NCBI GenBank assembly: GCA_000002445.1
Contig: CP000070.1
Location: 288,001 to 352,000, forward strand
Length of the DNA: 64,000 nt
Direction of reading: 5' to 3'
Origin: Trypanosoma brucei
Taxonomy: Eukaryota
In this document: piece by piece, positions 1 through 64,000 of the stretch
How the letters are laid out: each line of letters starts with the position of its first letter
Numbering within the stretch: the first letter of the stretch is position 1
Notes under the pieces: model-generated
Database searches by the model: none
What the model saw: only the letters and a program-made list of their open reading frames with translations
Told to the model about the DNA's origin: nothing
Position numbers and translations under genes: made by a program

Positions 1-11
1 ACCAGACATTC

Positions 12-1067
12 ATGGGCGACGACGGTTATTCGTCATACGTCCTGCTTCAGGAACAGATCCTGACAGTGAAGCGTAGCTTCAGCGAAGCTCTCGAAAAGGA
101 ATTAAATTTGGTTGAGGTGCGAGCACCGATTCTGTTTCGGGTGGGTGACGGAACACAGGACAATCTCTCCGGCTTCGAGAAGGCAGTTCAGGTCCCTGTC
201 AAGGCCATTCCCAATGCATCATTTGAGGTGGTACATTCACTTGCCAAGTGGAAGCGACGGACGCTCGCTAACTACAAGTTTGCTCCAGGCCATGGGCTCT
301 ACACCCACATGACGGCACTGCGTGTGGATGATGTTCTGGACAATATCCACTCTGTTGTGGTGGACCAGTGGGACTGGGAAATGGTGATGAAGGATGACCA
401 GCGCAATTTGGCCTTCTTAAAGGAGGTTGTGTGTAAGGTGTATGCCGCAATCCGAAAAACGGAGTTGGCTGTCTGTGAAAAGTACAAGCAGAAGCCTATT
501 CTCCCGGAGACCATACAGTTTGTGCATGCAGAGCACCTACTTCTGGCGTACCCAAACCTAACAGCTAAGGAGCGTGAGCGGGAGATTGCACGAGAATACG
601 GCGCTGTTTTCCTCATTGGCATAGGCGCTGTCCTTAGCAGTGGGGATCGGCATGATGCACGGGCGCCGGATTATGATGATTGGACCTCTCCAGTTGAGGC
701 ATCCCAAGTCGTTTTCCCCCGAACCTCTAAACCCATACCAACGATGAACTCCCTTTCGTCACTGAAGGGGCTGAATGGTGACATTCTGCTTTACAATCCT
801 ACGCTGGATGATTCACTTGAGGTAAGCAGCATGGGCATCCGCGTGAATGCCGAGGCTTTGCGTCACCAAATTTCTCTGACGGGAGACGATTCTCTTCTCA
901 AAAGTGAGTGGCACCAACAGCTGCTGAATGGTGAGTTTCCCCAGACTGTTGGCGGTGGTATTGGCCAGAGTCGCATGGTGATGTTCATGCTAAGAAAGAA
1001 GCATATCGGGGAGGTGCAATGCAGCGTCTGGCCTGAGGAGATTCGGAAAAAGCACAATTTGTTGTAA
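12..1067 (+). CDS. asnA: asparagine synthetase A (aspartate--ammonia ligase, AsnA type)
   Basis: 351-aa ATG-to-stop ORF that aligns end to end, by recall, with bacterial AsnA. Shared motifs include [30 protein letters not shown] and GGGIGQSR. Confidence 0.9.
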
Positions 1068-2301
1068 AAAACTTTTTTTCATCATTTCCCCCCCTTTGTT
1101 TTCGCCTTCTTCATTTGTTTTGGTTTTGCCTTTAATGCAGAGCGGAATAAATTACCTTTTCGTATTGTTCCCGTTGGTGCGTGTTCTCGCATCGGGATAT
1201 CGTCATCATTCGTGTTTCTTTCTTGTTTTGTCCTTTTAAAGTTTCGGTAATCGAATGTTTTTTCCTCTTTTTCTTTGGGTAGGGGGAGGAGAGGGGAGGT
1301 GGAGAGGACGGCTCATACTTTTTTTCGTCGTTAAAATTTTATCCCTTTCGTTTCCAATCTGTTTCTTGTCTTGTATTTATTTTCAGAAGGCAGGACCGCG
1401 GCTACCTGCTGGAAGTGTGTGCCATGGCCGCTCTTACTATTTCCGCCCATTTGTTGTTATTTATATTTTTGAAATTTGACGTATTGAAGGATGAAAATAG
1501 TACGGGATATGTTAAAGCGTCGAAATAGAACCAAGGCGGAAAACTCGGGAATTGTCTAAATAAGTATATGCATGTAAGGCGAGTAAGAAAGCGGTGTCAA
1601 TCGAAAAAGTGAAATACTAAAAAATAGAGGAGGTGGTGAAGATGCGCCAATTAATCAAACTTCCCTGTGGTTGGCACCTCCTGCCTTAACTCATTTTTGT
1701 GTCGTTTATATATATATATATATAAATGTCACGATAGCCCGCACTACTTTGGTAGCTTCTTTTTCTTTTTCCATTTTTGTTCATCCTTTCCTGCTCTGGC
1801 AGAGATAATGAGTAAGAAACGTTACCTCACGCATACTCTTGTGGTGATGAATAGTTGGCGACGGGAATGCGGAGGGGGAGGAGGGAGGCAAACTCCTATT
1901 AAGTGCAGTAACACCGAGGTAACGAAATTGCGTTAGAAGGTAAAAGGATGGGGGCTGCACTTGTTTGTCTCATGAAACTTTTTAATATCCCTTCGTAAGC
2001 GCATGCGTTAACTAAGAAGGGTGCCAAGCCCTGCCACTCAGTTTGTGACCGGCTTTGTGCCAGGTAATGCTGAGAGCCCCAATAATCTACACTCGACACA
2101 ATATTGAGTGAACCAGAGACCCGTGTGTGTGTGCGTGTGGAGGGCGGGATTACATGTAATGAATTTGTGGTGCCTGCATGTGTTTGGACCGCTCATTTGA
2201 CGAAAAAGAAAAAGTTCTCTTTTGGCATCAACCATAACATCTCGTAAAAGGGAAGGTTGGTAGGTTTACGCGCGAACGAGTAGGTTGGAGGAGGCGCCTA
2301 C

Positions 2302-2802
2302 ATGTCTACAATCTTTGACTTTGAGGTGCTTGACGCCGACCATAAGCCATATAATCTCGTGCAACACAAGGGCTCTCCGCTACTGATATACAATGTGGCA
2401 AGTAAATGCGGTTACACAAAGGGTGGTTATGAAACGGCGACAGCACTCTACAACAAGTACAAGTCACAGGGATTCACTGTTCTGGTGTTTCCCTGCAATG
2501 AGTTTGGTGGTCAGGAAGCCGGAAACGAGGAGGAAATCAAGGAGTTTGTATGCACCAAGTTCAAGGCTGAGTTTCCAATTATGGCGAAAATTAACGTAAA
2601 TGGTGAAAACGCACACCCATTGTATGAGTACATGAAAAAAACTAAACCTGGTATTCTTGCAACGAAGGCTATCAAATGGAACTTTACATCCTTCCTCATT
2701 GATCGAGATGGCGTACCCGTGGAGCGCTTCTCACCTGGTGCCTCTGTGAAGGATATTGAGGAGAAACTCATTCCACTGCTCGAAAGCACGCAGAGCGCGT
2801 GA
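2302..2802 (+). CDS. PxI: glutathione-peroxidase-type tryparedoxin peroxidase (non-selenium, Cys-based), array copy 1
   Basis: 166-aa ORF with GPx family motifs (NVASKCGYT, FPCNQFG-like FPCNEFGGQE, WNFTSFLIDRDG). It is the first of three tandem near-identical copies and lacks the N-terminal extension. Confidence 0.88.
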   Translation: MSTIFDFEVLDADHKPYNLVQHKGSPLLIYNVASKCGYTKGGYETATALYNKYKSQGFTVLVFPCNEFGGQEAGNEEEIKEFVCTKFKAEFPIMAKINVNGENAHPLYEYMKKTKPGILATKAIKWNFTSFLIDRDGVPVERFSPGASVKDIEEKLIPLLESTQSA

Positions 2803-3228
2803 TGGATTTGTCGCTGAAACGGAGTGCGCGGCTGGTGATGTGAAGTGCTGCCGATGATCGAGGACAGTGAAGTTGTAAATGATAATATGAAAAACGCGTT
2901 AATGAAGGGACCGTAAGTTTGCCCGCTTATGGTGATTATGGCACCCAGGTGTAACGCCAGCGGAGGTCATTTGATTTTCTCCATTATAATTTTTTTGTTT
3001 TGAAAGGGCGTTGTGTCGTGTGCCACTCAGTGAATGTTGCTGTAATTAAGTCGGAAGGGAAGTGGTTAAGGGGCAAGCTTCTGTTTTTGTGAACGAGGTA
3101 GTGCATCAACTAATATTGTACAGATTAGTCGCCTTCAGTTCCTATTTCGCTTTGTTTTTGTCCTTGCGTCGTTGGGAAGCAACACAAACAAGACTACCAA
3201 CTCCTTCGGCACTCATTCGGATAAAAAG

Positions 3229-3738
3229 ATGTCAGCTGCTTCGTCAATCTTTGACTTTGAGGTGCTTGACGCCGACCATAAGCCATATAATCTCGTGCAA
3301 CACAAGGGCTCTCCGCTACTGATATACAATGTGGCAAGTAAATGCGGTTACACAAAGGGTGGTTATGAAACGGCGACAACACTCTACAACAAGTACAAGT
3401 CACAGGGCTTCACTGTTCTGGCGTTCCCGTGTAACCAATTTGGTGGTCAGGAACCCGGAACCGAGGAGGAAATTAAGGAGTTTGTATGCACCAAGTTCAA
3501 GGCTGAGTTTCCAATTATGGCGAAAATTAACGTAAATGGTGAAAACGCACACCCATTGTATGAGTACATGAAAAAAACTAAACCTGGTATCCTCAAAACG
3601 AAGGCTATCAAATGGAACTTTACATCCTTCCTCATTGATCGAGATGGCGTACCCGTGGAGCGCTTCTCACCTGGTGCCTCTGTGAAGGATATTGAGAAAA
3701 AACTCATTCCACTGCTCGAAAGCACGCAGAGCGCGTGA
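3229..3738 (+). CDS. PxII: glutathione-peroxidase-type tryparedoxin peroxidase, array copy 2
   Basis: Start placed at the internal Met (MSAASSIFDFEV) by comparison with copies 1 and 3. The six-frame ORF starts at 3172, but its leader MGSNTNKTTNSF lies in sequence shared with the intergenic repeat. About 97% aa identity to copy 3. Confidence 0.85.
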   Translation: MSAASSIFDFEVLDADHKPYNLVQHKGSPLLIYNVASKCGYTKGGYETATTLYNKYKSQGFTVLAFPCNQFGGQEPGTEEEIKEFVCTKFKAEFPIMAKINVNGENAHPLYEYMKKTKPGILKTKAIKWNFTSFLIDRDGVPVERFSPGASVKDIEKKLIPLLESTQSA

Positions 3739-4139
3739 TGGATTTGTCGCTGAAACGGAGTGCGCGGCTGGTGATGTGAAGTGCTGCCGATGATCGAGGA
3801 CAGTGAAGTTGTGAATGATAGTATGAAAAACGCGTTAATGTAGGGACCGTAAGTTTGCCCGCTTATGGTGATTATGGCACCCAGGTGTAACGCCAGCGGA
3901 GGTCATTTGATTTTCTCCATTATAATTTTTTTGTTTTGAAAGGGCGTTGTGTCGTGTGCCACTCAGTGAATGTTGCTGTAATTAAGTCAGAAGGGAAGTG
4001 GTTAAGGGGCAAGCTTCTGTTTTTGTGAACGAGGTAGTGCATCAACTAATATTGTACAGATTAGTCGCCTTCAGTTCCTATTTCGCTTTGTTTTTGTCCT
4101 TGCGTCGTTGGGAAGCAACACAAACAAGACTACCAACTC

Positions 4140-4670
4140 ATGCTGCGTTCATCTCGGAAAAAGATGTCAGCTGCTTCGTCAATCTTTGACTTTGAGGTGC
4201 TTGACGCCGACCATAAGCCATATAATCTCGTGCAACACAAGGGCTCTCCGCTACTGATATACAATGTGGCAAGTAAATGCGGTTACACAAAGGGTGGTTA
4301 TGAAACGGCGACAGCACTCTACAACAAGTACAAGTCACAGGGCTTCACTGTTCTGGCGTTCCCGTGTAACCAATTTGGTGGTCAGGAACCCGGAACCGAG
4401 GAGGAAATTAAGGAGTTTGTATGCACCAAGTTCAAGGCTGAGTTTCCAATTATGGCGAAAATTAACGTAAATGGTGAAAACGCACACCCATTGTATGAGT
4501 ACATGAAAAAAACTAAACCTGGTATTCTTGCAACGAAGGCTATCAAATGGAACTTTACATCCTTCCTCATTGATCGAGATGGCGTACCCGTGGAGCGCTT
4601 CTCACCTGGTGCCTCTGTGAAGGATATTGAGGAGAAACTCATTCCACTGCTCGGGAGTGCGCGACTTTGA
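4140..4670 (+). CDS. PxIII: glutathione-peroxidase-type tryparedoxin peroxidase with N-terminal MLRSSRKK extension and C-terminal ARL, array copy 3
   Basis: 176-aa ORF. The body is identical in type to copies 1-2. It has a unique basic N-terminal extension (mitochondrial-presequence-like) and a unique C-terminus ...GSARL (PTS1-like). An alternative start is at 4164. Confidence 0.85.
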   Translation: MLRSSRKKMSAASSIFDFEVLDADHKPYNLVQHKGSPLLIYNVASKCGYTKGGYETATALYNKYKSQGFTVLAFPCNQFGGQEPGTEEEIKEFVCTKFKAEFPIMAKINVNGENAHPLYEYMKKTKPGILATKAIKWNFTSFLIDRDGVPVERFSPGASVKDIEEKLIPLLGSARL

Positions 4671-5758
4671 AAGAAGAATACGTCTCTGGACCGCGACAAC
4701 GCAAGACGCGGGAGGGGGGTGTTTTGGTGTGCTTTGCTGCGTTGTTATGTTTTCATTGTGTCTGTGTTTTTTATTGTTTCTATTTTTACCGAGTACTCAG
4801 CACTGACTTGAGGCAATCAGTGGAGTTGAGGTTGAAAGGGAGGGCCGCGGAAGCTGCTCAGAGAGATGCAAGAACCGAATTTGCGCTCCCTTGCGGGGGT
4901 GCATTGTCTCTCCCCTTTTGGTGCAAGTTCCACACATATCGTACCCGCCGTTTATCTTGGACGTGGAAGCAAATCCAACGTCTGCCACGGACGGGCACTC
5001 GTACTATCCGCGAACCCTGTTGTCGCGGCCTCCAGTTGCATAATGAGCGAAGAAGTGTGGTGTAGAGGGTTTTTCTTCTCAAGAAACCGAAGCACCTCTC
5101 AGATAGTTGGTTAAATAGTGTGGTTTACTGTCTTCGTAGTCTCCACAAATGACGTTATTGCAGTAGATTCAGTTTGCTTCATTCCTTTGGCCGTTGTGGA
5201 AAGTTTCGTCCATATTTGTATGCGTGTTTTAGTGGAGTCGGGTTGGCATTTAGAAGCGCGCTCGCGGAGAGGACAGACGGGGTCAATAGGGATGCAAAGA
5301 TTTTACGTGATCTGATTTACAAATATTCATTTTGTATTGATCGAAGGATCCAGTTACACCATACACACCCGTATTTCCCTTTTTGCATGGTGCTCACATT
5401 ATGATGGCCTCTTTTTTTTTTTTGCGTTCTCTGCTTAACAATCGGTGCATTTACACACTTACTTGCACTGTCGACGAGTAAATATACTTCATTCTTTTTG
5501 CGCTGCTAGGTGCACTTGTTTGTAGGGTTGTACGTATTCATTTCTGCCGTTGTGGCATCGTTATATTTCAGTTGAATTTCTTTTCGCCCGTAGTTTGCCA
5601 CTCCCTCCGGATTGTACCGTCTCTTGACACCACAAGAAATAGTTGAGAGTTTGTTTGCCTTCCGCGCAGAGGCTTCTGCTATTTAAAGAGGGAGACTCTA
5701 GTGGACACTTCCCTTGCATCTGCCTTAATCGGCTGACGCGCGTGGGCCTCTCACTGTT

Positions 5759-8700
5759 TTGTTGACCTGTGGCGACCCTTCTCCCCTTAGTGAAAAAGCT
5801 CCAGCATGCACAACAGAAACACATAAAGTGCTGGTACTTGTACAGATTCGTGGGGGAAGTGCGGGGGTTTTCTGGCGCACGGAAAGGGGCCAAAATTTAC
5901 CATTTTTTTTTGTTTCGCAACGAATGCGAGGATCCAATAGGGCGCAACTTTCGGCGTTATTTTCTATCGTGTCAGCAGCCACTCATCCTGGTGTGAGGGC
6001 TGGGCGAATCCCATGCGTGACGCAAGTAACGGCCCCAAATGATGCAACGGCTCCGTCGGCTACTGCATTGAGGCCTGAGAAGTCGCACTTGACCTGGCAA
6101 GAGGCGCTTTGCGAAATGGAAGGATTGCACGAAATGTCAGTGCCGGTGCGTTCCGCTGTGGCGCTGCATGAATTCCTCACCTCAGAAGCAAAGAAGCTTG
6201 GATGTGACGCCGCGCAACGGGGAGAACTGCGGCGGCGGGCCGGCGTCTTCTGTGCGAAGGACAACGCCCGCCCCCCACGGTGGTCCAGCGGCGTTTTCGC
6301 GGGTGATGATTCTCGTGTTAATGGGAGGAAGCTGAAGGACGTCCTGGTGGAGGAAATGGAAGGATGTCGTGCATGGGCAACAGAATGCATCCAGAAAATG
6401 GGGAGTGCAGCTGGTATAGACCAGACAAGGTGCGCTTTAAAACCGGTAGGTGGTGCGGGGGAGCCGTTTGAGGAGATTTGTGGAGCTGTTGCGTGCTTCG
6501 CCGGCGAAGAATCAGGGGTGGTTGAATCGTTCGCGCTGGCATCCGTTCTCCTGAATCACCTGCGACCAATGCGTCGTTGCCTTGTGGAACTGGCCAGGGA
6601 CGCATGGGAGGAAGCACTAAATGTGTGTGAGCAATTTCTAAACAGTGATGATGCAATCTCCTCAGCGCTAGGGGCAGAACTCTTTCGTTGCGTCGCTTCT
6701 GTCGCTCCTTCGAACAGTAGAGTGAAGCTCCTCAGTCTGTACGTGCATCAAAGGAGGAATCAACTGCTCAGTAATTTAAAGGACCTCCCAAACCTCTTCC
6801 GTTTCTGCTCCCTACGGTGCTTTGATGAGGAGGAACTTCTCAACTGGAGGCGTAAACTTAGAGAGCAAATGCAGGCAATGCTCGACATCATCCGGGAGAT
6901 GGACGCTCTAGATGTGGAGAGGGCACAAGAGTTCAAGCGGGCGTGTAGTTTGGGCCGAAGAGCCGCAGTAAACATGGTTCCAGCTGGTGGTTACTCCCAA
7001 GAGCACCACGGTTCTCACAGTAACCGTTTTTCGTTTTCTTCACCTGCATCCCTTTCTCGTAATATGGAAAAACGGGGGTGCGGGGTGGAGTGTGAGGAGG
7101 GAAAGAAGAGCGTACAGGTGCGTGAAATAAGTGCGAAAGGCGCAGAGTATGTGAAAGGAAATGTAGAGGGTTTGGACAATACGTCGAGGTCCGGGAACAG
7201 GTTCACGTCGTCCGAGATGGCGGTAGTGTCATCATGCTGGCAGCGCACGGCATTAGAAACTTGGCGGAAGCAACGTGGGAGTGCCATCAGAATGTTGTGT
7301 AGCCAGGACGGAAAAGAAGCGAAGGAAGGGGGTCAGGGAAAACAGTTCCGAGTGGAACTTGGGCACCACGAAGCGTGTCGAGCGGATGTCGCTGAAGGCC
7401 CTCACAGGACACCGCTATCCCGCCTCAGGGCCACAATAAGCGGTGGGTGTAAGGATTACTCGGACCTGCTCACCGCACTCTGCAGTTGGGTTAGGGAAAA
7501 TCGCCGCGACTTGAATGAGACCTGCTATATGACGTTTGTCCTAGAGATTGTTGTATTTATTTTTGTTTGTGAACTCCGACCCAGTGTAGGTGTGGCTGCG
7601 TTGTCGCAGCTCACCTCCCTGTTGGTGCAGTTCAGGAAGGAGCAGGTAGTCAATAATTCAGTGAATTTGTTTACTGAGCCGCTGACTGTGGGCCTCGCCG
7701 CAGCTGCTTTGCGCACGTCTATGGAGGCAGCGCGTCGTGGGACGGTGCGTGGTGGTATTGCCATCGATCCAGAGGATGTTGGGAACTCCCCATTCCTGAA
7801 GGACGTTGCCGCACTGCTCTTCGAGGTCCGGCTTCCTCATATGTTGCGCCAAACCGTATCCATTCTCCGTGACGGTTACTTCACCTCTCCGCTCGAAACC
7901 ATAGGAGCCCCACCACCGTTGGGTTTCTCCAATGAGTTTTACCAACACACTGGTGTGATTGCTGTTCTTGTTCGGATGGCAGCTTGCCGCAATATGCGAC
8001 CAACGGTGTCGCCTGATTTCCCAACGGTTCCTATTCAACCAGTCGCTTTTTTGATTGAACTTACCGAGGTGGTTGGCGAAAGTGCGATTTTAATGCTCAG
8101 AGAGATTCCCCTCCGTAGGAAGAAGCCCATCCCAGGGGTTTTGAATGAAGCGCTGTGGGGTTTGTTTGTGCCCTTTGCTGCTTGGTTGCTTCACAACGGC
8201 GAGAGTTTGGCAGGGGAGTTGCCTGTCGATGGAGTCCGTCGGTTATTGAAGTTGTGTGAAGCTGTTGTTGCGGATTTAGCGGCGCGGTGGAACTATAGTG
8301 TGGTGCCAACGAGGCGACGCTGGATAAGTATGGAAAAGCCTGTTGTATCTTTGTTTACACAAGAGTACGTGGCGGATGAGGTTACTCGGCGGAAGGTGGT
8401 GAGTTTCGCATCTCTTTTGGAGGGAATACTATCTGCGGCGTTACGTTTCTTCCCCAACATTTTCTCGGAGGCACGGGGATTTTCTCGCGTGTGCAGCGCG
8501 GTCGCTATCATTCTGCATGATGTGGACACCCACACAGCTCACCAGATTATGGAATTTCTTCTCCGCCTGTCACCCCCACCGGAGCAAATGGACTGCAGTG
8601 CGCATCATGCCGTTGTGCGCTGTTTGTCTGCTATGCGTCACGGTTGTACATTATGGATGCAAGCTGTGCATCATTACACTCAAACGTTGCGCACGATCAT

Positions 8701-9862
8701 CCGTGACGAGGAGGATGCCTCGGTTACCGCTAGCAAACGGTCTCGTGTCTCGGCGGACGTTTCAACTTCTCTTGTGCTACGCTGCGTGGGGAGTTCCAAC
8801 GCCCCTCGTGCTGTTCGCTGTATGTTGACTTTACGTATTGCCGCTCTTGCATCTGCAGCAGGTATTTCTCTTAACGCTCAGTCACTGGTCTCGTGCATGC
8901 ACAACTTCGTAATGCGAAGGAGTCAACCAAATGGTATCTTCAATGGCGTGCCATGGTGTGACGTGTTGGGGTGGCACAGTAACCTGATGACACGTGCAAG
9001 GAGGGCGTCGTGGGCAATGCGCGACGTACAGTTTCTCCACGCTGCGTGCCTACAGGCTCTACTTGCACAAGGGGAGTGGCCGGAGGCCCTTCTTTTATTA
9101 CCGAGGGTTGAGATCCCTTTCGCAAGTGACTACTGTCGGGAGGGAAGCAAGACCGGGACCCGTGGCTTCAAGAGTTGTGTCATGTCTCTCCTGGCGCTGT
9201 GCGCGTCGGATCGCACCCGAAGTTGCCGTGACACTGCAGCTACGTTGATCGAAATGGTTAGACGTCGAACATCTGAAAGGGAGATGTGCCCCACGTGGGA
9301 CGGGACGGTGACTAAACTGTGTCAAATTGCGTGTGTTGAGCCTCCCATTTACCGCGGCCGTGATGAAAAATCGCGTACACCGCTTTTTCGCGATTGTGCC
9401 CCCTCATTCCCCCAACCTGCGCCTGATGCGGAGGGGGAACTCTTGATTCGGCTAGGATCAACTGCGTTGTCATACAATCATCCGCGCTACAGTCACGAGG
9501 CATTGGTCAAGAGGTTGGAGGCGCGCGTTGCGAGGCTTCGGAGCGAAGTTGCGGTGACTCTTGCAATAACGTGTACTGGCACTGAGGAGCCGCAGCGGGG
9601 CCATGAGGGAGAAAAACACTGCCGGCCGTCGCTGATACGAGTGTGCGAGCGCACCTCCGTGGGACTTCACCGATCGCGGGTTGTCTGGTCGCAGAATACG
9701 TTGATGAGGGAGGAAACTGACCCGAGTCATGCAAGGGTGCATGATGAGGCGGCGAGGTCTCTCTTGGACACGCGGCTTGCCAGTGTTATGGTGCCGCTAC
9801 GCCGTCTCGAGAGGATCCGTGCAGAAAAGCATCACCGACACGACGGGGGCAAGAAGTGGTAA
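5759..9862 (+). CDS. large hypothetical protein (1367 aa as drawn; true start may be an internal Met such as 5924)
   Basis: Single uninterrupted 4.1 kb ORF on the polycistron strand, with protein-like composition. No motif that I can name from sequence alone. Confidence 0.6.
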   Translation: MLTCGDPSPLSEKAPACTTETHKVLVLVQIRGGSAGVFWRTERGQNLPFFFVSQRMRGSNRAQLSALFSIVSAATHPGVRAGRIPCVTQVTAPNDATAPSATALRPEKSHLTWQEALCEMEGLHEMSVPVRSAVALHEFLTSEAKKLGCDAAQRGELRRRAGVFCAKDNARPPRWSSGVFAGDDSRVNGRKLKDVLVEEMEGCRAWATECIQKMGSAAGIDQTRCALKPVGGAGEPFEEICGAVACFAGEESGVVESFALASVLLNHLRPMRRCLVELARDAWEEALNVCEQFLNSDDAISSALGAELFRCVASVAPSNSRVKLLSLYVHQRRNQLLSNLKDLPNLFRFCSLRCFDEEELLNWRRKLREQMQAMLDIIREMDALDVERAQEFKRACSLGRRAAVNMVPAGGYSQEHHGSHSNRFSFSSPASLSRNMEKRGCGVECEEGKKSVQVREISAKGAEYVKGNVEGLDNTSRSGNRFTSSEMAVVSSCWQRTALETWRKQRGSAIRMLCSQDGKEAKEGGQGKQFRVELGHHEACRADVAEGPHRTPLSRLRATISGGCKDYSDLLTALCSWVRENRRDLNETCYMTFVLEIVVFIFVCELRPSVGVAALSQLTSLLVQFRKEQVVNNSVNLFTEPLTVGLAAAALRTSMEAARRGTVRGGIAIDPEDVGNSPFLKDVAALLFEVRLPHMLRQTVSILRDGYFTSPLETIGAPPPLGFSNEFYQHTGVIAVLVRMAACRNMRPTVSPDFPTVPIQPVAFLIELTEVVGESAILMLREIPLRRKKPIPGVLNEALWGLFVPFAAWLLHNGESLAGELPVDGVRRLLKLCEAVVADLAARWNYSVVPTRRRWISMEKPVVSLFTQEYVADEVTRRKVVSFASLLEGILSAALRFFPNIFSEARGFSRVCSAVAIILHDVDTHTAHQIMEFLLRLSPPPEQMDCSAHHAVVRCLSAMRHGCTLWMQAVHHYTQTLRTIIRDEEDASVTASKRSRVSADVSTSLVLRCVGSSNAPRAVRCMLTLRIAALASAAGISLNAQSLVSCMHNFVMRRSQPNGIFNGVPWCDVLGWHSNLMTRARRASWAMRDVQFLHAACLQALLAQGEWPEALLLLPRVEIPFASDYCREGSKTGTRGFKSCVMSLLALCASDRTRSCRDTAATLIEMVRRRTSEREMCPTWDGTVTKLCQIACVEPPIYRGRDEKSRTPLFRDCAPSFPQPAPDAEGELLIRLGSTALSYNHPRYSHEALVKRLEARVARLRSEVAVTLAITCTGTEEPQRGHEGEKHCRPSLIRVCERTSVGLHRSRVVWSQNTLMREETDPSHARVHDEAARSLLDTRLASVMVPLRRLERIRAEKHHRHDGGKKW

Positions 9863-10234
9863 CAAGGAGGAGTGTGTAGGGAGTGAGTGACTCGTGTGTG
9901 GTGCATAATACCTGTTTATGCGCGTTTCGGTGTAAAGGGGGTACAAGTGGAGTTCTCTGATGACATTGCATGAAATACACACTTAATGCGGGCGCTACTT
10001 GGATATTCTGTTGCCTACCCTTTCACTACCTTGCTTCGCTGGAGGCAAGTTTGTTGACCTTTTTCAAGTTTGTGGAAATTGTGCGTCTGCCTACGCGGAG
10101 AGAACAACAACTAGTAGCGATACACGGTCGGCGTCAGGGGCAAAAACAAGAAAAAAGAGGAAGGTTTTGCTTAACGAATGCTGTGCCGTAGCCCGTGCTG
10201 CGCGGCACCTGTCTTCTGCCGTATTGTCGATATT

Positions 10235-10570
10235 ATGCGGCAGCGTGAACCTTACGCGCGTCCAGGTATTCTTTACCCTATCCGCGTGGAATTGGGTGAC
10301 CGTGTGGATAAGTGTACCCCGCATGAGTTGCAGGAGCTTATTGACACGATGCTTGCTCGATCTCAGCGGTACGGCACAGTCAAAACAGGGACGGTATATA
10401 ATGTGAATCAGTCTGTGGCAACGGAAATTAGGGCGTATGGACGCTACGTAGTGACGGGAAACATGCGCGGTGGCTACATCAAGGGGGATCATCGATACGG
10501 CCCGCGCTTGACGGGATATAGTGGGGCAACAACGAAACCAGGACTTAAATGGAACGGGGAGGACTTATGA
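10235..10570 (+). CDS. candidate small protein (about 111 aa; ORF opens at 10178)
   Basis: ORF in the 1 kb gap between two + strand genes. Balanced, non-repetitive composition (…GILYPIRVELGDRVDKCTPHELQELIDTMLARSQRYG…). A 133-aa antisense ORF covers it. Weak call. Confidence 0.3.
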   Translation: MRQREPYARPGILYPIRVELGDRVDKCTPHELQELIDTMLARSQRYGTVKTGTVYNVNQSVATEIRAYGRYVVTGNMRGGYIKGDHRYGPRLTGYSGATTKPGLKWNGEDL

Positions 10571-10872
10571 AACCGCAATCGATTACCGTCCCTTCGAATA
10601 TGCCTTCCTCTCCAGTCTGAAAACAGCGCGATCAAACAGTTTGAGTAGTTTGAAAAGTTGGCTTTCGGCCTGGGTTGCCTCTCATCCCAGGTTTCCTTGT
10701 TGATAACCTCCGCATTATTTGAAAATTGTATGTGTGCTGCCACTCGAATGTGTACATCTATGTGTTGTGGTCCCGTTTGCATTTGCACTCATGTTTCCTG
10801 CAAGGGATCAGCCATAAACTGGACCCCTGTTCAAGATAGGTTTACCATACTGAAAAGAAAAAGAAAAAGGAG

Positions 10873-11427
10873 GTGCAGCTCCGCAGTTTAGACGGCATTG
10901 GACCATTACCACACCGAAGCGGAAAAGTTGCACATAGGTGTTCTGTTATGATTACAGAGGGCGCCGCTACACCCTGTGCCGAGGTGCCGGCGATTCGCCG
11001 TGTTCGGCGAACTCGTTCACGCTTTGAGCGTCTCGTCCGCCCTGAGGATGTCGCCCCCGGTGAGCCAACCCCTAGTGTGGAGGGATGGGTCCTATTCCTC
11101 ACCAACTTACCACCCAACACCACGATGGACCACATCACTGATCTTTTTGTTACGCGTGAGGGTGAGGGACTCTGGAACGTGCGGGAAGTGAAAATGCCCC
11201 TTGATAAAAATTGTGAATGTTGCGGTTATGCACTGGTGGAATTGGAAAAGCGCGAAGCCTTCGAGGCCGCATTGCGAGATATGGAAGGAATGACGTTGTC
11301 CTTCGCTGAGGGTGAACCACCAAACGGCGAGGACGCGTGGCGTCTTCACATAGCTCCGACATTCCTCGGCGAGAAGGACGACGAAGAAGAGGAGTTGGTG
11401 GCGGGAGGAAAACGGGAGCGTGAGTAG
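10873..11427 (+). CDS. Y14: Y14/RBM8A-like RRM protein (exon-junction-complex type)
   Basis: RRM core EGWVLFLTNL…DHITDLF…CGYALVELEKREAFEAALRDMEGMTL parallels human Y14 EGWILFVTGV…[25 protein letters not shown]. The real start may be the internal Met near 10948. Confidence 0.65.
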   Translation: MQLRSLDGIGPLPHRSGKVAHRCSVMITEGAATPCAEVPAIRRVRRTRSRFERLVRPEDVAPGEPTPSVEGWVLFLTNLPPNTTMDHITDLFVTREGEGLWNVREVKMPLDKNCECCGYALVELEKREAFEAALRDMEGMTLSFAEGEPPNGEDAWRLHIAPTFLGEKDDEEEELVAGGKRERE

Positions 11428-12548
11428 GCTTTCCCCATGCGCTTATACCACAATGGCTTCAGCGTATTTCTGTCTGTTGGTATTTGTGGGATGTCGCGCC
11501 ATCTCAGATTTCCCGTTATCTTTTCCAGCTGGACGATACCCAGTGTGTGCTTCTTTACATCTTTTCTTCTTTCTTCTTTTAGTGGGCCATTCTTGTAACT
11601 GAAGGCGGTGATGGTGGTGTGATAGTTTGCGAAGCGGCGTGTGCACGGAACAAGAACAAGCGAAGAAGAGGAAACAACATCACGTGTTGGAAGTGCCACT
11701 GGGGCAAAGGGGCGTAGAGTTGGGGGAATATTCAGGGAATCGGCCTGGAATAGCCTTCGTACTTCTCTTTGATTTGGTTGGGTGCCGTGTTTTAAATTTA
11801 TCTTTGGTCACCACTATTAGTGATCGAGGGTTGCGATCGGTTGGAATACGAGTGCCTCGTGGGCTTCCTGTTGACAGACCCGACGTAGCACAAAGAAACC
11901 TCACACCTTTATTCCTTCCCTATTCTTCCTCACTCATACCCAGTTTGGGGAACTTAGGGTAGTGCACCCTTCCTCCACGTCGTTTATAGGGGTGTGAAGG
12001 TGAGGACGGCTGTGGGCGTTGTTTGTGGTGCTAAAAAGTTCGTTGACGACATGGCCACTACTCGGGCGCCAAACTCCGGTACAAACCCAAATGGCGTCGG
12101 CACGTGCCCCGGAGGGAAGGATACACAAGAAGCAACAAGCCTGCCGTTTGCGGCGTTTCAGCTAGTTATGGCGGCGCTATTCATACTTAGTGGATTTGCT
12201 GTAAAGCGGATGAGGCGTCTGTCGGAACTACGGGCGCAGCAGCGCCACGAGCGACTTGGACGGGTGGAAGTGGGGTTTGGTATGGAGAGCGGTTCAACCA
12301 GATTAGTGATCTGACCTCACTGTGCGTTTGTTTGTGAGTATGTTCTGTCAGTTGTTTTTTCCTGCGGGACTCGCATAATGTGAGGTGGCTGGTGAGGGCG
12401 AATACCGCGGCCCTCGTTGTTTGTTTGCTTGCGACGGTGTTTGGTCGAGTCGCAACAATACCGATGTTTCGGGTTGCAGCGCGCGTTTCGTCGTGACTGC
12501 TCTGCGCTGCAATCGGTAACGGGTGTGAATGAGGGGCGGGCGACCGAG

Positions 12549-12619
12549 GCGCAGTTGGTCTAGTGGTAGAATTCTCGCCTGCCACGCGGGAGGCCCGGGT
12601 TCGATTCCCGGACTGCGCA
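12549..12619 (+). tRNA. tRNA-Gly (anticodon GCC)
   Basis: 71 nt. Acceptor stem GCGCAGT/ACTGCGC with discriminator A. A box TGGTCTAGTGG and B box GGTTCGATTCC. Anticodon loop CTGCCAC. Near-identical to the canonical eukaryotic tRNA-Gly-GCC body (TAGAATTCTCGCCTGCCACGCGGGAGGCCCGGGTTCGATTCCCGG). Confidence 0.92.
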
Positions 12620-12621
12620 CG

Positions 12622-12626
12622 TTTTT
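12622..12626 (+). terminator. T5 run immediately 3' of the tRNA (Pol III terminator)
   Basis: gTTTTTc two nucleotides after the discriminator base. Confidence 0.5.
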
Positions 12627-12937
12627 CTCCCATCTTGTCGTTTTGCATTTGGGTTCTTCCGGCCGAGGTGTTGTTAGCGACAGCGGGAGGGGAAGCAAAG
12701 AAAGTGGGAAAATGGAAAAAAAAAGAGGTGTATGAGTCATGCGCAAAGCGAAGGGATGGTGTGTTACCTCGGATATGTGTCCCGGTAACTGTTTTATTTC
12801 ACCCGAAATCACATACTTGATTTGTTTTCCACCATATGTTAGTTGTTGCGACTTTCCTTCTGGCTCCACCTCCTGATTAGTATCCAGTGTTTTTTTTTTT
12901 GCGGTAAAACATCGGAGTTTGGTGGCTCACCCACCGA

Positions 12938-13450
12938 ATGCAACGATACAAGGAGGGCAGATCCGGCGCTTACACCGAAACTTATCATAAGCTGCTGGGA
13001 AAGTCTCCATGGATTGTCATCCGCAACATTGAGCACCCTGGTGGCCCAAACAAAAGGAATAGGGAGAAGGTCGCTGCTGGCGGTAACGATCTTAACGCTA
13101 ATGACGATGAGTGTTGCTCCACATCACTCTCCGAGGGGGATATAGCAACTGTTTTCTCGCAGTTTGGTGAGGTGATTGATGTGAGGCTTGTGCGTCACCA
13201 GCGCACAGGCCGGTTCCTTGGCACTGCCTTTGTTAAGTTTGAAGACTACCGAAGTGCCATTTTAGCTGCGGATGAGATGAACTCCAACCATGAAAAGGGT
13301 AAGGAAGTTTCACTAACCACAACCGGGAGGGCACCATCGCAGCGGGGGATTGAGGTGGCCCGATGCGAGGAAGTTGAAGTTTGTGCGCTTCCTAGTGGCG
13401 CCGAGTCGTATGCGGAGTGGTTGAGTCGGGTTGTGTTGGAAGCGAGGTGA
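12938..13450 (+). CDS. RRM-domain protein, RBMX2/Snu17(Ist3)-like
   Basis: SPWIVIRNIEHPGG … EGDIATVFSQFGEVIDVRLVRHQRTGRFLGTAFVKFEDYRSAILAADEMN matches the RBMX2 pattern (AWIFVGGLPY…[50 protein letters not shown]). There is a roughly 30-aa acidic insertion between RNP-2 and the rest. The start may lie upstream of the annotated Met. Confidence 0.6.
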   Translation: MQRYKEGRSGAYTETYHKLLGKSPWIVIRNIEHPGGPNKRNREKVAAGGNDLNANDDECCSTSLSEGDIATVFSQFGEVIDVRLVRHQRTGRFLGTAFVKFEDYRSAILAADEMNSNHEKGKEVSLTTTGRAPSQRGIEVARCEEVEVCALPSGAESYAEWLSRVVLEAR

Positions 13451-13822
13451 AAAAATTGGGAGTGGAAAAAGGGGAATGGATGACAGTCTCCGTCACTCAT
13501 GTTGCCATGGTTGTGCTTCCTTTTTTTTTCGCGTGTCTGCCATTTTGCCGCGGTGGTTTCTGCCACCGAAATGGGCGTGTTTCGTCTCTGCTCCGCAGGG
13601 GGAGGGAGCGAGGTGAACAGAAATTGGTGCACCTACACCCTTGCGAAGAGGGTATTGAACGTAATACGCGAAGCACAACTCTTTATCTTTGTTTTCTTTC
13701 ACGCTTGATACCTCTTGTCTGTTAGAGCGTCTATGCCCTTTCTTTTTTTTTCTCGGTTGCTTTCCTTCTTCAAATATCAAGGTGCCTTTGCTACCTGTGG
13801 GCGTTCACAAGATAGCTGTAAG

Positions 13823-13846
13823 TATATATATATATATATATATATA
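13823..13846. repeat. (TA)12 microsatellite
   Basis: Direct read. Confidence 0.9.
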
Positions 13847-14006
13847 GGTACATATCTGCTCTTCCCTACCACCCGTGCGGTACGTGGTGAGAAGTTGGCG
13901 TTTGGAGGGAACAGACGCAGGGAAAGGAGCGCCAAGGGCAGTGACAACTAAGCCAAAAGAAGAGACACGAGGGGATTGAGGGCACCCTTCACTTAGTTTT
14001 GTTTCA

Positions 14007-17000
14007 TTGCCGCTTAGTTTTGTTTTCCCCATTGGGTATCGCACACTTCCAAGCACACAATTCGTCCTGCTGGCTCATCTTCAGGACGGCAGAGGGCCAT
14101 CGGCTCCGATGCGTCCATTAGTTGAGCGTTTTCTAAGGGGGGACAACAGTGTCCTATCGCAGATCCTTATGCGGGTTGAATCTCAGGGCGATCCAACATT
14201 CGGAGATAGCAGCGAACGGCTCTACAACCGGCTTATAGAAATGCTTGTTCATGAGGGTCGACGGGCATCAGGATCCGCACGCGGAAGCCCCAGTAACAAA
14301 GAAAATTGTTTTGTAGCCATACGCGTATTCAATATTATCTTCGAGCGGGCTGGAGTTGACGCTCCGGTTCTGCGTCGATGTCTTACGGAGTCCGGATCAA
14401 ACAACGCTCGTATGATGAATTTAGATCACTACTTCTCTCAACAGGGGCACATGAATATGCATGTAGCTCGCTTTGCATTGACTTTGACCAAGATTTATCG
14501 CATTTCTGTTGAGACCCTTTTGACAGCCGCGCCAAACATTGTCCACGTGGAGAGGCTTGCAGGAAGTAGGGAAAACTCCAATGCACAATCATCAGCGAGC
14601 AGCCACGACGATAACGTTTCCCCAATGCGCGGCACGTTCAGTGCTGCACGGAGTAATTTAAGGGGGGAGGGACGTTCGGTTTCCAACCCTCGTGCTGGTC
14701 GCGGTGCAGACGGCGCTCGTGTGGAGTTGTTTCAAGCGGTAGGCAACAGTAACAGACATTGGCGAGAACTACCTGATGCACCATCTTTTGTTCCTTTCAG
14801 TGTGAACCCACTGTACAGCGAAAATGTAGGTGCCTCAAACCACACGTGGATGCCGCCCCAGTTTCCAACTCCAGTATTGCTATTCTCACGGCACTTCGGG
14901 GCGGGTTGTGAAGCCAAACTTCCAATAATGGGCGCCATTACAGCTCAACAAACCGGAGAGCAGTTAGATGCGGAGGATGCGATAGCATCACCCACTCCGG
15001 AAAGGGTGGGCGACGGTGGTGAAGCAGTGGAAGAAGTAGTTGCAGGTGAGAAACCACCGGACCTGCTGTTGTCACGCTACCTGGCGAAAGGTGCAGTGCT
15101 TACGTGGGGTAACATTGCCTCCGTCAAAACAGGAAAGAAGTTACAACTAGCAAGCCCATCGGATGGCGAAAGCCCCCCACAAGGCTCGTACACGTTGTCA
15201 CCCACAAGGTTGGCCATTCCGGTTCCTGTGGTTTCTTTCAGCTGCGGCGCGTATTCATGTTATTTTGTGACAATGGAGAGAAAAATTCTAAGCTGTGGCA
15301 ATGACGATTGGGGTCAGTTAGGAGCTGGGAAGTCGAAGGACTCTCAGCCCCCTGGTGCAGTCAAGGGTAGCGAAGGGAAGTACCGACTCTACCGTGTGCC
15401 GCTCCGCAGTGGTGATCAAATATGTAAGTTAGCGGCTGGTTCTGCCTTCGCTGTCGCCATTGGTTTACGGAGTAGGCGCATGTATCTCTGGGGTCAAAAT
15501 TCATTCGGACAGTGCCTTGTTCACGAAGGTATGACTGTGCGAACACCCGTACTAGTGGACATCCCAGGACAATACACAGAGGTTGTGGATGTGGCTTGCG
15601 GGGGCTTCTACGCCGCACTATCTTTTACATGCGGCAGCGTAGGAACATGGGGGCTCTCCACAATGCTGGCAACAAATGTTTCACCAGATCAGCTTCGAGA
15701 TGCAGATGCACCGAACAACCAGAAGTGCGCTAAAACAATTAATTTGTTCAAACCACTAAACGAGAAGGTCGTTGCGCTTCGGGCGGGGCCGTGTCATTGT
15801 CTTGCGATAACGTCAAGTGGGGCCGTATATTCATGGGGTGTAGAGCGTAATGGGCGACTTGGGCACGGTAGTGGAAAAAATGAGGAGAAAATGCGCCTCA
15901 TTGACGCTCTAAGTAATCAAGTGGTTACGGATGCCAGCTGCGGCTCGTTTCACACAGCGGTTTTGACGAAGCAGGGACAAATTTTTGTCTTCGGTGAAAA
16001 TACATATGGTCAGTTGGGTCTCCCGACACGGCAACCACGTTTGCTACCGGAGATACTTCCGCTGCCCAAAAGGGCAATATCCGTTTCGTGTGGACGTGAG
16101 CACACTTGCATATTGTTAGAGGACGGCGACGTCATGGCATGTGGGAGCCTTCGATGCTCAGGTGTTGGCGTAGGTTTTGGTTCTCGCTTCGTGGCTCCGC
16201 GCCGAGCTGTACAAAACTATCTCATCCTAACTTTAGCTAGTGGTGATCTGCACGTGCTTGCAGCCGGGCTCCTACGCACTATGGCACTAACCGTAGTTCA
16301 AACTCCGCCGGAGTCACCAATACTTGACGACCTACCGAAAGTCAATGAAGTAGCTAGACGTCACGGTTTGCGCGGGGTTAGCGCCGGAAATGGGTTTACA
16401 ATAATTTTAGCGGAAACAGGTGAAGCCTTTTCTATTGGTCAGGGAGAAAATGGTCAGTTAGGGATGGGTGATACTTCGCTTTCACAAAAAACGGCACTTC
16501 GTAAAGTAGTTGTACCCGACTTTGAAGAGTTGTGTGCCGTGGAGTGTGGGTTTAACTTTGCCATTGCTATTGGCTCCTCCGGTGCCCTGTATAGTTGGGG
16601 CTGGAATACACATGGACAGCTCGGCCACGGTGTGGCCGTCAACTTAGGGGAAGCGGTCTTTACTCCTAAGGAGATTTCAGCGTTGAAGTCGCTTGCGCAA
16701 GTCGTTCAGGTTGCGTGTGGTGGTACTTTCGTAATTGCTCTTACTCAATGCGGGGAGGTGTATTCATGGGGAGAAACTCTGTACTGTGGTCATGGAACTG
16801 GAGGTGAGAGATGCCTAACAAACCCCAAGCGAATTGCGGCACTACAGGACATTGCGGCGGTTGCGGCAGGTGATAGGCATGCTGCTGCTGTTTCCTATGA
16901 CCATGTCATTTACGCGTGGGGTCGGGGTCCTGTTGGTGATGGTGGATCTCCATCCACTGTGGTGCCGGTTCCCGTAGCAGTGAAGTTTGCACACCCAGTG

Positions 17001-17567
17001 CGTCAACTTGTATGCTGCCAGGTGAATACGTTTATAATTACGGACGTTGGTGATCTTTATGTGTGGGGACTGAACAACAACGGACAATGTGGGGCGCTAC
17101 AGTCGATGATTAACAGTGATCATTCAACTTCTACTCTTCGTCAAAAAGGGGATGAGGATGGTGGGATGAAATCGGATCAGCAACCCCTACTGTTTCCCAC
17201 CTTTGTTGCGTCCGGGGTGCGTGAAGCCGCATTCACCAAAATGTGCGGAGTTTACGTTAAGGAGGACGGCAGCAGTTACGTTTGTGGTCGCGTGCGTCAA
17301 AATGGAAGGGATGTAACTCTCAAGTCCTTCACACAGCAGTGGGTCGGTCGCCCTCCCAGTGAGCGTGATGGTGAAACTGGGGCTGCCTCTCCCAGCAGTT
17401 ACTTCGTCCGTTGCTTCCATGGATACGACAGTATATTCCAACTAGTAGAGCGAAAGCGACAAACTCCTGCTTCGTTGAAAACCACTAGACAAAACTTGTC
17501 GGCGTTTGTTCGCGGCTCAAAGGAAAAAGCCTTTTACCAGCGCAACAACCAGAATAGAGAGAAGTAG
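14007..17567 (+). CDS. RCC1-repeat (regulator of chromosome condensation-like beta-propeller) protein, 1186 aa
   Basis: At least 7 RCC1 blades with the signature YxWGxNxxGQLGxG (WGQNSFGQCL, YSWGVERNGRLGHGSG, FGENTYGQLGL, YSWGWNTHGQLGHG, YSWGETLYCGHGTG, YVWGLNNNGQCG). A long non-repeat N-terminal region precedes them. An alternative start is at 14109. Confidence 0.8.
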   Translation: MPLSFVFPIGYRTLPSTQFVLLAHLQDGRGPSAPMRPLVERFLRGDNSVLSQILMRVESQGDPTFGDSSERLYNRLIEMLVHEGRRASGSARGSPSNKENCFVAIRVFNIIFERAGVDAPVLRRCLTESGSNNARMMNLDHYFSQQGHMNMHVARFALTLTKIYRISVETLLTAAPNIVHVERLAGSRENSNAQSSASSHDDNVSPMRGTFSAARSNLRGEGRSVSNPRAGRGADGARVELFQAVGNSNRHWRELPDAPSFVPFSVNPLYSENVGASNHTWMPPQFPTPVLLFSRHFGAGCEAKLPIMGAITAQQTGEQLDAEDAIASPTPERVGDGGEAVEEVVAGEKPPDLLLSRYLAKGAVLTWGNIASVKTGKKLQLASPSDGESPPQGSYTLSPTRLAIPVPVVSFSCGAYSCYFVTMERKILSCGNDDWGQLGAGKSKDSQPPGAVKGSEGKYRLYRVPLRSGDQICKLAAGSAFAVAIGLRSRRMYLWGQNSFGQCLVHEGMTVRTPVLVDIPGQYTEVVDVACGGFYAALSFTCGSVGTWGLSTMLATNVSPDQLRDADAPNNQKCAKTINLFKPLNEKVVALRAGPCHCLAITSSGAVYSWGVERNGRLGHGSGKNEEKMRLIDALSNQVVTDASCGSFHTAVLTKQGQIFVFGENTYGQLGLPTRQPRLLPEILPLPKRAISVSCGREHTCILLEDGDVMACGSLRCSGVGVGFGSRFVAPRRAVQNYLILTLASGDLHVLAAGLLRTMALTVVQTPPESPILDDLPKVNEVARRHGLRGVSAGNGFTIILAETGEAFSIGQGENGQLGMGDTSLSQKTALRKVVVPDFEELCAVECGFNFAIAIGSSGALYSWGWNTHGQLGHGVAVNLGEAVFTPKEISALKSLAQVVQVACGGTFVIALTQCGEVYSWGETLYCGHGTGGERCLTNPKRIAALQDIAAVAAGDRHAAAVSYDHVIYAWGRGPVGDGGSPSTVVPVPVAVKFAHPVRQLVCCQVNTFIITDVGDLYVWGLNNNGQCGALQSMINSDHSTSTLRQKGDEDGGMKSDQQPLLFPTFVASGVREAAFTKMCGVYVKEDGSSYVCGRVRQNGRDVTLKSFTQQWVGRPPSERDGETGAASPSSYFVRCFHGYDSIFQLVERKRQTPASLKTTRQNLSAFVRGSKEKAFYQRNNQNREK

Positions 17568-18950
17568 CCCGCCATAGGCACGTTGCATCATGTACCGTAC
17601 ATGCATTTGGAATGGGTGCCTAATGAGCTGGAAATTGTGAAGAGGTGGAGAGAGACATTGGTTGCGCGGGTAGATGTGAATGCGTGCATGTGCGACGCCA
17701 CTGACTTGCAAACGTATACGCATGAGCGAAACTAGGAAACGAGAGGGTAACCGGAGTGAATAGTGATCAATTTCTTTGGTAGATAAGCAGAGAAAAGGGG
17801 GTACTTGAGGTCACCTATCTCGTACCTGACACCGTGAAAACCTGGACTACATGGGGAAGGACGGGAAAAAGTATCTACGACAGAGATAAGAAAAAAAAAG
17901 CGAAAAGAGTACACTGTACTCATGTGCATAGTGCGAAAGTGTCTCATATAACACTTTAAAAATTTTTTCGCCTATGTTATTAAGTGCTTCAATGCTTTGA
18001 GCGTCGTAGAAATGCTGCTTATTACCTTTCCGTTTATCCCTCTTGATTACTTTTCTGTGACCCCTCTTAAGCGTTTATGTGGGGTGAATGTTTTATCATT
18101 TATGTTTAGTAATCCCGGTTTTCCTCATCTTTTGTAAAAAGTGTGATGCATGTGGGAAGCATTCTTGCCCATGCTCCTCGGGTGGCAACGCACTCGTATG
18201 TTTTAAAAGCGTGGTTATATCTTGCATTGAGGTGTTGTACTCTGTTGGTTGCTCGGATACGCGGCATAGGGGAGCGGGGGATTCCTTTATCCTTTTACTT
18301 CCCTTGTTTTTGTTTTATGTAAGGTGTTGCGCCGGTCCTCTCTTGTCATATTTGCTGTTCGAGTACGCGTGTTTTTTTTTTGTGTGTTTCCTACCCTCCT
18401 TTGTTCCTACATGAAACAAAGGGTTGATCTCGGGGGCGGGGGCTGCTGCCCAACCACCATTTCCGGTTAAAAAAACATATTTATCTACATGTTCTTGCTT
18501 TTTCATCACTTTTCAATTGCTGTTCCCTACCTAAAGAAGAAATGTCAAATGCATTTTTCGATATGTTTACGCGCGTGTCCTAGAAAACCTGTGAGAGCTG
18601 GCATCGCAACGGCTTCCTTTCTCCTTTCTTCTCCCACCCCCGTACATTCGCCATGATGTTCACCAACATGTTATTCTTTCTTTGGAGCGTCTTTTGCTTC
18701 ACCCGTGAAGGACTGGTAGAAAAAGTTAAGAAGGAGGTGCGGGTGAAACTTCCCTCTTCGCCTCCTGCGCTCGAAACGTGTCACCAACTCCACTGTCACG
18801 TTCCTCTTTCTTCCTTTCAGGGTTGTTAGCATCTTCACAACCTCCCCTCCTCCACGTCAACATCGAGCGCAGCTTTACGGAAGCAAGTGTAAAGCGGGGC
18901 GAGAAGAAAATAAGTACGGCAAGGGAACAACTGCGGGAGTGTACCCATAA

Positions 18951-20273
18951 ATGTCTGTCACTTGCTGCGCCTATAGGAGGATACTGAAGCACTTGCAAAG
19001 AAGCGCAGTCAGATATGGGAAACAGGAGGAAATTTGTTTCGCTGTGTTTGGGCGCGCACTGAATATGAATGATTTTGCTGCCGCTGGGTATGGCGAAACA
19101 GCTCAGCAGGTAGCTCGGTCCATGTTCTCCCGGCCCAGCATCTCCGGTATCTCGTGCGATGAACCCGCACAACGGCTTGTTGGCGCATTTGACATGTTGC
19201 GGCGTTTTGCCGAGGTTACCACTGCCACAGGTAGTTCCAAGGTCGAACGAAGTATGGATGAGACTGAGCGTTCGCAGAATGAACCGAAGGAGCCAAAGGG
19301 AAGTGGGACGACGACATCTTCGGGGATTAGGAGGGCTGTTGTGATGGATTCCGTGAAGGTAGTTGGTGAAACAAGCAAGCCCGTGTCACCTGGGGTGGAA
19401 GAGGATCAAGCAAATGGTGGTAAAGGGTGCGAAAACGGCATCGAAGATGATGAGGACCAAGTGACTGACGGCTTTCATGTCGGGGAAGGGTCGGTGTACA
19501 TTGAGAGTTCTGTAAGTCAAAAGGTGCGAAAAATATCGCGACGCGTACTTGTATGCTTGGATTTGTTTAAGATACCCCCATATCGGCACATGATGCCCCC
19601 AGAACCACTCTATCCAACGAACATACGTGTGAGGTTTAAGTTCCCATTGATGAGGGATGCGATGCTTTGCATGGCGGCGTCCGTGGGCAAAGGCAACATC
19701 AATGGAACCCTTGAGCGCAAGAGGATACTCAACGAGGAAGATTACGGCGTGGTGTGTAACGTTATCCCCACGAGGACGATCACGGTAACCGATCATCTTG
19801 AGGTGGAACTGCGCACAGAGTACGTCCTTTCGAGAACTTACAACAGTGCGGAGGACGATGACGAACACATGAAGGTTCACCCTGTAGAAGGGGATTGTGA
19901 ATCCATCGTTTCCGGTGACGACAGCGGTACGAACATCCAGCATATATTTCGCTACTTTGTATTTATCCGGAACTATGGACCAGAGAAAAACGAGAAGAAA
20001 TGGCACGCTCAACTGCTTTCTCGACACCTGGTTATTTTTGACGAGGAGAAGGAAGCTGTTACGGAGGTGATTGGCCCCGGTTTAGCGGGGAATGTGCCTC
20101 TCTTGCCACCAGGAGGGTCGCACTTCTACGAAAGCGGCTTGTCTCTGTACGGGACGTCAGGTGTAATGCGGGGGACTTTCCAGATCAACACATATAACGA
20201 AAGCGGTGAGTCCCGCTGCATCGATATACACATTGCCCCGACACGTTTGGCTCCAAAAGAGGGATCGAAATGA
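18951..20273 (+). CDS. hypothetical protein, 440 aa
   Basis: Long + strand ORF between the two RCC1 genes. The antisense 213-aa ORF inside it is treated as a shadow. Confidence 0.5.
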   Translation: MSVTCCAYRRILKHLQRSAVRYGKQEEICFAVFGRALNMNDFAAAGYGETAQQVARSMFSRPSISGISCDEPAQRLVGAFDMLRRFAEVTTATGSSKVERSMDETERSQNEPKEPKGSGTTTSSGIRRAVVMDSVKVVGETSKPVSPGVEEDQANGGKGCENGIEDDEDQVTDGFHVGEGSVYIESSVSQKVRKISRRVLVCLDLFKIPPYRHMMPPEPLYPTNIRVRFKFPLMRDAMLCMAASVGKGNINGTLERKRILNEEDYGVVCNVIPTRTITVTDHLEVELRTEYVLSRTYNSAEDDDEHMKVHPVEGDCESIVSGDDSGTNIQHIFRYFVFIRNYGPEKNEKKWHAQLLSRHLVIFDEEKEAVTEVIGPGLAGNVPLLPPGGSHFYESGLSLYGTSGVMRGTFQINTYNESGESRCIDIHIAPTRLAPKEGSK

Positions 20274-21053
20274 TCTTGCGCTACGTTATGTAGTAGACGA
20301 GATTACTGGACGCTGAAGGAGGATGGGGATGGGGAGTATGAGCACGAGACCTCAACGCATTTGTGTGAGGCGCACCAGGGAGGGGGGGGGGACGTCAACA
20401 GGTACGAGCCCAAACGAACATCACAAGGTCCTCTATTTTTTCAACTGTTTTAAAATATTCACCTAATATGCTGAGGTTTCGTGGTGCACGTGTAGGTTTC
20501 TATGAATGCATGAGCGACTACGTGGGCCGGTCGCTAACTGCTGTAGCTTCTCACTGTGTTGTCATTTTGCTCCGATCTTCTTGCGATGTTCTGTTTTGGA
20601 GCCGGCTATTTCACAAATGGAACACATGCGTTTCCCCCAAGAAACGGCGTACGTTTGTATGCGTGTAGTTTGAAGGAGGGACTTGGAGCGATGAGTCGGA
20701 AAAAGGACCGAAATGCAAGCGGTCATACCATTCAGCACTCACGTGCATTTTGGTTGGTGCGTATCTGTACTCACTTTTTACCATGAGTGTTACCTGCCGC
20801 GAGGGGTAACGTGACTGTACGACAACGTGGGTAAGCTTTCTTGGACAACTCATAATTCTGCAGGTCTTTTCTTTTTTCCTCCCTTCGTCGTTTTTGTATG
20901 CAAATTTGTTATCTTTTCCCCACATTTCAAACACTTGCGATCTATCCAATCCCGCGTGAGTAGTAACAGGTCTTGCACTGAAGCGGGGAGAGAGGTGGCC
21001 GGAAGAAAGTAATACACCAATCAGGGGAGCAGTGGGGAGAATACTTTAGCTCT

Positions 21054-23609
21054 GTGCTACACCGTAAACAGAAGGCAAACACTGAAATGCACGAACCTCG
21101 TGAAGTAGTTCCTCTGGAGCGCGCTTTCCTGGACGTTCCCGACGTCTCGGAGGACGTACATTGGCTTTTGCGCCGGTTCGTCAACGAAGACGGTGTCGTC
21201 CTGGGTTGGGGCCTTTGTCGCAACGGTGAACTGGGGACGGGTACTCGGAACAACGTCATTACGCCGTTTATCATTGGTGGTTTGGATAAACCGATTCGCA
21301 TAGGATGCTCCTCCATGACCTCCGTGTGGCTAGGCGTCCGCGGTGCTGTCCTTACAATGGGTGGTGGCATGTGGGGTGAACTTGGCGTTCCGGACCCACA
21401 GGTGATGCCACTTCTCTCCTGCACTGAACATGGCGTGCCTATTTCAACCGCACAAATTGATCTCCGGCAATTCAATTGGAATGAGATGATTGTGGACGTC
21501 AAGGGAGGGCATGCATTTTTTGCTGCACTTTCTAGCAAAGGGGAGGTGTTATTGTGGGGGGCAAACGATTACGCCCAATGTACTCCTGAGGTAAGGGGAG
21601 CGTGCTGTGCAACACCACGCAAACGCCGTGTGGCGGCTGAGAGAATTGTGGAGGTTGCTTGCGGCAACTATACCGTTTTGGCCCTCTCAGAGCGTGGTGA
21701 AGTATACGGCTGGGGCTACACCCTTCTCCTTGGCGAGGAGGAATCGACGTGGAAGACGTTGCCCCCGAATCATTTGAAAAGAGTGATTGTGGATGGCGAA
21801 GAGAGGGGTACCGTCGTGCAACCTGTTAAAATTCGTTCGTTGAGTTCCAAGTCGATAAGCCACATACGGATGGGACCGTGGCATGCCTTTGCGTTTAGCA
21901 GTGAAGGCCGTGCTTATAGCTGGGGTCTAGGGGAGGGTGGCCGACTGGGGCACGGTGACGAGGAAAACGTCAGCTTACCAAAGGAAGTCAAGGGGCTTAA
22001 ATCAGCTGTGGTTGAGGTTGCGTGCGGCAGTTTCCACACATGTTTGGTAACCTCCAGCGGCCTCGCGTACGCCTGTGGAGATAACCAAGGCGGCCAATGC
22101 GGAGTCCCCGGTGAAGTCATAGTTACAACCTTTCGTCAACTCGACCTTCCACTACGCCATAAGGTGATATCGGCGTCGTGTGGGCGACACCATACGTTGC
22201 TGCTTTTAGAAACGGGAGAAGTCGTAGCATACGGAACGGGGTTGGGCGTTGGTGTAGGACTGGGGCACGGCTTGCGGATGATACGAGGTGTTCCCATCAT
22301 GGACAACTACATATCACTATGGCTGACAAGTGGGTCGTGCCACAACTTCTCCCTTAGCTTACCCAAGAACCTTTCCATGCTTATACTAGGGCTGCCACAC
22401 CGGGGGGTTCACAGTGCGATTTCAGTCATTGGGGTAAAGGAGGGACTCTTAACTGCTGCTTTGGGACAGGGCTTTTCCATCATATTGAATAGACGCGGCG
22501 TGTGTTATGCAATGGGAATGGGTGGATGGGGACAACTCGGCATTGACCTCAGTAAAGTGCGGGATTTCACTCACGATAGGGTGCCTGTTGTGCGGCATGC
22601 CACCAAAATAACCAGTCTTAGTTCCTCAGCGATCGTGCAAGTTAGCGCCGGGATTTGCTTCTCGGCGGCACTCAGCGATACCCAGCGTGTCTTTACGTGG
22701 GGAAGCAACGTGTACGGTCAGTGTGGACTCGGTGTTAGTCCTATAGAGAACCCACGCATTGCTGAACCTCAAGAAATTGGATGGCTTGCCGATAAGATGA
22801 TCGTCCAAGTGGCGTGTGGTTGTTTTTTTGCTCTGGCGCTGAGTGCAACTGGTTGCGTTTACAGCTGGGGCAACATTGAGTGTTGTGGCGTGGGCGACTT
22901 GCCGCTGCCACCGGAGATACCAGACAACCTTGTAATGGAGTCGTTAGGAAACGATAGCACTGCCAGTATCCTTATGCCAGTGGAAGTGCCAAGTCTTTCC
23001 AACATCGTAGCCGTGGCAGCTGGGGCTTGGCATGCAATGGCGTTGAACGCTGCGGGGGAAATTTACGCATGGGGCATTGGTGCTTGTGGACGACTTGGTT
23101 ACGGTGGAGAAGATGACCGCATCACTCCTGTGAAGGTGTTGCTTTCCGCTTTCGCTACAAAAATTGGATGCGGACCCTTTGGGAGTTACGCCATCACCGA
23201 TGAAGGCAAGCTGTATGTGTGGGGCGCCAATGGAAGGGCTCAGCTTTCTGCTACAGGAAGCCGCATTCTCCTTCCAACGCATGTGCTCGATGATGTGATG
23301 GAGGCCACATTGGGGAAGTATTTTGCCCTTGTCCTTACTCGCTCCCGTGAGTTCAGGTTTTCGGGCGTGATGGAGCACCAGAAGGGCGTGTACGTCAGCG
23401 AGTCGTTTAACGACCTGAGGAATATACCTCCAGAGTTATCCAGGGACAACCTGTCGATGGAAGGATGCCAAGGCGTACGAGTGTTTGCCGGGGTGGAGCA
23501 TGCAATTGTGCTCGTGGAAAAGGACCCACTACCACCAGCTGTGGTTACTGAGCTGCACTACACGTTGCGGGATCGGCCGGCGCAAATTATCAGGCGAAGT
23601 GCCCGTTAG
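21054..23609 (+). CDS. RCC1-repeat protein, 851 aa (paralogous in fold to 14007..17567, not a duplicate)
   Basis: Multiple RCC1 blades (WGLCRNGELGTG, YGWGYTLLLGEE, YSWGLGEGGRLGHGD, FTWGSNVYGQCGLG, YSWGNIECCGVGD, YAWGIGACGRLGYGG, YVWGANGRAQL). A start at 21087 (MHEPREV) is also possible. Confidence 0.8.
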   Translation: MLHRKQKANTEMHEPREVVPLERAFLDVPDVSEDVHWLLRRFVNEDGVVLGWGLCRNGELGTGTRNNVITPFIIGGLDKPIRIGCSSMTSVWLGVRGAVLTMGGGMWGELGVPDPQVMPLLSCTEHGVPISTAQIDLRQFNWNEMIVDVKGGHAFFAALSSKGEVLLWGANDYAQCTPEVRGACCATPRKRRVAAERIVEVACGNYTVLALSERGEVYGWGYTLLLGEEESTWKTLPPNHLKRVIVDGEERGTVVQPVKIRSLSSKSISHIRMGPWHAFAFSSEGRAYSWGLGEGGRLGHGDEENVSLPKEVKGLKSAVVEVACGSFHTCLVTSSGLAYACGDNQGGQCGVPGEVIVTTFRQLDLPLRHKVISASCGRHHTLLLLETGEVVAYGTGLGVGVGLGHGLRMIRGVPIMDNYISLWLTSGSCHNFSLSLPKNLSMLILGLPHRGVHSAISVIGVKEGLLTAALGQGFSIILNRRGVCYAMGMGGWGQLGIDLSKVRDFTHDRVPVVRHATKITSLSSSAIVQVSAGICFSAALSDTQRVFTWGSNVYGQCGLGVSPIENPRIAEPQEIGWLADKMIVQVACGCFFALALSATGCVYSWGNIECCGVGDLPLPPEIPDNLVMESLGNDSTASILMPVEVPSLSNIVAVAAGAWHAMALNAAGEIYAWGIGACGRLGYGGEDDRITPVKVLLSAFATKIGCGPFGSYAITDEGKLYVWGANGRAQLSATGSRILLPTHVLDDVMEATLGKYFALVLTRSREFRFSGVMEHQKGVYVSESFNDLRNIPPELSRDNLSMEGCQGVRVFAGVEHAIVLVEKDPLPPAVVTELHYTLRDRPAQIIRRSAR

Positions 23610-24318
23610 TCCTCCTTTCAGCGTTTTTTTCATCGTTTACAGTATTGTCGTCATTTTTATTTCTTTACTGTTGTAACTTCCGTTATCGTGTTGTTGTTTT
23701 AATCCTTTCTTGACGCTGTTTTATTTTTTGCCTCCTTAATTTGCCTGCAAATTGACTTCTTTGGCCCCATTCTGATGCAGAACTTACGCGCATGTATGCG
23801 AATGTGGCCCGACAGTGAAGTGGCGGGAGCAGTCGCTCTGGTGTGTTGTTTTACACGCGTTCGTGTGCATTTATTTTCTTTGATCTTTTGTTTAACTTTA
23901 TCCCCTCTTTTTTTTTGTATTGTCCATCCCGCCTACCAGCGGCAATCGCGTATCATGTGTTGGAGGTTGAGGGGGTGATTGTGGAGGGGGTAAAATAATT
24001 TAAATGAAAAACAGACATAATAGAAACGAAGCTTTTAAAAAAAATTATGTGTCCAATGAAGGAAGAAGGGGAAGTGGATGTGTTAATGTTATTTTGTGCG
24101 TTGAAGTTTTTAGTCGTCCATCAAGATTGAGTTTTTCTTTACGTTTTTTTCCCTTGCTGGTGGATTCCTCCGATCCACCCCCCTCCTATTTAACCCTTAA
24201 CTTGTGAAGTGTGGGAATTGGTGTAATAAATGCAGAGGGGAGGCGGACGGAGAGTGAAGGAGGGGAGGGGAGAAAAAAGGATATCAGGGGAGGTGCTTTT
24301 AATAAAAAAAAAAGTATG

Positions 24319-24319
24319 C

Positions 24320-24371
<52 letters not shown>

Positions 24372-24376
24372 CTGTG
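24319..24376. repeat. compound (TA)n(TG)n(TATG)n microsatellite
   Basis: Direct read, inside a 2.3 kb spacer. Confidence 0.9.
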
Positions 24377-25888
24377 TTTATTCGTATATCTACGCTTTAT
24401 TTGTTTAGTTAGTTGCCTTTTCCTTATTGTTACAAGTTATACTGTTGATATTGTTGATATTTTTCATCTACTCGCACATCTCACTTTGCCCTGCAACGCA
24501 ACAGGCTTATCGCATTACCGTATCGCAGAATACCGTTCTTCAACCATCGAAGCCACATTTACTCGAAAAATATCGTGCCTGTCATTTACCTATTTATTTA
24601 TTCATTTTCCTTCTTAATGATTACTGGTTCCTTCATCTTAAACCATTACAAGGGGAGCCATCGCTGGTATATGTATTGCTTCACTGTGTCTACTTATGTA
24701 TGTATCAGCGTAAAGAAGAATATTGAATACGCTCCGTCACTTTCCGCCTTGCCTTTTTTTCTTTAGTTTCAGGAATTTTTACAGTTCTGTAAGCATCCGA
24801 CGAGCCGTCTTGTATTTCTGTGCAAATGGTCGTGTGGATGCTGTAGAGAGAAATGCGTTGAGTTGTTGTATGTAGTGAAATAGAGGTGACGGGTATGAAC
24901 TTCTTCTACAAAGAAAAATCGCAGAAGGAAAGCACGCACTTAATGACTAGCATCCATTGTAAGCGCCACTGTCACGCCGTATGAGTGCACTTTATCAGTT
25001 CTAATTTCTTAATTCATTATTTTTTGCGCTGGTACTCTTAAGGGTGTAACACGATGTGCTTGTTTGCGTGTTGAGGACGGCGTGTAGGGAGTTTTAGCAT
25101 AAAACAAAAAAGGCGACAGGCACCAACCTGGGTCATGATCATTCTCTTCACCTATTTTTTTCCCCTTCATTATTGTTATTTTTCCTGCGCTATATCGTTT
25201 GCGAACTGCGGCAAATAGATGAGTAAATAAATATTTAGAAACGTAAAAGGTAGTGACTGTACAAGAACTCAAGTAAACAAAGTACGGTTTCCTCTGTGTG
25301 TTTGCGCGAAAACTGTTTTTGAAGAAGAATGAGCGGTGCCAGAAACTTATTACTTTCTCTCCGTCTGCGCTTGCAGTTTGTGTGTATATATCTTTCCTGC
25401 CTTTTCCTGTTCTGTTTTGCTCCCTCTTAATTCCTTCCGGCCATTACCGGGATAGTGTCTTTGAGTAGTTGTTGCCTGACCTGCAAGCACTCCTGTGGTC
25501 CACTGAGAGTGTTATTATCATTATTGCAGGCTTTCCCCTGCTGCTGTCAAATAACAGGGTCACACAAAAAGGGAAAGAAAGAGAAGGGGAGAGGAGGGAA
25601 GTTAGTGAAGGTTAAGGGACAAAACAGACATAGTGTGAGGAAGTAGCGGATTGCTGTCATATATATATATATATATTTCCCCAAATACTAATCGTAGTAA
25701 GTCAAGGAGAGCACAAGAAGAAATAATAACGAGCGCAAACTCGTTCCCTTATATACAAGTTATTGTTTCCCTGCGGCAGTAAACTACCCGGTTGTTCATA
25801 TTAGCGGGAAGGAAAGGTGGTACGGGAGAGGGGCAGAAGAGGGTTAGTGAATTTTTTTTTGTTTTTCGAACCCCCTCCCCCAAAATCC

Positions 25889-28800
25889 ATGGAGCATCAA
25901 AACGACCGCTGCACTTATTCCGTTCGCCCGCACGGGAAGTTGCAAGAATACTTGCTGGAACTCGAGAGTAAACTCCGGAATACCGCCGCACTGCTCCGTG
26001 AGTTCGGCACAACACCTAAGGGGAGCGATGCGGAGGGCTCTCCTGCCAATTGCACCACCTCTGCAGCGCAATCGGTGGGTGCGTACATCGAGGAACTACA
26101 GGGAGAAGTTGAGGCGTATGATGAACTTATCAACGAGCGACTAAAACAAATACGCCACCAGGCGGATGCAGCCTCGCAGGTGCACGTGGCATATCAAAAG
26201 ATGTTTCCGGACCATTCTCTCAAACCGAATACGATTAGCCCTGCAGAGAGGAAGCCATCAGCTAGTAGAGGTGTCTGTTACGACGGTGTTCGTCGATACC
26301 TTTCTCACTTTATAAACTGGGATCCATTGGAATTTGCTCGTGTCCCGGGTGGTGAAGACGAGGCTAATTGGGATCCACGAACGTCTCCCGCGCCTAGAAA
26401 CAGCGCTTCATTGTATCCGACCGAGGGAATTAAGGGGGATGGCGGTGATCGGAACTGTGGGCCATGGTCGCATGCTCATTCGACGCCTAACCACCAGTCG
26501 CAGTGGTCGGGAGCTCCGTGCGGCCCACGCGGATCGGGTCAGCAGTGCGGTAGACGAGGGATAAAATCTGTAGTGGATGATTTGGTGGTTCGGCAGCTTC
26601 AGTATGACGGCGTCCCGCTAACAACGACGATGGAGATGGATCTGGGATGCTATAATGGATTGGCGGCTGCATGTGAAAAGAATCCCACGAGGAGCAGCCA
26701 TCCAGTAAGCGTGGCGGTGCCGCAGGAGATCCGTTGCGGAGTCCTGCGACCGTGTTCACTTCGGGAGGAAAGCGTGGACATACTGCAAATGGTAACGGAC
26801 GCCTACCCGCGTACCGTTCAGTGGATTGTTAATATCGTTAATCTTTGCATCTCCTCCGCAGATATTCCGAGGACGGTCATGACGACTGCTGAAGGATTGG
26901 CACTGCTACTAGAGGCAGATGCTAATGGAGCCATACCGCACACGCAGCAAACGAGGGAGAGTGAGAGCCAATCGAGCAAGGTGTTTTTCCCAGCGGTTTC
27001 TGCACCAGAAGCGGAACCGACGCCGGATCGTGACATGCGCGAGACTCAGGAAACACCGGAACTCGGCGATGTTGTGCGGCTTCACAGAAGTGCTGCCTTC
27101 TTGTGGTCCTCGCAATTGAATGAGGAAGTCGAAGACGGAGAGGATGATGAACTCGCGGAAGCCACCAGTAGAGATGCCGGTACCGATATGGCTCCAGACG
27201 AGGAGCAAGATTATCTCGAGGAACACGAATATTATGTAGGCATGGAAGATCTTATACATGCAGATGTGGAAGCCGATGAGGTGGAGGAAGACGAGGACGA
27301 CGATGGAGATGGAGATGACGGCCGGATATTTGTGAATGACAGCGCAGGAGAGGAAGAAGACGAGGTGGATGAGGATATGCTTGAGGAAGGGGAAGATGTC
27401 GGCGAAGAGGAGACTGAAGACGACTACAGATACTTGCAACAGCAGCGAAACGCAGAGGAAGGTGACGTTGGCGGAGGAATCCGGGGTCGAGGGGAGGGAG
27501 GAGAGAAACAAGGAGAGCCAACTGCGTCCACGGAACAGAATGAAGTCCAACTCGTCGCTTTCGTGATGCAGCGACTGAAGGTATTCCTGTCAGACCTCGT
27601 GATTATTACGGCACTGCAACAGCTGGCGCTGATGGTTTCGGCGGCTCGGGCTACAATGTCAGACATGACGATTAACGGGGGCGAAGACGGTGACACAACT
27701 TCGTTGACACTGCAGCGAGCCGCTGAGTTCGCCTTAGCGTTATGTCGTCATCCGTCCGTGGCATGGCGGCTTGCAGTCGAGAACGGGTTTCATCAGTCTC
27801 ACACGCTGGGTGATGGTGATCCTCAGGTCAGTGGTGATGCTGCGCGGCCGTCCGCACTGCTGCTTTCTTTCCGTCACATTCTCGTGGCACTTGGGTACAT
27901 GCCGTTAGCCCTGGGAAATGAGCACAGACGTGCCTGTGAGGAGTCACAAGTGAATGGGAACTCACATGGTGGGAAACAGGCACAGGAACGCCTGCTGTGG
28001 TGTGTGGCGCCCTTTCTGCGCTTGTGGGGTGACAACCAGCGATCGTACTCTGGTGTTGGCGTTCCAACAGATCCCATGTATGGTTTCGTCGAGGATAGTC
28101 GTGGTACTGGTGGGGCCGCGGTAGCCGTTCCGATATGCACGACGCCGTTAGTGTGGCAAGAAAGCGTTCTCATGAGCCTCCTTGATCAGGTAGGGAAATT
28201 GAAACAGCTTGAGGAGCTTCTTCAACAGGAAGGACATAATGTGAAGCAAGCGGCATCTTCCTTCAATACAACTCCCCAACCAGAGAGCCTGCTTTATCGC
28301 TTCATATATCCACTTAGTGCACCTGTGCTGCGTAATCTTGACGATTGCTGCGAAAGGGGTCTCATCACGACATTCGGAGGTAGTCCTTCGCAACGCACGA
28401 GTATGAGCGAGTCACCGCAAGGTACCCCTTTTCGCCTGCCGCCCCCACAGCAGCAACCAACGTCACCGGCCGCAGCTATCAGTACCCAGCGGCGCTCAAT
28501 AATCAGCGGGTTTCGCGGCATGTTGCAAGGCTGGACGGGCTCTCGAAACAACAATCGTCGCAACACCGATACCGATCCTGCTGTAACCAGTGGGGACGAC
28601 GCCCAATCCCAGGATCCCACTGCCTCTCCGAAGCCTTCAGCACCCCAGCATACCGTGATCTTGGAGCTTCCCCACGCCAGCACGATTTTGTTGCAGCAAG
28701 ACGAGCTACAACGACGCGCTACATCCGCGTTACTTTATCCCAAGGAAAATCTGAGCTTCCATTCGGCGAACCCCGTTAGGTTGCTAAACTCATTTGTTGT

Positions 28801-29113
28801 GTGGCAACCGATGTTCCAGAAAACCATGTGCTACTGCCCGATAACACGCAGACGTTGTATTGACGCGTGTGTGCACGGTATCACTCCCGAGCAATATAAG
28901 GAAGCGCCGACGTCCCTCACAACTGGGGCTGAGTCGGGGTTCAATCCCGCGCAGTTGTTAAACTGTGGTCACGTGATTTCATATCGCGCGATGATGGCAC
29001 TGGCAGAACGGCCGCAGCGACTGGTCAGAGGGTCATCAAACGGCGTGCGATGTCCGTATTGCACAATGGTGACTCCGTTGGAGCAGTCGCTGATGCTATC
29101 GTGTATTTACTAG
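25889..29113 (+). CDS. large acidic protein with C-terminal Gid/CTLH-type degenerate RING (RMD5/MAEA-like)
   Basis: Start chosen at MEHQNDRC after a T/C-rich tract (the ORF opens at 25817). Central D/E-rich block (about 27100-27450). C-terminus CPITRRRCIDA…NCGHVISYRAMMAL…VRCPYC matches, from memory, the RMND5A/MAEA RING pattern CPILRQQ…CGHVISRDAL…KCPYCP. Confidence 0.6.
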   Translation: MEHQNDRCTYSVRPHGKLQEYLLELESKLRNTAALLREFGTTPKGSDAEGSPANCTTSAAQSVGAYIEELQGEVEAYDELINERLKQIRHQADAASQVHVAYQKMFPDHSLKPNTISPAERKPSASRGVCYDGVRRYLSHFINWDPLEFARVPGGEDEANWDPRTSPAPRNSASLYPTEGIKGDGGDRNCGPWSHAHSTPNHQSQWSGAPCGPRGSGQQCGRRGIKSVVDDLVVRQLQYDGVPLTTTMEMDLGCYNGLAAACEKNPTRSSHPVSVAVPQEIRCGVLRPCSLREESVDILQMVTDAYPRTVQWIVNIVNLCISSADIPRTVMTTAEGLALLLEADANGAIPHTQQTRESESQSSKVFFPAVSAPEAEPTPDRDMRETQETPELGDVVRLHRSAAFLWSSQLNEEVEDGEDDELAEATSRDAGTDMAPDEEQDYLEEHEYYVGMEDLIHADVEADEVEEDEDDDGDGDDGRIFVNDSAGEEEDEVDEDMLEEGEDVGEEETEDDYRYLQQQRNAEEGDVGGGIRGRGEGGEKQGEPTASTEQNEVQLVAFVMQRLKVFLSDLVIITALQQLALMVSAARATMSDMTINGGEDGDTTSLTLQRAAEFALALCRHPSVAWRLAVENGFHQSHTLGDGDPQVSGDAARPSALLLSFRHILVALGYMPLALGNEHRRACEESQVNGNSHGGKQAQERLLWCVAPFLRLWGDNQRSYSGVGVPTDPMYGFVEDSRGTGGAAVAVPICTTPLVWQESVLMSLLDQVGKLKQLEELLQQEGHNVKQAASSFNTTPQPESLLYRFIYPLSAPVLRNLDDCCERGLITTFGGSPSQRTSMSESPQGTPFRLPPPQQQPTSPAAAISTQRRSIISGFRGMLQGWTGSRNNNRRNTDTDPAVTSGDDAQSQDPTASPKPSAPQHTVILELPHASTILLQQDELQRRATSALLYPKENLSFHSANPVRLLNSFVVWQPMFQKTMCYCPITRRRCIDACVHGITPEQYKEAPTSLTTGAESGFNPAQLLNCGHVISYRAMMALAERPQRLVRGSSNGVRCPYCTMVTPLEQSLMLSCIY

Positions 29114-30349
29114 TGATTTTTTTTGTCAGTTAGCATCTTGCGTACAAAGGGCTCCGTGTGTATAACCGAATACTGAAAAAAAAAACAACAGCAACCCTTA
29201 CGGTCGCCTGTCATTGGCGCTGAAGTAATTTACCATCACCATCACTTTCTCACTTTCTCTCGTCGTGTGCGTTTGTATTATTCTTGCTAATTCTCTCATT
29301 GTTGTTTAGTGCCGATTCTATGGTCGTTGGGGTATCCTGCCTTGCACCTTCACATTCTACGGGCCTCCGCACTCTTTCACTAAGTTTTTCAGTGAGTGAA
29401 CTTGTGAGACCATAATCACTGCAGGAATTGGGAAGCAAAGAGAAACCGAACGCCTGCTGATTTTTTTGTTTTTTCTTACACATATCTATACAGTGCTGCA
29501 AAGGGGGGGGGGGAGTAATTGAAAGGATCGTGGTTTTACCCAGCCTTTTGGCTGTGTGAAAAAATTATTCTTGGGCACACTCTCATTTATCCCTCTTGTC
29601 TCCTTTAATTCGTGCGCGGCATGATTTGTCTTCATGCAACAGCGTTACGGATTCCCGTGGAGCCGTTTTGTTTTTCCCCATACCTATCATCGTTATTGCT
29701 GGCGGTGTATCATCGGATGTAAGGAGGTGTATATTTATATATATCTTTCCCTAACGAACACCTCACCTTCTTCCCCTCCCTTCTTCCTTTGCTAGTTGTA
29801 ACGTCTGCTGTTGCTTAAGTGTGATTGGTACGGGAAATATGAACAGGGGTGGGCAATAAGAGGCGCGACAGCCAACACTGGGGGAGGGAAGGGGTGAGGG
29901 TTTGTCACTAATGCTTCTTTCCTCTGCGCTGCTGTATGTAATGTTGTTGCGTTATCTCTACAACAGAAATCTTTGGAAGTGAAAATTTTCCTTTGTGCGT
30001 GGAAATGCATACCGCTTGCATATCCCAGTTGATCAGTCGATATATTTATGCATATATTTTGGTGTGACACTTCTTCTATCGTCATTTTACCTTTGTCTTC
30101 ACTTTCTTTCGTTTGGGTGCCATCTAGCACTGATTACACAAGCAGCTTCTCCAACACCTGTCTGCTCCCCTTTCAAATTTGTGAGCTTCTAATTTTTTCG
30201 TTTCAATTCTCTGAGCTGCTACTCTTTTCCTTTTTTTTTTGGGGGGGTGCATTCGTCCTCATCCTACAAGTTGTATCTACACCGTTTTATTTACGTTTGG
30301 ACACGTGCAAACCGAATCGGCCGTCTAGGAGGAGGCGTGCGCAGGAGAC

Positions 30350-32872
30350 ATGAGGCCCACACCAGACCAGACTAAGGAACAACAAAACCGTTTTCGGAAG
30401 TCATTGGAGGGACTGTCAGTAGTTGAGAAAATCACGGATTTTTTGCATGCTGTGTGCCGAGTGTCTAATGGGCGGGGCTCTGCCATCCTCGTGGGTCTCC
30501 CGCGTCATCACCGGCAACAATTAGTTTTCCTCAACAATGGCCATACGAAGAGCCGGCACGTTGGCGGACCCGAGGGACGAGATGAACAGCGAGAAGCTGA
30601 GTGTAGCGGTGTACTGCTTACCACATCATTTGTCTTTCCTAACAGGGATGAAGCACAAGGCTCGAGTGTAACATTCTTGGAACAACCCGTCGTTGGGACA
30701 AGTGCACGGCATGGTCGCCCGATTTGGTCTGTACAAGCACCCGTGTGTGCTGACAAGGTATTTTATCAGCACGTGAACGCGAATTTACCGAAGAAGCACA
30801 ATCCACAACCGCCGCCTCCGCCTCCGCGGGGGATGTATGGCACGCACGATGCCGAAAGCAGAAACAACGGGCCCTATACATTTGCCGACAGTAACATTTC
30901 CAGCACGTTTGGCTATGAGGAAGACGGGGTGCTCGGTTTCACCTTCACGGTGTGCAATATGAAATCGTTACACTGCCCTCGCCAGTCCGCTTTCTTTTCT
31001 CGCAGATCTTCTCTAGCGGGTAAGCCGCAGCGTCCCCCTCCATCGGGGGATCCGTTCGATTCTTTCACAGATTTTCAGTCATCCAACAACTCCACATTCC
31101 AAGCAAAGAGTTCCGAAAGGGTTTATAGCCCTCATAGCTCCATATCGGAAATGAGCGTCTGCGGGTCGTTTGGTGGAAACGCTAATTGGCGGTCGTTGAA
31201 AGGAATTAGTTCAAGGAGCCCTATTAGGCCCCTTCCTCTCCCTCTCCTTCTGTCAAATCTCCCACCAGTTCGGGTGGGGGACACACATCTTATTGTCGCG
31301 CACATCAACGGCAAGGAGCGGCGCTCTGTTGTAGTGGTTGTCAAGAGTGTAGAGAGCGAGTATTGTGAGTATGATTTCTTTGATCTCGAATGGGAATACA
31401 GCAGCGGTGGCCCGATTTTTGATATGCAGGGGAACTTTATAGGGATTCAACATCAGGTTGGTTTTAGCGCCTACGGCATATTCACCACCGCCATTGTTCG
31501 TGACCTTTTTAAGTCGATGCGCCTCGGCATATGTCGCATACCAATTGGGGATACATCAAATGACATGGCAGAGCGAAGCGTGCACTCGGGAACAGGGGAG
31601 GATGCGCTCAGTCAATTGTTTCGTGTTGAAGGGGGGCATTCCAACCTGAACGTTGGAGCTGGTGATCAAATAATTCCCTTTGAAGACTTTCAGCGGTTGC
31701 ACCTGCGTGACACAATTAAGAAAACAAAGTTGTCATCTGCTGGGGATCCCCCCACGAGTGACGCAGTTTGGGAGGAATTTCACACGGATTTCAACAGCAT
31801 CGTGCTCATGCTCCACGCCTTTGCACACGCGCCACAGATAACAAAAACAGCGCTTAGGGAGATGGCGAGCAATGAATACACAAAGTATCTCCCGAACGCC
31901 GCTTCTATGGGGGGAATTGGGATTCTTCTAGAAATCATTGATGAATACGCAAACGACGTGGAGATCGTGTTGGCCGCCGTAATTGTTCTCGCACGTGTGT
32001 CTCTCTACAAACTGAACCGCGAGACCATATACAGGTGCGACGGCATTCTCACTTTACTTCACATTATGGATGAATATTCTTATTATCCTTCTATACAGCA
32101 CTGGGGGTTTTGTTGCCTGCGTAACGTGATGGATGTCGATTCAGTCGTTCGGGCAGAGGCCGTTGAGCTCTTTGCCCAGTGCGATGGCATTGATCTCGCC
32201 ACAGAGGTGATCCGCTTGCATAAAGATGAGAGGCATGTGATGCGTCAGGCCTCTTTGGCACTCAGCTGTGTTGCACGTGAGCATGCAAAGCACGCAGAAG
32301 CAATGGTGGTGTGCGGCATTGGCAGCACACTCGCTGAGGACATGAGAAATAAGGCGGAGGATTCCTTCACATTTTTTGGTTTAGTATCGTTGCTGTACGA
32401 GCTGCTACACTGTATTGCAAGCAGTAGTGGGGTGGTTCCTTCATCTGACGACCCCTCGCGGTTGCTGCGTACTGGGAAACACGACTGGGATTATGAGAAT
32501 TCGCTTGATTTAGGTGTCGTCACGCCACGCAGCTTCCTCGTGAGCGAATCTGGAAAGTTGCTCCTACAAGAGCTAAATGAAGGGCATGTGCTTCAGTTAC
32601 TCAGCGATGTCATGGAGAGTACTTCCCACGAGACGCTGTGCGGAGACTCTTTGAGGTTGATGACCGAATGCGCCGGTTCCGTTTTCATATTATTGATTCT
32701 AACTGGCTGTTGTGAAGAACCAATTGTGAAGAGGTTGTATGGGGCATGTGATCGTCTTGTGGTCAAAAATCCAAGCGAGGCTGCGCTGGTCCGCAGGTCG
32801 AAAAACATAATGTGCTGGGTCGCTGCATGTGCCCCGCTCTGTTGTAGTAAGGAAGAAATCTGCCTTGTATAG
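30350..32872 (+). CDS. hypothetical protein with chymotrypsin-fold (trypsin-like) domain-like N-terminal half and ARM/HEAT-like C-terminal half, 840 aa
   Basis: GSAILVG…LVFLNNGHT (His region) … YSSGGPIFDMQGNFIGIQHQ (GxSGGP…G.IGI Ser region) in the order expected for chymotrypsin-fold peptidases. The C-terminal about 300 aa is helical-repeat-like (…GGIGILLEIIDEYANDVEIVLAAVIVLARVS…). Confidence 0.55.
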   Translation: MRPTPDQTKEQQNRFRKSLEGLSVVEKITDFLHAVCRVSNGRGSAILVGLPRHHRQQLVFLNNGHTKSRHVGGPEGRDEQREAECSGVLLTTSFVFPNRDEAQGSSVTFLEQPVVGTSARHGRPIWSVQAPVCADKVFYQHVNANLPKKHNPQPPPPPPRGMYGTHDAESRNNGPYTFADSNISSTFGYEEDGVLGFTFTVCNMKSLHCPRQSAFFSRRSSLAGKPQRPPPSGDPFDSFTDFQSSNNSTFQAKSSERVYSPHSSISEMSVCGSFGGNANWRSLKGISSRSPIRPLPLPLLLSNLPPVRVGDTHLIVAHINGKERRSVVVVVKSVESEYCEYDFFDLEWEYSSGGPIFDMQGNFIGIQHQVGFSAYGIFTTAIVRDLFKSMRLGICRIPIGDTSNDMAERSVHSGTGEDALSQLFRVEGGHSNLNVGAGDQIIPFEDFQRLHLRDTIKKTKLSSAGDPPTSDAVWEEFHTDFNSIVLMLHAFAHAPQITKTALREMASNEYTKYLPNAASMGGIGILLEIIDEYANDVEIVLAAVIVLARVSLYKLNRETIYRCDGILTLLHIMDEYSYYPSIQHWGFCCLRNVMDVDSVVRAEAVELFAQCDGIDLATEVIRLHKDERHVMRQASLALSCVAREHAKHAEAMVVCGIGSTLAEDMRNKAEDSFTFFGLVSLLYELLHCIASSSGVVPSSDDPSRLLRTGKHDWDYENSLDLGVVTPRSFLVSESGKLLLQELNEGHVLQLLSDVMESTSHETLCGDSLRLMTECAGSVFILLILTGCCEEPIVKRLYGACDRLVVKNPSEAALVRRSKNIMCWVAACAPLCCSKEEICLV

Positions 32873-33623
32873 GTTTGAGAAAAAGCGCTTATCCGTTACG
32901 TTCCTTATGGCTGCTTCGCGTTTACTTGTTATTTTCCACGACTATTTGACTGTGACGGCTGTGTCTGATCGCATGTTGTCTCACCTAGAATAGCACTTCC
33001 GCAGAGGGGGAGGGGAAGGGGGTTGCTGAATCGCCGTGCCGCACCCAATGTAATTGCCAAATGTATTTCTGATCGGTGCATTTAATTGAGGACCTAGATC
33101 TGTACCGCGAGTTTGAACCGTGTTTTTTAGCTCTGTTTTCGTCTTCACCACATGGTTGAAAATGTCGTTCATTTGCACTCAATTTGTACATGACTAATTT
33201 GTTGACAGAATACTTGCCACACCCTTTTACTTGCTCTCCCCTTTGCCGTATCCTAAGGCCCTATTATCTTTTTCTCTTCTCTTTTTATTTCGTATCAGTG
33301 GCATCAATCAGTGTGCAAAAGAGGCGCGAAAGTGACTCACCGGCAGCGGAATAATTTGATGTGGGGTTTCCCCCCTTATCTATTGTTTTTTTCCCCCGGG
33401 TTTGCACACACACAGATTGTAAGTACCGAGGTGCCGACAGATTGCATACGCCACGCGTGTCGTTTTTTAAAGCCCGATACGTAGTCATTTAGCAACGGGA
33501 ATAAAGGTGGGACCATTTGAGACAACAAATGCTTGAACTGCTTTGCAACGTTATATATCTAGATACGCACGTGCACATTTTGCTTTCCTCTCCACATTTA
33601 GTTTTGTTCAAACGCTAGCGAGA

Positions 33624-35933
33624 ATGAATGCCAACGGGGTACCCACGGGCTCTGCCACTGCTTCACCTGCGGATCTGCAGCAACCGTTGCTTGGGGCCGA
33701 AGTGTCTGTTCCGATAAAATATCGGAAATACGAGGCGAGTTTGACTTTTTCTCAAAGCACACAGCGCCTTTCGATAAAGCGCACGACACGGAGTGGTAAG
33801 ACTGTCTGCATGGTGAATATTCCAACGTGGAACATTGTAAACATTGTGACCTCTACTGAAGCCCTTGCAGGAAACGGTCGCTGCCGTCGATCAAAGGCAG
33901 CGGCAAGGAAAAGCGAGTGGTCACAAGCGTCTGTTCCGCCGACATTTCCTCAGACTTTCAATCCTGCAGACTCTTCCCAGCGGTATCAGCCAATAGCCCG
34001 AGTGGAGTCCAGCATCTACCCTGTGTCCCGCGCGGATTCCTTTTATTCTTCCACTGCTTTGCCACACTCAAGAACAGCTAGCGGGGCGCGGGGTGGGGCC
34101 ACCACATATTTGGTGTACTACGTTAAGAAAGCAAAAGGGCAGATACCGAAGATATCGACCACAGAGTTCACGGCGGCGACAAGTATGGCATACCAACAGG
34201 AAGCACACAGCACTGTTCAGTGTATATTGAGCGCTATTTACCCACGAGGGTGTAAAAAATTGTTGTTCTTCATTAGTGCCAAGTCGGGTAAAGGCAACGC
34301 ATTGAGCATTTACAAACGTGCTGTTCTCCCGGTGGTGCAGGCATCGAGGCACGAGTTTCAAGAGATTATTACGACGCGTGCACGACACGCGGAGGATTAC
34401 GTAGCAGACCTCGGAAATGATATGAGTGACAAGTACGTTGTTGTTGCCGTGGGCGGTGACGGAATGTTCCACGAACTGGTTAATGGTTTGAACAGAAGGC
34501 GCAAGGCTGCTGCTTGTTGCGGTGCCGACGCTGCGGCGGGGGGGACAGTTGTTGGCCGTTCCAACGGCAGCACGAACGATTTTTCATTGGTGGGAGATGA
34601 AACAGAAGTGAGCGGGTCCAGTAATAACGGCATTCAACAAAAAGCATCGCAGGACCATGATGCACCAAATGATTGGCGAGACGAAACCACCAATGGTGCA
34701 GCAACTAAGTTGTGTACAAGGGGGTTCGCATACTTGAAGGCCAACAATATCGATTTTTCCCTTCCCGTGGTAACCAAACTGCAGTGCCCGCAAACCTTAC
34801 CACTTATTGCCACCATTCCAGCTGGTAGTGGGTGTGGAATGGCGAAAACGTTTAATGTAGACAACATAAAAGAAAGCGTGCTTGCTCTTGTGCATCTAAA
34901 TGCGTGCTCCAAGAGTACAATGAATGTGACTGGCAGCCAAAGGGAATGTGCTAAAACGCAAAGAGATTGTGACGGGGCGAATGGGGTAAGGAAAGGAGGC
35001 GTATCGCGTAGGGGTGATCAAGTTGGCGTGAAGACAAGGAGCGGCAGGAGTGAGAGATCAACACAGCACAATGCTGAGCACGTTGAGCGAGTCGCTTGCA
35101 TGTCGTGTTCGTTTGGTATTATAAATGACATTGACCACGGGTCGGAGAAACTGCGCTGGATGGGAAATGCCCGTTTCACTGCGTATGCGGCATTTCTTTT
35201 GTTGAAAGGGGTGCAAATGTATCAGTGTCGGTTGAGGTACTTACCATGGGTAGGGAAACAGGGACAACAACTGCAGAAGATTGAACCTTCGGACAAGCTC
35301 CCGAACGCAGAGGAGCTTCCTAACTGCACATACACGGATCAGTGCCCTCACTGCTCGCAGTACAAAGTAGCAACGGAGTCTGCCTCCAGAGTTGACTGCG
35401 TGGCTTCCACTCTCACTTCTTTTCCTACTCTTGTCAACGAAGAGTGCAGCGTGCCAGCGGTGGAAGGTAAGGGTAAACACTCGCTTCCGTCTGATTCCAA
35501 TGACTCTATCACCCAACCGATGCCTTCGCAAGAAGAACAGAGCGTAGACTTTGAAGATGATAGCCTTTCATGGGTGACAGTTGAGGGTAAGTTTCTCAGT
35601 ATATTTATCAGCAATATACCAAACGCCTCAAAGGACGCCATCATGACGCCTTATGCACATTTAAACGACAACTCTATCGATGTTGCATTCGTTGTAGAAA
35701 AATCGAGGAAGGTTGGTCGAAGTGATTTTGTGAATATTTTCACCCGTGTGGAAAAGGGTGATCACGTCAAGTTGCCTTTCGTTAGTTATGTGAAAGCACG
35801 CGCCATTGAGCTGGAGGCAATTGAGGGGGATATTATGATTGACGGTGAGGTACTACCAGTGAACAGAGTGAGAATCGAGCCACAATCCCGAACATATGAA
35901 ATCGTGCGCGGCCTGAGTTTGCCTGGGAAGTAG
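33624..35933 (+). CDS. SPHK: sphingosine-kinase-like lipid kinase (DAGK catalytic domain)
   Basis: DAGKc motifs LLFFISAKSGKGNALSIY and YVVVAVGGDGMFHELVNGL, with long low-complexity inserts typical of trypanosomatid SPHK. The ORF opens at 33543. MNANGVP at 33624 follows a pyrimidine tract and AG. Confidence 0.7.
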   Translation: MNANGVPTGSATASPADLQQPLLGAEVSVPIKYRKYEASLTFSQSTQRLSIKRTTRSGKTVCMVNIPTWNIVNIVTSTEALAGNGRCRRSKAAARKSEWSQASVPPTFPQTFNPADSSQRYQPIARVESSIYPVSRADSFYSSTALPHSRTASGARGGATTYLVYYVKKAKGQIPKISTTEFTAATSMAYQQEAHSTVQCILSAIYPRGCKKLLFFISAKSGKGNALSIYKRAVLPVVQASRHEFQEIITTRARHAEDYVADLGNDMSDKYVVVAVGGDGMFHELVNGLNRRRKAAACCGADAAAGGTVVGRSNGSTNDFSLVGDETEVSGSSNNGIQQKASQDHDAPNDWRDETTNGAATKLCTRGFAYLKANNIDFSLPVVTKLQCPQTLPLIATIPAGSGCGMAKTFNVDNIKESVLALVHLNACSKSTMNVTGSQRECAKTQRDCDGANGVRKGGVSRRGDQVGVKTRSGRSERSTQHNAEHVERVACMSCSFGIINDIDHGSEKLRWMGNARFTAYAAFLLLKGVQMYQCRLRYLPWVGKQGQQLQKIEPSDKLPNAEELPNCTYTDQCPHCSQYKVATESASRVDCVASTLTSFPTLVNEECSVPAVEGKGKHSLPSDSNDSITQPMPSQEEQSVDFEDDSLSWVTVEGKFLSIFISNIPNASKDAIMTPYAHLNDNSIDVAFVVEKSRKVGRSDFVNIFTRVEKGDHVKLPFVSYVKARAIELEAIEGDIMIDGEVLPVNRVRIEPQSRTYEIVRGLSLPGK

Positions 35934-37418
35934 CACAGTTGAGGTGTGTGTCTATGTGTGTGTGTGTGTGTGTTAGGTGCAGGTGCGGGTACATGACATA
36001 ACTATTTTTTCCACCTTTCACTGCCCCATCGCGCGAGCATCGCATCGATTATGTGAAGCTACCCTTTGTATTTAACTACGCCTGTACATCTTCATACATT
36101 TACCGTTTTTTTTGTTTGCCCTTGCGCGAGGTATCGTGTCACACGTGTTTCTGTAACGCCTGTAGAATTGTTACGTATGGGCATCACCCATGAGAAACCA
36201 TCGCATCTAGGCGTGTGCCATCTGCTTTACCTCCCCACAAGAAAAAAATAATTACATCAAAACGTGCACAAATACATAACAGCGAAAAGTGCATTGAGGA
36301 GGATTGCCTTTATCTTTTTCTTCTTGTATTGAAGGCATGAACTAAGTGGTAGAACATTTGGTTGCGATCGTACCCCTCCACCCATTCAGCAACCGTTCAT
36401 GCTATTTTTACCTTGTTATCTTTCGTGCACATTTACACGCCTTCCCTCGTATATAATTTCTCTTCGTTTTTCATCTAGTTCTGTTTCTTCTGTTTTATTT
36501 TTTTTTTTTGCCCCCCTTGCACCATTAGCCCGTTCTTCATCGCATGAAATTGAAAATTCATGCAGTGAAACGGATGGCACCACTGCGACGACAAACATTG
36601 CTGTTATAATTGTTGTTTGTCACTTCACGTTCGGCCTCATTTCACTTCTCTTTCTCTCTTTTAACTGGGCAGTTTTAAGTCGTTTTCATTGTTTTGGTTT
36701 GGTCCCCTCGCTTACACTTAAATGAAGATAAACAACGAATGCGACCATGCCGCCCAATATTGCTGTTTCCTCGATGGTTTGTCGCAGACACTTCGCTGCA
36801 CGGCCATAAAATTTTGCTCGCTTCTTTTTCTCTTTTTTTTTTTAAGTACTATTCGTCTCGTCCTTTGTTGGTATTATATTTGTTGAAGGAGGAGAGTTAT
36901 GTGAGGAGGCCCTCTCAACCACTCAGCAAATTTCGAGGAAAAGGAAAAGATGTAGCAATTGGGATGCTTTGTGGGAATCGTTGCGTCTCTCACTTTGTTT
37001 TTTATTTTTATTTACTACTCTTTTTTTTTTTTTGAGAAGGCGTGTATTTCGAAGGAGGATAAATAGAAGTGATGAATATTTCAAATATCTCCTTGTATGT
37101 ATATATATATATATGCGGTTTACTTTAATAGTTCCTTCACTTGCTGTCCCCTCCCCCCTCTCTCTCTCTTTCTCTCTATTCTTTCCGTTTATTTGTATTA
37201 ACTTTTTGTGTTTCCGTAGTCTTATGATTAGACGTGTGTTCAAATAAACACGCAAGTGGTAACGTTGCATTCTACAATATTTCTGCTTTTGTGCACCTTT
37301 TATGGTACAGGTGTTGCTGAAGGTGCATAATAGAAGTACGGCCCACCATCATCACCACGTACGGTTTTCGTGATTCTGCGACTGGTGTCAACAAAAGGGA
37401 AGGGTACTCGAGGAGGAA

Positions 37419-38405
37419 ATGCAACGCCGCTTGCAGTGTTGTTTAATGCGTGTAGCGCGCTTACATTCGGCAGCATTGATGCATAATACAAATGGTTGGC
37501 TTATGATATCTTGCAGAACCGTACACATTACAGAGAGTGAGGCACAGTCGTTGGTACATTTGTCTGAGGCGCTTTTTTCTGATGAGGCAAATGCTCTGGG
37601 AGTATGTCTACCCGATACCAGCCTTAACCTTGACGGAGAAAGTGGGGAAGGGGATTTATATACTGAGACACTCACAACAGAGAAGTATATGGATGTGCTC
37701 GTTAGTTCACCAACACAAATAGATACGAGGGGAAATGTTTCTGCTTCATCAACGGATCTGATGATGCCGCTTACGCAAGCGGTGCAAGAACTGAAGTTAT
37801 GTCAGCAAAGAGAAGATCAGCGAGCCATTTCTGCAGCGCTTTCAACAGCCATGTGTGCGTTGATGGGAAGTAGTTCATCTCCTTCCAGTGCTGCTGCAGC
37901 TGAGTTATTGTTAGCCGGTGCAGACTTGAAAGCAATCATTTCTGATGGTACTATTCGACATATGTGCATTGAGGATAAATGCATGAGTCGATGTGATTTT
38001 TCCACTTTGTCACTACTTTCTGTACAGGCAAATCGCGTGGATTTCTCGCGCAGTCTCTTTTATGCTGCTGCCTTCCATAATTGTGTGTTTAGGAACTGCT
38101 CTTTTGAGGGGTGTGTACTGAAGGAACTCCGATGTTTAGGAGATGTGTGTTTTGATGGATGCTCCTTTTGTTTTGCGAACATATCGTTACGTATACCTCA
38201 TGAGAAACCGAGGCGTATTTCGGTATCTTCGGCTGCCACAGAAGGCGTGGGAAGGTATTCTGCGGAACATGCTGTGATATTTAACCGCTGTGATTTTGAC
38301 CTCTGTGATTTTGATGGTTGTGATACCCTTCCTGCATCTTGCTTTACGAACTGCACCAATACTCACCTCGCCGCCAAATTTTCGTCATGTGTGAGAACAT
38401 CATAA
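37419..38405 (+). CDS. Cys-rich pentapeptide-repeat-like protein, copy 1 (328 aa)
   Basis: C-terminal half has 5-residue periodicity with a central F/L and Cys at i-2: VDFSR SLFYA AAFHN CVFRN CSFEG CVLKE … VIFNR CDFDL CDFDG CD. The N-terminus is basic and Cys-rich. Confidence 0.7.
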   Translation: MQRRLQCCLMRVARLHSAALMHNTNGWLMISCRTVHITESEAQSLVHLSEALFSDEANALGVCLPDTSLNLDGESGEGDLYTETLTTEKYMDVLVSSPTQIDTRGNVSASSTDLMMPLTQAVQELKLCQQREDQRAISAALSTAMCALMGSSSSPSSAAAAELLLAGADLKAIISDGTIRHMCIEDKCMSRCDFSTLSLLSVQANRVDFSRSLFYAAAFHNCVFRNCSFEGCVLKELRCLGDVCFDGCSFCFANISLRIPHEKPRRISVSSAATEGVGRYSAEHAVIFNRCDFDLCDFDGCDTLPASCFTNCTNTHLAAKFSSCVRTS

Positions 38406-39526
38406 CTGTTGAAACTGCAAGATGAATGACACGAAATAAAGAAGCTTTCGGCTACTATTGGGTTGCCTTGCGTCTGTTTATTTGTTTCATTACTTGAACG
38501 CTTATGTCTGAAGAAGTGAAGGATGGGGTGGAATGTTAAAATGCAGACTAAAACTTTCCCCACGCGCTTAAATGCATTCACCATCAAGTGGGATCTGAAG
38601 GAATACTTATCATCCCCTTCAATTATTGGTACTCATCCATCAATACATGCAACCCAATCAGGTATTTACTCTCTGCTCCAAACAACAAGAATCAGTTACG
38701 TGCGTCATTGGATTTACACGTCCTCTCCTTTTTTTTTTCGTTCGTTTTCAAAATATTCATTTGAATGTGTTTTGACATTCTTCTGTATCATCATTACACT
38801 TTATCTGCAGCGATGAGGTTTGGGAAAAGGGAAAATGTACGAATGGCCGTGCGACTTGCTTCTTTCAGTTCCTTTAACCTTATTGAGTTTCCTTCATTGC
38901 TGTGTCGTGCTGTACACAACACTTTGTGTGCTGGTTGGAATTATGTGGGGATGTTTTTTTTTTTTGCATTTCCCTCTCCACACAGTAAGCCCCTCATCAT
39001 CATTTTCACATTTCTCATCAATCAACATTATAAATACCTGCCCATTGGGTTGTCTGTTACGTGATATGCGTGTAAAATATTCTGGTTCCTTCCTTTCGCA
39101 TGTTTCTGTGGATACTCGAATGTACATATATTTTTTCCTAATCATTTTCCATGCTATTTCTTCCCTATCACTCTTATGGGAAAGTTTGTTTGTCCTGTAC
39201 TTACGAAACCAAGCGCAAGTACATTAGTGTCATACCAATCAGAAAGGTTCGCAGTATTATTCTTATTCTTATTGTGCCCGTGGTATATATATATATATTT
39301 ATATATATACGTACATATATACACCTTTCTATTATTCTAGGTTGGTGCCTTTTTAAAAGTCTTCCCATTAGTTTTTTTTGTGAACATATCCCTATTACTA
39401 GCACTGCCACTGTTACTGTTTGGCTCCTTCTTTGAGTGAGCGCCTGCATCCATTTAAGTGTATATTTATTATTTTTTCGGAAACCACAACCAATTGAACG
39501 ACTACTAAAAGCAAACCAAACAAAAG

Positions 39527-40228
39527 ATGATGGAAAGTATGAACCTTGAACAACCACCACGACTAAACGCCGACCCCTGGCGAGATATGGAGCCAAAGGT
39601 GGATGCAATGCTAGGCGATCTACTCATGATATCTGAGCGTTTCCGAAGGATCGTAAATCCGACAGTGTCTGATGCAGATGAATTAATTGAAGCCATCAAC
39701 TCTGTGGGTGGAGAAGTTGAGACGATGCGGGTCGCTTTAGACACTACGATTGAGCGGCCGGAACTCTTTTCTGTAGATGCGGAAGAATTGAAAAGACGCA
39801 CGGAGAAAACTCGCTCGTGGGAGCGCGATGTTGCGAAAGCCATCGAGTTGCGATCAAAGATATTATCAAACCGTGAAGGGCAAATACAGGATCCACTTGA
39901 GAGTAACGTAATGACACCAAATACATGGGTTGATTTGGACACAACTCATATTCATCCATCAGCTCAGTCGTCGCATATGCCAATGAATAGTTGTGAAGCG
40001 ACTACTGACACATCTGTTGGTGTTGTTGAGTCTCAAGCTCTTATGCCAGTTGGAATACCCATACGTGAGCAAACAGTGAAGGCATCCGAATACTCAACCG
40101 CAAGTGTCGAGGTGCATACAGTGGATGATGTGGATGATCCCAATAATGAGGGATCTCTACTAAAGTACGTATTGGTTATCCTCTTAGTATCATCCATTCT
40201 TGTAGCAATATCGTTGATTTTCTTCTGA
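39527..40228 (+). CDS. tail-anchored membrane protein, copy 1 (233 aa)
   Basis: Soluble helical/acidic body with a single C-terminal hydrophobic segment LVILLVSSILVAISLIFF as the last residues. No signal peptide. Confidence 0.65.
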   Translation: MMESMNLEQPPRLNADPWRDMEPKVDAMLGDLLMISERFRRIVNPTVSDADELIEAINSVGGEVETMRVALDTTIERPELFSVDAEELKRRTEKTRSWERDVAKAIELRSKILSNREGQIQDPLESNVMTPNTWVDLDTTHIHPSAQSSHMPMNSCEATTDTSVGVVESQALMPVGIPIREQTVKASEYSTASVEVHTVDDVDDPNNEGSLLKYVLVILLVSSILVAISLIFF

Positions 40229-41640
40229 TTTTTTGATACTGAACTTTATCTCCTCTAATTGTTTCTTTTTGCGTGACTATCCTTCATCCTATGTTAAACG
40301 AAAGTAGGAGCTTATGTTTACGTATGTAGGTGCGCATTTTCTTTGTGGAAATATGTATGCATGCGTGTGGTTTTCTTTTTCATTAAAGCCTGCGAGGTGA
40401 ATGATGGAGTTTTGCTTCATATTTTATACAGAGATTGCTTAATTTGTCTTTCAGTTTCTAACTGTTTTTACCTTTTATTTCATTTATCGTAATGAAAGCC
40501 TACACTGAGCACAAGATACAAACAAGCGGTGTAGGGGAATGCTGCAAGTAACATTTGTAGTTTAAAAGTTATAACTGCAACTGAAAAGTCTCCCAATGGG
40601 CGCAGAAAGGTTTACAAACTTTACAGCTCTAAGAGCTTTCGCAGAAGCATATGCGCAAACGATTTTGTCGCCCAATATTTGGTGCTGGTACGTTACATGT
40701 GAAAAGTTCAATGATATCTGAAGTAAGGGAAATGACATCCGTATTTCTCTCGGATGGGGGGGGGGGGAAAGAAGCTTGGTTTCACATGTTCGGGTTAATC
40801 CTTGATATCCTTCAGCGTAATAAGACATAAATTCATCCTCAGCTCTGTCGAACAGGCGCGAGCGAAGGTTTTGGAATGAATGTTGGGCTCTCACGTAATG
40901 CAACCCCAATCCTTTTCAACGTTGCAAAATGACTTAAGGACAACTGCTTTGATAAAGATGGGGTATACACGAAAACTCACTGTTGAAGCGGGAACACAGG
41001 CATTTGATTAAAAGATAGTTAAGAATGATGAAAGGCGACAACTATAAAATGCAGGAAAATATTATGTTAGCCGCGGGAGCAGGTTTAATGAAGGGCGATC
41101 GAGTAACATAAATGGAAAACAGCGGCGAGTACATGGACCACTTAAATAAATGACAAAAGTGCAGCACCTTGCGCAATTGAAAGAGATGCTTTGTGGGAAT
41201 CGTTGCGTCTCTCACTTTGTTTTTTATTTTTATTTACTACTCTTTTTTTTTTTTTGAGAAGGCGTGTATTTCGAAGGAGGATAAATAGAAGTGATGAATA
41301 TTTCAAATATCTCCTTGTATGTATATATATATATATGCGGTTTACTTTAATAGTTCCTTCACTTGCTGTCCCCTCCCCCCTCTCTCTCTCTTTCTCTCTA
41401 TTCTTTCCGTTTATTTGTATTAACTTTTTGTGTTTCCGTAGTCTTATGATTAGACGTGTGTTCAAATAAACACGCAAGTGGTAACGTTGCATTCTACAAT
41501 ATTTCTGCTTTTGTGCACCTTTTATGGTACAGGTGTTGCTGAAGGTGCATAATAGAAGTACGGCCCACCATCATCACCACGTACGGTTTTCGTGATTCTG
41601 CGACTGGTGTCAACAAAAGGGAAGGGTACTCGAGGAGGAA

Positions 41641-42627
41641 ATGCAACGCCGCTTGCAGTGTTGTTTAATGCGTGTAGCGCGCTTACATTCGGCAGCATTG
41701 ATGCATAATACAAATGGTTGGCTTATGATATCTTGCAGAACCGTACGCATTACAGAGAGTGAGGCACAGTCGTTGGTACATTTGTCTGAGGCGCTTTTTT
41801 CTGATGAGGCAAATGCTCTGGGAGTATGTCTACCCGATACCAGCCTTAACCTTGACGGAGAAAGTGGGGAAGGGGATTTATATACTGAGACACTCACAAC
41901 AGAGAAGTATATGGATGTGCTCGTTAGTTCACCAACACAAATAGATACGAGGGGAAATGTTTCTGCTTCATCAACGGATCTGATGATGCCGCTTACGCAA
42001 GCGGTGCAAGAACTGAAGTTATGTCAGCAAAGAGAAGATCAGCGAGCCATTTCTGCAGCGCTTTCAACAGCCATGTGTGCGTTGATGGGAAGTAGTTCAT
42101 CTCCTTCCAGTGCTGCTGCAGCTGAGTTATTGTTAGCCGGTGCAGACTTGAAAGCAATCATTTCTGATGGTACTATTCGACATATGTGCATTGAGGATAA
42201 ATGCATGAGTCGATGTGATTTTTCCACTTTGTCACTACTTTCTGTACAGGCAAATCGCGTGGATTTCTCGCGCAGTCTCTTTTATGCTGCTGCCTTCCAT
42301 AATTGTGTGTTTAGGAACTGCTCTTTTGAGGGGTGTGTACTGAAGGAACTCCGATGTTTAGGAGATGTGTGTTTTGATGGATGCTCCTTTTGTTTTGCGA
42401 ACATATCGTTACGTATACCTCATGAGAAACCGAGGCGTATTTCGGTATCTTCGGCTGCCACAGAAGGCGTGGGAAGGTATTCTGCGGAACATGCTGTGAT
42501 ATTTAACCGCTGTGATTTTGACCTCTGTGATTTTGATGGTTGTGATACCCTTCCTGCATCTTGCTTTACGAACTGCACCAATACTCACCTCGCCGCCAAA
42601 TTTTCGTCATGTGTGAGAACATCATAA
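41641..42627 (+). CDS. Cys-rich pentapeptide-repeat-like protein, copy 2 (328 aa; one aa difference from copy 1: H36R)
   Basis: Same as copy 1. Confidence 0.7.
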   Translation: MQRRLQCCLMRVARLHSAALMHNTNGWLMISCRTVRITESEAQSLVHLSEALFSDEANALGVCLPDTSLNLDGESGEGDLYTETLTTEKYMDVLVSSPTQIDTRGNVSASSTDLMMPLTQAVQELKLCQQREDQRAISAALSTAMCALMGSSSSPSSAAAAELLLAGADLKAIISDGTIRHMCIEDKCMSRCDFSTLSLLSVQANRVDFSRSLFYAAAFHNCVFRNCSFEGCVLKELRCLGDVCFDGCSFCFANISLRIPHEKPRRISVSSAATEGVGRYSAEHAVIFNRCDFDLCDFDGCDTLPASCFTNCTNTHLAAKFSSCVRTS

Positions 42628-43745
42628 CTGTTGAAACTGCAAGATGAATGACACGAAATAAAGAAGCTTTCGGCTACTATTGGGTTGCCTTGCGTCTGTT
42701 TATTTGTTTCATTACTTGAACGCTTATGTCTGAAGAAGTGAAGGATGGGGTGGAATGTTAAAATGCAGACTAAAACTTTCCCCACGCGCTTAAATGCATT
42801 CACCATCAAGTGGGATCTGAAGGAATACTTATCATCCCCTTCAATTATTGGTACTCATCCATCAATACATGCAACCCAATCAGGTATTTACTCTCTGCTC
42901 CAAACAACAAGAATCAGTTACGTGCGTCATTGGATTTACACGTCCTCTCCTTTTTTTTTCGTTCGTTTTCAAAATATTCATTTGAATGTGTTTTGACATT
43001 CTTCTGTATCATCATTACACTTTATCTGCAGCGATGAGGATTGGGAAAAGGGAAAATGTACGAATGGCCGTGCGACTTGCTTCTTTCAGTTCCTTTAACC
43101 TTATTGAGTTTCCTTCATTGCTGTGTCGTGCTGTACACAACACTTTGTGTGCTGGTTGGAATTATGTGGGGATGTTTTTTTTTTTTGCATTTCCCTCTCC
43201 ACACAGTAAGCCCCTCATCATCATTTTCACATTTCTCATCAATCAACATTATAAATACCTGCCCATTGGGTTGTCTGTTACGTGATATGCGTGTAAAATA
43301 TTCTGGTTCCTTCCTTTCGCATGTTTCTGTGGATACTCGAATGTACATATATTTTTTCCTAATCATTTTCCATGCTATTTCTTCCCTATCACTCTCATGG
43401 GAAAGTTTGTTTGTCCTGTACTTACGAAACCAAGCGCAAGTACATTAGTGTCATACCAATCAGAAAGGTTCGCAGTATTATTCTTATTCTTATTGTGCCC
43501 GTGATATTTATATATATTTATATATATACGTACATATATACACCTTTCTATTATTCTAGGTTGGTGCCTTTTTAAAAGTCTTCCCATTAGTTTTTTTTGT
43601 GAACATATCCCTATTACTAGCACTGCCACTGTTACTGTTTGGCTCCTTCTTTGAGTGAGCGCCTGCATCCATTTAAGTGTATATTTATTATTTTTTCGGA
43701 AACCACAACCAATTGAACGACTACTAAAGGCAAACCAAACAAAAG

Positions 43746-44447
43746 ATGATGGAAAGTATGAACCTTGAACAACCACCACGACTAAACGCCGACCCCTGGC
43801 GAGATATGGAGCCAAAGGTGGATGCAATGCTAGGCGATCTACTCATGATATCTGAGCGTTTCCGAAGGATCGTAAATCCGACAGTGTCTGATGCAGATGA
43901 ATTAATTGAAGCCATCAACTCTGTGGGTGGAGAAGTTGAGACGATGCGGGTCGCTTTAGACACTACGATTGAGCGGCCGGAACTCTTTTCTGTAGATGCG
44001 GAAGAATTGAAAAGACGCACGGAGAAAACTCGCTCGTGGGAGCGCGATGTTGCGAAAGCCATCGAGTTGCGATCAAAGATATTATCAAACCGTGAAGGGC
44101 AAATACAGGATCCACTTGAGAGTAACGTAATGACACCAAATACATGGGTTGATTTGGACACAACTCATATCCATCCATCAGCTCAGTCGTCGCATATGCC
44201 AATGAATAGTTGTGAAGCGACTACTGACACATCTGTTGGTGTTGTTGAGTCTCAAGCTCTTATGCCAGTTGGAATACCCATACGTGAGCAAACAGTGAAG
44301 GCATCCGAATACTCAACCGCAAGTGTCGAGGTGCATACAGTGGATGATGTGGATGATAGTAGGAGCTCTAATTCTGCTAAGAAGACGGTCTTGATTATAT
44401 TTTTTGCATCGTCTCTTCTTGTGGCTATACTGGTGATTTTCTTTTGA
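43746..44447 (+). CDS. tail-anchored membrane protein, copy 2 (233 aa; divergent C-terminal 28 residues)
   Basis: Identical to copy 1 up to …TVDDVDD, then SRSSNSAKKTVLIIFFASSLLVAILVIFF versus PNNEGSLLKYVLVILLVSSILVAISLIFF. Same length. Confidence 0.65.
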   Translation: MMESMNLEQPPRLNADPWRDMEPKVDAMLGDLLMISERFRRIVNPTVSDADELIEAINSVGGEVETMRVALDTTIERPELFSVDAEELKRRTEKTRSWERDVAKAIELRSKILSNREGQIQDPLESNVMTPNTWVDLDTTHIHPSAQSSHMPMNSCEATTDTSVGVVESQALMPVGIPIREQTVKASEYSTASVEVHTVDDVDDSRSSNSAKKTVLIIFFASSLLVAILVIFF

Positions 44448-44505
44448 TTTTTTGATACTGAACCTTATCCGCTCTAATTGTTTCTTTCTGTTCGCTTGTT
44501 GTTAC

Positions 44506-44528
44506 TATATATATATATATATATATAT
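44506..44528. repeat. (TA)11-12 microsatellite just 3' of duplication copy 2
   Basis: Direct read. Confidence 0.9.
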
Positions 44529-45217
44529 GTTCTTTTAATTGATAATGAGTTAGCTCTTATGGGTTGAAAGTAGAGTGAAGTTGTGGTATTGTTAACTCCT
44601 GTCGAGTCCATTTTGTTGTTGCTTCTTGTTGAGCACCACCTATTTGTTTTTCTTTGGTCCACTCATCGTTTGTTCATTATGACGAGCAGCAGGTACTGTA
44701 ATTAGATCGAATGGGTGACTTTTTTTTTGTTGTTGTCGCTTTTTTTTTTCTGTTTATATTTTTTTTCGGCCTCCTTTTTGTAGTTTACCTCATTAGCGTT
44801 TGTCAGATTGTCATTCGAACGTGCGAACGAACAGTCACCGTCATTAACGTGCTTTTTTATTAATTATTTAAGCGTTTTTTTCATTTTTATATGTTTGTAT
44901 GATGTTGTTGTACGCGGGCACACGTGGTTGCATTGCCATCTGCCGTATGGGTGTTGTTGATTCATTACTTGGATTCACAGGTGGACTTATTATACGGATT
45001 CCGTAAACTTTGTTTTATTCTCTGAGCGAGCTGTTATAAATATTTATTATACTTTCACTTCGCCTTCCTCCTGTAGTTATCTTTTTTTAAAAAAAGATTA
45101 AGAAGTAGGAATAGGGGCAAATAATCAGATACTCCCTTCTCGCCTCTCCTGACGGCAGCGCGGTGATAGCACGGGTGTAGAAAATAGTATTTTTTTTTTC
45201 TGTTACGAGGGGAACTG

Positions 45218-45946
45218 ATGTTTGGACGTGGTTGCATGCTCACTTTTATTAGCACGGCTCTGTTGCTTCTTGGGGTCGGAGATGCGGCGGATGTTAAAGA
45301 CGGGCAAGGGAGTGTACAAACAACCAGTGATGACGTGTCGTATTATGGCCGTTTGAAGCTGCACCCAACCCTTGTCAATAATCCTGACTTCCACAACCCG
45401 CTGTGGCATGTTCAGGGAGGGGAGGTGATTCTAAGCAATGCTCAGCACTCATTTCGTGTGCCGACGCAAGTGGATGGTTCTTTTGTTGTACATGGTGTCC
45501 CTTACGGAAGTTACTACCTCCATGCGGAATATAGTGATCACATCTACCCAACCATTCGCGTTGATGTAACTCAGAAGACTTCCCATGGGTTAGTACGACC
45601 ACTTATACGAACTTATGCAAACGAGGCGATACTCCAGCAATTACAAGGAACCGGTTTAGACGAATCGGCACCAGCAACCATTCCTTTTGTTGGAATTCAC
45701 AACTATTTTGTGCCTCGTGAAGAGTACACTGTGTGGGGTTTACTGACAAATCCAATGATCATGATGATGCTAGTCTCTATGGCATTGATTGGGATGATGA
45801 ATTTGGTGCCAGAGGAGGAACGAAGAGAGTCCATGCGGGAGTTCCAGAACCTACGTAAGCAGTTTTCTGGTGGAGGTGCTGACGAGATTAAGCAACCGGC
45901 AAGGCGTGCGGTCACTGCGGCGGGACACGAGAGGAAGCACAAGTGA
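45218..45946 (+). CDS. ER membrane protein complex subunit 7 (EMC7)-like
   Basis: Signal-peptide-like N-terminus. [33 protein letters not shown] parallels human EMC7 [58 protein letters not shown] parallels [26 protein letters not shown]. Single TM and basic tail. Confidence 0.7.
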   Translation: [242 protein letters not shown]

Positions 45947-46735
45947 GTGTTAAACATCTTTTCTGTTTTTTTTTTTCGCTCCATATTTTCCATTGTTGTT
46001 GGTAGTTATGATAGTGGAATTTGTGGTTGGGTAGTGGGTAAGGGAACCGAAAAGAAAGAATGGAAACATTGAGGGGGTTTCTTTTTACACTCTTTTCCAC
46101 ATTTTCCCTCTGCTGCCATGCAGCTGCCGTCTTCCTCCTCCTCCTCCCAGATAACGTTAAAATAGGAAGGAAGGAAGGAAGGGGGCAAACAAGCAAGAAG
46201 AAGGCAGAGGTTGGGGGATAAAATAGAAGAACTCATAACTTTGTATCGCCTCACCTTTACCTGTACCTCTCGATCACAGACAAGCATATGCACTCATCCC
46301 TTAATTCACATACACGCACTTTCACACGGTGGACGTGAGCGCTGCCGGTGAATTAAGGTGGGAAGCGGAGAGTTGATATTCGAGTATGTTGTTTCTTTGT
46401 TTCGGGATTCTGCACACGGGCCGCCTCATTTGTGACAAATTGCGCTTTCAATTCATGCATCCCTCTTTGTTTTAATTTCCAATTATAATGGCAATTCGGC
46501 TCGTTTAACAAGGAAAATATAACCCCACCCATAAGGTAATATATACTCATCAGAGGAAACAACACAAGGTAATAAATTATAACTTCCGAACGAGGGCACC
46601 GCTGTGGCTATTCTTGTAATCAGCAGAGTGTGAGATAAGTGAGTCAACTTTTCAAGAAAGAAGGAAACGGAGGTACACAAACCAACTTTTTTTGTTTGGA
46701 ATAAAAGTAGAGGAACTCAAAAAGAGGTAACATAA

Positions 46736-47869
46736 ATGACCCCGTTTTCATGTCGCAAAACCAGCCTGTTGAAAGCCATTTGCATCTTTGCTTATTTTGC
46801 ATCTGCAGCGCATGCTAACGAACCGGATGCGGCGCTGGAGGGTGTTGTAGACCTCACCAGCAATAACTTTGACAGTAGTGTGGGAAAGGACGTGGCAGCG
46901 CTGGTGGAGTTTTACGCGCCATGGTGTGGACACTGCAAAAACCTCGTACCGGAGTTTGCCAAACTCGGCCGCGCCGCCGCTGGGGCCAAGGATAAAGTTC
47001 TCATTGCTAAAGTGGATGCCACAGCCCAAAAGGACCTCGCAACTCGCTTTGAGGTGAATGGGTACCCAACCATTCTCTTCTTTCCTGCTGGCTCGCAGAA
47101 GCCGGAGAAATACAGCGAGGGTCGCGAGGCGAAGGCGTTTGTTTCGTACCTTAACAACCAAATAAAGGGCTTGAACCTTTTTCTTCCCCGTGAACACAAG
47201 TACGTGATGGCGCTGGACCAATCCAACTTTGACAAAGTGGCACTGGACGAAGGGAAAGATGCGTTTGTTTTATTTTACGCCCCCTGGTGTGGACACTGCA
47301 AGCGCCTCCATCCCTCGTTTGAGAGTCTCGCGAAGGTGTACCAAAACGAAAAGGACCTCATCATTGCTAATGTCGACGCTGATGACAAGAGCAACTCTGA
47401 GGTGACGAAGCGCTATAAGGTGGAGGGCTACCCCACTCTCGTTTTCTTTCCAAAAGGAAATAAGGGCAACCCGGTGAACTATGAGGAGGGACGAACCTTG
47501 GACGATATGATCAAGTTCGTCAATGAGAGAACGGGGAAAAAACGCACCAGCAGCGGTGATTTTGACAAAACTGTTGGTGTCGATGAAACCGTCACGAACC
47601 TCATGAAGGAGATGGCACAGTCAAGCAAGAACAAGGAGGAGAGGGAACGCCTCCTCGCGCAGATTCAGCAAGCCGTCTCCCCCAAAGCTCTAGGCGAGGG
47701 TGCCATGCACTACATCCGTATTGCTACTAATGTCCTTGAGAATGGTCATGAGTATATTAGCAAGGAACACGAGCGTGTCGGCCGTCTTCTGAAGGGAAGT
47801 CTGACAGGTCCGAAGAGGGATTCGTTGACGATCCGATTCAACATTCTTTCGGCAATCAAAGGTGAGTAA
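46736..47869 (+). CDS. protein disulfide isomerase, ERp38/PDI-D type (two thioredoxin domains plus ERp29-like C-terminal domain)
   Basis: Signal peptide. Two WCGHCK active sites (FYAPWCGHCKNL, FYAPWCGHCKRL). C-terminal helical D-domain. No KDEL-like C-terminus (…SAIKGE). Confidence 0.85.
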   Translation: MTPFSCRKTSLLKAICIFAYFASAAHANEPDAALEGVVDLTSNNFDSSVGKDVAALVEFYAPWCGHCKNLVPEFAKLGRAAAGAKDKVLIAKVDATAQKDLATRFEVNGYPTILFFPAGSQKPEKYSEGREAKAFVSYLNNQIKGLNLFLPREHKYVMALDQSNFDKVALDEGKDAFVLFYAPWCGHCKRLHPSFESLAKVYQNEKDLIIANVDADDKSNSEVTKRYKVEGYPTLVFFPKGNKGNPVNYEEGRTLDDMIKFVNERTGKKRTSSGDFDKTVGVDETVTNLMKEMAQSSKNKEERERLLAQIQQAVSPKALGEGAMHYIRIATNVLENGHEYISKEHERVGRLLKGSLTGPKRDSLTIRFNILSAIKGE

Positions 47870-48722
47870 ATATATGTTTTGCGGATGCCAAACTGCCGAG
47901 TACGCGCATTATTCGAAGATCGATGTTACAAGCAATGAGGTGGCGAGGCACTTGGTTTGGGGTGTTTTCACCGTTGCAGGGGACATTTTTAACCGCTGCA
48001 TGTGATGTCTCATTGTGCACGCACAAACTGGACTGAAAAAGCCTTTTCGTTCTTCACCTTTTTGTTTTTTTTTTAAATGGCCTGCAAGACAACATATGAA
48101 AACAACCCGAGAAAAAAAAATATAAAGGTTTCATGGAAAGAAGTACATAAGAGGAAAGAGAAAGGTGTATGAAGGAAAAAGGCTAGAGGAGGAAAATGGA
48201 GTGACGGAAAGATAAAACTAAAAGGGGGAAACGGCGCGAGAACAAAGCAAAGAGAGAGAGGGGGGTTAAGGGAAAGTAAAGATGCTTTTGTGACGAAGCT
48301 GAGTAATTTTTTTTAAAAAAAAGTCTGGTGGTGGTGTCTGTGTCTTGAAATATCTCAATCAGTACTATCCACTTGAGGGGAGCTATGGAAAGTTCGATCC
48401 ATCACCACATAAACCTTCTAGAAGCGTACGGGCTCCAACGGTATCTTTCTTTTCCCTTTATTTAATTCTGTTCACCAACTCCGTCTCATTTCTCGTGATG
48501 CGGCGTATATATATATATGTATTTGTGGACAAATCGTGAAGCCCCTTCACATACGCAAGCAAATACACACGCGCACACGCTGGGGGACAGAGCAACCCCA
48601 GGCTTAGAGGTGGCGATATCAAATAAGAGAAAGTGATAGTTCATCAACAACCAGTCAAGAAGGAACCCGTGGGATAGAAGACAACTTCAATACATATTTA
48701 AGAGTGAGCACAGTGGGCAGCC

Positions 48723-51700
48723 ATGGAGTCAAAACGCTTTTCGGTGGGGTCCGAAACTCAGCTTCCGCTAAGGTTCCGGCGCAGTTACACCAGTGACGCA
48801 GCCGGCATTGCCCAATTGAGAAAAATCGCGAGCGTCGCGCAATGTATCCCGCCCACCGCAATGTACCCGTGGAAAACGGAGTCAGAATTCACGACGCTCA
48901 TTGAACAATCCGTGATATCTATTACAGCGATATCTACAGTAATTGACAAGCCTGTCGGGTTCATTTGTCTTGACGACACACCGCACACAACGTTGATACC
49001 TGGAGACAGCTGGGAGGTTCTACTAGATGATAGTGACGGAGATTGTGATAAGCCCCTATCAATCTTTCCGTGCAACACCCTATGGGTGAAGGCAGTTCTC
49101 GTTCCTACATCTACTGCCCTTATGTCAGACTCTACAAATATGACGAAAGAGGATTTAGACTTACAAAGAAAGCTGCTACTTTTCGGCTATTCTTCGGAGG
49201 CGCTTCTTCAGCGTTTTCTCCATATTGCGTTAGACAACCTTCCTTCAATCGAGCACCTGTTGGTTCCCTGCCCAATGGGGCAAACTTACCGCGTGTTTGA
49301 AAACATCGGCTTCCGCCCCAGGCCTCTGCAACCCTCATCCTTCAACGGAACCGTACTTCATATCAAATCCGTCAGTATTGTGCCGCAGTTGCTTTTGCGA
49401 CTTGGTATCGTAGAGGACTATGACGATTTTGTGGTTAGGATTCTCGGTGGTGACGGCCTCATCACATCTTTGCCGGAGGAGTTTTATCTTGACGAGCTGT
49501 TAAAAGACCAGAATAGCAACAACAAGGTGATTGTCGCCGAGGACGCCGTGACGCACCGTGTCGCCGGAATTATGTGCCTTGAGGCCTCCATCGAGGATCA
49601 GCAAATGATATCACGACAGTACTACACCGAGTTGTACGGAAAGCTTCGCCCTATGCGAGGGCAACGCAACGCCTCGAAAGGTGCGGTCACTTCCAATATG
49701 GTGAGGATTAAGTTTTTCTACATTGACCCGGCGTACGCGCTGCGGGCTAAGAGTTTCTTGCCGGTCATATACAAGGAGTTTCCGTTCGTTGAGTACGTTA
49801 TTATTACTCTGCCGTACGACACCGAAAAGCCGCCGTTCCTTGGGGACTTTGATCATATCCCACTTCGCAAATATTACCCCAGGAACTCTGAAGGTTATCT
49901 GATACCGCCGCCCGATGGCCTCTGGATCAACTGCAGGTACGCGGCGGATCCAGTGGTCGCTACACCTGTGCGCAGTGAAAAAGACATAACATCCATCAAT
50001 GTCTTCTTGGATGAGCCACACATGGAATTTTCTCAACATCAAATCACTTTGTTGAGGGAGGATATACAACGCCTGCGGAGCGGTAGGGAAACCCCTGAGG
50101 ATGTCGAAGAGTCGAACATCAACAGCTTTGTCTTTTCCTTTGTCACGTACACAGAGAATGTAGGGAGTGAGAAACAGTTACCTATTGTCGTTGGCGTTGC
50201 CTCCGCGCGGAAAATTTCAGTTAATGAAATGTATAGTTTACGTGCAAACTATGACCTCGACAAGCTAGTAAACTACTACTCGAAGGCCCCTCGGGACTAC
50301 AGCGAAACAGACGTAACGCTCAGTTCTGAGGAGGGACGGCGAAAGTTCTTCAGGAACGAGGTGAGAGGTTTGCTCGTTCGCAGTTTCTACGTGAGGCCTG
50401 TGTATCGTAGTCGTATTTCCTTCTTGATGAGGGAATTGTTGCGACACACAGACTGTGAGTTGGCATTATTGCTAGAAGATAATGCCAGTTCACCCTTCAC
50501 CACCTTGTTGCATCAGTTACTGCGCATCCAACCTCGACGAGTGGTGGAGAAACCTCGCCCTCCGGCAAGCGAACCGGTATTCACACCAAGAAGCCCAGAA
50601 AGGATACCAAGTAAGGATGTCTCACCCCTTGGTTGCCTTTTTGCCGCCACGCGTAGAACTCTTGGGGACCGCAAAAAACTGGTACATACACGCATTATTG
50701 TCGTGGGCGCCGGCTCCACTGGTCTGACGTTTCTTTATCGTCTTCTTACCGTGCCGTACATTTGTTTCACTAACCTGGTGCTTATCTCTACTGATGGCAT
50801 GCCGGAGCATCCTAACCAACAGCAGAACCTCTGGAGCACCGATCGGATGGAACTACTTGAACGAGAACATATGGGACTCACAGTGGGGAACCCTATTCGC
50901 GTTATCCACGGCTCTATGGTCGATATTGAAACTGCCCAGCGTTATGTTGTCGTTGACGACAGCACTTATGAGCCGTATGACTATGTTATTCTCACAACGG
51001 GTAGGCAATTTGGCGTGCCTCTTTCCATAAGTAGCCTTCAACAACCAGTGCAGCAGCGGCAGCAGTTGTCACGGACGAGCACACCTCCTGGTGTTCTGCC
51101 GATCTCTGGTTCGGCTTCTGTAGAAAGGTTGCAGCGGACCCTGTATGAATTGGACCGTAACCCAGAAAATGTCAGCAACATTGTGGTGTACGGCTCCGGT
51201 CTAGACGCCTTTGCTATTGCCACATCCATCATCAACCTCGGTTTCTCACCGCAACGTATGGTGTTGGTGAGTCCGGATGTAACAAATCCATTCGTTGACA
51301 AGGACGCCTTTGAATGTGTTGTGAGAATGTGGAGTGCATTGGGGGCGAATACGATGCATGGGTACAAGATCAGTCGCACAGAATACGATGATGATGGTAC
51401 CACATTAACAACCGTCGTTCTTTCACCCGTGCCCGCATTAGCCGCTCCGGCTGGTCCTGGGACCGATTCCAATGCCCGAAGTTCTGTTGAGATCAACTGC
51501 AGCCTTATCGTCTGCTGTGAGGATAAGGATATTGACAGTAATGTACTTTCCACACTGAACAGGCGCTCGATTGTGTTCGACGGTCGCGTCACGGTTGAGT
51601 CCAACTACCTCACGACGAACCCGTGCGTATACGCAACAGGGCCTGTTGCAATGTTCACACGGCGGTACGGCACGACGACCAGTTTCGATGAATTCAACGC

Positions 51701-52766
51701 GAGGGACGTGGGAACAAACTTGGCGGAGGTTATACTTGGTACGCTTGGGTTCGAGGAGTTTGCTACGCCAAACCTTCAGTCGTGCACAGATAAGGAGAAC
51801 GAATTGCTTGCAGCGCATAATGAACTGTACAGTAAAGTCCTCGATGAGAACGGTAGTCGCAACGCAAATTATGGTGTCGACCTTAATTCTCTGTCGGCGG
51901 AAAAGGATGCCCATGAGATTGCAAAGCAAAACCAACTTAAGCAACAGCAGAAACTCCCAGTGTATACCACGCCCGTTGCGAGCCGAATTCGTCTTCCTGG
52001 GAAGTACGTTTTCTTCAGTACTATGCGCATATTTTTTGACCCCGCGCAGTGCACGCGATTGTACTATTCCTGTATAGAAGACAACAAACCTTATGTAGAT
52101 GACATAACAGCCTCTTATCAAGTGGCAACACCTGCCGACAGGGGCTCAATATATAAAGACGTGGAGCAGGACCTTCTTGTAATTTACTTGAACAAACACA
52201 CGCGACTCATTGATGCTGTGGTGTACTTTGGTAATGGCAGTCCTGAGACGCACAACTATATGTGCCTGATTGGTTTGCCTCACTCCTTGTTGAACCTCAT
52301 CTTTCGCTATAATGAAGCCCGCACGGACTTGCTGGAAAGCGATGATTGCGGCTCCAACAGCAGTATGAGCGGGAGTAAGAGCACCGCAAGCAACAAAATA
52401 GATATTGTTGCTCAAGAAAGCACTCTAAATCTCATGGAATATCTTCGGTCACCAAGGTTGCAGGTTGTCTTTTACGATCGGTTCGTGGAGTTCTACGAAA
52501 ACCTCCGTAAGAAGATGCAAGAGCATGAGGATGTGATGAAAATGAAGCAGAGTGCACTCCAGAGAATGGAAGTGACACCACGTATTAGCGCTAAAAACCG
52601 TGCGATATATCTAGAAAAACTGACGGAGATGCAAAAAGACTTTGCACGGAGGGTTCAGTACGAGCTCATCAAATTCCTCCACGAAAGCAAAGAGTACCTG
52701 CCACAGATCATGTACCTGCCAGACATTACGGAGCATGTGGAAAAAAATGAGGGTCGACAGGAGTGA
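48723..52766 (+). CDS. large hypothetical protein (1347 aa) with central dinucleotide-binding Rossmann motif; possibly CFAP61-like
   Basis: TRIIVVGAGSTGLTFLYRLL is a GxGxxG beta-alpha-beta motif, with a second VVYGSGLDAFAIATSII motif about 190 aa later. This is the two-dinucleotide-fold arrangement of FAD/NAD(P) oxidoreductase-like domains. The N-terminal about 600 aa is not assignable. The CFAP61 suggestion rests only on remembered domain architecture. Confidence 0.6.
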   Translation: MESKRFSVGSETQLPLRFRRSYTSDAAGIAQLRKIASVAQCIPPTAMYPWKTESEFTTLIEQSVISITAISTVIDKPVGFICLDDTPHTTLIPGDSWEVLLDDSDGDCDKPLSIFPCNTLWVKAVLVPTSTALMSDSTNMTKEDLDLQRKLLLFGYSSEALLQRFLHIALDNLPSIEHLLVPCPMGQTYRVFENIGFRPRPLQPSSFNGTVLHIKSVSIVPQLLLRLGIVEDYDDFVVRILGGDGLITSLPEEFYLDELLKDQNSNNKVIVAEDAVTHRVAGIMCLEASIEDQQMISRQYYTELYGKLRPMRGQRNASKGAVTSNMVRIKFFYIDPAYALRAKSFLPVIYKEFPFVEYVIITLPYDTEKPPFLGDFDHIPLRKYYPRNSEGYLIPPPDGLWINCRYAADPVVATPVRSEKDITSINVFLDEPHMEFSQHQITLLREDIQRLRSGRETPEDVEESNINSFVFSFVTYTENVGSEKQLPIVVGVASARKISVNEMYSLRANYDLDKLVNYYSKAPRDYSETDVTLSSEEGRRKFFRNEVRGLLVRSFYVRPVYRSRISFLMRELLRHTDCELALLLEDNASSPFTTLLHQLLRIQPRRVVEKPRPPASEPVFTPRSPERIPSKDVSPLGCLFAATRRTLGDRKKLVHTRIIVVGAGSTGLTFLYRLLTVPYICFTNLVLISTDGMPEHPNQQQNLWSTDRMELLEREHMGLTVGNPIRVIHGSMVDIETAQRYVVVDDSTYEPYDYVILTTGRQFGVPLSISSLQQPVQQRQQLSRTSTPPGVLPISGSASVERLQRTLYELDRNPENVSNIVVYGSGLDAFAIATSIINLGFSPQRMVLVSPDVTNPFVDKDAFECVVRMWSALGANTMHGYKISRTEYDDDGTTLTTVVLSPVPALAAPAGPGTDSNARSSVEINCSLIVCCEDKDIDSNVLSTLNRRSIVFDGRVTVESNYLTTNPCVYATGPVAMFTRRYGTTTSFDEFNARDVGTNLAEVILGTLGFEEFATPNLQSCTDKENELLAAHNELYSKVLDENGSRNANYGVDLNSLSAEKDAHEIAKQNQLKQQQKLPVYTTPVASRIRLPGKYVFFSTMRIFFDPAQCTRLYYSCIEDNKPYVDDITASYQVATPADRGSIYKDVEQDLLVIYLNKHTRLIDAVVYFGNGSPETHNYMCLIGLPHSLLNLIFRYNEARTDLLESDDCGSNSSMSGSKSTASNKIDIVAQESTLNLMEYLRSPRLQVVFYDRFVEFYENLRKKMQEHEDVMKMKQSALQRMEVTPRISAKNRAIYLEKLTEMQKDFARRVQYELIKFLHESKEYLPQIMYLPDITEHVEKNEGRQE

Positions 52767-53385
52767 TTACTGCAGCGTGTGACGGTGTGCAACATGAGAA
52801 CCGATGCTGTTGTTTAATCCACTGAGGGGCGCAGCCAAGGATAAGCATTCCTATATATATATATATATATCATTATATGTAATGCATACACATGTTTCAA
52901 TCACTGCTGAGTCCTTCGGCATCTCTTTTTCACCTTTCGCTTATCATTTGCACGCCCTCTTCTTCATTCCGTTTTCACTCCCTCTCCTCTTGCCCCCGGG
53001 AGAATCCCCTCCGTTTTGTTGTTGTTTCCGTCTATACTTGCTCGGTCAAATAGGGAAACTAACAAGAAAGTGGCACTTATAGGGGTTGAGCTCCTCTTAT
53101 CAGGCTCCCTGATGGCAGCAGCGGTGATCAAAATTGTCACTTCTGTCTTTAGCATTTTGTTATTTTTATGCATTGCATATTGTTTTTCTTCTTGAAAGGT
53201 ATATATGTGTACATATGTTTGTATTATTATTGTTATTATCACTTATCGCATTCCCTTTTACTGTGTTCAAGGTTCTATACGCTACAAGTAAAGTTTTTTT
53301 TTCTCAAGGGCAGGGCAGCCACCAGATAAAGGAAGGGAAGTAATCTGCTTATTTGAATCGAACAACAAAAGCTATAAAAAGAGCA

Positions 53386-53787
53386 GCTAATTACAGGCAG
53401 TTCCGCTTACGACTAAGCAGATTTCATTCAGCAACTAAAGCAACACAGGTATGCTCCGCGTTTCCATTCCCGCACTCAAGACGCTGCAGCCTCTGGGCTC
53501 GCGTGTGCTGGTGAGACGCACTCTGGCAGCCAAGCAAACAAAGGCCGGTGTGCTCATCCCCGAGCAAGTTGCTGGTAAAGTCAACGAGGGTACCGTTGTC
53601 GCTGTGGCGGCTGCAACAAAGGACTGGACACCGAGTGTGAAGGTTAATGACACTGTGCTACTTCCTGAGTTTGGTGGAAGCAGTATTAAGCTGGAAGGAG
53701 AGGAACTGTTCCTCTACAACGAAGACTCGTTGCTTGGTGTTATCCAGAATTGAAGGGTGGACAGTAACCGCTAACGTGCATCACGTC
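53386..53787 (+). repeat. HSP10 cassette duplication, copy 1 (CDS plus 65 bp 5' and 34 bp 3' flank)
   Basis: Identical to 55583..55984. Confidence 0.9.
53451..53753 (+). CDS. HSP10: 10 kDa chaperonin (HSP10/CPN10, GroES family), copy 1
   Basis: 100 aa. Mobile loop AAKQTKAGVLIPE, roof/hairpin region and LFLYNEDSLLGVI end match the GroES/CPN10 family. Confidence 0.9.
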   Translation: MLRVSIPALKTLQPLGSRVLVRRTLAAKQTKAGVLIPEQVAGKVNEGTVVAVAAATKDWTPSVKVNDTVLLPEFGGSSIKLEGEELFLYNEDSLLGVIQN

Positions 53788-54228
53788 ATTCTCTGGTGGC
53801 ACTTTGTTCCCCTCTCGTGTCCTACACGCTCCGCTTCCAGCCTGGTCTGTTTCATTGCTGCGTAAAGGGTGAGAAGCCGTGATAGCGCGAGGAGTGGGGA
53901 ATGGAGTGCATGCCACACTTCTATTTCTATTTACACTTTTATTTTTTTTATTTTAATATTACATCATCGAATTTGTCGGACACCTTCCTTGATTTAGTTT
54001 GTGTGAACCACCGTAGTTGCTTTTTTTTTAAAAAAAAAGAAGGCAACCCTGCCATCCACAATTGCAGTCGCACATATTTTCACTACCATTCTTTTTTATT
54101 CCTTCCCACGGGGGTGGAGTGTGCTAAGTTGTGTGTGTAACATTTAAAATAGCACCGCGCATTCGTACACGGGAAACCTCAAAGGGTCCGTAAAGCAAAA
54201 GAAGAGGAAAAGAAAGAATCACGCGGGC

Positions 54229-55296
54229 ATGTTTTGTGACGCTGAAGATGGGGCTGCCATAGTTTCTCATATTCCAATAAGTCCTTTTGTCCCAATACAA
54301 CACAATAATATTGATGTCTCCGCTGTGAATCGCCTTGCAAACTTCGCCATTCGCTTCGCCAGGGAACACGGCTGGTGTTCCAGTCACCCTTTCAAGATGA
54401 GCTCGGGCCCCAAAATTGGAGAGAATAAAGGCGAGAGCAATGAACTTGATGATATCACTGTTTTCTATGCGGGTGTGGAGGTTGAGCTTGCCGAAGAAAC
54501 CCCGAAGTTCAAAAGAGAGGGCACTCCTGCGTCTCTCTTTCTCTATGCACAGTTATGGCTCTCACATGTAGGTGTGAGCAGCAATGGCCTGTGTGGCAAA
54601 CTCTTTAGCTTCAAGAAGGATGAGGAGGATTGCAGGGAGTTTCTGGGTTCGTTCAAGCTCACAGGCGTTACCGTGTCAAGAACGACTCGTAAACCCACGC
54701 CTATTCCCGCGCCGCGACTCGAAATGATGCGTTCTTTGATCGCAAAAAACACAGCGGCATCGGAGCTGCCCAGGGTTGAGCGTATTAACTTCTCACAGCT
54801 CAACGAGCGGTGCCGTTTCGCTTCTGTCCGCTCCCACGAGGAATTTGCGTGTGCACTTCCATCGCACCCGGCCGTGGCTCCGCTGAAAGTTGGGTACCGC
54901 CGTGAGTTTCACCTGAGAGAAACCGATTTCGATTTTAACAGGCACGTAAACCAGGTTGTAACCATCACAATGGTCATCAACACCTTTCGAGCTGCTTTGG
55001 GTGACAACACAACCATTTTCCCGCGCTTGTTAGATACCGATGTCCACCCTCTGGATGGCGATTTGCTCATCCGAAGGCTACGCATTGACTACGTTCGGGA
55101 GGTACCTGCTGACCACGCCGCCATGGCAGTAATGTTATTCTTTCAAGATGATGTCTCAATGGATAATGTCATTGCGTCTTCCACAAATTCGAGAAAAAAA
55201 TCCCTTACTGAACTTTGGTTTATTGTGCAGGGAATCCCGGCCGCTGAGACCAATCCATTTGTCTCCGCGGTTGGTAAGGTGCTTTTGCGGTGCTGA
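54229..55296 (+). CDS. hotdog-fold acyl-ACP-thioesterase-like protein (355 aa)
   Basis: C-terminal hotdog with ETDFDFNRHVNQVVTITMV (D.N.HVNN-type motif) and …RRLRIDYVREV as in the PF01643-type thioesterases. The N-terminal half is not assigned. Confidence 0.45.
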   Translation: MFCDAEDGAAIVSHIPISPFVPIQHNNIDVSAVNRLANFAIRFAREHGWCSSHPFKMSSGPKIGENKGESNELDDITVFYAGVEVELAEETPKFKREGTPASLFLYAQLWLSHVGVSSNGLCGKLFSFKKDEEDCREFLGSFKLTGVTVSRTTRKPTPIPAPRLEMMRSLIAKNTAASELPRVERINFSQLNERCRFASVRSHEEFACALPSHPAVAPLKVGYRREFHLRETDFDFNRHVNQVVTITMVINTFRAALGDNTTIFPRLLDTDVHPLDGDLLIRRLRIDYVREVPADHAAMAVMLFFQDDVSMDNVIASSTNSRKKSLTELWFIVQGIPAAETNPFVSAVGKVLLRC

Positions 55297-55582
55297 CGAG
55301 ATATACCCCGGTGAAACACCTTAAATGTGTTCCCCGTTTAAGGACTTCGACGCCCATGCTAAGGGGAGATAAGTTTATTAAAATGAAACATCGTTGAAAC
55401 ACAGGGGGGAAACAAGGCAAAAATTGGAAAGAAAATATACTTTGTGAAGTTCACACCCACGTGCTCTGTTGGTCGAACTGGACCCAAACCGTAATTGCAC
55501 TCTGCCTTTCCCCACCTTTGCATGCCCGAATTAATGTACATTTCTCGCTTTCCTTTCTTTACAAGTAACCAGTGACCCAGAA

Positions 55583-55984
55583 GCTAATTACAGGCAGTTC
55601 CGCTTACGACTAAGCAGATTTCATTCAGCAACTAAAGCAACACAGGTATGCTCCGCGTTTCCATTCCCGCACTCAAGACGCTGCAGCCTCTGGGCTCGCG
55701 TGTGCTGGTGAGACGCACTCTGGCAGCCAAGCAAACAAAGGCCGGTGTGCTCATCCCCGAGCAAGTTGCTGGTAAAGTCAACGAGGGTACCGTTGTCGCT
55801 GTGGCGGCTGCAACAAAGGACTGGACACCGAGTGTGAAGGTTAATGACACTGTGCTACTTCCTGAGTTTGGTGGAAGCAGTATTAAGCTGGAAGGAGAGG
55901 AACTGTTCCTCTACAACGAAGACTCGTTGCTTGGTGTTATCCAGAATTGAAGGGTGGACAGTAACCGCTAACGTGCATCACGTC
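55583..55984 (+). repeat. HSP10 cassette duplication, copy 2
   Basis: Identical to copy 1, period 2197 bp. Confidence 0.9.
55648..55950 (+). CDS. HSP10: 10 kDa chaperonin (HSP10/CPN10), copy 2
   Basis: 100% identical ORF to 53451..53753. Confidence 0.9.
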   Translation: MLRVSIPALKTLQPLGSRVLVRRTLAAKQTKAGVLIPEQVAGKVNEGTVVAVAAATKDWTPSVKVNDTVLLPEFGGSSIKLEGEELFLYNEDSLLGVIQN

Positions 55985-56448
55985 CCACATATGGGATGCG
56001 AGACCCGCTATTTCCATTATCTATTTTCTTATTATCACTATCACTATTGTTATTTTTAATTACTGTTCGGACAAGTGAAACGATTTTCTCCACTTCCTGT
56101 GTTCGCCCATCGGTATGCATCGGATTTTGGGACACTAACATTCATCGCATTGCGCGCGCTTGACGCCCCCGGCACCGGGGCAGTTGTATCAGTTCACTTT
56201 TTCCTAAATTTTGGTCACTACGTTTCCCTTTTTAAAAAAAAATTATTCTTTCCCCGGCAATCCCGTTTCGCCACTATTACGCCTCGCATTGGGATGCACA
56301 GTGGCAAAGGTTGTCCCACGGGCGGTCAACTAGTGTGGGATACGTTCCCATAATTACACATTTGTGGTAGGTAAAAGCACGTTCGGTATTTTCAGTGTTG
56401 CACAGGAGGCCCTAGTGCAGTTCTGCAACGGCGTTGCTGTGACTTCTC

Positions 56449-57534
56449 TTGACTCGTTTGTTGCATGTGCCCGCGGTGGAGATGTTTCGCTATCGTTGCC
56501 GCAACGCTAAAAACCTGTTGCTGATGCGCAACATACGCCGTTGGTACACAAGTGCGGGCAACGATGAGAGTCTACCATCCGCGCAAGGACCACCGTTGGC
56601 AGGCGTTTCATCACCAACGCTGTGGAGGAACGGTGGTGTGCTGGGCGAGGGCATGTTGGGAAACCCACGTGTGGCAGCAACAACACCGCAGGAGGTGGAG
56701 GAAACGTTTCGCTGCTCCGTCCTTGCCCGTACGGTTAGCAACTTGAAATTGCGGCGTTACCTCCAGAAATTGGAACCAAAGGATCACACATTAGTCCTTG
56801 CGGCTCTTCGTGGAGCTCAAGCTGGTGGGCTTCGATTGGATACGAAAACTAACGAAGTGGCCCTCTCTAAGCTGATGGATGGAGGCCAACTGCAGGCAAG
56901 TATGGAGATTTATCGGAAGATGATTCAGAATCGTATGAATCCAACAGCAAACACATATGCCACGCTTATGCACATGTGCATCGAGCGGGATATGCCGGAG
57001 GCGTGCCAGAAACTTTTTGAGGAGATGGTCAAGCGTGGCCAGTCACCCAACACACGGAACTACGAAATGTATATTGGGTCGCTCGCAATGGAAAATCCGC
57101 CCAAATGGAAAAATGCTATTGAGGTGTTTGACCGCATGTCACGGGAGCGTCACGGCAAACACCTGACGGCAGCAACATACGAGTCCCTTATGCGCGTCTA
57201 CCTGAATATGACGCCATTTGACTGGCGGGTGGTTTACAACTGCTACTATGAGATGCGCTCTCGCCAACCCCAAATTCAGCTACGGTGGGAGACCTATCAC
57301 TTGGTGGCGGAAGCACTGCGCCGTGGTCAAGCAGGGTACACGCGGCGCCTCATCACGTACTTGGATGCGTGGTTTTGTATAACGTACTTTCGCTCCTGGG
57401 AGTTTTTCATGGGCTTCATGTTTTACATCTGCCTGATGTTTCTTATTAAGGGTCTTATTAGTTGGGTGGTTGTCTGGTACTACGGGCGCGCCGTTAACGC
57501 AAGCAGGGGTGCGTCGGAGTCTGTCATCTTATAG
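56449..57534 (+). CDS. pentatricopeptide-repeat (PPR) protein, probably mitochondrial
   Basis: Basic presequence-like N-terminus (MFRYRCRNAKNLLLMRNIRRWYTS). 35-aa helical repeats of PPR type (…ASMEIYRKMIQNRMNPTANTYATLMHMCIERDMPEACQKLFEEMVKRGQSPNTRNYEMYIGSL…). Unusual hydrophobic C-terminal tail. Confidence 0.6.
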   Translation: MTRLLHVPAVEMFRYRCRNAKNLLLMRNIRRWYTSAGNDESLPSAQGPPLAGVSSPTLWRNGGVLGEGMLGNPRVAATTPQEVEETFRCSVLARTVSNLKLRRYLQKLEPKDHTLVLAALRGAQAGGLRLDTKTNEVALSKLMDGGQLQASMEIYRKMIQNRMNPTANTYATLMHMCIERDMPEACQKLFEEMVKRGQSPNTRNYEMYIGSLAMENPPKWKNAIEVFDRMSRERHGKHLTAATYESLMRVYLNMTPFDWRVVYNCYYEMRSRQPQIQLRWETYHLVAEALRRGQAGYTRRLITYLDAWFCITYFRSWEFFMGFMFYICLMFLIKGLISWVVVWYYGRAVNASRGASESVIL

Positions 57535-57939
57535 GGGCGCCCGTAGCACCATACAAAGAGGAACGAGAGCGTAATACCGATGCAAAGCGCCTTTGCGGCA
57601 CTGGGAAGAAAACAAGGTGATCACGGGCAGCTTGGATGGCCGTATTGAAGGAGGGGAGAGGTGAGGAATGCCCTTCGTCTCGTTGTACGGATAAGTGACG
57701 TAGTGCCACAGAGCAACCGATTCAATTTTCACGTGCGGGGGCGGACCAGCTTCCGCTCTTGCGTGGTGGTGTCCAAAACACTTTGTCTTGTCATTCCTGC
57801 GCCCCCCCCCCCCCCCCACACACACCCATTTATCCTTTGCGGGTCCCCCTTTTTCTCCCACGGTAGACGGGCGAGCGATACCAGTTTAGCCTATTTAACG
57901 TTATTTTTCCCGATAGGACCACCCGCCCCTTCTCGCTTA

Positions 57940-59040
57940 ATGCCTGAGCAGTTGGGCGCGGAGGCACCGCAGCACGTTGTCCCAGAGGGGGACCAGAGCG
58001 CAGGATCTGAAGCCGGGAATGTCACGAGGGGAACCAAAAACCACGATGACAGCGATCCTTTTGTCTCACTCCGGCACATGGAAGACCGGAAGCAACTCGA
58101 GACACAGGCGCGCGCTGTCGTAACGGCGTTACTTGCAGAGAAAGGCGAGGTGTACGTGCAAGGACTTCTTCAAGCAGAAATACAGCGGGTGAAGAAAAAG
58201 GAATCGGAAGCGGCGGCGATAAAAAAGAAGATTTCAGCAGCCACCAAATTGGCGGGAGAGCTGAAGGGGGATATCCGGCGGGAGACTGAGGCAAAGGCAG
58301 AAGAGGAGCATATGTGCAAAAACCTCCAAGCGGAGATGAAACGACGAAGCACACTCACAGAGGAAGCTACCAGAAGGATGGAAAGCCGCCGGCTCACCCT
58401 CAAGAAAGATGTGGAAACCAGCGTCCGGGACGTGCGGGAGAAGTATGACGATCGCAAGCGGCAGGCGATGGAATTAGTAGAGGAGAACAAGCGCCTTACT
58501 GATGAAGTGGCCAAGATGAGGAAAGAGTTCGACGAGGCTCGCGCAACATACGCTGACACCTGCAAGGAACGCGAAACCTATGTGGAATCTCTGATACGTT
58601 CCTACCGTGAGGTGACGAGGGAGGTGGAAACGCTGGAGGCTAAGATAGCCCTTGTGCGCCGCGAGCGGCAGGCATCAGAGCAGCGAAAAGCCTCTCTGGA
58701 AAAGCAGTTGGAGTCGTACAACTCACAATTTGGCTCCTTGTCAGAGGGACAATCCGTTGAGGATGCGGAAAGGATGGCTAAGGAGCAGCGTGAGGAGGCG
58801 GAGGCGAGAATAGCTCAATTAGAAAGTGAAAAGAAAGAGGCCAGTGAGATTCGACTCAGACTTGACAAGGAGACTGCGACGTGGCGTGCAGCACTAGCGG
58901 CTCATAAGCGTGAGCTTCCGAGGTTGGAGAAAGCCAAGCTGGCAGCAGAAAAGAGATGCAGACAAGCACAGGAGAGGGCAAGGCAACAGCTGAAGGAGGA
59001 TGCCACAACAACAAAAGACCAAGAGGATGGCGGCATGTAG
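57940..59040 (+). CDS. coiled-coil protein (367 aa from MPEQLG; ORF opens at 57661)
   Basis: About 300 aa of uninterrupted K/E/R-rich heptad-like sequence. The upstream part of the ORF runs through a C15 homopolymer and T/C tracts, so it is treated as 5' UTR. Confidence 0.55.
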   Translation: MPEQLGAEAPQHVVPEGDQSAGSEAGNVTRGTKNHDDSDPFVSLRHMEDRKQLETQARAVVTALLAEKGEVYVQGLLQAEIQRVKKKESEAAAIKKKISAATKLAGELKGDIRRETEAKAEEEHMCKNLQAEMKRRSTLTEEATRRMESRRLTLKKDVETSVRDVREKYDDRKRQAMELVEENKRLTDEVAKMRKEFDEARATYADTCKERETYVESLIRSYREVTREVETLEAKIALVRRERQASEQRKASLEKQLESYNSQFGSLSEGQSVEDAERMAKEQREEAEARIAQLESEKKEASEIRLRLDKETATWRAALAAHKRELPRLEKAKLAAEKRCRQAQERARQQLKEDATTTKDQEDGGM

Positions 59041-62000
59041 AAAACAGCCTCGCTGTACTATTGAGTGGCAACCTTTTCCGCTCTTTCCATCTGCTTTCCC
59101 AGGAAACGCGCGGCTGCATGTGTCGACTTCCTCTTGTATTGTGTCTGTCATACTGTTCTTCCCGCCCTACGGCGTGCAAGCACGTAGGGTTTCCTTACCC
59201 ATCTACTGTTGTGCTAGACTTCGCTTTCCCGATTCTCCTCTCTCCGAATACTCTCTTATTTCTTTTTTTTTTCTGCAGTGAAGGGGAGGTAAGAAACGGG
59301 AAGAAAAAGGTGTAGCTCGGATGTGGGAGTTGCGGTGCCGTGACCCCTCCGCCGCAACACGTATATGACTCCTTACGAAGCAGTCGGCATGGTTTATTCC
59401 TTTTTTTTTTTTGCCAACCGATGGTAGAGAATGGTGATAATAGGAGCTTAGAAGGACAGTGTCCAGCTTTATGCACCCTACTCCATTATATTCAGCATTC
59501 CACATGGCAGACCTTTGAGCACCCGTGCCACGCATCCCTTCAACTGGGGAAGAATCGAAACATTAAACCGCTGCCGCCTTGTTTCCCTCACCGACCCTTC
59601 TCCTCCAGTGCGCAGTTAGTGGTGCATCGGCGTGTTCGCTCAAGGTGGCTCCTAGTCGTTATTCCCACTCAGTCAGTTGGGCCGAGAAGTCTGTCGTTTC
59701 CTGTAGGAAAATATGCCATGAAGGCCCTGGCGATGCCGGCCACCTCAACGTGGTGCCAGGGTCCAGTTCCCCGTATCATCGGGGGAAGCCAAGAGCCAGC
59801 AGAGTTCCTTTCATGGGGAACACTGCTGTGCTCCGGCTAAGGCATCATACAGCACAGGGATCAGCAGCGTCTTGCTGGGACACCGTTTTTCATTTGTCGG
59901 TCCCTGGGAAAAAAAAAATGCCATGAAGGGGTCGGCCTCGCTTACCAGTGACGGGGCGTCGTATCAATCTTTGAAGTCCACGGGAAAAGCGTTATCCAAC
60001 GCTGCCGCCGTCCAAATTATAGCTGGGACTGAGGGACGATATATCTCGCTTCCGCTCCATCAGCTGTCGCCCCTTGCGGTCCATTACGGCTACGTATTTC
60101 GCCTCCCTACTGAAGAAACGCCTCCTCAAGCCTGCTCCAACCCCTTCTGTTTCCTCCGGCTCCTTGTAATATCTATCACCTCCCCCCCCCACACACACGC
60201 ACCCACCGCCGTTCCCGCTGAATAACTTTCCTCTCGCTTCTATTAACATGGCGCGTGCAGACGCTTCAAATAGGGAGCCTTTGACTATGGGAACGCTCGT
60301 CGCTGGTATCCTCAACCCATTTTTTCCCGACGCTTTTTGCGTACGTATCCGATGGCGTCTGCGGCCGCCGCCATTTCGCACGTGGGCAACTCTCTTTTAC
60401 GCCTAAGCAATGGTGGATGGCGGACCCTTCATGGATGCTGATTTCGGTAATGCTCAGCTATTCTCCGTGACAGATGGCTCGGGGGTATCACCTCTATTTA
60501 CGCTCCTAGAAACTATTTTCGTCGGTAATGCCTTCCTCAGATCTGTGAAGGTCGTCCTGTCCGTCGGACTGCAAAACCAATTCGTTTTGTCTGCGGGTGC
60601 CAGCCGTTCTGTTGTCAAGATTTTGACGGTGATTCCGCGACGTTTTCCCTTTGGATTGTTTTTGGCGCCATCTAACCCACTACAGATGTAATGGCATCGT
60701 TGGTGTTTTCGACTGCCATCGACACGTATCTTTACCTATTTGCGGAGCTCAGGTGCGCAATGTTTTGGTGAATTCGGACATTCCACAATTCTTTTCATAT
60801 CCCTTTATAATGCTACATTGAGCAATATCCAACTACAATATCTTCTAAAGTTTCGTATCATTTTCCAAGATGTTACATCGCTGTGCGTAGAACTGGTAAC
60901 TTCTTTTGAAAGCAGTGCGCCTCTGAATGATGTATATCAAGTTGGAACTTCATTGTTGGTAACTGTTAAACTCTTTTCCATCTATCAATCCAATATCAGC
61001 GTCATCACCCTTCTCTTCTGGAATGCGGGTGTCTCAACCAACGTAATGTTGTCTTACGTCGGCCCCAACGGCTACTGAGTCTTGATCCTCGCTCAGTCGC
61101 TACAACGTTCCAGGGGTTGCGTCGGAGTTTCCGGGAGAAATGAGTAGAGGTTGGGGGGGGGGGGGCTATTCGCCATTTTTAAACAGTGGTGTAGCGGCCG
61201 CACTATCCGCAACTCCATTTATCTTTAGACGCCTGGCCACGCCTATCTTGCTCCAAATGATTATTTTGCATGATGCCGCTCTTGGAGGGACGCACCGTTC
61301 CAATGCGTCGGTTTTTTCATACGTGTGTGTGTGCTCGATCTCTCTGGGGTGTGAGTTTGTTTTCCCGTTTCACGATGCACCAGCCGATCCGGCATTCGGG
61401 AGGTCGCCCGATCACGACATGTTCGCGCAGCTGGGAGAAGCCAAGATCGATTCAGTCCCTTCCGCGTAAAAGTGGGTTTAGGTCCCGTACGGCATTCCCC
61501 TTTGGCTTAAGCATCAATTTTGTGGTGTCCGGCGAGGCGCCCCTACGTGTTCCACGGGGTGAAGCTGCTTTGTCGCGCTAGAAGTCCCATGACACCGCCA
61601 GGCGACCGAGCTCCGTCAGCTGCCAAAACTTCCGTGCTGCCTGATGTTCGAAGGGTAGAATGCGCGAGCCACCTGGCTTTGATCTCCTTTCCCTGCGGCG
61701 AACCGGATCCCTGCGCAACGATGGACTGAGCGGTACCATCGCATGGGTTGGGTGGGGGGTCCTCGTATATATACGTATGTGCATATGTTGTGGCCGCGGG
61801 GGTGTTCTCCTTATCGTCCGTGTCGGCTGCGGTATCCCTGGGTTAGTTCTTCTATGTGCCACGGTTCCCTCTCCCCTAGGGGCATTCCTGGCGTCTATTG
61901 GGGATGGGGCGTTTGTTGGTGTTGAGGGGCTTCTGCGGGGTCATTGGATAATGTCTGAAAGGTATGGTTGTTTCAGGTTCGCGCTCAGGGGGTACGGATG

Positions 62001-62606
62001 GTGCGCGTATGCGGATTACCTTTGTGTGTGCTTGTGCTTCCACTCTGCTCTGCTGCTTAGAACTGGTAGTTGTCAACAAGGGTAGATTTTGTTGCGTCTG
62101 TTCCATCGTAAGCTAGTAGCTGTTTTCCCGCCCCTTGCTAGTTGCTTCATGATAATACAGGGTTGTGGTCATTCTTCTACGTAACAGCGAGCGCTCCGTA
62201 AGCGGGATCGAATATATTTCCCGCTGTTATTTGTTACCGATTTTCAGGGTGTGCCACTTCGGTTCTGCAAGTGGGATGAACTCACGTCAGCGTCCTGTAT
62301 CTTGCAAGCGGCAGGAGACGTGTGGGTGAGCAGAACCTAAACGAGTAAACTTGATTTTGAGGGATGATAGGAAAGATTTTCACGTGGAAACCGTCCCATG
62401 AAATTGATGTGAGCTGCTTTTTATTATATTTCTTGAACTTTGGTGACATCTATCCACTTTATTCTCAATCATGTGTTTCATATCTACATAGGATAAGATG
62501 AGAAGTAGTGCTAATTTTTTTTTAGCGAATAGTAGTAGCGGCGGACTTTCGAAATATCGCCCCCGATTTCGGCCGAGAAGACTTGTGCTGCCGGTAAATC
62601 CTTCTG
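59041..62606. other. 3.5 kb ORF-poor interval inside a same-strand gene cluster
   Basis: No ORF longer than 170 aa. Six consecutive + strand ORFs of 93-166 aa in frames 0,1,2,2,0,1. G13, C9 and (CA)n tracts. GC-richer than neighbouring spacers. Confidence 0.5.
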
Positions 62607-64000
62607 ATGTGCATAGCATTAGTCGAGCGAATAATCCCATGTACGCGAAATATCAAGAGGGTATTCGATTGAGAAGGAGGGCGGAGCGCCGCGGTGTAAT
62701 TGCACTTTCTTTCGTTCCGTCTGAACGCAGCGTGGGTGATGCTTTTCGGATTATGGTTGAGGTGTGTGAAAAGGAGGGGTTCTTCGAGTCAAAGTCGTCC
62801 ACACCAAATTATCTCCGTAAAGTACGTGAATTAATCAAGCGCGCTGAGACGGAATTAGGGACCGGGGAAAGAGTCAAAAATACGTCCGCGAACCCATCTT
62901 TTTACGACATTGGCTTGTCAGAAGCGAGGGATTTATCAAGAAACGCAGATAAATCACGTCATGCTGAGGGCAATATCGAAACGAGGGAGATAGACTCACT
63001 GTGGAGTCTACTAAATGCTACTCCACTTGATTCCCCCGTTCATGGGATTTTGGCCTTGAGGGGAAAGGCCCTCCTTGAAAGTATAATTGCTAACACCGTA
63101 CAACAACAATATCCACGGCTGCGGTCAAAGCACTTGCAGGAAATCATACATGAGTGTTGTAGTCTTTTGGCATGTGGAAGAGCCGCGTTCCGTCTGGGAT
63201 TCGCTGACGTTTGTGGAATTAATGGGGAGATAAACATGTGGCGTGAACTCAATGTCCTCACTGAGAGGTTCAATACCGCACGACATAAGGCTGCTGCTCA
63301 CCTCCAACGTGTGGAGAAAGGAGTGACACAACAAAGACGATGGTATTGGAGGGGCGTTCTCAGGTCTTCATCTAAGCGATTGAAACAGTTCCCTGTACGT
63401 CAAGGTGATTTACTCCCCCGAATGGAGTGGATAAGGGAGTCTGTGTACGCGTTCGTTGCCTTTGTGGATCTGGCAGAAAAATCAGGTGACAATGTCCGTG
63501 TAGTGCCACTGATTGAAAATCTGTTCTGTGGTCAAATATCCTCGTTTGTAAGCACCAACCAGACACTTAAGAAGGCGCATAGGATGGTTGATATGCTGTC
63601 AAAAGCAAGAATTGAATGTGATGCCACAACGGAAAAAGAGAAAATACAACAATTAGAGTCTCTTTCTACTGACATTGAAAATGAGCTTGCCGCCCTCGAA
63701 CAATTCACTGATGACGAGTTAGGAGTTATGAGCCGTGTCGTTCATCCGCTTAATGCTCGGAGCGACAACCGGAAAGAGCAGTTTTCGTCCAGTGGTGGTG
63801 CCCATGCGGTGCAAAGTCTTAGGGATGACATCTTCGACGATTACCGGGTAACTCGTCACAACAAAGAGGCGCCCCCTATGGTGATCAACTGTATGCGCCC
63901 ACAAAATGCTCTGAAAGAGGCTCAAATCATTCTCCGCTACGATCCGAATGTGTCAGAAACATTGTCGTCATCTCCTATAGATGTCGACCAGGTGATCCGA
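62607..64000 (+). CDS. hypothetical protein, 3'-truncated by the window edge (at least 464 aa)
   Basis: A TAA at 62595 closes the frame upstream. ATGs at 62607 and 62640, and the frame stays open to position 64000. The antisense ORFs in the interval are all shorter than 80 aa. Confidence 0.55.

Follow-up and report, generated by a model that had tools for sequence, protein, structure and literature searches.

An uninterrupted open reading frame runs on the forward strand from an ATG at 25889 to a stop codon at 29111–29113 of the window, the 64,000-nucleotide stretch of Trypanosoma brucei DNA analyzed here, and encodes 1074 aa rather than the 1097 aa given in the original prediction (Table 1). 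Over its 1074 aa the product is identical to XP_845746.1/AAZ12187.1/Q57WS8 from T. brucei brucei TREU927, currently labeled "hypothetical protein, conserved"; a length of 1098 aa is reached only if an in-frame GTG at 25817 is taken as the start. Judging from gene order, this is probably Tb927.7.1220, because Tb927.7.1240, a sphingosine kinase, lies two genes downstream (PMC4611037) and the protein accessions are consecutive. Nothing was found in the literature on Tb927.7.1220, or on RMD5/Gid2 in combination with trypanosomatids. The protein as a whole is 14.6% D+E with a pI of 4.75. An antisense open reading frame (26909–27550, 213 aa) was dismissed as a side effect of the GA-rich acidic tract.

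Table 1. Features of the Q57WS8 gene, with positions in the window and residue numbers of the 1074-aa product.
Feature	Position	Strand	Remarks
Whole gene	25889..29113	+	1074 codons + stop; XP_845746.1/Q57WS8, T. brucei TREU927 chromosome 7
N-terminal long-helix pair, residues 15-40 + 57-105	25931..26203	+	Conserved across family; AF2 pLDDT 63-74
Helix-turn-helix block R..(V)VDDLVLRQLRYDGVPLT..ME..LG, residues 222-253	26552..26647	+	Conserved; LisH-like by eye only
Helical block with QEVR.G and P307…W312, residues 272-345	26702..26923	+	pLDDT 67-89, both AF2 models
Acidic low-complexity insertion, about residues 400-540	27086..27508	+	Predicted disordered, pLDDT <50
Conserved helical core, residues 546-830	27524..28378	+	LL.DL..L..LQ.L, LLLS.RH…ALGY.PL, VAPFL.LW
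Low-complexity linker, little conserved, residues 831-920	28379..28648	+	pLDDT <35
Strand-helix block (I/L)xLE(L)PHAS.(I)L…D, residues 921-945	28649..28723	+	Precedes RING
RING first half, residues 972-999, W.P.FQ.TMCYCP(I/V)TRRRC.D..V.G	28802..28885	+	hhalign, conservation
Variable core of RING-loop insertion, residues 1000-1015	28886..28933	+	Family-specific, inside first RING loop
RING second half and tail, residues 1016-1074	28934..29110	+	NPAQLL.C1026-G-H1028-VIS…C1055-P-Y-C1058, 16-residue tail to IY

Relatives of Q57WS8 occur throughout the kinetoplastids, with lengths of 778–2081 aa and overall identities of just 20–47%; phmmer with the complete sequence as query, run against 1.84 billion representatives, returned relatives from kinetoplastids only and none from outside. 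The gene and its conservation are established, and the family alignment comprises 10–11 kinetoplastid sequences, with DQ04_09921000 as the T. grayi member. Word-indexed homologue searches were dominated by the acidic tract and gave one match each time. Residues kept without change, or almost so, in all kinetoplastid homologues include C983, C990, D992, G997, N1019, C1026, G1027, and H1028, as well as C1055, P1056, Y1057, and C1058.

The body of the protein alternates between conserved helical blocks and poorly conserved, low-complexity segments. The N-terminal helix pair retains the alignment block L..LE..FR … CD..I…L..LR and, as modeled, is a candidate coiled coil for pairing with a partner subunit. 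In the helix-turn-helix block, D230, L237, D240, G241, L244, and M248 are invariant or nearly so, and R282, P307, and W312 are invariant in the helical block that follows. The long D/E-rich block noted originally was recovered at residues 408–540 (44% D/E); both its length and its sequence differ between species, it aligns poorly, and an in-frame GD indel within it distinguishes T. brucei strains. The helical core carries further motifs (VW.ESV..LL.Q..KL and YP.S…L..LD…GLL), and the short block ahead of the RING conserves P928, H929, L934, and D938, with an AF2 strand at 922–926 and a helix at 930–944.

The C-terminal motifs lie where they were first read, in the order CPITRRRC…NPAQLLNCGHVIS…CPYC, with CPITRRRCIDA at residue 983, NCGHVISYRAMMAL at 1025, and VRCPYCT at 1053, residue 1074 being the last. 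Judged by its motifs and profile matches, the C-terminus of Q57WS8 is a RING, in which C983 corresponds to RING Cys 1, I985 to the E2-contact residue, and R987 to the linchpin. Gid2 holds a single zinc, and the functional residues of Gid2/RMND5A are the zinc-binding C354, the E2 site I338/L339, and the linchpin R340 (PMC9180843); these align to C1026, I985/T986, and R987, and hhalign places C983-P-I985-T986-R987 on RMND5A C336-P-I338-L339-R340. Position 985 is I or V and position 987 is R or K in all family members, whereas the second E2-contact position is T, S, or V rather than the L of RMND5A, a partial deviation. The near-invariant C981 and the invariant C990 are family-specific cysteines without an RMD5 counterpart. 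C1026-G-H1028 and C1055-P-Y-C1058 are invariant and form the predicted single zinc site; the remaining ligand positions are lost in 11/11 members (C2 is T/S/V, C5 is S/A, and C6 is A/S/E/T), C5 and C6 being S1031 and A1034 in T. brucei. NP(A/P)xLL.CGH is present in the family, and in every member exactly 16 residues follow CPYC, the last of them Y or F. Between Cys1 and NPP the RING is split by an insert of about 25–260 residues, giving a Cys1-to-NPP distance of 36 in T. brucei, 118–124 in Angomonas and another kinetoplastid, and 176–269 in Leishmaniinae, as against 11 in human RMND5A.

Profile searches do align this C-terminus with Gid-type RINGs, with hhalign probabilities of 95–97% for human RMND5A and yeast Rmd5 (E 1e-8 to 4e-11 over the RMND5/Rmd5 comparisons). 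The kinetoplastid RING profile matched a metazoan RMND5 RING alignment at 97.2% (E 4e-11, 52 columns) and a full-length alignment of RMND5A, Rmd5, and MAEA at 95.1% (E 3.4e-8), C-terminus to C-terminus. The score against the RMD5 family was 62, compared with 10.7±2.3 for shuffled columns, and 0/40 shuffles reached 62; with the motifs conserved in all homologues, this confirms at the sequence level that the match goes beyond chance, and homology to RINGs is established. Because a homologue search with the RMND5A RING peptide yielded exon-sized fragments only and no full-length RMD5, the full-length reference was built from human RMND5A (391/391 identical to 8pjn_b) and Rmd5 and MAEA segments, three sequences in all. 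At a low alignment threshold, hhalign merely stretched the RING match and was uninformative. A metagenome scan supplied a single locus, with a canonical RMD5 C-terminus, and no intermediate full-length sequences; for the RING, this locus links the family to RMD5 (BLASTP E 4e-9, 42% identity over 52 residues). The environmental C-terminus matched zf-RING_UBOX at 1.8e-7, and its match to the last part of the CTLH/CRA model was weak and below threshold (E 0.007).

Of the profiles put forward originally as a check, zf-RING_UBOX did not reach its gathering score, and CTLH and CRA gave no match. The native Q57WS8 sequence had no match to Pfam zf-RING_UBOX (PF13445), and no Pfam RING model reached its gathering score in the family; with the insert removed, zf-RING_UBOX was best (19.3 bits vs. 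25.2; E 2.2e-4 for the best family member), and the RMND5A control scored 27.4 bits. A search of PDB with the whole-family profile gave no significant match, the RING being interrupted by the insert.

The RING had been ascribed to the joint RMD5/MAEA type, of which the RMD5 half held. The MAEA half did not: hhalign against the MAEA C-terminus gave just 9%, and a MAEA-type RING-like domain was excluded because the zinc ligands, CGH and CPYC, are present. From its ligand pattern, the RING thus appears to be of the catalytic RMD5 type rather than the MAEA type. The RING profile, searched against 177,635 PDB sequences, matched only TRIM32, yeast RMD5 (E 1.9e-3), human RMND5A (E 0.054), and TRIM23, and TRIM32 was the top match; in hhalign, TRIM32 likewise reached 96.9%, equal to the RMD5 score. 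Similarity scores by themselves thus do not set this RING apart from a canonical one, and the call of a Gid2 subtype rests on motif logic.

The TRIM32 tie could also indicate a RING E3 unrelated to GID/CTLH, whether TRIM-like, SP-RING/NSE2-like, or Rtf2-like, that lost one zinc site by convergence, and weak Pfam matches to the one-zinc fingers Rtf2 (6/11 members) and zf-Nse (2/11 members, E≥0.069) point the same way. However, the match with TRIM32 extends over only 38 columns, all in the second half of the finger, and relies on residues common to RMD5, and TRIM32 has the C2, C5, and C6 that the Q57WS8 family lacks. Genuine RMND5A gives the same weak matches to TRIM32, NSE2, Rtf2, and zf-Nse, with TRIM32 again its best non-CTLH RING match in PDB, so these matches do not discriminate. 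What the family has specifically in common with RMD5 is NPP, an exact CPYC, the linchpin context of CP(I/V)xR, and the tail, and we consider an unrelated RING improbable. Among its versions, a canonical TRIM-type C3HC4 RING was rejected because three ligands are missing (CP(I/V)T in place of CPxC, and CGHVIS..A in place of CGHxxCxxC), and an SP-RING was rejected for want of NSE2 similarity, the family profile having no NSE2 match at E≤10; RMND5A itself matches NSE2 at 0.05.

The Gid2-type residue pattern itself is established, and its conservation bears on whether the finger is catalytic. A non-catalytic structural protein, with the finger as a protein-interaction or zinc module free of E2-dependent activity, would fit T986 in place of a hydrophobic E2-contact residue and the long insertion within a loop that helps to form the E2-binding surface. 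We nevertheless regard it as improbable: every kinetoplastid lineage sampled retains the zinc ligands, an I or V for E2 contact, and a basic linchpin residue (R/K), and such retention in the face of 20–47% overall identity argues for selection on catalysis-related residues.

Outside the RING, the original observation of "no obvious LisH/CTLH" stood up in Pfam, in profile-profile comparison, and in AF2 fold searches. Pfam returned no domain of any kind for the whole protein, for 10 family members, or for N-terminal or central sub-regions, LisH, CTLH, CRA, and the CTLH/CRA helical domain (PF10607) included, while the RMND5A control matched Pfam CTLH at 7e-39. LisH was likewise not detected by Pfam in any member or in the 222–345 sub-alignment; a PDB profile search returned no LisH protein, and the hhalign LisH test scored 8.8, against 9.3±1.7 for shuffles. 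Neither of two helical regions scored above shuffled columns against RMND5A+Rmd5+MAEA, and no LisH, CTLH, or CRA emerged from fold searches with two AF2 models, whose quality was poor to moderate. These nulls are weak, given 10–11 sequences in the family alignment, three in the reference profile, and models of low to moderate confidence.

Taken at face value, the nulls suggest a Gid2-type RING, derived from RMD5 or recruited, on a kinetoplastid-specific helical scaffold that replaced the LisH-CTLH-CRA body. Kinetoplastids might then have kept only the Gid2-type RING and perhaps a MAEA partner and rebuilt the rest, resulting in a GID RING heterodimer ligase free of the LisH-CTLH-CRA scaffold; the complex in which such an E3 acts would not follow the CTLH ring architecture and might or might not include the MAEA-like protein. 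We hold both the replaced body and the rebuilt ligase to be possible but doubtful. Besides the weakness of the nulls, the elements follow one another as they do in RMD5 (hairpin, helical blocks, C-terminal RING), and the published trypanosomatid MAEA, likewise devoid of all CTLH, CRA, and RING_GID signatures, can nonetheless be matched to MAEA along its entire length, both structurally and with a family HMM (PMC12047770). If the rebuilt scaffold were real, the RING would tolerate, or use, an insertion of 25–260 residues and a C981/C983/C990 cluster in its E2-facing loop.

The reading that we favor, by a modest degree of confidence, is that Q57WS8 is an RMD5 orthologue, very diverged and expanded, with the reported MAEA-like protein Tb927.4.2890 as its partner. 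In AF2 models its elements are collinear with RMD5, from the N-terminal helical hairpin through helical blocks to the RING at the extreme C-terminus, and RanBP9/10 provide a precedent for large disordered inserts within CTLH-CRA modules (PMC13061415). A eukaryote-wide survey recorded no canonical Rmnd5 for kinetoplastids, Naegleria being the sole excavate (PMC3797097), and a structural homologue of MAEA has been described in trypanosomatids (Tb927.4.2890/TcCLB.504253.20; PMC12047770). The MAEA-like homologue lies at another locus, in T. brucei beyond the bounds of the window, DQ04_01261000 in T. grayi as compared with DQ04_09921000 for the Q57WS8 family, and Tb927.4.2890 is expected to be a partner of Q57WS8 rather than the same protein by paralogy. 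Counting against an RMD5 orthologue are the LisH/CTLH/CRA nulls, the TRIM32 tie, and the sub-threshold Pfam RING, together with T986 in place of the hydrophobic L339 and the lack of RMD5 counterparts for C990 and C981.

From these comparisons we infer a partner, a complex, an E2, and ligase activity for Q57WS8, arranged as follows. The C-terminal domain would adopt a one-zinc RING fold, with zinc on C1026, H1028, C1055, and C1058, and would dock E2~ubiquitin through its CP(I/V)x(R/K) surface, I985 contacting the E2 and R987 acting as linchpin. The RING would be stabilized by a heterodimer with the zinc-less RING-like domain of Tb927.4.2890, and the N-terminal helical hairpin may provide a second, coiled-coil dimer contact; in canonical complexes, Gid2 and Gid9 pair via N-terminal coiled coils, and MAEA and RMD5 are mutually dependent (PMC9180843). 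The conserved helical blocks between hairpin and RING could serve as a scaffold docking the dimer into a larger complex, and the acidic tract and RING-loop insert would be disordered, lineage-specific additions.

Q57WS8 is thus the best candidate for the catalytic subunit of a trypanosome GID/CTLH ligase, one not previously reported. [quoted passage not shown] Before this analysis, only such a subunit had been proposed for kinetoplastids, from structure comparison; a candidate catalytic RING makes a working GID/CTLH-type ligase in trypanosomes and Leishmania, and its substrates, testable. The gene is labeled "hypothetical, conserved" and was missed by all domain databases tested, and would therefore be overlooked in catalogues of parasite E3s. 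A split RING, together with a LisH-CTLH-CRA body that has apparently been lost or has diverged to an extreme, is also informative about how much this scaffold can change while its catalytic module is retained.

Among known systems, TRIM32 shares LL.CGH.I…NGVRCP(F/Y)C with the family, a likeness that does not reach into the first half of the finger; it has all eight zinc ligands, lies N-terminally in a TRIM protein, and matches neither NPP nor the linchpin context. The NSE2/Mms21 SP-RING and the Rtf2 finger keep a single zinc site and a CP(I/L)(T/S)-type start, as the family does; the C7-C8 spacing of NSE2 is longer than the CPYC of the family. MAEA/Gid9 has its NPP motif and general subunit logic in common with the family, and trypanosomatid MAEA resembles the family in being invisible to standard CTLH/CRA/RING_GID profiles; in the MAEA RING-like domain, however, PNGY replaces CGH and there is no CPYC, both of which the Q57WS8 family keeps invariant.

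Unlike RMD5/Gid2 proteins of about 390–420 aa, the family reaches 1074 aa in T. brucei and up to 2081 aa in Leishmaniinae, has no detectable LisH/CTLH/CRA, and in T. brucei bears a 130-aa acidic tract; its RING is split by the 25–260-aa insert between Cys1 and NPP, conserves the additional C981/C990, D992, and G997, has T for L at the second E2-contact position, and spaces H and CPYC by 27–37 residues, against 18 in RMD5. Common to both are the CP(I/V)x(R/K) segment, the NPP motif, CGH(V/I)IS, and CPYC, the second zinc site of RMND5A reading CGHIISRDA and CPYC. As in RMND5A/B and Rmd5, C1 is kept, C2, C5, and C6 are lost, and C3-H4-C7-C8 are kept, in a RING at the extreme C-terminus, behind a predicted long N-terminal helical hairpin and with a short aromatic-ended tail after CPYC (16 residues to Y/F in the family and 14 to FF in RMND5A).

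By ORF analysis, the target frame encodes an acidic protein (pI 4.75) of 1074 residues, rather than the 1097 of the original prediction (counting from an upstream in-frame GTG gives 1098 codons), with Asp and Glu making up 44% of residues 408–540; the three motifs named in that prediction were located at positions 983, 1025, and 1053, the last residue being 1074. The sequence matches exactly XP_845746.1/AAZ12187.1/UniProt Q57WS8 from chromosome 7 of TREU927, labelled "hypothetical protein, conserved." Two genes downstream lies a DAG-kinase-like gene, the sphingosine kinase Tb927.7.1240 (PMC4611037), and protein accessions run consecutively; on this gene order, the target is most probably Tb927.7.1220, an ID that was not found in any paper in a literature search. 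The N-terminus (ME…) is kept in T. congolense and T. vivax. Of two polypyrimidine tracts upstream of the start codon, the distal one, which is followed by an AG, is the more plausible trans-splice acceptor. Within the acidic tract, TREU927 reads DGDGDD and a 99%-identical variant of 1076 residues reads DGDGDGDD; the T. b. gambiense homolog is also 1076 residues long, and this two-codon in-frame repeat indel is consistent with an unconstrained, disordered spacer. An antisense ORF in the same part of the gene has a low-complexity, F/L/S-rich translation; it was rejected as a gene, codon composition being its most likely source. The neighbors, namely two RCC1-like proteins, an ApaG-domain protein, an unknown 840-aa protein, the sphingosine kinase, EMC7, and a protein disulfide isomerase, are functionally uninformative, as expected since trypanosome units are polycistronic.

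Positions of the target, its sequence features, other features of the window, and the environmental RMD5 fragment (window positions unless a contig is named)
Feature	Positions	Strand	Remarks
Aspartate-ammonia ligase	12-1067		AsnA-type
RCC1-repeat (RLD) protein	14007-17567		1186 aa
ApaG/DUF525-domain protein	18951-20273		flanked by the two RCC1-repeat proteins
RCC1-repeat (RLD) protein	21054-23609		851 aa; group immediately upstream of target
(AT)8 microsatellite	25660-25676		upstream of target ATG
Polypyrimidine tract then AG	about 25770-25795		~100 nt upstream
T/C-rich tract	25846-25880		directly 5′ of target ATG; AG absent between tract and start codon
Target gene	25889-29113	+	ATG 25889; stop 29111-29113
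Antisense ORF	26909-27550	-	213 aa; entirely within acidic GA-rich part of target
Repeat indel in acidic tract	27240-27300		residues about 455-470
Cysteine cluster	28829-28879		residues 981-997
Tandem duplication	36963-45400		unit about 4.22 kb; copies 99-100% identical
328-aa ORF, one per copy	37419-38405; 41641-42627		weak pentapeptide-repeat match
233-aa ORF, one per copy	39527-40228; 43746-44447		no family match
CFAP61-like flagellar protein	48723-52766		includes pyridine-nucleotide-disulphide oxidoreductase region
PPR-repeat protein	56449-57534		
C-terminal end of canonical RMD5, environmental eukaryote	Ga0209665_1045493, 1-369		

A phmmer search with the target against 1.84 billion representative proteins returned 13 matches, all 13 from kinetoplastids and none from beyond them, and every member of the resulting family is annotated as "hypothetical." Identity to the target is 47% over the full length in T. 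congolense (G0UPH6) and 38% in T. vivax (G0TXS1); the T. grayi gene model (DQ04_09921000) begins at the equivalent of target M248, and lengths range from 778 aa in Angomonas deanei (A0A7G2C7Q5, the most compact) through 1138 aa in T. cruzi and T. cruzi marinkellei to 2036 aa in Leishmania mexicana (E9AY52) and 2081 aa in Leptomonas seymouri. The alignment consists of short, well-conserved helical blocks with variable low-complexity linkers between them. From the N-terminus, these are a pair of long helices; the blocks C…VK.YLS..V.W.P, R….VDDLVL.QLR.DGV.LT..ME..LG, and QEVR.G … P.T..W; an acidic or low-complexity tract; a helical core (LL.DL..L..LQ.L; LLLS.RH…ALGY.PL; VAPFL.LW; VW.ESV..LL.Q..KL; YP.S…L..LD…GLL); a linker; the block LE.PHAS..L…D; and the C-terminal finger.

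This finger is, from sequence comparison, a RING. The native target has no Pfam match because an insertion interrupts the finger; with the insert removed, it scored 19.3 bits (E 1.2e-3) on zf-RING_UBOX, below the 25.2-bit cut-off, and five of the 11 family fingers matched this model (best E 2.2e-4). A profile of the family RING cores with the insert spliced out found only four matches among 177,635 distinct PDB sequences: TRIM32 (E 5e-4), yeast RMD5 (E 1.9e-3), human RMND5A (E 0.054), and TRIM23 (E 1.7). In profile-profile comparison, the same profile aligned with a metazoan RMND5 RING-exon alignment over 52 columns (97.2%, E 4e-11), and the family core aligned C-terminus to C-terminus with a reference of RMND5A, Rmd5, and MAEA (95.1%, E 3.4e-8), the human RMND5A sequence being that of PDB chain 8pjn_b (391/391 identical). 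The true score of 62 was reached by none of 40 column shuffles (mean 10.7±2.3).

By themselves, similarity scores leave the RING subtype undecided, and the putative Gid2-type assignment rests on individual residues. Single-sequence hhalign gave TRIM32 96.9%, in the second half only (38 columns), RMND5A 96.6% across both halves (52 columns), yeast Rmd5 96.4% (45 columns), and MAEA 9% (43 columns); TRIM32 is also the best non-CTLH match of genuine RMND5A. Weak secondary Pfam matches to Rtf2 and zf-Nse are shared by the kinetoplastid finger, genuine RMND5A, and an environmental RMD5, and are thus typical of RMD5 fingers and non-discriminating. A canonical RING has the ligands C1-x2-C2 … C3-x-H4-x2-C5-x2-C6 … C7-x2-C8. 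All eight are present in TRIM32 (CPIC … CGHTICRQC … CPFC), whereas RMND5A and Rmd5 retain only C1, C3, H4, C7, and C8 (CPIL … CGHIISRDA … CPYC), and Gid2 binds one zinc (PMC9180843). The family pattern, CP(I/V)(T/S/V) … CGH(V/I)(I/V/L)(S/A)..(A/S/E/T) … CPYC, is exactly that of RMND5A and Rmd5, and as in RMD5 an NPP motif (NPA/NPP/NTP in the family) immediately precedes L.CGH. The E2-binding site I338/L339, linchpin R340, and zinc-binding C354 of RMND5A (PMC9180843) align by hhalign with target I985/T986, R987, and C1026, with I/V and R/K kept family-wide at positions 985 and 987. The tail has a constant length of CPYC+16 with a final Y/F, compared with CPYC+14 and a final FF in RMND5A. MAEA has neither CGH nor CPYC, which places the family with the catalytic subunits and not with the RING-like ones. 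The Gid-type finger originally predicted is thereby supported and narrowed to the RMD5/Gid2 catalytic type by its ligand pattern, NPP motif, linchpin context, and tail.

A search of metagenomes with the family alignment returned a single locus, the 3′-terminal part of a canonical RMD5 gene, which matches zf-RING_UBOX at 1.8e-7 and is 42% identical to the T. brucei finger over 52 residues (BLASTP E 4e-9). Upstream of its RING, it weakly matches the final 30 positions of the CTLH/CRA model, below threshold (E 0.007; 16.8 against a 26-bit cut-off). Its NPPQLLPCGHVIS motif is almost identical to the kinetoplastid counterpart; beyond the RMD5 stop, in the same frame, the contig continues with what appears to be WD-repeat-type coding sequence.

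The spacing from the first RING cysteine to the NPP Asn is 11 residues in human RMND5A, 34–36 in Trypanosoma, 118–124 in Angomonas and one further kinetoplastid, and 176–269 in Leishmaniinae, a variation indicating a lineage-specific insertion in the first RING loop. The start of this insertion is conserved (RRRC990.D992..V.G997) and belongs to a family-specific cluster, M-C-(Y/F)-C-P-V-T-R-R-R-C-x-D-x-x-V-x-G, in which C990 never varies and C981 is missing only from Angomonas. Neither cysteine has a counterpart in RMD5; they could provide a metal site that replaces the lost RING site I.

In the remainder of the protein, Pfam found no LisH, CTLH, or CRA in any of 10 full-length members and nothing at E≤10 in sub-alignments of residues 222–345 and 548–830, while RMND5A as a positive control scored 7e-39 on the CTLH model. 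No CTLH-complex proteins were found with family sub-profiles in the PDB, and hhalign of the helical regions with the matching parts of RMND5A, Rmd5, and MAEA gave 8.8 and 13.0, against 9.3±1.7 and 10.9±2.1 for shuffled columns. AF2 models reached a mean pLDDT of 42 (pTM 0.38) for the full-length target and 54 (pTM 0.53; helices 70–90) for residues 222–832. The initial impression that LisH and CTLH were not obvious was therefore upheld; in profile comparison the C-terminus aligns with RMD5 RINGs, and no match to CTLH or CRA emerged. These negatives are real but not strong, coming from 10–11 aligned sequences, three reference sequences, and models of low to moderate confidence. They bear on the main alternative, a rather unlikely one in our estimate, in which the GID origin would be limited to the RING and the body would be a lineage-specific scaffold. 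The trypanosomatid MAEA-like protein (TcCLB.504253.20/Tb927.4.2890), the sole trypanosomatid CTLH subunit in the literature, itself lacks CTLH_C, CTLH/CRA, CRA, and ZF_RING_GID (PS51867) signatures and BLASTP matches, and was identified only through its structure and a family HMM spanning the full length (PMC12047770).

The most economical explanation, which we favor with modest confidence, is that the target is the kinetoplastid ortholog of RMD5, greatly diverged and expanded, and a partner of the MAEA-like protein. On either reading, it is a candidate subunit of an E3 ligase, so far unannotated, that has a split RING and is kept across kinetoplastids, and the original observation is borne out by the ORF, the motifs, and the RING comparison. 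The two putative partners are encoded by separate genes (DQ04_01261000 for the MAEA-like cluster and DQ04_09921000 for the target family in T. grayi), the T. brucei MAEA-like gene being located on chromosome 4 and its product showing a TrypTag pattern of cytoplasmic points. A eukaryote-wide survey in 2013 recorded Rmnd5, MAEA, TWA1, and WDR26 in a single excavate, Naegleria, and did not list kinetoplastids (PMC3797097); none of the papers found in our literature search linked RMD5/Gid2 to trypanosomatids. In yeast and human, Gid9/MAEA and Gid2/RMND5A are mutually dependent and dimerize through two contacts, RING/RING-L and a coiled coil at their N-termini (PMC9180843); in Gid2-Gid9 this coiled coil has four helices (PDB 7NS4). 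RanBP9 and RanBP10 carry big disordered inserts within their CTLH-CRA modules, with ~145 residues removed in crystallization constructs (PMC13061415), and the order of elements along the kinetoplastid proteins is the same as in RMD5.

What the first reader, a model, noticed from the sequence alone, without database searches (positions are those of the whole stretch)
30350..32872. Chymotrypsin-fold (trypsin-like) domain fused to an ARM/HEAT-like repeat domain
Sequence around residue 345 (YSSGGPIFDMQGNFIGIQHQ) has the GxSGGP … G.IGI signature surrounding the catalytic Ser of trypsin-like/DegP-like peptidases. A His-region-like segment (LVFLNNGHT) lies about 280 aa upstream. The C-terminal 300 aa look like armadillo/HEAT repeats. 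A protease-like domain with a helical-repeat scaffold is an uncommon architecture. The long spacing and low-complexity insert (P8 tract) may mean it is a pseudo-protease.
Basis: partly seen in the sequence, partly recalled or inferred. Interest (0 to 1): 0.55.

Follow-up and report, generated by a model that had tools for sequence, protein, structure and literature searches.

The report
Inactive protease-like domain fused to armadillo repeats
This Trypanosoma brucei gene encodes an uncharacterised protein, found only in trypanosomes and their relatives, that joins a trypsin-like domain lacking two of its three catalytic residues to an armadillo-repeat scaffold, so it most likely binds partners rather than cutting them, possibly inside the flagellum.

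Summary
The ORF is real: 30350-32872, + strand, 840 aa. It is identical to T. b. brucei TREU927 XP_845747.1 (UniProt Q57WS7), annotated "hypothetical protein, conserved".

The proposed His (H65 in LVFLNNGHT) is wrong, because it lies in a variable insertion. The true His position is F94 (VLLTTSFVF, aligned to TNNHV). The Asp position is G196.

The family has 38 clusters among 1.84 billion representatives, plus a few more from a later search. All named members are kinetoplastids or diplonemids. None of about 50 members inspected keeps a full His-Asp-Ser triad, and different lineages keep different residues.

Best reading: a non-catalytic pseudoprotease-ARM scaffold. A 2025 cryo-EM preprint tentatively names Q57WS7 as a candidate for a trypanosome-specific density on the flagellar central apparatus. 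This is a new variant of a known kind, of moderate interest.

The parts
30350..32872 (+). Complete CDS, 840 aa plus stop. Identical to T. b. brucei TREU927 XP_845747.1 / UniProt Q57WS7.
30180..30240 (+). Polypyrimidine tract followed by AG dinucleotides upstream of the ATG. Probable trans-splice acceptor region (approximate bounds).
   Evidence: read directly from the sequence
30437..31525 (+). Protease-like (chymotrypsin/HtrA-like double beta-barrel) domain, residues ~30-392, including three disordered insertions.
30446..30493 (+). Strands beta1 and beta2: HAVCRV...GRGSAILV, the counterpart of HtrA 'PAVVsI...GSGVII'.
30497..30601 (+). Insertion 1 (residues 50-84): disordered and not conserved.
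30608..30637 (+). GVLLTTSFVF, the counterpart of 'yVvTNnHVv'. F94 (codon 30629-30631) occupies the catalytic His57 position.
   Evidence: hhalign. Family table: F 19, H 7, A 6, Y 4, others 5.
30788..30925 (+). Insertion 2 (residues 147-192): disordered. Contains the P6 tract (30809-30826).
30932..30961 (+). LGFTFTVCNM, the last strand of the N-terminal barrel (beta6). G196 sits at the Asp102 position. The alternative registers V194 and N203 are also non-acidic.
   Evidence: The register is argued from strand order, spacing and the retained Asp in P0044, P0080 and P0083. hhalign is ambiguous here.
30971..31219 (+). Insertion 3 (residues 208-290): Ser-rich, disordered and not conserved.
31229..31312 (+). 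Inter-barrel linker and first strand of the C-terminal barrel: PLPLPLLLS...VRVGDTHLIVAHING, the counterpart of HtrA 'LtaIkmaDSdaLrVGDyvvAIGnP'. Conserved D311, H313 and H318.
31397..31456 (+). YSSGGPIFDMQGNFIGIQHQ. S352 (31403-31405) is at the catalytic Ser195 position and G353-G354 at the oxyanion-hole position. H368 (31451-31453) is at the chymotrypsin Ser214 position and is conserved in 40 of 44 members.
31547..31747 (+). Inter-domain linker (residues 400-466), low model confidence, with a conserved motif NVGAGDQIIPFEDFQRL (31649-31699) of unknown role.
31757..32860 (+). Armadillo-repeat domain (residues ~470-837), about 6-7 three-helix repeats, pLDDT above 90, with one disordered loop at residues 699-725.

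Best explanation
The gene encodes a cytosolic two-domain protein restricted to Euglenozoa (kinetoplastids and diplonemids). The N-terminal domain descends from a Trypsin_2/HtrA-type serine protease and keeps the double beta-barrel. It also keeps the oxyanion-hole Gly-Gly, the nucleophile-position Ser352 and the substrate-strand region (GIQHQ, with near-invariant H368). It has lost the general base (His to Phe94) and the orienting acid (Asp to Gly196). It is therefore most likely a non-catalytic pseudoprotease whose conserved cleft serves as a peptide-binding or docking surface. That last step is inference.

The C-terminal armadillo solenoid, which sits where HtrA proteases carry PDZ domains, supplies a second, extended protein-binding surface. 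The three large insertions are disordered, fast-evolving loops. The protein would then act as a structural adaptor or scaffold.

The only localisation lead is indirect. It was in the candidate library taken from mass spectrometry of purified flagellar skeletons, and it was the DomainFit candidate for TbC1b-1, a trypanosome-specific helical density on the C1 microtubule of the axonemal central apparatus. I rate the fold and pseudo-enzyme parts at about 0.85 and the central-apparatus role at about 0.35.
For: Fold:
- 35 of 36 PDB profile hits are S1 proteases.
- 21 of 22 family N-domains hit Pfam Trypsin_2, best E = 2.6e-8.
- hhalign against E. coli DegP/Q/S gives E = 2.4e-4.

Triad:
- F94 aligns to the Deg catalytic His in two independent hhalign runs.
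- S352 aligns to the catalytic Ser.
- Across 44 members the His position is H in only 7, scattered on the tree. The Asp position is G in 40 of 43. The Ser position is S in 38 of 43.
- A second, diplonemid-type subfamily keeps His, Asp or Ser in different members, but never all three.
- F94 is invariant in 8 Trypanosoma species, so the site is constrained but not catalytic.

ARM domain.

Closed family: a profile search of 1.84 billion representatives returned only 38 proteins. All are two-domain proteins or fragments.

Literature:
- T. brucei has no active S01 peptidases and 'several S01 homologs ... all predicted to be inactive' (PMC3516576).
- Q57WS7 is named as the TbC1b-1 candidate (bioRxiv 10.1101/2025.05.29.656921).
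- MamO is a precedent: an HtrA-like pseudoprotease that still holds a peptide in its crystal structure (PMC4794232).
Against: - No coordinates were available, so the triad assignment rests on sequence and profile alignment and on strand order. It does not rest on a superposition.
- The Asp register is ambiguous in hhalign.
- The near-invariance of Ser352-Gly-Gly and of H368 is more than a purely structural role strictly requires. It leaves room for residual or non-canonical chemistry.
- Leishmaniinae and Angomonas orthologues keep His and Ser, and may be active.
- The central-apparatus assignment is explicitly only a 'potential candidate' from low-resolution domain fitting.
- The ARM domain matches axonemal ARM proteins (PF16, FAP194, ARMC4, RSP14) no better than beta-catenin.
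- No TrypTag record was found under the guessed gene ID.
- N-domain model confidence is only moderate (pLDDT 46-80).
Confidence: 0.7

Rival explanations
1. It is an active serine protease with a non-canonical catalytic apparatus. One option is a Ser352-His368 dyad. Another, in Leishmania-type orthologues, is a Ser-His-His arrangement in which H368 (at the Ser214 position) replaces the missing Asp. The ARM domain would then recruit substrates.
For: - S352 is kept in 38 of 43 members, G353 in 43 of 43 and H368 in 40 of 44.
- Gly at the Asp102 position would leave room for a His side chain reaching in from position 214. This is my inference from the known chymotrypsin geometry.
- Leishmania, Lotmaria, Angomonas and three other lineages keep His at the canonical position together with Ser.
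Against: - In T. brucei and all 8 Trypanosoma species the general-base position is Phe.
- Ser352 is Thr or Ala in 5 members, and Ala in most of the second subfamily, while the fold and H368 persist. This argues that the conserved cleft is not kept for catalysis.
- His-bearing members are scattered among sister lineages with Y, A or F, as expected when selection on catalysis is relaxed.
- MEROPS-based surveys predict all T. brucei S01 homologues to be inactive.
Confidence: 0.12
2. It is a canonical His/Asp/Ser trypsin-like protease, as first sketched: His65 in LVFLNNGHT, an intervening Asp, and Ser near residue 350.
For: Only the superficial resemblance of 'NNGHT' to a His motif, plus the genuine Ser motif.
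Against: - H65 lies in a disordered insertion with pLDDT below 50.
- It is replaced in the closest orthologue (T. congolense 'DGDRGN') and absent elsewhere.
- The homologous His motif is VLLTTSFVF, 29 residues downstream.
Confidence: 0.01
3. The protease resemblance is a chance motif match, and the N-terminal half is an unrelated or mostly disordered region attached to an ARM protein.
For: - For the T. brucei sequence alone, Pfam Trypsin_2 is below the gathering threshold (16.6-18.4 bits against 27.6).
- More than half of the N-terminal 400 residues are predicted to be disordered.
Against: - Family members reach Trypsin_2 at E = 2.6e-8.
- Precomputed Pfam PF13365 is recorded on several members.
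- PDB profile hits are almost exclusively S1 proteases.
Confidence: 0.02

Closest known systems
HtrA/DegP-type serine proteases (MEROPS S1C; Pfam Trypsin_2 PF13365)
   Same: - Double beta-barrel fold.
- Motif-by-motif correspondence: 'lEKv.paVv.I', 'GSGvii', 'vvTNnHV', 'l..i.l.dS..l.VGD..vaiG.P' and 'GNSGGPl.n..GelvGI'.
- A protease-fold domain followed by a C-terminal peptide- or protein-binding module.
   Different: - The catalytic His is Phe and the Asp is Gly.
- The C-terminal module is armadillo repeats, not PDZ domains.
- There are three long disordered insertions.
- No signal or transit peptide is evident by eye.
- Distribution is restricted to Euglenozoa.
Chymotrypsin-fold pseudoproteases: MamO, the RsgI9 S1C domain, scabies mite SMIPP-S, HGF, haptoglobin, protein Z
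   Different: - Those proteins are bacterial envelope or secreted animal proteins with other partner domains (TauE, NTF2, kringle, CCP).
- None is fused to ARM repeats.
- MamO's functional histidines (H148, H263) are not at the positions of the histidines conserved here.
FAM111A/B (eukaryotic intracellular trypsin-like proteases)
   Different: - FAM111A is an active protease with an intact triad and works at replication forks.
- Sequence similarity is marginal (E = 1.1).
- It has no ARM domain.
Axonemal armadillo-repeat proteins of the central apparatus and doublets (PF16/SPAG6, FAP194, FAP69, ARMC4/ODAD2, RSP14)
   Different: - There is no specific sequence kinship beyond the generic ARM repeat, and beta-catenin and designed ARM proteins score higher.
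- None of these proteins carries a protease-like domain.
- The localisation of this protein is unproven.

Membership tests
Clan PA / family S1 (Pfam Trypsin_2) - homology | Two six-stranded beta-barrels of the chymotrypsin fold | tested here: met
Clan PA / family S1 (Pfam Trypsin_2) - homology | Sequence match to the Trypsin_2 profile at Pfam's gathering score | tested here: inconclusive
   The T. brucei protein scores 16.6-18.4 bits against a 27.6-bit cut-off. However, 21 of 22 family N-domains match, with best E = 2.6e-8, and precomputed PF13365 is recorded on several members.
Active S1 serine peptidase | Catalytic His (chymotrypsin His57) in the 'TNxHV' motif | tested here: not met
   F94 in VLLTTSFVF aligns to the Deg His. 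Phe is invariant in 8 Trypanosoma species, and His is present in only 7 of 41 members.
Active S1 serine peptidase | Catalytic Asp (Asp102) at the start of strand beta6 | tested here: not met
   G196 is Gly in 40 of 43 members. The alternative registers V194 and N203 are also non-acidic in T. brucei. The register itself is not settled by hhalign.
Active S1 serine peptidase | Nucleophile Ser in G-x-S-G-G with the oxyanion-hole glycines | tested here: met
   S352-G353-G354-P355 aligns to GNSGGP of Deg9, MucD and HtrA.
Active S1 serine peptidase | Measurable peptidase activity | not testable with these tools
   Needs a recombinant-protein assay or an activity-based probe.
HtrA/DegP (S1C) | One or more C-terminal PDZ domains | tested here: not met
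   No PDZ hit in Pfam. The C-terminus is ARM repeats.
HtrA/DegP (S1C) | Trimer-based oligomer | not testable with these tools
   No multimer modelling was available.
Armadillo-repeat proteins | Tandem three-helix repeats of about 42 residues forming a right-handed superhelix | tested here: met
Chymotrypsin-fold pseudoproteases (non-peptidase homologues of S1) | Fold retained with at least one triad residue replaced, conserved across orthologues | tested here: met
   F94 and G196 are conserved in Trypanosoma, and no member of about 50 has a full triad. This agrees with PMC3516576.
Flagellar central-apparatus C1b component (TbC1b-1) | Physical presence in the central apparatus at the C1b position | not tested

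The most novel reading that the evidence does not exclude
The family is an axoneme-anchored protease system caught in the middle of decay. In Leishmania, Lotmaria and Angomonas, which keep His and Ser, near-invariant H368 at the Ser214 position would stand in for the lost Asp, giving a herpesvirus-like Ser-His-His triad. The protein would then be an active protease tethered by its ARM domain inside the flagellar central apparatus. Trypanosoma and the diplonemids would keep only the binding function.
Probability: 0.07. Interest if true: 0.75.

Novelty: new variant of a known kind. Interest (0 to 1): 0.4.

Why it matters
Trypanosomatids are noted for having no active clan-PA (trypsin-family) peptidases. 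This analysis shows what one of their 'inactive S1 homologues' actually is.

It is the T. brucei member of a small, closed family spread across Euglenozoa. In this family an HtrA-like domain has swapped PDZ domains for armadillo repeats, and the catalytic triad has decayed piecemeal in different lineages while the binding cleft stayed conserved. That makes it a clean natural example of a protease becoming a pseudoenzyme.

If the tentative cryo-EM assignment holds, it would be a lineage-specific building block of the flagellar central apparatus. Motility is essential for the parasite, and the protein has no host counterpart. It also gives the cryo-EM groups a concrete prediction: a beta-barrel domain of about 20 kDa should sit next to the helical TbC1b-1 density.

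On present evidence this is an annotation-level advance, not a surprise.

Tried and rejected
It lies in a disordered, non-conserved insertion.
- The proline tract as a functional feature was rejected. It is P6, not P8, and is not conserved.
- Global hhalign against Deg gave a clearly wrong N-terminal register, placing GYT opposite the His motif. Only the local alignments were used.
- hhalign places the 'GYTLVACD' strand opposite Deg beta5. I rejected this in favour of beta6 for four reasons. The first is strand order and count in the model. The second is the correspondence of 'FFEGGK' to 'QLSDGR'. The third is trypsin-like spacing to the 'V.V.LP' segment. The fourth is the retained Asp in 'EHLDY(C/T)(L/V)V' of P0044, P0080 and P0083. 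The ambiguity is flagged, and the T. brucei conclusion holds in all three registers.
- The search for an outgroup protease found none. The A2 profile against 1.84 billion representatives and the A3 profile at E <= 10 returned family members only.
- The afdb50 fold library was unavailable.
- Gene-ID look-ups failed. 'Tb927.7.1230' was guessed from the neighbouring SPHK gene Tb927.7.1240. It has no hits in paper texts or in the TrypTag supplements held, so the ID stays unverified.
- The flagellar mass-spectrometry source paper (Xia 2025, PMC12165780) is not held.
- The degradome supplements do not list individual S01 homologues.
- MamO's di-histidine site is not positionally equivalent to H313, H318 or H368.
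- Genomic context is uninformative, because this is a trypanosome polycistron with unrelated neighbours.
Full report
**Source and gene model.** The window is Trypanosoma brucei chromosome 7. Every ORF of 250 aa or more lies on the + strand, as expected for a kinetoplastid polycistronic unit. The ORF at 30350-32872 (+) encodes 840 aa. It is identical to T. b. brucei TREU927 XP_845747.1 / UniProt Q57WS7, annotated 'hypothetical protein, conserved'. A polypyrimidine tract (about 30180-30240) and AG dinucleotides precede the ATG, consistent with a trans-splice acceptor. The downstream ORF carries DAGK_cat and corresponds to sphingosine kinase Tb927.7.1240 (PMC4611037). The neighbours are functionally unrelated, so genomic context says nothing about function.

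**Checking the observation.**
- The motif YSSGGPIFDMQGNFIGIQHQ is at residues 350-369.
- On its own, the T. brucei protein gives only a sub-threshold Pfam Trypsin_2 hit. The E-value is 0.013 at 16.6 bits against a cut-off of 27.6, over residues 291-366. It also gives a weak Vac8 (ARM) hit in the PDB.
- The proline run is P6 (residues 154-159), not P8.

**Fold.** AlphaFold2 was run on an 11-sequence alignment. It gave a beta-rich N-terminal region with core pLDDT of 70-82, interrupted by disordered segments at residues 50-84, 112-124, 147-192 and 208-290. This is followed by a low-confidence linker (residues 400-466) and a helical-repeat domain with pLDDT above 90 at residues 470-837.
- Foldseek against the PDB matched the C-terminal part to designed ARM proteins, p120 catenin, APC-ARM and importin-alpha, at E of about 1e-6 and probability 1.0.

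**Independent sequence evidence.**
- A profile of 22 diverse N-domains hit 36 PDB sequences at E <= 10, and 35 of them are S1 proteases. They include Deg9 at 0.012, RsgI9 at 0.013, exfoliative toxins at 0.026 and MucD at 0.03, as well as HtrA1-3 and FAM111A. All align the family's 'sSGGPvF..GefvGi' to 'GNSGGP..GelvGI'.
- 21 of the 22 N-domains individually match Pfam Trypsin_2, with best E = 2.6e-8.
- Several members carry precomputed PF13365 plus PF23744 (ARM_LRRK2) annotations.
- A C-terminal profile hit engineered ARM at E = 9.5e-45, LRRK2-ARM at 5e-16, plakoglobin at 3e-15, ODAD2 at 2e-11 and SPAG6 at 8e-11.

Both domain assignments are therefore secure.

**The catalytic triad.** I took real E. 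coli DegP, DegQ and DegS sequences from NC_000913. The known triads were recovered: H96/D126/S201 for DegS and H131/D161/S236 for DegP. I then ran hhalign against the family profile.
- The local alignment (E = 2.4e-4) pairs 'AVcRI' with 'PaVVsI'. It pairs 'LLTTs(F)V' with 'yVvTNn(H)V', 'PLpLPL..S...vrVGD' with 'l..i.i.....rvGD', and 'sSGGpvFn..GefvGi' with 'gNSGGalvN..GeliGI'.
- A second run used only the diplonemid-type subfamily. It additionally pairs 'GRGTGfLv' with 'lGSGVii' and again puts the family's His-position residue opposite the Deg His.
- So F94 occupies the His57 position and S352 the Ser195 position.

For Asp102, hhalign is ambiguous. It tends to place the 'GYTLVACD' strand opposite Deg beta5. 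I assign this strand (residues 195-203) to beta6, which puts G196 at the Asp position, for four reasons:
1. It is the sixth and last strand of the N-terminal barrel in the model.
2. The preceding 'a.F.E(GG)' and 'P..V.LRPD..F' segments account for beta4 and beta5.
3. The spacing to the 'V.V.PLP' segment equals the spacing from D102 to 'V..I.LP' in trypsin.
4. The members that still have an Asp carry it exactly there ('EHLDYTVVGCD' in P0044, 'EHLDYCLVACD' in P0080 and P0083).

In T. brucei the two alternative registers are also non-acidic (V194 and N203). The conclusion for this gene therefore does not depend on the register.

**The family.**
- A profile of the N-domain was searched against 1.84 billion representatives. 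It returned only 38 proteins, 37 of them at E below 1e-10, and no canonical protease. A broader profile at E <= 10 also found only family members.
- Named members are Trypanosoma (8 species), Leishmania braziliensis, L. panamensis and other Leishmania, Lotmaria passim and Angomonas deanei. The named diplonemids are Diplonema papillatum and Artemidia motanka, plus 'Hpha' and 'Rhum' transcriptome proteins that are probably diplonemids.
- All are annotated as hypothetical.

Across the 44 aligned members, counts at each position are over the members with a residue there:

| Position | Residue counts |
|---|---|
| His position (94) | F 19, H 7, A 6, Y 4, S 2, E 1, W 1, T 1 |
| Asp position (196) | G 40, P 2, D 1 |
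| Ser position (352) | S 38, T 4, A 1 |
| G353 | G 43 of 43 |
| H368 (chymotrypsin Ser214 position) | H 40 of 44 |

- On a neighbour-joining tree the His-bearing members form one clade (Leishmania, Lotmaria and P0015, with Angomonas nearby) plus three isolated lineages. The sisters of those lineages carry Y, A or F.
- In the second subfamily, His survives in P0079 and P0081, Asp in P0044, P0080 and P0083, and Ser only in P0044.
- No member has all three residues. This mosaic is the signature of an ancestral active protease whose catalysis stopped being selected, while the fold and the cleft (Gly-Gly, H368, 'VGD') stayed under constraint.
- F94 is invariant across Trypanosoma.

**Literature.**
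[quoted passage not shown] The individual proteins are not listed in the supplements held.
[quoted passage not shown] It screened AlphaFold domains of proteins from a flagellar-skeleton mass-spectrometry library against unassigned densities. Q57WS7 is given as the 'potential candidate' for TbC1b-1. This is a trypanosome-specific helical density on C1 at the place where Chlamydomonas has the ARM proteins FAP194 and FAP69.
- That is a lead, not a demonstration. The ARM domain is no more similar to FAP194, FAP69 or PF16 than to beta-catenin. I also could not confirm a TrypTag localisation.
- MamO shows that an HtrA-like domain with a degenerate triad can lose proteolysis, still hold a peptide in its cleft, and gain another function (PMC4794232).

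**Mechanism.**
- Shown: an HtrA/Trypsin_2-derived fold. The His and Asp positions are substituted and the Ser and oxyanion glycines are kept. The C-terminal domain is ARM, the insertions are disordered, and the distribution is restricted to Euglenozoa.
- Inferred: the protein is a non-catalytic adaptor. The degenerate active-site cleft acts as a peptide-docking site and the ARM solenoid as a second binding surface, in the place where HtrA proteases carry PDZ domains.
- Tentative: it may build the C1b projection of the flagellar central apparatus.
- Rival: residual or non-canonical catalysis (a Ser352/H368 dyad, or Ser-His-His in Leishmania-type orthologues) cannot be excluded without coordinates or biochemistry. 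It is disfavoured by the Ser to Thr or Ala changes and by the scattered pattern of His retention.

**Verdict.** The identification of the His was wrong. The protein is a new architectural variant (pseudo-HtrA plus ARM) of a known kind (chymotrypsin-fold pseudoproteases). It belongs to an undescribed family spread across Euglenozoa. Interest is moderate (0.4), and would rise if the central-apparatus assignment or any catalytic activity in Leishmania were confirmed.

Noticed in passing
window 37419-38405 and 41641-42627 (+): Two tandem 328-aa ORFs about 4.2 kb apart that are essentially identical (100% in the alignment). They give a weak Pentapeptide_3 hit and lie inside a lower-GC stretch (about 0.41, 36-46 kb).
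   Followed up: partly
window 25817-29113 (+): The upstream 1098-aa ORF has no Pfam hit. It has a long acidic low-complexity tract and a Cys/His-rich C-terminus (CGHVISY...RCPYC) that looks RING-like by eye.
   Followed up: partly
window 33543-35933 (+): The downstream ORF carries DAGK_cat and YegS_C domains. It corresponds to T. brucei sphingosine kinase Tb927.7.1240 (PMC4611037). This suggests, but does not prove, that the studied gene is Tb927.7.1230.
   Followed up: partly
window 31649-31699 (residues 434-450): A conserved motif, NVGAGDQ(I/L)I.FEDF.R, sits in the otherwise low-confidence linker between the protease-like and ARM domains. It is kept from Trypanosoma to distant kinetoplastid-type members, and its role is unknown. 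It could be a cis-binding peptide for the degenerate cleft.
   Followed up: no
window 31451-31453 (H368), 31286-31288 (H313), 31301-31303 (H318): Three histidines in the C-terminal barrel are highly conserved family-wide: H368 in 40 of 44, H318 in 38 of 43 and H313 in 33 of 43. H368 sits at the chymotrypsin Ser214 position, next to where Asp102 would be. A possible metal or ligand site, or a structural substitute, was not resolved.
   Followed up: partly
window 21054-23609 and 18951-20273 (+): An RCC1-like repeat protein (WD40_RLD, E = 1.5e-117) and an ApaG/DUF525-domain protein lie upstream in the same polycistron.
   Followed up: no
P0017, P0020 (Lotmaria, Leishmania) and P0019 (Angomonas), against P0001-P0008 (Trypanosoma): Leishmaniinae and Angomonas orthologues keep His at the catalytic position and have 'CSGGP', while all Trypanosoma species have Phe and 'SSGGP'. 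This is a lineage split that could mark retained activity in Leishmania.
   Followed up: partly
whole window: All 15 ORFs of 250 aa or more are on the + strand, and cumulative GC skew rises steadily. This is consistent with a single directional gene cluster.
   Followed up: no

Follow-up and report, generated by a model that had tools for sequence, protein, structure and literature searches.

A mitochondrial, cysteine-rich protein of predicted pentapeptide-repeat fold encoded by a tandemly duplicated gene of Trypanosoma brucei

The open reading frame (ORF) at 37419-38405 of a 64,000-nucleotide stretch of Trypanosoma brucei DNA (GCA_000002445.1 CP000070.1:288001-352000, hereafter the window) is a real, expressed nuclear gene with two near-identical tandem copies. 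Family profiles and structure prediction identify its product as a divergent, Cys-rich member of the known pentapeptide-repeat fold family. It adds an uncharacterised protein to this family and does not represent a new class of metal- or disulfide-ladder proteins. We assign a probability of roughly 0.6 to the reading that it is a kinetoplastid-wide mitochondrial pentapeptide-repeat protein with Cys residues in its core, which serves as a docking module, kDNA maintenance being the likeliest process involved. Pentapeptide-repeat proteins are abundant in bacteria; the function of only a few has been established, and in eukaryotes they are rare. Our analysis now gives a ‘conserved hypothetical’ kinetoplastid protein a predicted fold, a compartment and a conserved surface.

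The gene, its twin copy and mitochondrial import

The ORF is present exactly where the initial annotation had placed it, running on the + strand from ATG to TAA over 328 amino acids. Table 1 collects the coordinates of both gene copies, the duplication units and the parts of the protein. The translation of copy 1 is identical to XP_845749 (P0011 in our sequence set) and that of copy 2 to XP_845751 (P0012), both from T. brucei TREU927. The two proteins differ solely by H36R in Tb927.7.1270 relative to Tb927.7.1250. In a blastn comparison the duplication units are 98.6% identical over 3310 nt, they recur with a period of about 4222 bp, and both also hold a 233-aa ORF. Among the neighbouring ORFs, the one with a DAGK domain is the sphingosine kinase Tb927.7.1240, and the EMC7 ORF is Tb927.7.1290, which is followed by a thioredoxin/ERp29 protein disulfide isomerase (PDI). 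These identities fit the assignment of the two ORFs to Tb927.7.1250 and Tb927.7.1270. The plausible genes of the window all lie on the + strand, the arrangement expected for a trypanosome polycistron.

Table 1. Coordinates of the gene copies, duplication units and protein features. Positions are counted from the first nucleotide of the window; aa numbers and codons refer to copy 1.
Feature	Position in window	Strand	Basis or remark
Gene copy 1, Tb927.7.1250 (UniProt Q57WS5), mitochondrial pentapeptide-repeat protein	37419..38405	+	ATG-to-TAA ORF, 328 aa + stop
Gene copy 2, Tb927.7.1270 (UniProt Q57WS3)	41641..42627	+	tblastn, 99.7% identity to copy 1
Tandem duplication unit 1	36963..40268	.	Repeat search; holds Tb927.7.1250 and the 233-aa gene Tb927.7.1260
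Tandem duplication unit 2	41185..44487	.	Holds Tb927.7.1270 and Tb927.7.1280
aa 1-36, basic, acid-free N-terminus, predicted presequence	37419..37526	+	Net +5; first acidic residue aa 39
aa 39-60, conserved amphipathic helix, motif L-S-x-A-L-x-x-D-E-A	37533..37598	+	Predicted helix, pLDDT 92-94 (deeper alignment)
aa 61-116, acidic linker of variable length, low confidence	37599..37766	+	pLDDT 48-79
aa 117-171, helical cap, helices 118-131, 134-149 and 155-165	37767..37931	+	DSSP, pLDDT 93-96
aa 172-257, β-helix block 1	37932..38189	+	17 pentads, ~4 coils, one hexapeptide shift at 237-242
aa 258-285, loop without repeats that interrupts the helix	38190..38273	+	pLDDT 51-61; alignment
aa 286-321, β-helix block 2 and C-terminal cap motif C-x-N-T-x-L-A-x-x-F	38274..38381	+	Pentad table; pLDDT 85-95
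C227 codon, near-invariant Cys column, member 1 (i-2, ‘face 3’)	38097..38099	+	Cys in 33/33 homologues
C248 codon, column member 2	38160..38162	+	Cys in 33/33; 21 residues past C227, i.e. one coil plus the hexapeptide shift
C291 codon, column member 3	38289..38291	+	Cys in 32/33 homologues
C312 codon, column member 4	38352..38354	+	Cys in 30/33 homologues

Expression of the gene is documented by published proteomics. In the supplements of Peikert et al. (2017; PMC5436138) the entry Q57WS3, with a mass of 35.7 kDa, is linked to Tb927.7.1270;Tb927.7.1250, and the protein group was detected by mass spectrometry with 5 peptides and 19% sequence coverage. A chance ORF was therefore rejected on the grounds of this detection together with conservation and synteny.

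Homologues were found in T. vivax, T. grayi, T. melophagium, Leishmania, Phytomonas, Angomonas and Bodo saltans, and in further assemblies. The Leishmania orthologues are already named pentapeptide-repeat proteins and have precomputed PF00805/PF13599 domains. In the search with the family alignment, Bodo saltans was the sole addition among the best 8000 candidates. Beyond approximately 27 clusters the exhaustive profile search yielded nothing but generic pentapeptide proteins whose similarity is limited to the repeat region, and the named homologues recovered are all from kinetoplastids. The contig that encodes a homologue of only 29% identity has the order SPHK, pentapeptide gene, homologue of the 233-aa ORF, EMC7 and PDI, with other genes interspersed. 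This gene order, kept in a distant kinetoplastid, indicates that the family is orthologous across a deep kinetoplastid divergence. Judged by sequence searches and gene order, the family is kinetoplastid-wide.

The initial annotation described the N-terminal third of the protein as basic and suggested that it could be an organellar presequence. The basic character holds for aa 1-36 only; the remainder of this third is acidic, with a net charge of -14 over aa 37-113. The proposal of a presequence was supported. Tb927.7.1250 is contained in the mitochondrial reference set and is positive in both TargetP and MitoFates, Tb927.7.1270 is assigned to the ATOM40-dependent importome, and upon ATOM40 RNAi the whole-cell abundance ratio of the protein group was 0.64 (p≈0.03) (PMC5436138). 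Orthologues from Trypanosoma, Leishmania and Bodo saltans also possess R-rich N-termini, which are acid-free over the first 25 residues in 16 of the 25 listed. On the basis of the published data the protein is imported into the mitochondrion, and we infer that it is located in the matrix.

Repeat layout and predicted fold

The repeat region had initially been described as near-perfect C-x-F/L-x-x over approximately 100 residues. A periodicity of five residues is indeed present beyond chance: within aa 165-328 we counted 13 pairs of F/L at lag 5, compared with 4.2±1.7 in shuffled sequences, a number reached in 0 of 20,000 shuffles (p<5e-5). For Cys there are 6 such pairs, compared with 1.4±1.1 (p≈0.001). 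The regularity was overstated, though. The in-register layout comprises 24 pentads in two blocks (aa 172-257 and aa 286-321), separated by a non-repeat loop of 28 residues (aa 258-285), and the repeats contain two one-residue register shifts, at 237-242 and 301-306. Cys occupies position i-2 (i being the pentad centre) in only 8 of the 24 pentads, namely at C192, C222, C227, C232, C248, C291, C296 and C312. Six further Cys are found at other positions, five at i-1 (183, 188, 239, 244, 308) and one at i+1 (251). Perfect C-x-F/L-x-x runs are short, extending over three pentads at 222-236 and over two to three pentads at 291-305. When homologues are aligned, the periodicity does not break down but is kept in all 33.

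The pentad centre is F/L in 16/24 and I/M in another 5/24 pentads, and the i-2 residue is A/C/S/V/G in 17/24. The protein thus displays the pattern that marks the pentapeptide family, i.e. at least eight tandem repeats with a central L/F and a small i-2 residue [A/C/S/T/V]. The preference of the family for D/N at i-1 is weakly expressed, with D/N in only 5/24 pentads (193, 208, 254, 292, 297). D/N at this position (A[D/N]LXX) is a consensus preference of pentapeptide repeats and not a strict requirement. Its scarcity accounts for the low HMM scores of the T. brucei protein. Searched alone against Pfam, the sequence matches the three models of the pentapeptide clan (PF00805, PF13599 and PF13576), which comprise Pentapeptide_3, Pentapeptide_4 and Pentapeptide, and stays below the gathering threshold in each case (22.4 vs 27, 19.0 vs 38 and 14.8 vs 20.2 bits). 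At the level of the family the result is strong, since the Pfam pentapeptide models match 24-25 of 26 members (E≤0.01; best 4.8e-10). Similarly, a PDB search with the single sequence gave weak matches to HalA and MfpA, whereas the best match of the family profile among solved structures was MfpA, with E=2e-13 for the protein of M. smegmatis and 3.5e-8 for that of M. tuberculosis.

AlphaFold2 predicted a right-handed quadrilateral β-helix with four pentads per coil, the arrangement typical of the pentapeptide family. With an alignment of 10 sequences pLDDT was 89-98 over aa 140-260; with 26 sequences mean pLDDT was 80 and pTM 0.75, with pLDDT 94-98 across the repeats. The initial proposal of a β-helix of the pentapeptide-repeat type is thus supported by the family-level Pfam matches, the profile match to MfpA and the model, in which the β-helix does form.

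Outside the repeats, conservation is concentrated in distinct elements. In the helix at aa 39-60, S49, D55 and E56 are invariant in the family alignment (A1) and L48, A51 and A57 nearly so. The linker that follows is net negative in almost all homologues and ranges in length from 17 to 202 residues. The helical cap runs into the motif G167-x-D169-x-x-A172, in which G167, D169 and A172 are invariant or nearly so. Between homologues the loop at 258-285 varies from 7 to 53 residues. In block 2 and the C-terminal cap the invariant residues of the same alignment are F288, C291, F293, D294, L295, F298, F309, C312, N314, T315, A318 and F321.

Position and conservation of the cysteines

The initial annotation took Cys to replace the usual A/S/T and proposed that the Cys side chains line up as a ladder along one face of the helix, giving a surface that might bind metal or be stapled by disulfides. 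Neither idea was supported. In solved pentapeptide proteins the side chains at i and i-2 are packed in the interior of the helix, and the consensus [A/C/S/T/V][D/N][L/F][S/T/R][G/R] already includes Cys at i-2 (PMC2964730). In QnrA1, 9-10 pentads carry an i-2 Cys; three of them follow one another directly, and pairs at a distance of 20 residues also occur. Exchange of a single Cys for Ser at this position left the function of QnrA1 unaffected (PMC2964730). Among 119 other pentapeptide proteins, a biased sample in that it was retrieved by the family profile, Cys accounts for 13% of the residues at i-2, where only Ala is commoner, and in approximately 9% of the proteins at least one third of the i-2 residues are Cys. 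An i-2 position rich in Cys is therefore familiar from this fold, and it is directed towards the core rather than the surface.

Variation among the homologues is in line with this. Half of the T. brucei i-2 Cys (C192, C222, C232, C296) vary to A/S/V in orthologues; C222 is Cys in 15/33 homologues, C232 in 19/33, and C301 is mostly Ser. Conversely, position 207 is Val in T. brucei and Cys in 22/33 homologues. The cysteines would thus be core residues, most of them at the inward i-2 position, where Ala, Cys, Ser, Thr and Val interchange.

What remains of the ladder idea is one nearly invariant and probably buried column, formed by C227, C248, C291 and C312. These residues are spaced by 21, 43 and 21 residues. 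In the homologue with the shortest loop (P0032) the equivalent of C291 lies 22 residues past that of C248, i.e. about one coil. With the hexapeptide shifts and the loop discounted, each spacing corresponds to one coil, so that the four Cys should lie above one another at one corner, coil after coil. Given the repeat register and the geometry established for this fold, the column is probably a buried structural ladder. The central Phe in these coils are just as invariant (F224, F229 and F288 in 33/33), so the invariance of the Cys may reflect merely a highly conserved core. The simplest reading is such a core with a buried Cys stack. Near-invariance of Cys at sites where Ala or Ser would fit goes beyond the strict need of packing. 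Most likely the column, joined by position 207 in most orthologues, would act as a buried stack that stabilises one corner of the helix.

The Cys residues have invited two other interpretations. One is that the protein resides in the intermembrane space and is folded oxidatively by an ERV1/MIA-type pathway, with Cx9C/Cx3C disulfides that staple the β-helix. Both Tb927.7.1250 and Tb927.7.1270 were included by Peikert et al. among MIA substrates predicted from Cx9C/Cx3C motifs (PMC5436138), and at 10.7% Cys the C-terminal half is Cys-rich. The motifs do occur, Cx9C at 222-232 and 291-301 because two i-2 Cys are located two pentads apart, and Cx3C at 188-192, 244-248 and 308-312 because an i-1 Cys is followed by the i-2 Cys of the next pentad. 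They fall out automatically from the five-residue repeat, and the earlier intermembrane-space listing is a by-product of it. Moreover, the partners C222, C232, C301, C244 and C308 are not conserved, the Cx9C partners sit on different corners of the same coil, and the fold is not the helix-loop-helix of CHCH proteins. Conserved Cys pairs in a helix-loop-helix of the CHCH/small-TIM type were looked for, and in the pairs 222/232 and 291/301 only C291 is conserved. Unlike in classical MIA substrates, a presequence is predicted, by two programs. Neither gene has an entry in the covered part of the ERV1-knockdown table (Supplementary Data 8, PMC5436138). We consider this interpretation quite improbable. 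Still less credible is a functional role of the Cys ladder as a metal, Fe-S or redox-active site, of which metal binding was suggested initially. The four stacked positions are Cys in 30-33/33 homologues, even though Ala, Ser or Val is accepted at other i-2 positions, and the protein is located in mitochondria, the site of Fe-S biogenesis. These points have to be set against side chains that lie inside a tightly packed core, in a linear stack with a rise of ~4.8 Å which, inferred from the fold, offers no tetrahedral ligand geometry. His or Asp partners are missing, as is any known cluster motif, the Pfam matches are to pentapeptide models only, and the central Phe are as invariant as the Cys. 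Neither metal binding nor a set of disulfides is thus likely for the column, and a buried structural stack is the reading that we prefer.

Candidate functions and comparison with known systems

In the literature searched, neither Tb927.7.1250 nor Tb927.7.1270 is named in a main text. The search for pentapeptide repeats together with T. brucei returned only papers on procyclin and PEX5, and the diplonemid mitoproteome paper mentions neither gene nor pentapeptide repeats. Among the TrypTag entries covered, the neighbouring Tb927.7.1260 is present, and neither Tb927.7.1250 nor Tb927.7.1270 is. PDB sequence searches found no solved trypanosomatid complex that includes this protein, which indicates that the protein is not a modelled component of the deposited structures of the mitoribosome, the respiratory chain or the editosome.

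Conservation of outward-facing residues differs between the sides of the helix. Faces 3 and 0, which are adjacent, show 2.8 and 2.5 bits, and the remaining two 1.7 bits. Both the helix motif near the N-terminus and the cap at the C-terminus are specific to the family, and the protein carries no catalytic signature. Two conserved faces combined with a family-specific helix motif and cap favour a non-catalytic docking module. Most likely, the protein would be a rigid module that binds a mitochondrial partner through these two faces, and the conserved exposed residues D193, S195, D208, S210, R211, Y215, G231, K235, D294 and L295 would contribute to the contact.

The process served may, most likely, be kDNA maintenance, although the evidence is weak. 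In a genome-wide RNAi screen for kDNA loss, Tb927.7.1270 is found in the induced-vs-day-0 list (logFC 1.66, FDR 0.005) and Tb927.7.1250 in the induced-vs-uninduced list (logFC 2.29, P 0.007, FDR 0.075) (PMC13191291, ST3). These lists comprise 1852 and 436 genes and are, according to the authors, rich in false positives; neither gene is in the 132-gene overlap (PMC13191291). Since the copies are 98.6% identical, screen reads are not cleanly assignable between them. Taken with the sequence proximity to MfpA, the weak screen match suggests a link to kDNA maintenance.

MfpA raises the question of DNA mimicry. By analogy, the protein might be an MfpA/Qnr-like regulator whose β-helix mimics DNA and binds mitochondrial topoisomerase II, which decatenates and re-attaches kDNA minicircles, thereby modulating or protecting the enzyme. 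MfpA is the best solved match of the family profile, the protein is mitochondrial and occurs across kinetoplastids, the clade with kDNA, and its i-2 positions are rich in Cys as in QnrA1. In the screen, RNAi fragments were enriched in sorted cells without kDNA in both comparisons, with one gene ID each. The surface does not fit well with this idea. Summed over both repeat blocks, net charge is -3 in T. brucei (-1 and -2), +8 and +11 in Leishmania, and between -6 and +11 across the 33 homologues; as this is the net charge of the repeat blocks and not a surface map, it tells us that the blocks as a whole do not form the anionic, B-DNA-like helix of MfpA/Qnr and that charge is not conserved. A strongly acidic character is a consistent trait of DNA mimics of the MfpA/Qnr type. 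Because the surface of the protein is near-neutral, DNA mimicry is less likely, and we marked this reading down. The C-terminal dimerisation helix of MfpA/EfsQnr is also missing, as DSSP of both models shows no helix of at least 4 residues after aa 173; the models are of monomers only, and other routes of dimerisation are possible. Furthermore, pentapeptide proteins are all closely alike, so proximity to MfpA says little, and the screen adds weak evidence. Altogether we regard DNA mimicry at topoisomerase II as unlikely. Slightly less likely still is an extended version in which the protein would be a kinetoplastid-specific kDNA factor, a counterpart of MfpA/Qnr that docks to topoisomerase II or another kinetoplast replication enzyme, with a redox-sensitive Cys column that tunes the rigidity or stability of the helix. 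HalA offers a further analogy, in that a nucleic-acid-binding β-helix could bind mitochondrial ssDNA or RNA, such as guide RNAs or intermediates of kDNA replication. The analogy is to its cytoplasmic domain; HalA binds a 5-nt oligodeoxyadenylate at subunit interfaces (PMC13434031). Many homologues have a basic loop at 258-285, with net charges of up to +7. This loop is conserved in neither sequence, length nor charge, however, and the similarity to HalA is confined to generic pentapeptide repeats, which makes such a role very unlikely. A docking module, with kDNA maintenance as its likeliest process, remains our preferred reading. If the kDNA role is true, this would be the first case of an organelle protein related to the pentapeptide proteins that interact with topoisomerases; if it fails, the protein would be an ordinary structural repeat protein.

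Comparison with characterised systems places the protein within the fold and at the same time sets it apart. Like Rfr32 (2g0y), the C. botulinum pentapeptide-repeat protein (6fls) and Np275/276, it has a central F/L and a small, inward i-2 residue. It departs from this classic family by its divergent repeats, which score below all three gathering thresholds, and by being eukaryotic and mitochondrial, with a presequence, an N-terminal helix, an acidic linker and a helical cap. The near-invariant Cys column and the CxNTxLAxxF cap are likewise its own. MfpA, Qnr, AlbG and McbG are its closest solved relatives by sequence profile; it shares with QnrA1 stacked and consecutive Cys pentads, and a context of DNA topology is possible through kDNA, as the screen weakly suggests. 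Compared with MfpA/Qnr, its β-helix is near-neutral and lacks a predicted C-terminal dimerisation helix, and it possesses additional N-terminal domains. Arabidopsis TL15 (3n90), from the thylakoid lumen, and the SV2A/B/C luminal domain are organellar and luminal pentapeptide proteins of eukaryotes, and the kinetoplastid protein differs from them in its compartment, the mitochondrion; beyond the repeat we detected no specific sequence relationship to either, and among named homologues the family is restricted to kinetoplastids. With CHCH proteins and small TIMs it has the Cx9C and Cx3C spacings in common, and it differs from them as a 35.7-kDa β-helix with a predicted presequence in which the partner Cys are not conserved.

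Tandem duplication of the pentapeptide-repeat gene

The gene for the mitochondrial pentapeptide-repeat protein (Tb927.7.1250, twin copy Tb927.7.1270) was copied jointly with the ORF of 233 aa that follows it. The two units share 98.6% nucleotide identity across 3.3 kb, with a period of approximately 4222 bp. This high identity suggests either that the units arose recently or that gene conversion between them is still ongoing. In addition, several ORFs of 83–135 aa on either strand overlap or flank the pentapeptide gene (window 36399-39608). These reading frames, either low in complexity or situated within T/C-rich intergenic sequence, look like mechanical ORFs.

Coordinates of the features and compared stretches
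Feature	Sequence	Positions	Strand
Tandem unit 1	window	36963-40268	
Tandem unit 2	window	41185-44487	
Tb927.7.1260/1280 (Q57WS2, 233 aa, 26 kDa)	window	39527-40228 and 43746-44447	
Short ORF	window	37388-37675	-
Gene-order comparison	L001	5181-14276	
Gene-order comparison	T. brucei window	33543-47869	

Conserved gene order and the second gene of the unit

The order sphingosine kinase, pentapeptide gene, tail-anchored ORF, EMC7 and PDI (thioredoxin/ERp29) is common to T. brucei and L001 (Logan SRR7085473), a very compact kinetoplastid contig with 54% GC and intergenic spacers of about 70–250 bp. Inserted into this order in L001 are a gene for an oxysterol-binding protein and an ORF of 248 aa. 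The Tb927.7.1260/1280 product has a hydrophobic C-terminal tail and gave no match in a Pfam search; its L001 homologue (11421-12158) is 33% identical and syntenic. The TrypTag descriptor "patches" covers Tb927.7.1260 (PMC9981465, supplementary file 15).

Motif-based prediction of MIA substrates

The pentapeptide protein was listed among the Cx9C/Cx3C "putative MIA substrates" of the intermembrane-space oxidative folding pathway, as were further repeat proteins, e.g. UMSBP1/2, in which CCHC zinc knuckles produce Cx9C periodically (Peikert et al., 2017; PMC5436138, Supplementary Data 9b). Evidently, MIA-substrate prediction by motif alone catches repeat proteins.

Follow-up and report, generated by a model that had tools for sequence, protein, structure and literature searches.

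Organisation of the duplicated locus

The window analysed here, a stretch of 64,000 nucleotides from chromosome 7 of T. brucei TREU927, carries between the genes for sphingosine kinase (Tb927.7.1240) and EMC7 (Tb927.7.1290, at 45218-45946) a unit of two genes that is found in two adjacent copies on the same strand. The first copy, X1 (36963..40268, + strand), consists of gene A, an intergenic region, gene B and 40 nt of 3'UTR. The second copy, X2 (41185..44487, + strand), was delimited by self-BLAST and base-by-base differences, and the identity between both units is 98.6% across 3310 columns. All the plausible genes among the open reading frames of at least 200 amino acids are located on the + strand. 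Gene A of the first unit, taken from the list of open reading frames, codes for 328 amino acids (37419..38405, + strand; putatively Tb927.7.1250), and its twin in the second unit (41641-42627) differs from it by one non-synonymous change. The product has a weak match to pentapeptide repeats (Pfam Pentapeptide_3, E = 1.5e-4) that stays under the gathering cut-off. Gene B codes in both units for a predicted tail-anchored protein of 233 amino acids, at 39527..40228 (+ strand; XP_845750 / Q57WS4, putatively Tb927.7.1260) in copy 1 and at 43746..44447 (+ strand; XP_845752 / Q57WS2, putatively Tb927.7.1280) in copy 2. The two proteins end in different tails, PNNEGSLLKYVLVILLVSSILVAISLIFF in copy 1 and SRSSNSAKKTVLIIFFASSLLVAILVIFF in copy 2, and the peptides quoted for them in an earlier sequence-only reading of this DNA were exactly right. 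No paper naming Tb927.7.1250-.1280 was found in a full-text search, and the text of the T. b. gambiense genome paper contains none of the Tb927.7.12xx identifiers of this locus.

Each unit is followed by its own DNA. Downstream of X1 there is a spacer of copy-1-specific 3'UTR and intergenic sequence (40269..41184, + strand), while the copy-2-specific 3'UTR and intergenic sequence (44488..45217, + strand) includes a (TA)n run and ends at EMC7. The spacer gave no match below E = 0.2 to the flank upstream of X1 or downstream of X2 in BLAST searches with a word size of 7. Smith-Waterman scores of 40269-41184 against 44488-45217 and 35934-36962 were in the range of dinucleotide-shuffled sequences, so that neither method found a hidden homology of the spacer with the outer flanks. 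That the flanks outside the unit are unrelated fits a duplication of such age that sequence free of constraint no longer retains any similarity.

The predicted gene B protein

The gene B protein has a polar N-terminus and a stretch of 19-20 hydrophobic residues that runs up to the last residue (mean Kyte-Doolittle value 3.1), modelled by AF2 as a helix at 207-232. This single transmembrane (TM) segment at the extreme C-terminus, together with the absence of an N-terminal signal peptide, is what would be expected of a tail-anchored protein. The TM segment has the same length in both tails and practically the same hydrophobicity (3.09 vs 3.11), and we rejected these two properties as predictors of separate destinations. 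The copies differ in the net charge of the juxtamembrane segment (0 in copy 1, +3 in copy 2) and have entirely unrelated 3'UTRs, which makes it plausible that their targeting or regulation is different. Since the isoforms differ only in the tail anchor and the juxtamembrane charge, they amount to a natural tail-swap experiment on the sorting of tail-anchored proteins in T. brucei.

The N-terminal domain gave a sub-threshold match to the Pfam family STX6_10_61_N (E = 0.09, 13.7 bits, cut-off 29.4). Residues 13-132, however, match by phmmer, with E values from 1e-8 to 1e-20, proteins that pass or come near this model, and the region 17-121 is modelled by AF2 as three long helices (pLDDT above 90). 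The SNARE motif (PF05739) is present in 8 of the 8 distant homologues and gave no match in either T. brucei copy or in the T. congolense protein, and residues 126-207 are predicted by AF2 to be non-helical and disordered (pLDDT ~30). On environmental kinetoplastid scaffolds the gene order is DAGK/SPHK - OSBP - SNARE-bearing homologue - EMC7 - PDI, and tblastn located DAGK, SYX6 (N-domain only), EMC7 and PDI in collinear order on our window. Synteny identifies the gene B protein as the probable orthologue of a Syx6-like Qc-SNARE that kept the N-domain and the anchor and lost the SNARE motif, a loss that seems to apply to the T. brucei and T. congolense proteins alike. According to the published SNARE inventory, African trypanosomes have lost Syx6-like 2 (Venkatesh et al. 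2017, PMC5399786), and the main text of the SNARE survey of Murungi 2014 contains no Tb927.7 identifiers.

Divergence and grouping of the two copies

In the MAFFT alignment, the region 36963-40138 differs from 41185-44357 by only 7 substitutions and 3 small indel events, that is, 10 differences in 3176 bp, bearing out the near-identity over 3.2 kb claimed earlier. Within the gene B coding sequence this includes 1 of the 612 bp at 39527-40138. The following 87 bp (40139-40225, the last 29 codons, paired with 44358..44444 on the + strand) are densely substituted, with 38 substitutions and no indels (Fisher's test against the upstream divergence, p = 7e-55). The sequence-only reading had described this dense substitution without length change and had placed it correctly in the anchor and the juxtamembrane residues, although its limits (40141-40231, 28 codons, paired with 44357-44447) have to be corrected to those given here. 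It had also considered that substitutions might be equally dense elsewhere in the repeat, which does not agree with the proportions of 1/612 in the upstream coding sequence and 38/87 in the patch. The patch itself is heterogeneous. Its juxtamembrane part, 10 codons at 40139..40168 (+ strand), differs from 44358-44387 at 22 of 30 bases, the level of unrelated sequence. We discarded the idea that these 30 bp derive from the other copy by a small inversion or a shift of frame, as inspection of the sequences and of a per-codon table gave no convincing alternative register. The TM part, 19 codons at 40169..40225 (+ strand), differs from 44388-44444 at 16 of 57 bases. After it, as had been noticed, similarity comes back for some 40 bp before the duplication ends: an island made of the stop codon and 40 nt of 3'UTR (40226..40268, + strand) shows 3 differences in 43 positions with 44445-44487, significantly fewer than the TM part (p = 0.009), and past it 41 of 62 positions differ, that is, homology is gone.

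Synonymous divergence between the copies rises from 0.007 in the upstream coding sequence to 1.03 in the TM codons, with a dN of 0.20 in the latter (dN/dS ~0.2), indicating that the patch is old and constrained and not the product of recent mutation. We agree that such a mosaic is unlike the neutral decay of a recent duplicate, with a dS of 1.0 in the patch versus 0.007 in the body of the unit. The polymorphism found inside one tail type consisted of 5 synonymous changes and 1 conservative non-synonymous change (p = 0.005). Together with the low dN/dS of the TM codons, this points to purifying selection that holds both tails, in line with the selection on two anchors that had been suggested. 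In the TM segment the peptides of the two copies are identical at 12 of 19 residues, and each of them shares 8/19 and 5/19, respectively, with T. congolense; the age of the duplication relative to this species is read from these peptide identities only.

Both tails were found in other genomes. The copy-1 tail is present in T. equiperdum and in the Logan assembly of run ERR034315, while a second T. equiperdum contig carries the copy-2 tail, which also occurs in T. b. gambiense DAL972 and five ERR79291xx assemblies. Both tails are retained wherever the duplication is seen. The DAL972 assembly has a single unit, which may reflect either a collapse during assembly or a genuine deletion. We compared four sequences, the two TREU927 copies, the copy-1-type contig of ERR034315 and the copy-2-type DAL972, the contigs coming from different isolates. 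In the body of the unit all the informative sites (20/20) pair the two TREU927 copies against ERR034315 (tail 1) with DAL972 (tail 2), whereas in the patch all of them (33/33) group by tail type, the switch being located at 40138/40139. The same is seen at the protein level, with V83/P152 in both TREU927 copies and I83/L152 accompanying both tail types elsewhere. A body that groups by strain and a patch that groups by tail type indicate concerted evolution that ends at 40138/40139. The features of such a process could be recognised in the adjacent position of the copies, their likeness within one genome, the sharp breakpoint and the unalignable UTR and intergenic part. The island is mixed: position 40233 (T/G) and an AATT indel at 40256-40259, common to both TREU927 copies, group by strain, and positions 40245 and 40251-2 by tail type. 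Judged by the first two, conversion may act on these 43 bp as well. The sequence-only reading had taken the patch for the altered piece of a recent duplicate, and the grouping reverses this direction: the patch is the old part, and the near-identity of the 3.2 kb the result of recent homogenisation.

Origin of the two tails and comparable systems

The explanation that we favour, with a probability of about 0.78, is an old tandem duplication of two genes that evolves in concert, with the tails left unhomogenised and selectively kept. The two-gene unit would have been duplicated long ago inside a T. brucei polycistron. Recurrent gene conversion between the copies, or unequal crossing-over, by which arrays gain and lose copies, would then have kept the two copies of each strain nearly identical over ~3.2 kb. 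These homogenising events would end at 40138/40139, so that the last 29 codons and everything past ~40 nt of 3'UTR would have escaped them and retained the old divergence, both tail versions being functional and under purifying selection. The outcome would be two isoforms of one cytosolic protein, made of an N-domain with three helices of the Syx6 type and a disordered linker. They would differ only in the TM anchor and its juxtamembrane segment and be translated from mRNAs with unrelated 3'UTRs. The boundary may persist because heterology blocks the conversion tracts, because selection acts against convertants from which one tail has been lost, or both. The isoforms might differ in membrane targeting, in partner lipids or in stage-specific expression.

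One observation is difficult for this explanation. The island (7%) is far less diverged than the TM codons (28%); if the patch were a plain eroded edge of the homogenised region, the island, located further out, should be at least equally diverged. Erosion of the edge of a conversion tract therefore fails at this point, which favours the intuition of the sequence-only reading. An extra assumption is needed: that the 3'UTR next to the stop codon is constrained, that conversion is occasionally discontinuous, or that the patch was imported. That the anchor patch is actively protected from homogenisation seems doubtful to us, although it would have consequences. Selection would then be maintaining two differently anchored versions of a SNARE-less remnant of Syx6, which the polybasic and the neutral juxtamembrane segments might direct to separate endomembranes or lipid environments. 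The "lost" Syx6-like 2 of African trypanosomes would have been repurposed instead of lost.

An imported patch is one of the two possibilities that the sequence-only reading had put forward, with its third donor: once 36963-40268 had become identical in both units, a diverged third copy would have supplied a tract of ~90 bp that overwrote the tail of one of them. The patch is indeed bracketed by more similar DNA (1/612 bp in the upstream coding sequence, 3/43 bp downstream). Its TM part, in which replacements are conservative and synonymous changes numerous, resembles a functional homologue that has diverged. A lost third member of the array may have been the donor, which is conceivable given that arrays gain and lose copies through unequal crossing-over (PMC1855330). 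However, no extant donor was found. A full-length word-indexed search of 5.8 billion clusters retrieved one Trypanozoon cluster only; an exhaustive phmmer search of 1.84 billion representatives retrieved that cluster, T. congolense and the distant SNARE-bearing homologues only. A separate search with the T. congolense protein as the query retrieved only that protein. The 40-residue tails, short hydrophobic queries for which sensitivity is limited, gave 2 word-sharing candidates and none at E <= 10. Within the 64-kb window, BLASTN-short and TBLASTN searches with both patches gave chance matches only. Besides, a juxtamembrane segment at random-level identity offers little for a homologous donor tract to pair with, and the switch in grouping is explained without any donor. 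We consider this origin unlikely. Less credit still can be given to a duplication of recent date in which the anchor alone diverged rapidly by adaptation or through a local burst of mutation. The divergence is certainly localised sharply to one functional module and nearly every base of the juxtamembrane codons differs, but synonymous sites have been hit like replacement sites (TM dS 1.03, dN/dS ~0.2), both tails are older than the divergence of the strains and conserved within type, with polymorphism almost all synonymous, and a body that groups by strain can only arise if copies already distinct have exchanged sequence; either course is very improbable. Finally, an assembly artefact, in which two alleles or strain variants would have been merged into a tandem that does not exist, or joined chimerically at the repeat end, can practically be dismissed in spite of the known proneness of Sanger-era assemblies to errors at tandem repeats and the one unit of DAL972, because T. 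equiperdum contig CZPT02000704 joins tail 1, the spacer and the first 71 bp of X2, contig CZPT02001763 of the same assembly begins 32 bp ahead of tail 2 and extends into EMC7, and each tail recurs with its own polymorphisms in independent short-read assemblies, which answers the concern about mis-assembly raised in the earlier reading.

The duplication evolving in concert follows a pattern already familiar from trypanosome gene arrays, of which the present pair is a further and fairly ordinary example. For the scanning of genomes the lesson is that, where two duplicates are otherwise near-identical, a "hypervariable patch" can represent the older sequence and not the altered one, the deciding evidence being synonymous divergence and grouping by strain versus by copy. 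Tandem arrays of T. brucei show concerted evolution alongside divergent copies with distinctive C-termini and remodelled UTRs (Jackson 2007, PMC1855330), an example being array Tb105a, in which the C-terminus of the last copy is distinctive and its UTRs are unrelated (BMC Evol Biol 7:54, PMC1855330). Like our locus, these arrays are formed by tandem paralogues in one polycistron with most of the unit homogenised, their phylogenies are inconsistent by segment and the divergence coincides with remodelled 3'UTR or intergenic sequence. Unlike them, the present locus has two copies only, with two genes per unit, and its boundary is located inside the coding sequence, exactly at the start of the tail-anchor module, with a 43-bp island of similarity beyond. 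That survey took arrays of more than 3 copies (PMC2854126), and the present locus is absent from its Table 1 (PMC1855330).

Near-identical isoforms in which the termini decide the compartment are known from PGKB/PGKC and TbAK1-3 (PMC7729029, PMC3679164). PGKB and PGKC, for which gene conversion was reported by Parker et al. 1995 as cited in PMC7729029, are, like the gene B copies, nearly identical in their bodies and carry the isoform identity in the C-terminus. They are likewise adjacent genes in one polycistron, with mRNAs under post-transcriptional regulation. PGKC differs in that it has an added C-terminal extension with a glycosomal signal, whereas the tails described here are of equal length and both would be TM anchors. 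TbAK1-3, in which determination of the compartment by the termini was shown by experiment (PMC3679164), and the tryparedoxin peroxidases Px I-III are also virtually identical paralogues that differ only at short termini; all these enzymes are soluble and have their targeting peptides at the N- or C-terminus, while here it is a membrane anchor that varies. The Px I-III array is found in the same window, at 2302-4670, and is a second example of the pattern. The isoform pair of gene B is new to description in trypanosome biology. With the kinetoplastid Syx6-like Qc-SNAREs (PMC5399786) the gene B protein shares a C-terminal TM anchor and, probably, the N-terminal three-helix domain, to which it is linked by phmmer, and with the SNARE-bearing homologue of the environmental kinetoplastid scaffolds the position between sphingosine kinase and EMC7/PDI. 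Unlike them, the proteins of T. brucei and T. congolense lack a detectable SNARE motif, and a Syx6-like orthologue of this kind would refine the published SNARE inventory (PMC5399786).

The duplicated unit and its genes

At 39527-40228 and 43746-44447 lie two 233-aa ORFs whose products match T. brucei brucei TREU927 proteins XP_845750 (Q57WS4) and XP_845752 (Q57WS2) exactly, both located on a 2.2-Mb chromosome. Each of these tail-anchored genes is co-duplicated with a 328-aa pentapeptide-repeat gene (37419-38405 and 41641-42627), in which the pentapeptide-repeat matches were only sub-threshold. Upstream of the repeat units lies a DAGK-type kinase, the sphingosine kinase Tb927.7.1240 (33.6-35.9 kb), and downstream are EMC7 (45218-45946; Tb927.7.1290, described as DUF2012/C15orf24-like, PMC3814921) and a protein disulfide isomerase gene. 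All of them are on the + strand, which carries every gene in the window, as expected for a trypanosome polycistron. Because four genes sit between Tb927.7.1240 and Tb927.7.1290, the pentapeptide-repeat genes are probably Tb927.7.1250 and Tb927.7.1270 and the tail-anchored genes Tb927.7.1260 and Tb927.7.1280; a full-text literature search found no paper naming Tb927.7.1250-.1280. Elsewhere in the window, a 406-bp duplicate (53382-53787 and 55579-55984, 99.75% identity) carries identical 100-aa Cpn10 genes (53451-53753 and 55648-55950), with an unrelated 355-aa gene (54229-55296) between them.

An exhaustive phmmer search with the tail-anchored protein retrieved G0UPH7, its orthologue from T. 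congolense (34% identity), and eight more distant proteins, aligned over the N-terminal ~100 residues, in which an STX6_10_61_N and/or SNARE domain (Pfam) precedes a TM anchor. No SNARE (PF05739) match was found in either T. brucei copy or in the T. congolense protein. In the AlphaFold2 model, residues 17-121 form a confidently predicted three-helix bundle, 126-207 are unstructured (pLDDT ~30) and 207-232 form a TM helix. The SNARE-bearing homologue P0018, found on two environmental kinetoplastid scaffolds (L009/L010, 10001-10792), is flanked by a DAGK/sphingosine-kinase gene (plus an oxysterol-binding-protein, OSBP, gene) and by EMC7-PDI. These neighbours are collinear on the window (tblastn); by position, the T. 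brucei gene is therefore orthologous to a Syx6-like Qc-SNARE, and it has apparently lost the SNARE motif, as has its T. congolense counterpart. In Venkatesh et al. 2017 (PMC5399786), 'Qc-Syx6-like 2' is listed as lost in African trypanosomes; the duplicated tail-anchored gene may be its remnant. The 328-aa gene occupies the site of the OSBP gene on the environmental scaffolds, and no OSBP remnant was found within the 64-kb window.

Near-identical bodies and divergent tails

Self-BLAST gave a single long direct repeat, 36963-40268 versus 41185-44487, with 98.6% identity. We aligned both copies base by base and counted differences by segment in copy 1 coordinates. The 3176 bp of 36963-40138 (the body) showed only ten differences (7 substitutions and 3 small indels), whereas the patch that follows (40139-40225, paired with 44358-44444) differed at 38 of 87 bases with no indels (p = 7e-55). 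Within it, the ten juxtamembrane codons (40139-40168) differed at 22/30 bases, the level of unrelated sequence, and the 19 TM codons (40169-40225) at 16/57. The stop codon and the next 40 nt (40226-40268) differed at only 3 of 43 positions (p = 0.009 against the TM part), and past 40268 there was no homology (41/62 positions different). These counts confirm the localised, densely substituted patch that the sequence-only reading had seen in a near-identical duplicate, its description being correct overall with boundaries shifted by 2-6 bp and 29 codons instead of 28.

Mis-assembly as the source of the patch can be rejected since both versions, tail 1 (copy 1) and tail 2 (copy 2), recur in independent assemblies. 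In T. equiperdum, contig CZPT02000704 has a tail 1 identical to that of TREU927 and spans the 916-bp spacer plus the first 71 bp of the second unit, and another contig begins 32 bp upstream of tail 2 and continues into EMC7, so both tails are found in the same arrangement in one independent genome, the assembly break falling within the repeat. Tail 1, changed at four synonymous positions, was also found in the Logan assembly of run ERR034315, and tail 2 in T. b. gambiense DAL972 and five ERR79291xx assemblies. The DAL972 assembly (FN554970, 7444-10740) contains one two-gene unit only, with the SPHK-side upstream flank, tail 2 and the EMC7-side downstream flank, which may reflect either collapse of the repeat in the assembly or a deletion by unequal crossing-over that removed tail 1.

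In a four-sequence alignment (both TREU927 copies, the ERR034315 tail-1 contig and the DAL972 tail-2 unit), all 20 informative sites in 37097-40138 united the TREU927 copies against the other two, whereas all 33 in the patch grouped by tail type. At the protein level, V83/P152 accompany both tails in TREU927 and I83/L152 both tails elsewhere. The body groups by strain and the patch by tail, and therefore the tails were already distinct before these strains separated; the body appears to have been exchanged between copies since then, by gene conversion or unequal crossing-over. Thus the logic of an altered patch has to be reversed: together with the dS contrast, these sites indicate that the rest was homogenised, the 3.2 kb of near-identity being probably the derived state and the patch a relic. 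We detected no residual similarity among the flanks (spacer 40269-41184, upstream 35934-36962 and downstream 44488-45217), which fits a duplication so old that its unconstrained DNA has randomised. The distal inter-unit spacer (40500-41184) is not U-rich, unlike typical trypanosome intergenic DNA, carries a 115-aa ORF on the minus strand (40562-40909) as well as a run of ~12 Gs from near 40755, and could be a degraded insertion.

Age, origin and possible role of the tails

Nei-Gojobori estimates between the copies were dS 0.007 and dN 0 for the upstream CDS, dS 1.03 and dN 0.20 for the TM codons, and saturated in both for the juxtamembrane codons. Seven of 19 TM codons differ only synonymously, and the TM replacements are hydrophobic-for-hydrophobic except S/L and V/A. 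This synonymous load argues that both tails are old and constrained; a recent adaptive burst would not produce it (TM dS 1.03). Among strains with the same tail type, patch polymorphism amounts to five synonymous changes and one conservative replacement (A/V), against a synonymous:non-synonymous site ratio of 22:65 (binomial p = 0.005). When TREU927 copy 1 is compared with the tail-1 contig from ERR034315, the patch (3035-3121 in that contig) differs by 4.6% and the body by 0.9% (p = 0.01). The four changes in the patch are all synonymous, and two (40192 and 40204) match the tail-2 nucleotide. Codon 44406-44408 (site 44407) is GCA (Ala221) in copy 2 of TREU927 and T. equiperdum and GTA (Val) in every other tail-2 and every tail-1 sequence, making Ala221 a TM-segment replacement specific to one lineage. 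The TM peptides share 12/19 residues with each other and 8/19 and 5/19 with the T. congolense orthologue, which, in small numbers, suggests that the tails split after the T. congolense divergence.

Divergence is only 7% in the post-stop island (40226-40268 versus 44445-44487), right beside TM codons with a dS of ~1. Three of its sites (40245, 40251-2) are fixed by tail type, whereas 40233 (T/G) and an AATT indel (40256-40259) vary with strain: T and AATT are shared by T. equiperdum and the two TREU927 copies, and the remaining strains have G with either tail and lack AATT in their tail-2 copies. Possible explanations are constraint on the first 40 nt of the 3'UTR, rare discontinuous or short conversions reaching the island with patch convertants lost, or import of the patch from a copy no longer existing. 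Segmental conversion from a third donor, one of the two origins initially proposed, is unsupported, no extant third paralogue appearing in the searched protein collections or in the window. The other, selection on two tails, is plausible from the dS/dN values and the 5:1 polymorphism, leaving the initial interpretation as a whole partly supported.

The TMDs are indistinguishable in length (19-20 residues up to the C-terminus) and hydrophobicity (Kyte-Doolittle 3.09 versus 3.11). The ten juxtamembrane residues have a net charge of 0 in tail 1 (PNNEGSLLKY) and +3 in tail 2 (SRSSNSAKKT), the basic version resembling GRAKRT of T. congolense and SD-x-x-K of the SNARE-bearing homologues. Furthermore, the 3'UTRs of the two mRNAs are unrelated beyond 40 nt past the stop. 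Gene regulation in trypanosomes acts mainly through the 3'UTR. PGK is one such case (PMC7729029). The most likely functional reading would be subfunctionalisation through membrane or lipid preference or stage-specific expression.

Comparison with other near-identical gene copies

The window contains a second case of homogenised bodies with isoform-specific ends, the Px I-III array (2302-4670; Tb927.7.1120) of three tandem glutathione-peroxidase-type tryparedoxin peroxidases, with a period of ~936 bp and 97% identity. The three bodies are almost identical, and the ends differ at the N-terminus (MSTIF.., MGSNTNKTTNSFGTHSDKKMSAASS.. and MLRSSRKKMSAASS.., the start of MGSNTNKTTNSFGTHSDKKMSAASS being putative as a TTG-initiated mechanical ORF call) and at the C-terminus (..ESTQSA versus ..GSARL). 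T. brucei tandem arrays in general evolve in concert, and homogenisation does not reach divergent array copies whose C-termini are distinctive and whose UTRs cannot be aligned (Jackson 2007, PMC1855330). PGKB/PGKC (PMC7729029) and TbAK1-3 (PMC3679164) are near-identical neighbours whose compartment is set by their termini. The tail-anchored pair resembles all of these in having near-identical copies with distinct ends, but differs in being a two-gene unit in two copies whose variable module is an equal-length tail anchor, and is thus a previously undescribed example of a known pattern.

What the first reader, a model, noticed from the sequence alone, without database searches (positions are those of the whole stretch)
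59041..62606. 3.5 kb ORF-poor interval with a chain of frame-shifting short ORFs and long homopolymers
All other spacers in the window are 0.4-2.3 kb. This one is 3.5 kb and GC-richer. It contains six back-to-back + strand ORFs (93-166 aa) that step through frames 0,1,2,2,0,1. That pattern is what a decayed or frameshifted gene (or a degenerate retroelement remnant of the ingi/DIRE kind) looks like in a six-frame view. G13 (61153-61165) and C-rich/CA tracts are present. Alternatively it could be an unusually long UTR or hold a non-coding RNA locus.
Basis: seen in the sequence. Interest (0 to 1): 0.5.

Follow-up and report, generated by a model that had tools for sequence, protein, structure and literature searches.

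The report
Orphan transcript with a RIME stub
The 3.5 kb gap is a Trypanosoma brucei-specific stretch that makes its own rare, apparently non-coding RNA and carries a recently inserted 193-bp fragment of the RIME mobile element; both were already catalogued, so it is ordinary.

Summary
The window is T. brucei TREU927 chromosome 7, 288,001-352,000. The interval 59041-62498 lies between Tb927.7.1360 (PFR-AF2) and Tb927.7.1370. It is the longest spacer in the window and as GC-rich as coding sequence. It holds the six ORFs in frames 0,1,2,2,0,1 and a G13 run.

It is not a decayed gene or a DIRE. No frame hits Pfam. There is no period-3 signal and no similarity to the syntenic spacers of five other trypanosomes. 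Strains differ by frame-breaking indels.

Two things are there, both already published. (1) Kolev et al. 2010 list a trans-spliced, polyadenylated transcript, Tb7.NT.9, at window 59279-62371, with about 0.5 RNAs per cell. Its 5' end sits exactly after the AG that follows a polypyrimidine tract. (2) A 193-bp RIME stub (RIME nt 1-184/186 plus a poly(A) tail) lies at 59725-59917. It has a perfect 12-bp target-site duplication and is listed by Khan et al. 2015.

New here: the stub is a presence/absence polymorphism. T. b. gambiense and one T. b. equiperdum strain have clean empty sites. Its 205 bp cause the first frame step, splitting an 'unlikely' 200-aa ORF. Low interest.

The parts
59041..59278 (+). 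Tail of the Tb927.7.1360 (PFR-AF2) transcription unit. It holds the short 3' UTR, then the polypyrimidine tract 59256-59276 and the AG acceptor at 59277-59278.
   Evidence: Read directly from the sequence. The tract is repeated at 59394-59414 (families D1/D4). The 5' end of Tb7.NT.9 maps to the first base after this AG. [quoted passage not shown]
59279..62371 (+). Tb7.NT.9: an independent trans-spliced, polyadenylated 3,092-nt transcript of low abundance with no conserved ORF.
   Evidence: Kolev et al. 2010, Table S7: Tb927_07_v4, 347279-350371, + strand, 0.53 RNAs per cell. The offset of 288,000 was verified with the Tb927.7.1350 poly(A) site and with the RIME row of Khan 2015. Tb7.NT.9 is absent from Kolev Tables S8-S11, which list conserved ORFs, MS peptides and transcripts with no ORF.
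59713..59724 (+). Left copy of the 12-bp target-site duplication, ATGCCATGAAGG.
   Evidence: Exact direct repeat with 59918-59929 (family D5). It is present once in the empty sites of L008 and L009.
59725..59917 (+). 3'-truncated TbRIME/ingi stub: RIME nt 1-184/186 followed directly by A9-10. Positions 59725-59801 are the Pr77 (79-bp) signature of the ingi clade.
   Evidence: 98.4% identical over 184 nt to the 5' ends of two full-length 504-bp RIMEs. Khan 2015 list it as NC_007280 347725-347908, 'RIME A', element 1-184, 3' truncated. It is absent from T. b. gambiense DAL972 and T. b. equiperdum IVM-t1 and present in T. equiperdum OVI.
59918..59929 (+). Right copy of the 12-bp target-site duplication.
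59340..60225 (+). Two reader ORFs (59340-59840 and 59872-60225). They are the halves of one ORF split by the RIME stub. Without the stub it is 234 codons stop-to-stop, or 200 aa from its ATG.
   Evidence: Removing 59725-59929 restores a single ORF. The intact form is annotated in T. b. gambiense as CBH12159.1, 'hypothetical protein, unlikely', a singleton cluster. Five of the 6 differences from T. b. gambiense are non-synonymous, and the C-run near its end varies by +1, +2 and +3 nt among strains.
60182..60190 (+). C9 run followed by (CA)n; its length varies between strains.
   Evidence: C9 in the window, with C10, C12 and C11 in L001, L008 and L009.
60410..61078 (+). Two same-frame ORFs separated by one stop, in a lower-GC, T-rich patch. 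This was the best pseudogene candidate, and it was rejected.
   Evidence: An exhaustive phmmer search of 60410-60688 against 1.84 billion representatives found only the same T. brucei ORF (P0031) and one spurious repeat protein. There is no Pfam hit. Period-3 signal is in the spacer range.
61153..61165 (+). G13 run; its length varies between strains.
   Evidence: G13 in the window, 3 more G in T. b. gambiense and 4 fewer in T. b. equiperdum IVM-t1. The run lies inside ORF 61140-61469, so that frame is not kept between strains.
61660..62085 (+).
   Evidence: The equivalent ORF is annotated in T. b. gambiense as CBH12160.1, 'hypothetical protein, unlikely', a singleton cluster. No Pfam hit.
62372..62498 (+). 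Spacer between the Tb7.NT.9 poly(A) site and the Tb927.7.1370 ATG. It has a pyrimidine-rich stretch and AG acceptors.
   Evidence: Sequence and poly(A) site. The splice site of Tb927.7.1370 was not found in the held supplements, so its position is inferred.

Best explanation
The interval is a T. brucei-lineage-specific, non-conserved segment of a Pol II polycistron. It is processed into its own RNA and is best read as a long non-coding or 'orphan' transcript.

Processing. Read-through transcription from Tb927.7.1360 (PFR-AF2) meets a polypyrimidine tract at 59256-59276 and an AG at 59277-78. The spliced leader is added at 59279, and this coupled event polyadenylates the PFR-AF2 mRNA a little upstream. 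The 3.1-kb RNA, Tb7.NT.9, is polyadenylated at 62371, coupled to trans-splicing of Tb927.7.1370. It is rare, at about 0.5 copies per procyclic cell.

The retroposon. A truncated RIME/ingi RNA (nt 1-184/186 plus a poly(A) tail) was inserted into this unit by target-primed reverse transcription using Tbingi-encoded enzymes. The target carries the ingi4 recognition motif, and the insertion made a 12-bp duplication. This happened recently enough that T. brucei strains are still polymorphic for it.

The ORF chain. It is what CDS-like GC content (few stops) yields by chance, plus one frame break made by the 205-bp insertion.

Shown: the sequence anatomy, the empty sites, the identity to RIME, the lack of coding signals, and the published transcript ends. 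Inferred: the coupling to neighbouring mRNA processing, which enzymes mobilised the stub, how the stub came to be truncated, and that the RNA has no function of its own.
For: Identity of the locus: the taxilin-like protein is identical to TREU927 XP_845760.1. Coordinates are tied to chr7.

Transcript: Tb7.NT.9 is at 347279-350371, + strand, 0.53 RNAs per cell. The authors state that the novel transcripts are trans-spliced and polyadenylated. Its 5' end equals the first base after polyY+AG.

Retroposon: Pr77 match; perfect 12-nt TSD; 98.4% identity to RIME nt 1-184; clean empty sites in L008 and L009. The target matches 7 of the 10 specified positions of the ingi4 signature quoted in PMC3820030, including GTxGG at -10 to -6. 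The same core precedes two full-length RIMEs.

Non-coding: no Pfam hit in 6 frames and no Rfam hit at E<=1. No blastn or tblastx hit to the syntenic loci of T. congolense, T. cruzi, T. theileri or T. melophagium, whose spacers (where the next gene is present) are 0.2-0.6 kb. Divergence from T. b. gambiense is 1.26%, like other spacers (0.7-1.3%) and about twice that of CDS. Period-3 power has a median near 1, against 0.9 for spacers and 3.2 for CDS. Indels that are not multiples of 3 lie inside the ORFs.
Against: GC content equals that of CDS, and the count of ORFs of at least 90 codons is about 2 sd above shuffles. Two 450-nt windows (60241-60690 and 60991-61440) have period-3 power of 2.3-2.7, just above the spacer 90th percentile.

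The codon-usage score discriminates poorly here; the real downstream gene scores near 0. The syn/non-syn counts (11:18, against 27:28 in real CDS) have too little power to decide.

The broad homology search with all + strand ORFs was a false negative, because it missed known near-identical proteins. Remote homology was therefore properly tested for only one ORF.

The RNA-seq comes from procyclic T. b. rhodesiense YTat1.1 mapped onto TREU927. I could not inspect the reads, other life stages or ribosome profiling.
Confidence: 0.8

Rival explanations
1. The interval is a decayed, frameshifted protein-coding gene (a unitary pseudogene), and the six ORFs are its surviving pieces.
For: There is an excess of long ORFs on the + strand (9 against 4.5, p about 0.02). 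GC is CDS-like. ORFs 60410-60691 and 60740-61078 share a frame and are separated by a single stop. T. b. gambiense annotators called two ORFs here. One frame step is a true insertion-induced frameshift.
Against: No Pfam domain in any frame. There is no homologue of the best-scoring ORF among 1.84 billion representatives apart from itself. tblastx against the syntenic regions of five species finds nothing, and T. cruzi, T. theileri and T. melophagium have no room for a gene there (0.2-0.6 kb spacers). Period-3 signal and SNP density match spacers. The minus strand shows a similar ORF excess, which points to composition rather than coding. Both T. b. gambiense ORFs are labelled 'unlikely' and are singleton clusters.
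Confidence: 0.07
2. The whole interval is a degenerate long ingi-clade retroelement (a DIRE), and the Pr77-bearing piece is its 5' end.
For: A genuine Pr77 signature is present on the + strand. The length downstream of it, about 2.7 kb, is compatible with a truncated DIRE.
Against: The Pr77 piece ends in its own poly(A) tail and TSD after 193 bp. It is missing as a clean 205-bp unit from two strains that keep all the flanking 3.25 kb. It is therefore a separate and younger insertion. There are no RT, endonuclease or RNase H matches in any frame. RIME similarity stops at nt 184.
Confidence: 0.03
3. The interval is mainly an unusually long UTR, either an alternative long 3' UTR of PFR-AF2 or a long 5' UTR of Tb927.7.1370. 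On this view the 'separate transcript' is a minor processing isoform.
For: T. brucei 3' UTRs reach about 6 kb, and 394 genes have alternative 3' UTR processing that yields UTR-internal transcripts. Tb7.NT.9 is rare (0.53 per cell). I could not retrieve the poly(A) site of Tb927.7.1360 or the splice site of Tb927.7.1370.
Against: Kolev et al. list it among novel stand-alone transcripts (Table S7), not among genes with alternative UTR processing (Table S3, file 19), which has no entry for .1360 or .1370. A strong polyY+AG signal lies 238 nt after the stop codon, exactly at the mapped 5' end.
Confidence: 0.08

Closest known systems
TbRIME, the non-autonomous partner of the Tbingi non-LTR retroposon (ingi4 subclade) of T. 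brucei
   Same: It has the same first 184-186 nt, including the Pr77/79-bp signature (98.4% identity). It has a poly(A) tail, an exact 12-bp TSD and the GTxGG-containing target motif upstream.
   Different: It is only 193 bp instead of about 500 bp. The whole 3' half of RIME (the ingi 3' end) and nt 187-250 are missing, so it is a 3'-truncated stub. Non-LTR copies are more usually 5'-truncated. In the Khan 2015 table, truncation at nt 184 occurs only at this locus, so it is a solitary copy and not a subfamily.
Novel SL-spliced, polyadenylated transcripts and lncRNAs of T. brucei (Kolev et al. 2010 Tb*.NT.* set; Guegan et al. 2022 lncRNA catalogue)
   Same: It lies between protein-coding genes in a polycistron, has its own splice-acceptor and poly(A) sites, is low in abundance and has no conserved ORF. 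It is itself a listed member, Tb7.NT.9.
   Different: At 3.1 kb it is at the long end of that set. No function, stage regulation or structure is known for it. I could not check whether it appears in the 2022 lncRNA catalogue, because no supplement is held.
SIDER/TSIDER short degenerate retroposons in trypanosomatid 3' UTRs
   Same: It is a short Pr77-bearing element sitting inside a transcribed non-coding region, in sense orientation.
   Different: SIDERs are about 570 bp, old and degenerate (median 16% from consensus), and share only the signature with ingi. This stub is 98% identical to RIME well beyond the signature and is polymorphic between strains.
TbDIRE (degenerate ingi/L1Tc-related elements)
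   Same: It belongs to the same clade and carries the same 5' signature.
   Different: DIREs are about 5 kb and keep recognisable RT and endonuclease remnants. None is detectable here.

Membership tests
TbRIME / Tbingi (ingi4 subclade retroposon) | Conserved 76-79 nt 5' signature (Pr77) | tested here: met
   Positions 59725-59801 carry it. A 43-nt core matches exactly once in the window, with 0 matches expected. There is 1 mismatch (A44T) to two full RIMEs across the signature.
TbRIME / Tbingi (ingi4 subclade retroposon) | 3' poly(A) stretch and a 12-bp target-site duplication | tested here: met
   A9-10 at 59909-59917/18. ATGCCATGAAGG lies at 59713-24 and 59918-29 with 12/12 identity. The 12-bp size is the clade hallmark according to PMC3820030.
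TbRIME / Tbingi (ingi4 subclade retroposon) | ingi4 target motif AxxxxxxxTxxxGTxGGxTxxx^xTxTxxTxxxxx upstream of and within the TSD | tested here: met
   Seven of 10 specified positions match: T-14, G-10, T-9, G-7, G-6, and TSD T2 and T7. A-22, T-4 and TSD T4 do not match. The ingi6 motif (TTTTxxxxxA^A) is not matched. Based on the sequence and the motif quoted. Two full RIMEs show the same GT(A/G)GG core.
TbRIME / Tbingi (ingi4 subclade retroposon) | Canonical RIME architecture: about 250 nt of the ingi 5' end joined to about 250 nt of the ingi 3' end (about 500 bp) | tested here: not met
   Only RIME nt 1-184 (186 in the OVI copy) are present. The poly(A) tail follows directly. It is therefore a truncated derivative, not a canonical RIME.
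TbRIME / Tbingi (ingi4 subclade retroposon) | Evidence of mobility: an orthologous empty site | tested here: met
   T. b. gambiense DAL972 (L008) and T. b. equiperdum IVM-t1 (L009) have a single ATGCCATGAAGG and lack exactly 205 bp.
DIRE / autonomous ingi remnant | Recognisable endonuclease, reverse-transcriptase or RNase H coding remnants over kilobases | tested here: not met
   All six frames of 59041-62498 were scanned against Pfam-A at E<=1, with 0 families found.
T. brucei processed Pol II transcript (mRNA-like or lncRNA) | Spliced-leader acceptor site preceded by a polypyrimidine tract | tested here: met
   The polyY tract 59256-59276 and the AG at 59277-78 are visible in the sequence. 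The published 5' end, 347279, equals 59279. I did not see the SL reads themselves.
T. brucei processed Pol II transcript (mRNA-like or lncRNA) | Mapped poly(A) site and measurable steady-state RNA | not testable with these tools
   Taken from Kolev 2010 Table S7: 3' end at 350371 (= 62371) and 0.53 RNAs per cell. No expression data can be analysed here.
Protein-coding gene or pseudogene | Homology, codon periodicity or a conserved reading frame | tested here: not met
   No Pfam hit. No tblastx hit to syntenic loci. Only one ORF was searched exhaustively, and it was negative. Period-3 power matches spacers. Frames are broken by strain indels. The chimeric search was uninformative.
Known structured RNA families (snoRNA, HDV-like ribozyme and others in Rfam 15) | Covariance-model match | tested here: not met
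   No match at E<=1 in 58900-62700. The only gathering-level hit in the window is tRNA-Gly at 12549. The L1Tc/ingi ribozyme may not be an Rfam family, so its absence says little about Pr77 ribozyme activity.

The most novel reading that the evidence does not exclude
Tb7.NT.9 could be a functional, T. brucei-lineage-specific gene: a regulatory lncRNA or a de novo protein. Its longest ORF (200 aa) is intact in T. b. gambiense and T. b. equiperdum IVM-t1. In TREU927 and T. equiperdum OVI it has been knocked out by a segregating RIME stub. That stub also brings a Pr77 internal promoter and HDV-like ribozyme into the transcript. Strains would then differ in processing or RNAi targeting of this RNA, and possibly in expression of the downstream Tb927.7.1370. 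The 13-fold excess divergence inside the stub would reflect ongoing ectopic conversion or targeted mutation of retroposon copies.
Probability: 0.06. Interest if true: 0.45.

Novelty: already known. Interest (0 to 1): 0.14.

Why it matters
It matters little beyond annotation. The case shows that a CDS-like GC content and a staircase of ORFs in a trypanosome spacer need not mean a dead gene. Here they mark one of the roughly 1,100 orphan processed transcripts already mapped in T. brucei.

The RIME stub has some use in two ways:
- It is a clean presence/absence marker. It is filled in TREU927 and T. equiperdum OVI, and empty in T. b. gambiense DAL972 and T. b. equiperdum IVM-t1. That could help in strain or lineage typing.
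- It is a natural example of an ingi-clade copy that kept only the 5' 184 nt plus a poly(A) tail. This is compatible with the published idea that the Pr77 end, rather than the 3' end, is what the ingi machinery recognises.

Tried and rejected
1. snoRNA, tRNA or other known structured RNA. Rfam was run at gathering threshold on the whole window and at E<=1 on the interval, and ARAGORN was run as well. Nothing was found in the interval.

2. Pfam on a six-frame translation, with stops replaced by X. Nothing was found.

3. A frameshift-tolerant search by concatenating all + strand ORFs.
- In the search for homologous proteins it returned nothing. That is a false negative, because the near-identical T. 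b. gambiense proteins are in the collection. I discard this result.

4. An exhaustive phmmer search of the best-scoring ORF, 60410-60688. It returned only itself and a spurious tandem-repeat protein.

5. Codon-usage log-likelihood. It discriminates too weakly, since a real gene scores about 0.

6. Syn/non-syn counts. They have too little power.

7. Similarity of the interval to the rest of the window or to the flanks of other RIMEs. None was found.

8. A shared expansion in T. congolense.
- The contig has 4.75 kb downstream of the orthologue with no Tb927.7.1370 orthologue and no similarity to the interval, so this is inconclusive.

9. The 'long' T. cruzi spacer in L003 is a run of N, not an insertion.

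10. The C9...G13 inverted pair about 960 nt apart (pairs I7-I13). I treated it as chance. Both runs vary in length independently among strains.

11. The supplements of the lncRNA catalogues are not held (Guegan 2022 and the polysome study). The nanopore lncRNA list shows no entry at these gene ids.
Full report
WHERE THE WINDOW COMES FROM

The 366-aa coiled-coil (taxilin-like) protein encoded at 57940-59040 is identical to T. brucei brucei TREU927 XP_845760.1. It differs by 1-4 residues from the T. equiperdum, T. b. gambiense and T. b. equiperdum orthologues.

Two published tables fix the coordinates.
- Khan et al. 2015 (PMC4660242, suppl. 1) list a RIME fragment at NC_007280 347725-347908. Its 100-nt upstream sequence is identical to window 59625-59724.
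- Kolev et al. 2010 (PMC2936537, Table S13) put the Tb927.7.1350 poly(A) site at 345,723 with a 189-nt 3' UTR. That equals window 57534+189.

The window is therefore chr7 288,001-352,000. The upstream gene is Tb927.7.1360, named PFR-AF2 in PMC7272336. The downstream 605-aa gene is Tb927.7.1370.

THE OBSERVATION

It is accurate.
- The interval runs from 59041 to 62498 (3458 bp).
- The six ORFs and their 0,1,2,2,0,1 frame pattern exist.
- G13 is at 61153-61165 and C9 plus (CA)n at 60182-60199.
- It is the longest spacer in the window. Its GC is 0.511, against 0.434 for the other spacers and 0.510 for CDS.

Statistically the ORF chain is only a mild excess. There are 9 + strand stop-to-stop ORFs of at least 90 codons, against 4.5 +/- 1.8 in dinucleotide shuffles (p about 0.02). 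The minus strand shows a similar excess (6 against 2.8). The longest ORF is unremarkable. Long homopolymers are typical of all spacers here, with 50 runs of at least 8 nt in the window and G10-G13 runs in three other spacers.

NOT A DEAD GENE AND NOT A DIRE

- All six frames of the interval give no Pfam match at E<=1. Rfam gives none at E<=1.
- The syntenic loci of T. cruzi (three strains), T. theileri and T. melophagium have the same gene order, but only 0.2-0.6 kb lies between the two genes. An apparent 1.6-kb T. cruzi spacer is a run of N.
- Neither blastn nor tblastx finds any similarity between the interval and those loci, or a T. congolense contig.
- Within the T. brucei group the interval diverges like other spacers: 1.26% from T. 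b. gambiense, against 0.7-1.3% for spacers and about 0.6% for CDS.
- Its period-3 power (median near 1) matches spacers (0.9), not CDS (3.2).
- Strains differ by indels that break the ORFs. These are a 2-bp deletion at 61323-24 and length changes of the G and C runs.
- The ORF with the best codon score, 60410-60688, has no relative among 1.84 billion representative proteins except itself.
- The two ORFs that T. b. gambiense annotators called here are labelled 'hypothetical protein, unlikely' and are singleton clusters.

One caveat applies. My single-shot search with all + strand ORFs concatenated missed even those near-identical proteins, so it is void. Remote homology was properly tested for one ORF only.

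WHAT IS THERE, PART 1: A TRANSCRIPT

Reading the sequence, a strong polypyrimidine tract (59256-59276) followed by AG (59277-78) lies 238 nt after the PFR-AF2 stop codon. A near-copy of the tract lies at 59394-59414.

Kolev et al. list a novel transcript, Tb7.NT.9, at chr7 347,279-350,371. It is on the + strand, 3,092 nt long, at 0.53 RNAs per cell. The authors state that these novel transcripts are trans-spliced and polyadenylated. In window coordinates it spans 59279-62371, so its 5' end is exactly the first base after that AG.

Tb7.NT.9 is absent from their tables of transcripts with conserved ORFs, with MS peptides, or with no ORF at all. The interval is therefore not simply the 3' UTR of the coiled-coil gene. 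It is an independently processed, rare RNA with no conserved coding capacity.

WHAT IS THERE, PART 2: A RETROPOSON STUB

Positions 59725-59917 begin with the Pr77/79-bp signature of ingi-clade retroposons. They run 98.4% identical to the first 184 nt of two full-length 504-bp RIMEs that I recovered from T. b. gambiense. They then end directly in A9-10.

The stub is flanked by a perfect 12-bp duplication, ATGCCATGAAGG. This is the TSD length characteristic of the clade (PMC3820030). The target matches 7 of 10 specified positions of the Tbingi/TbRIME (ingi4) insertion motif, including GTAGG at -10 to -6. The two full RIMEs have the same core.

T. b. gambiense DAL972 and T. b. equiperdum IVM-t1 have clean empty sites with one copy of the 12-mer and exactly 205 bp missing. 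T. equiperdum OVI has the insertion. It is thus a recent, segregating retroposition event.

The 205 bp shift the frame by +1 and bring a stop codon. One of the five frame steps is therefore truly retroelement-made, and the others are not. The element is already listed as a 3'-truncated 'RIME A' (1-184) by Khan et al. No other copy in their table ends at 184, so it is a solitary copy.

MECHANISM (INFERRED)

Pol II reads through the cluster. SL addition at 59279 is coupled to polyadenylation of PFR-AF2 mRNA upstream. Polyadenylation at 62371 is coupled to trans-splicing of Tb927.7.1370.

The stub arose by target-primed reverse transcription by Tbingi enzymes. There are three possible routes, and I cannot distinguish them:
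- the template was a prematurely polyadenylated or cleaved RIME/ingi RNA;
- the reverse transcriptase jumped from the tail to nt 186;
- a later deletion removed nt 187 to the tail.

Published work assigns promoter and HDV-like ribozyme activity to Pr77 (PMC4035085, PMC4748587). Whether this copy, which carries an A44T change, does anything is untested. Its first 37 nt can form the expected hairpin, but the fold is not better than shuffles (z = -1.1).

UNEXPLAINED

The stub plus TSD differs at 8 of 205 positions between TREU927 and T. equiperdum OVI. The rest of the interval differs at 10 of about 3250 (Fisher p = 3.5e-6). Each copy has about 4 private changes, mostly G/C to A/T, relative to full RIMEs. 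Ectopic conversion, polishing errors in a repeat, or local hypermutation are all possible.

VERDICT

The content is ordinary and already catalogued. The only small additions are the strain polymorphism with its empty sites, the link between the insertion and the first frame step, and the exact polyY-AG match to the published 5' end.

Noticed in passing
window 59713-59917 vs L001 11775-11981: The RIME stub and its TSD are 3.9% diverged between TREU927 and T. equiperdum OVI, while the flanks differ by about 0.3%, a 13-fold excess (p = 3.5e-6). Each copy has about 4 private changes, mostly G/C to A/T, relative to full-length RIMEs.
   Followed up: partly
window 37419-40228 and 41641-44447: There is a tandem duplication of a gene pair (328 aa + 233 aa) in a low-GC (about 0.40) block. 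Kolev's novel transcript Tb7.NT.8 (window 40499-41304) lies between the copies, next to a G12 run at 40756.
   Followed up: no
window 12549-12620: A tRNA-Gly(GCC) gene on the + strand lies inside a polycistron and inside Kolev's 'novel transcript' Tb7.NT.6 (window 11944-12810).
   Followed up: no
window 52767-55950 vs L001 7029-8548: T. equiperdum OVI lacks the 355-aa gene (window 54229-55296) and one of the two Cpn10 copies that TREU927, T. b. gambiense and T. b. equiperdum IVM-t1 have. This is either a copy-number difference or a collapsed tandem repeat in that assembly. T. cruzi strains also vary in the number of Cpn10/357-aa units (2-4).
   Followed up: no
window 57802-57817: A C16 run, the longest homopolymer in the window, sits about 120 nt upstream of the PFR-AF2 start codon. 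In contrast, all G runs of at least 10 nt (20382, 29503, 40756, 61153) are on the + strand in spacers.
   Followed up: no
L002 1653-6402 (T. congolense IL3000 contig CAEQ01000701.1): The 4.75 kb downstream of the taxilin-like orthologue contains no orthologue of Tb927.7.1370 (tblastn at E<=10 finds nothing, and there are no N runs). It holds only an annotated 164-aa ORF. Either the spacer is also expanded in T. congolense or synteny breaks there.
   Followed up: partly
tool behaviour: A 1001-aa chimeric query of ORFs joined by X runs returned no hits in the search for homologous proteins, although two near-identical proteins (CBH12159.1 and CBH12160.1) are in the collection. Long composite queries can give false negatives in the word-index step.
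   Followed up: yes
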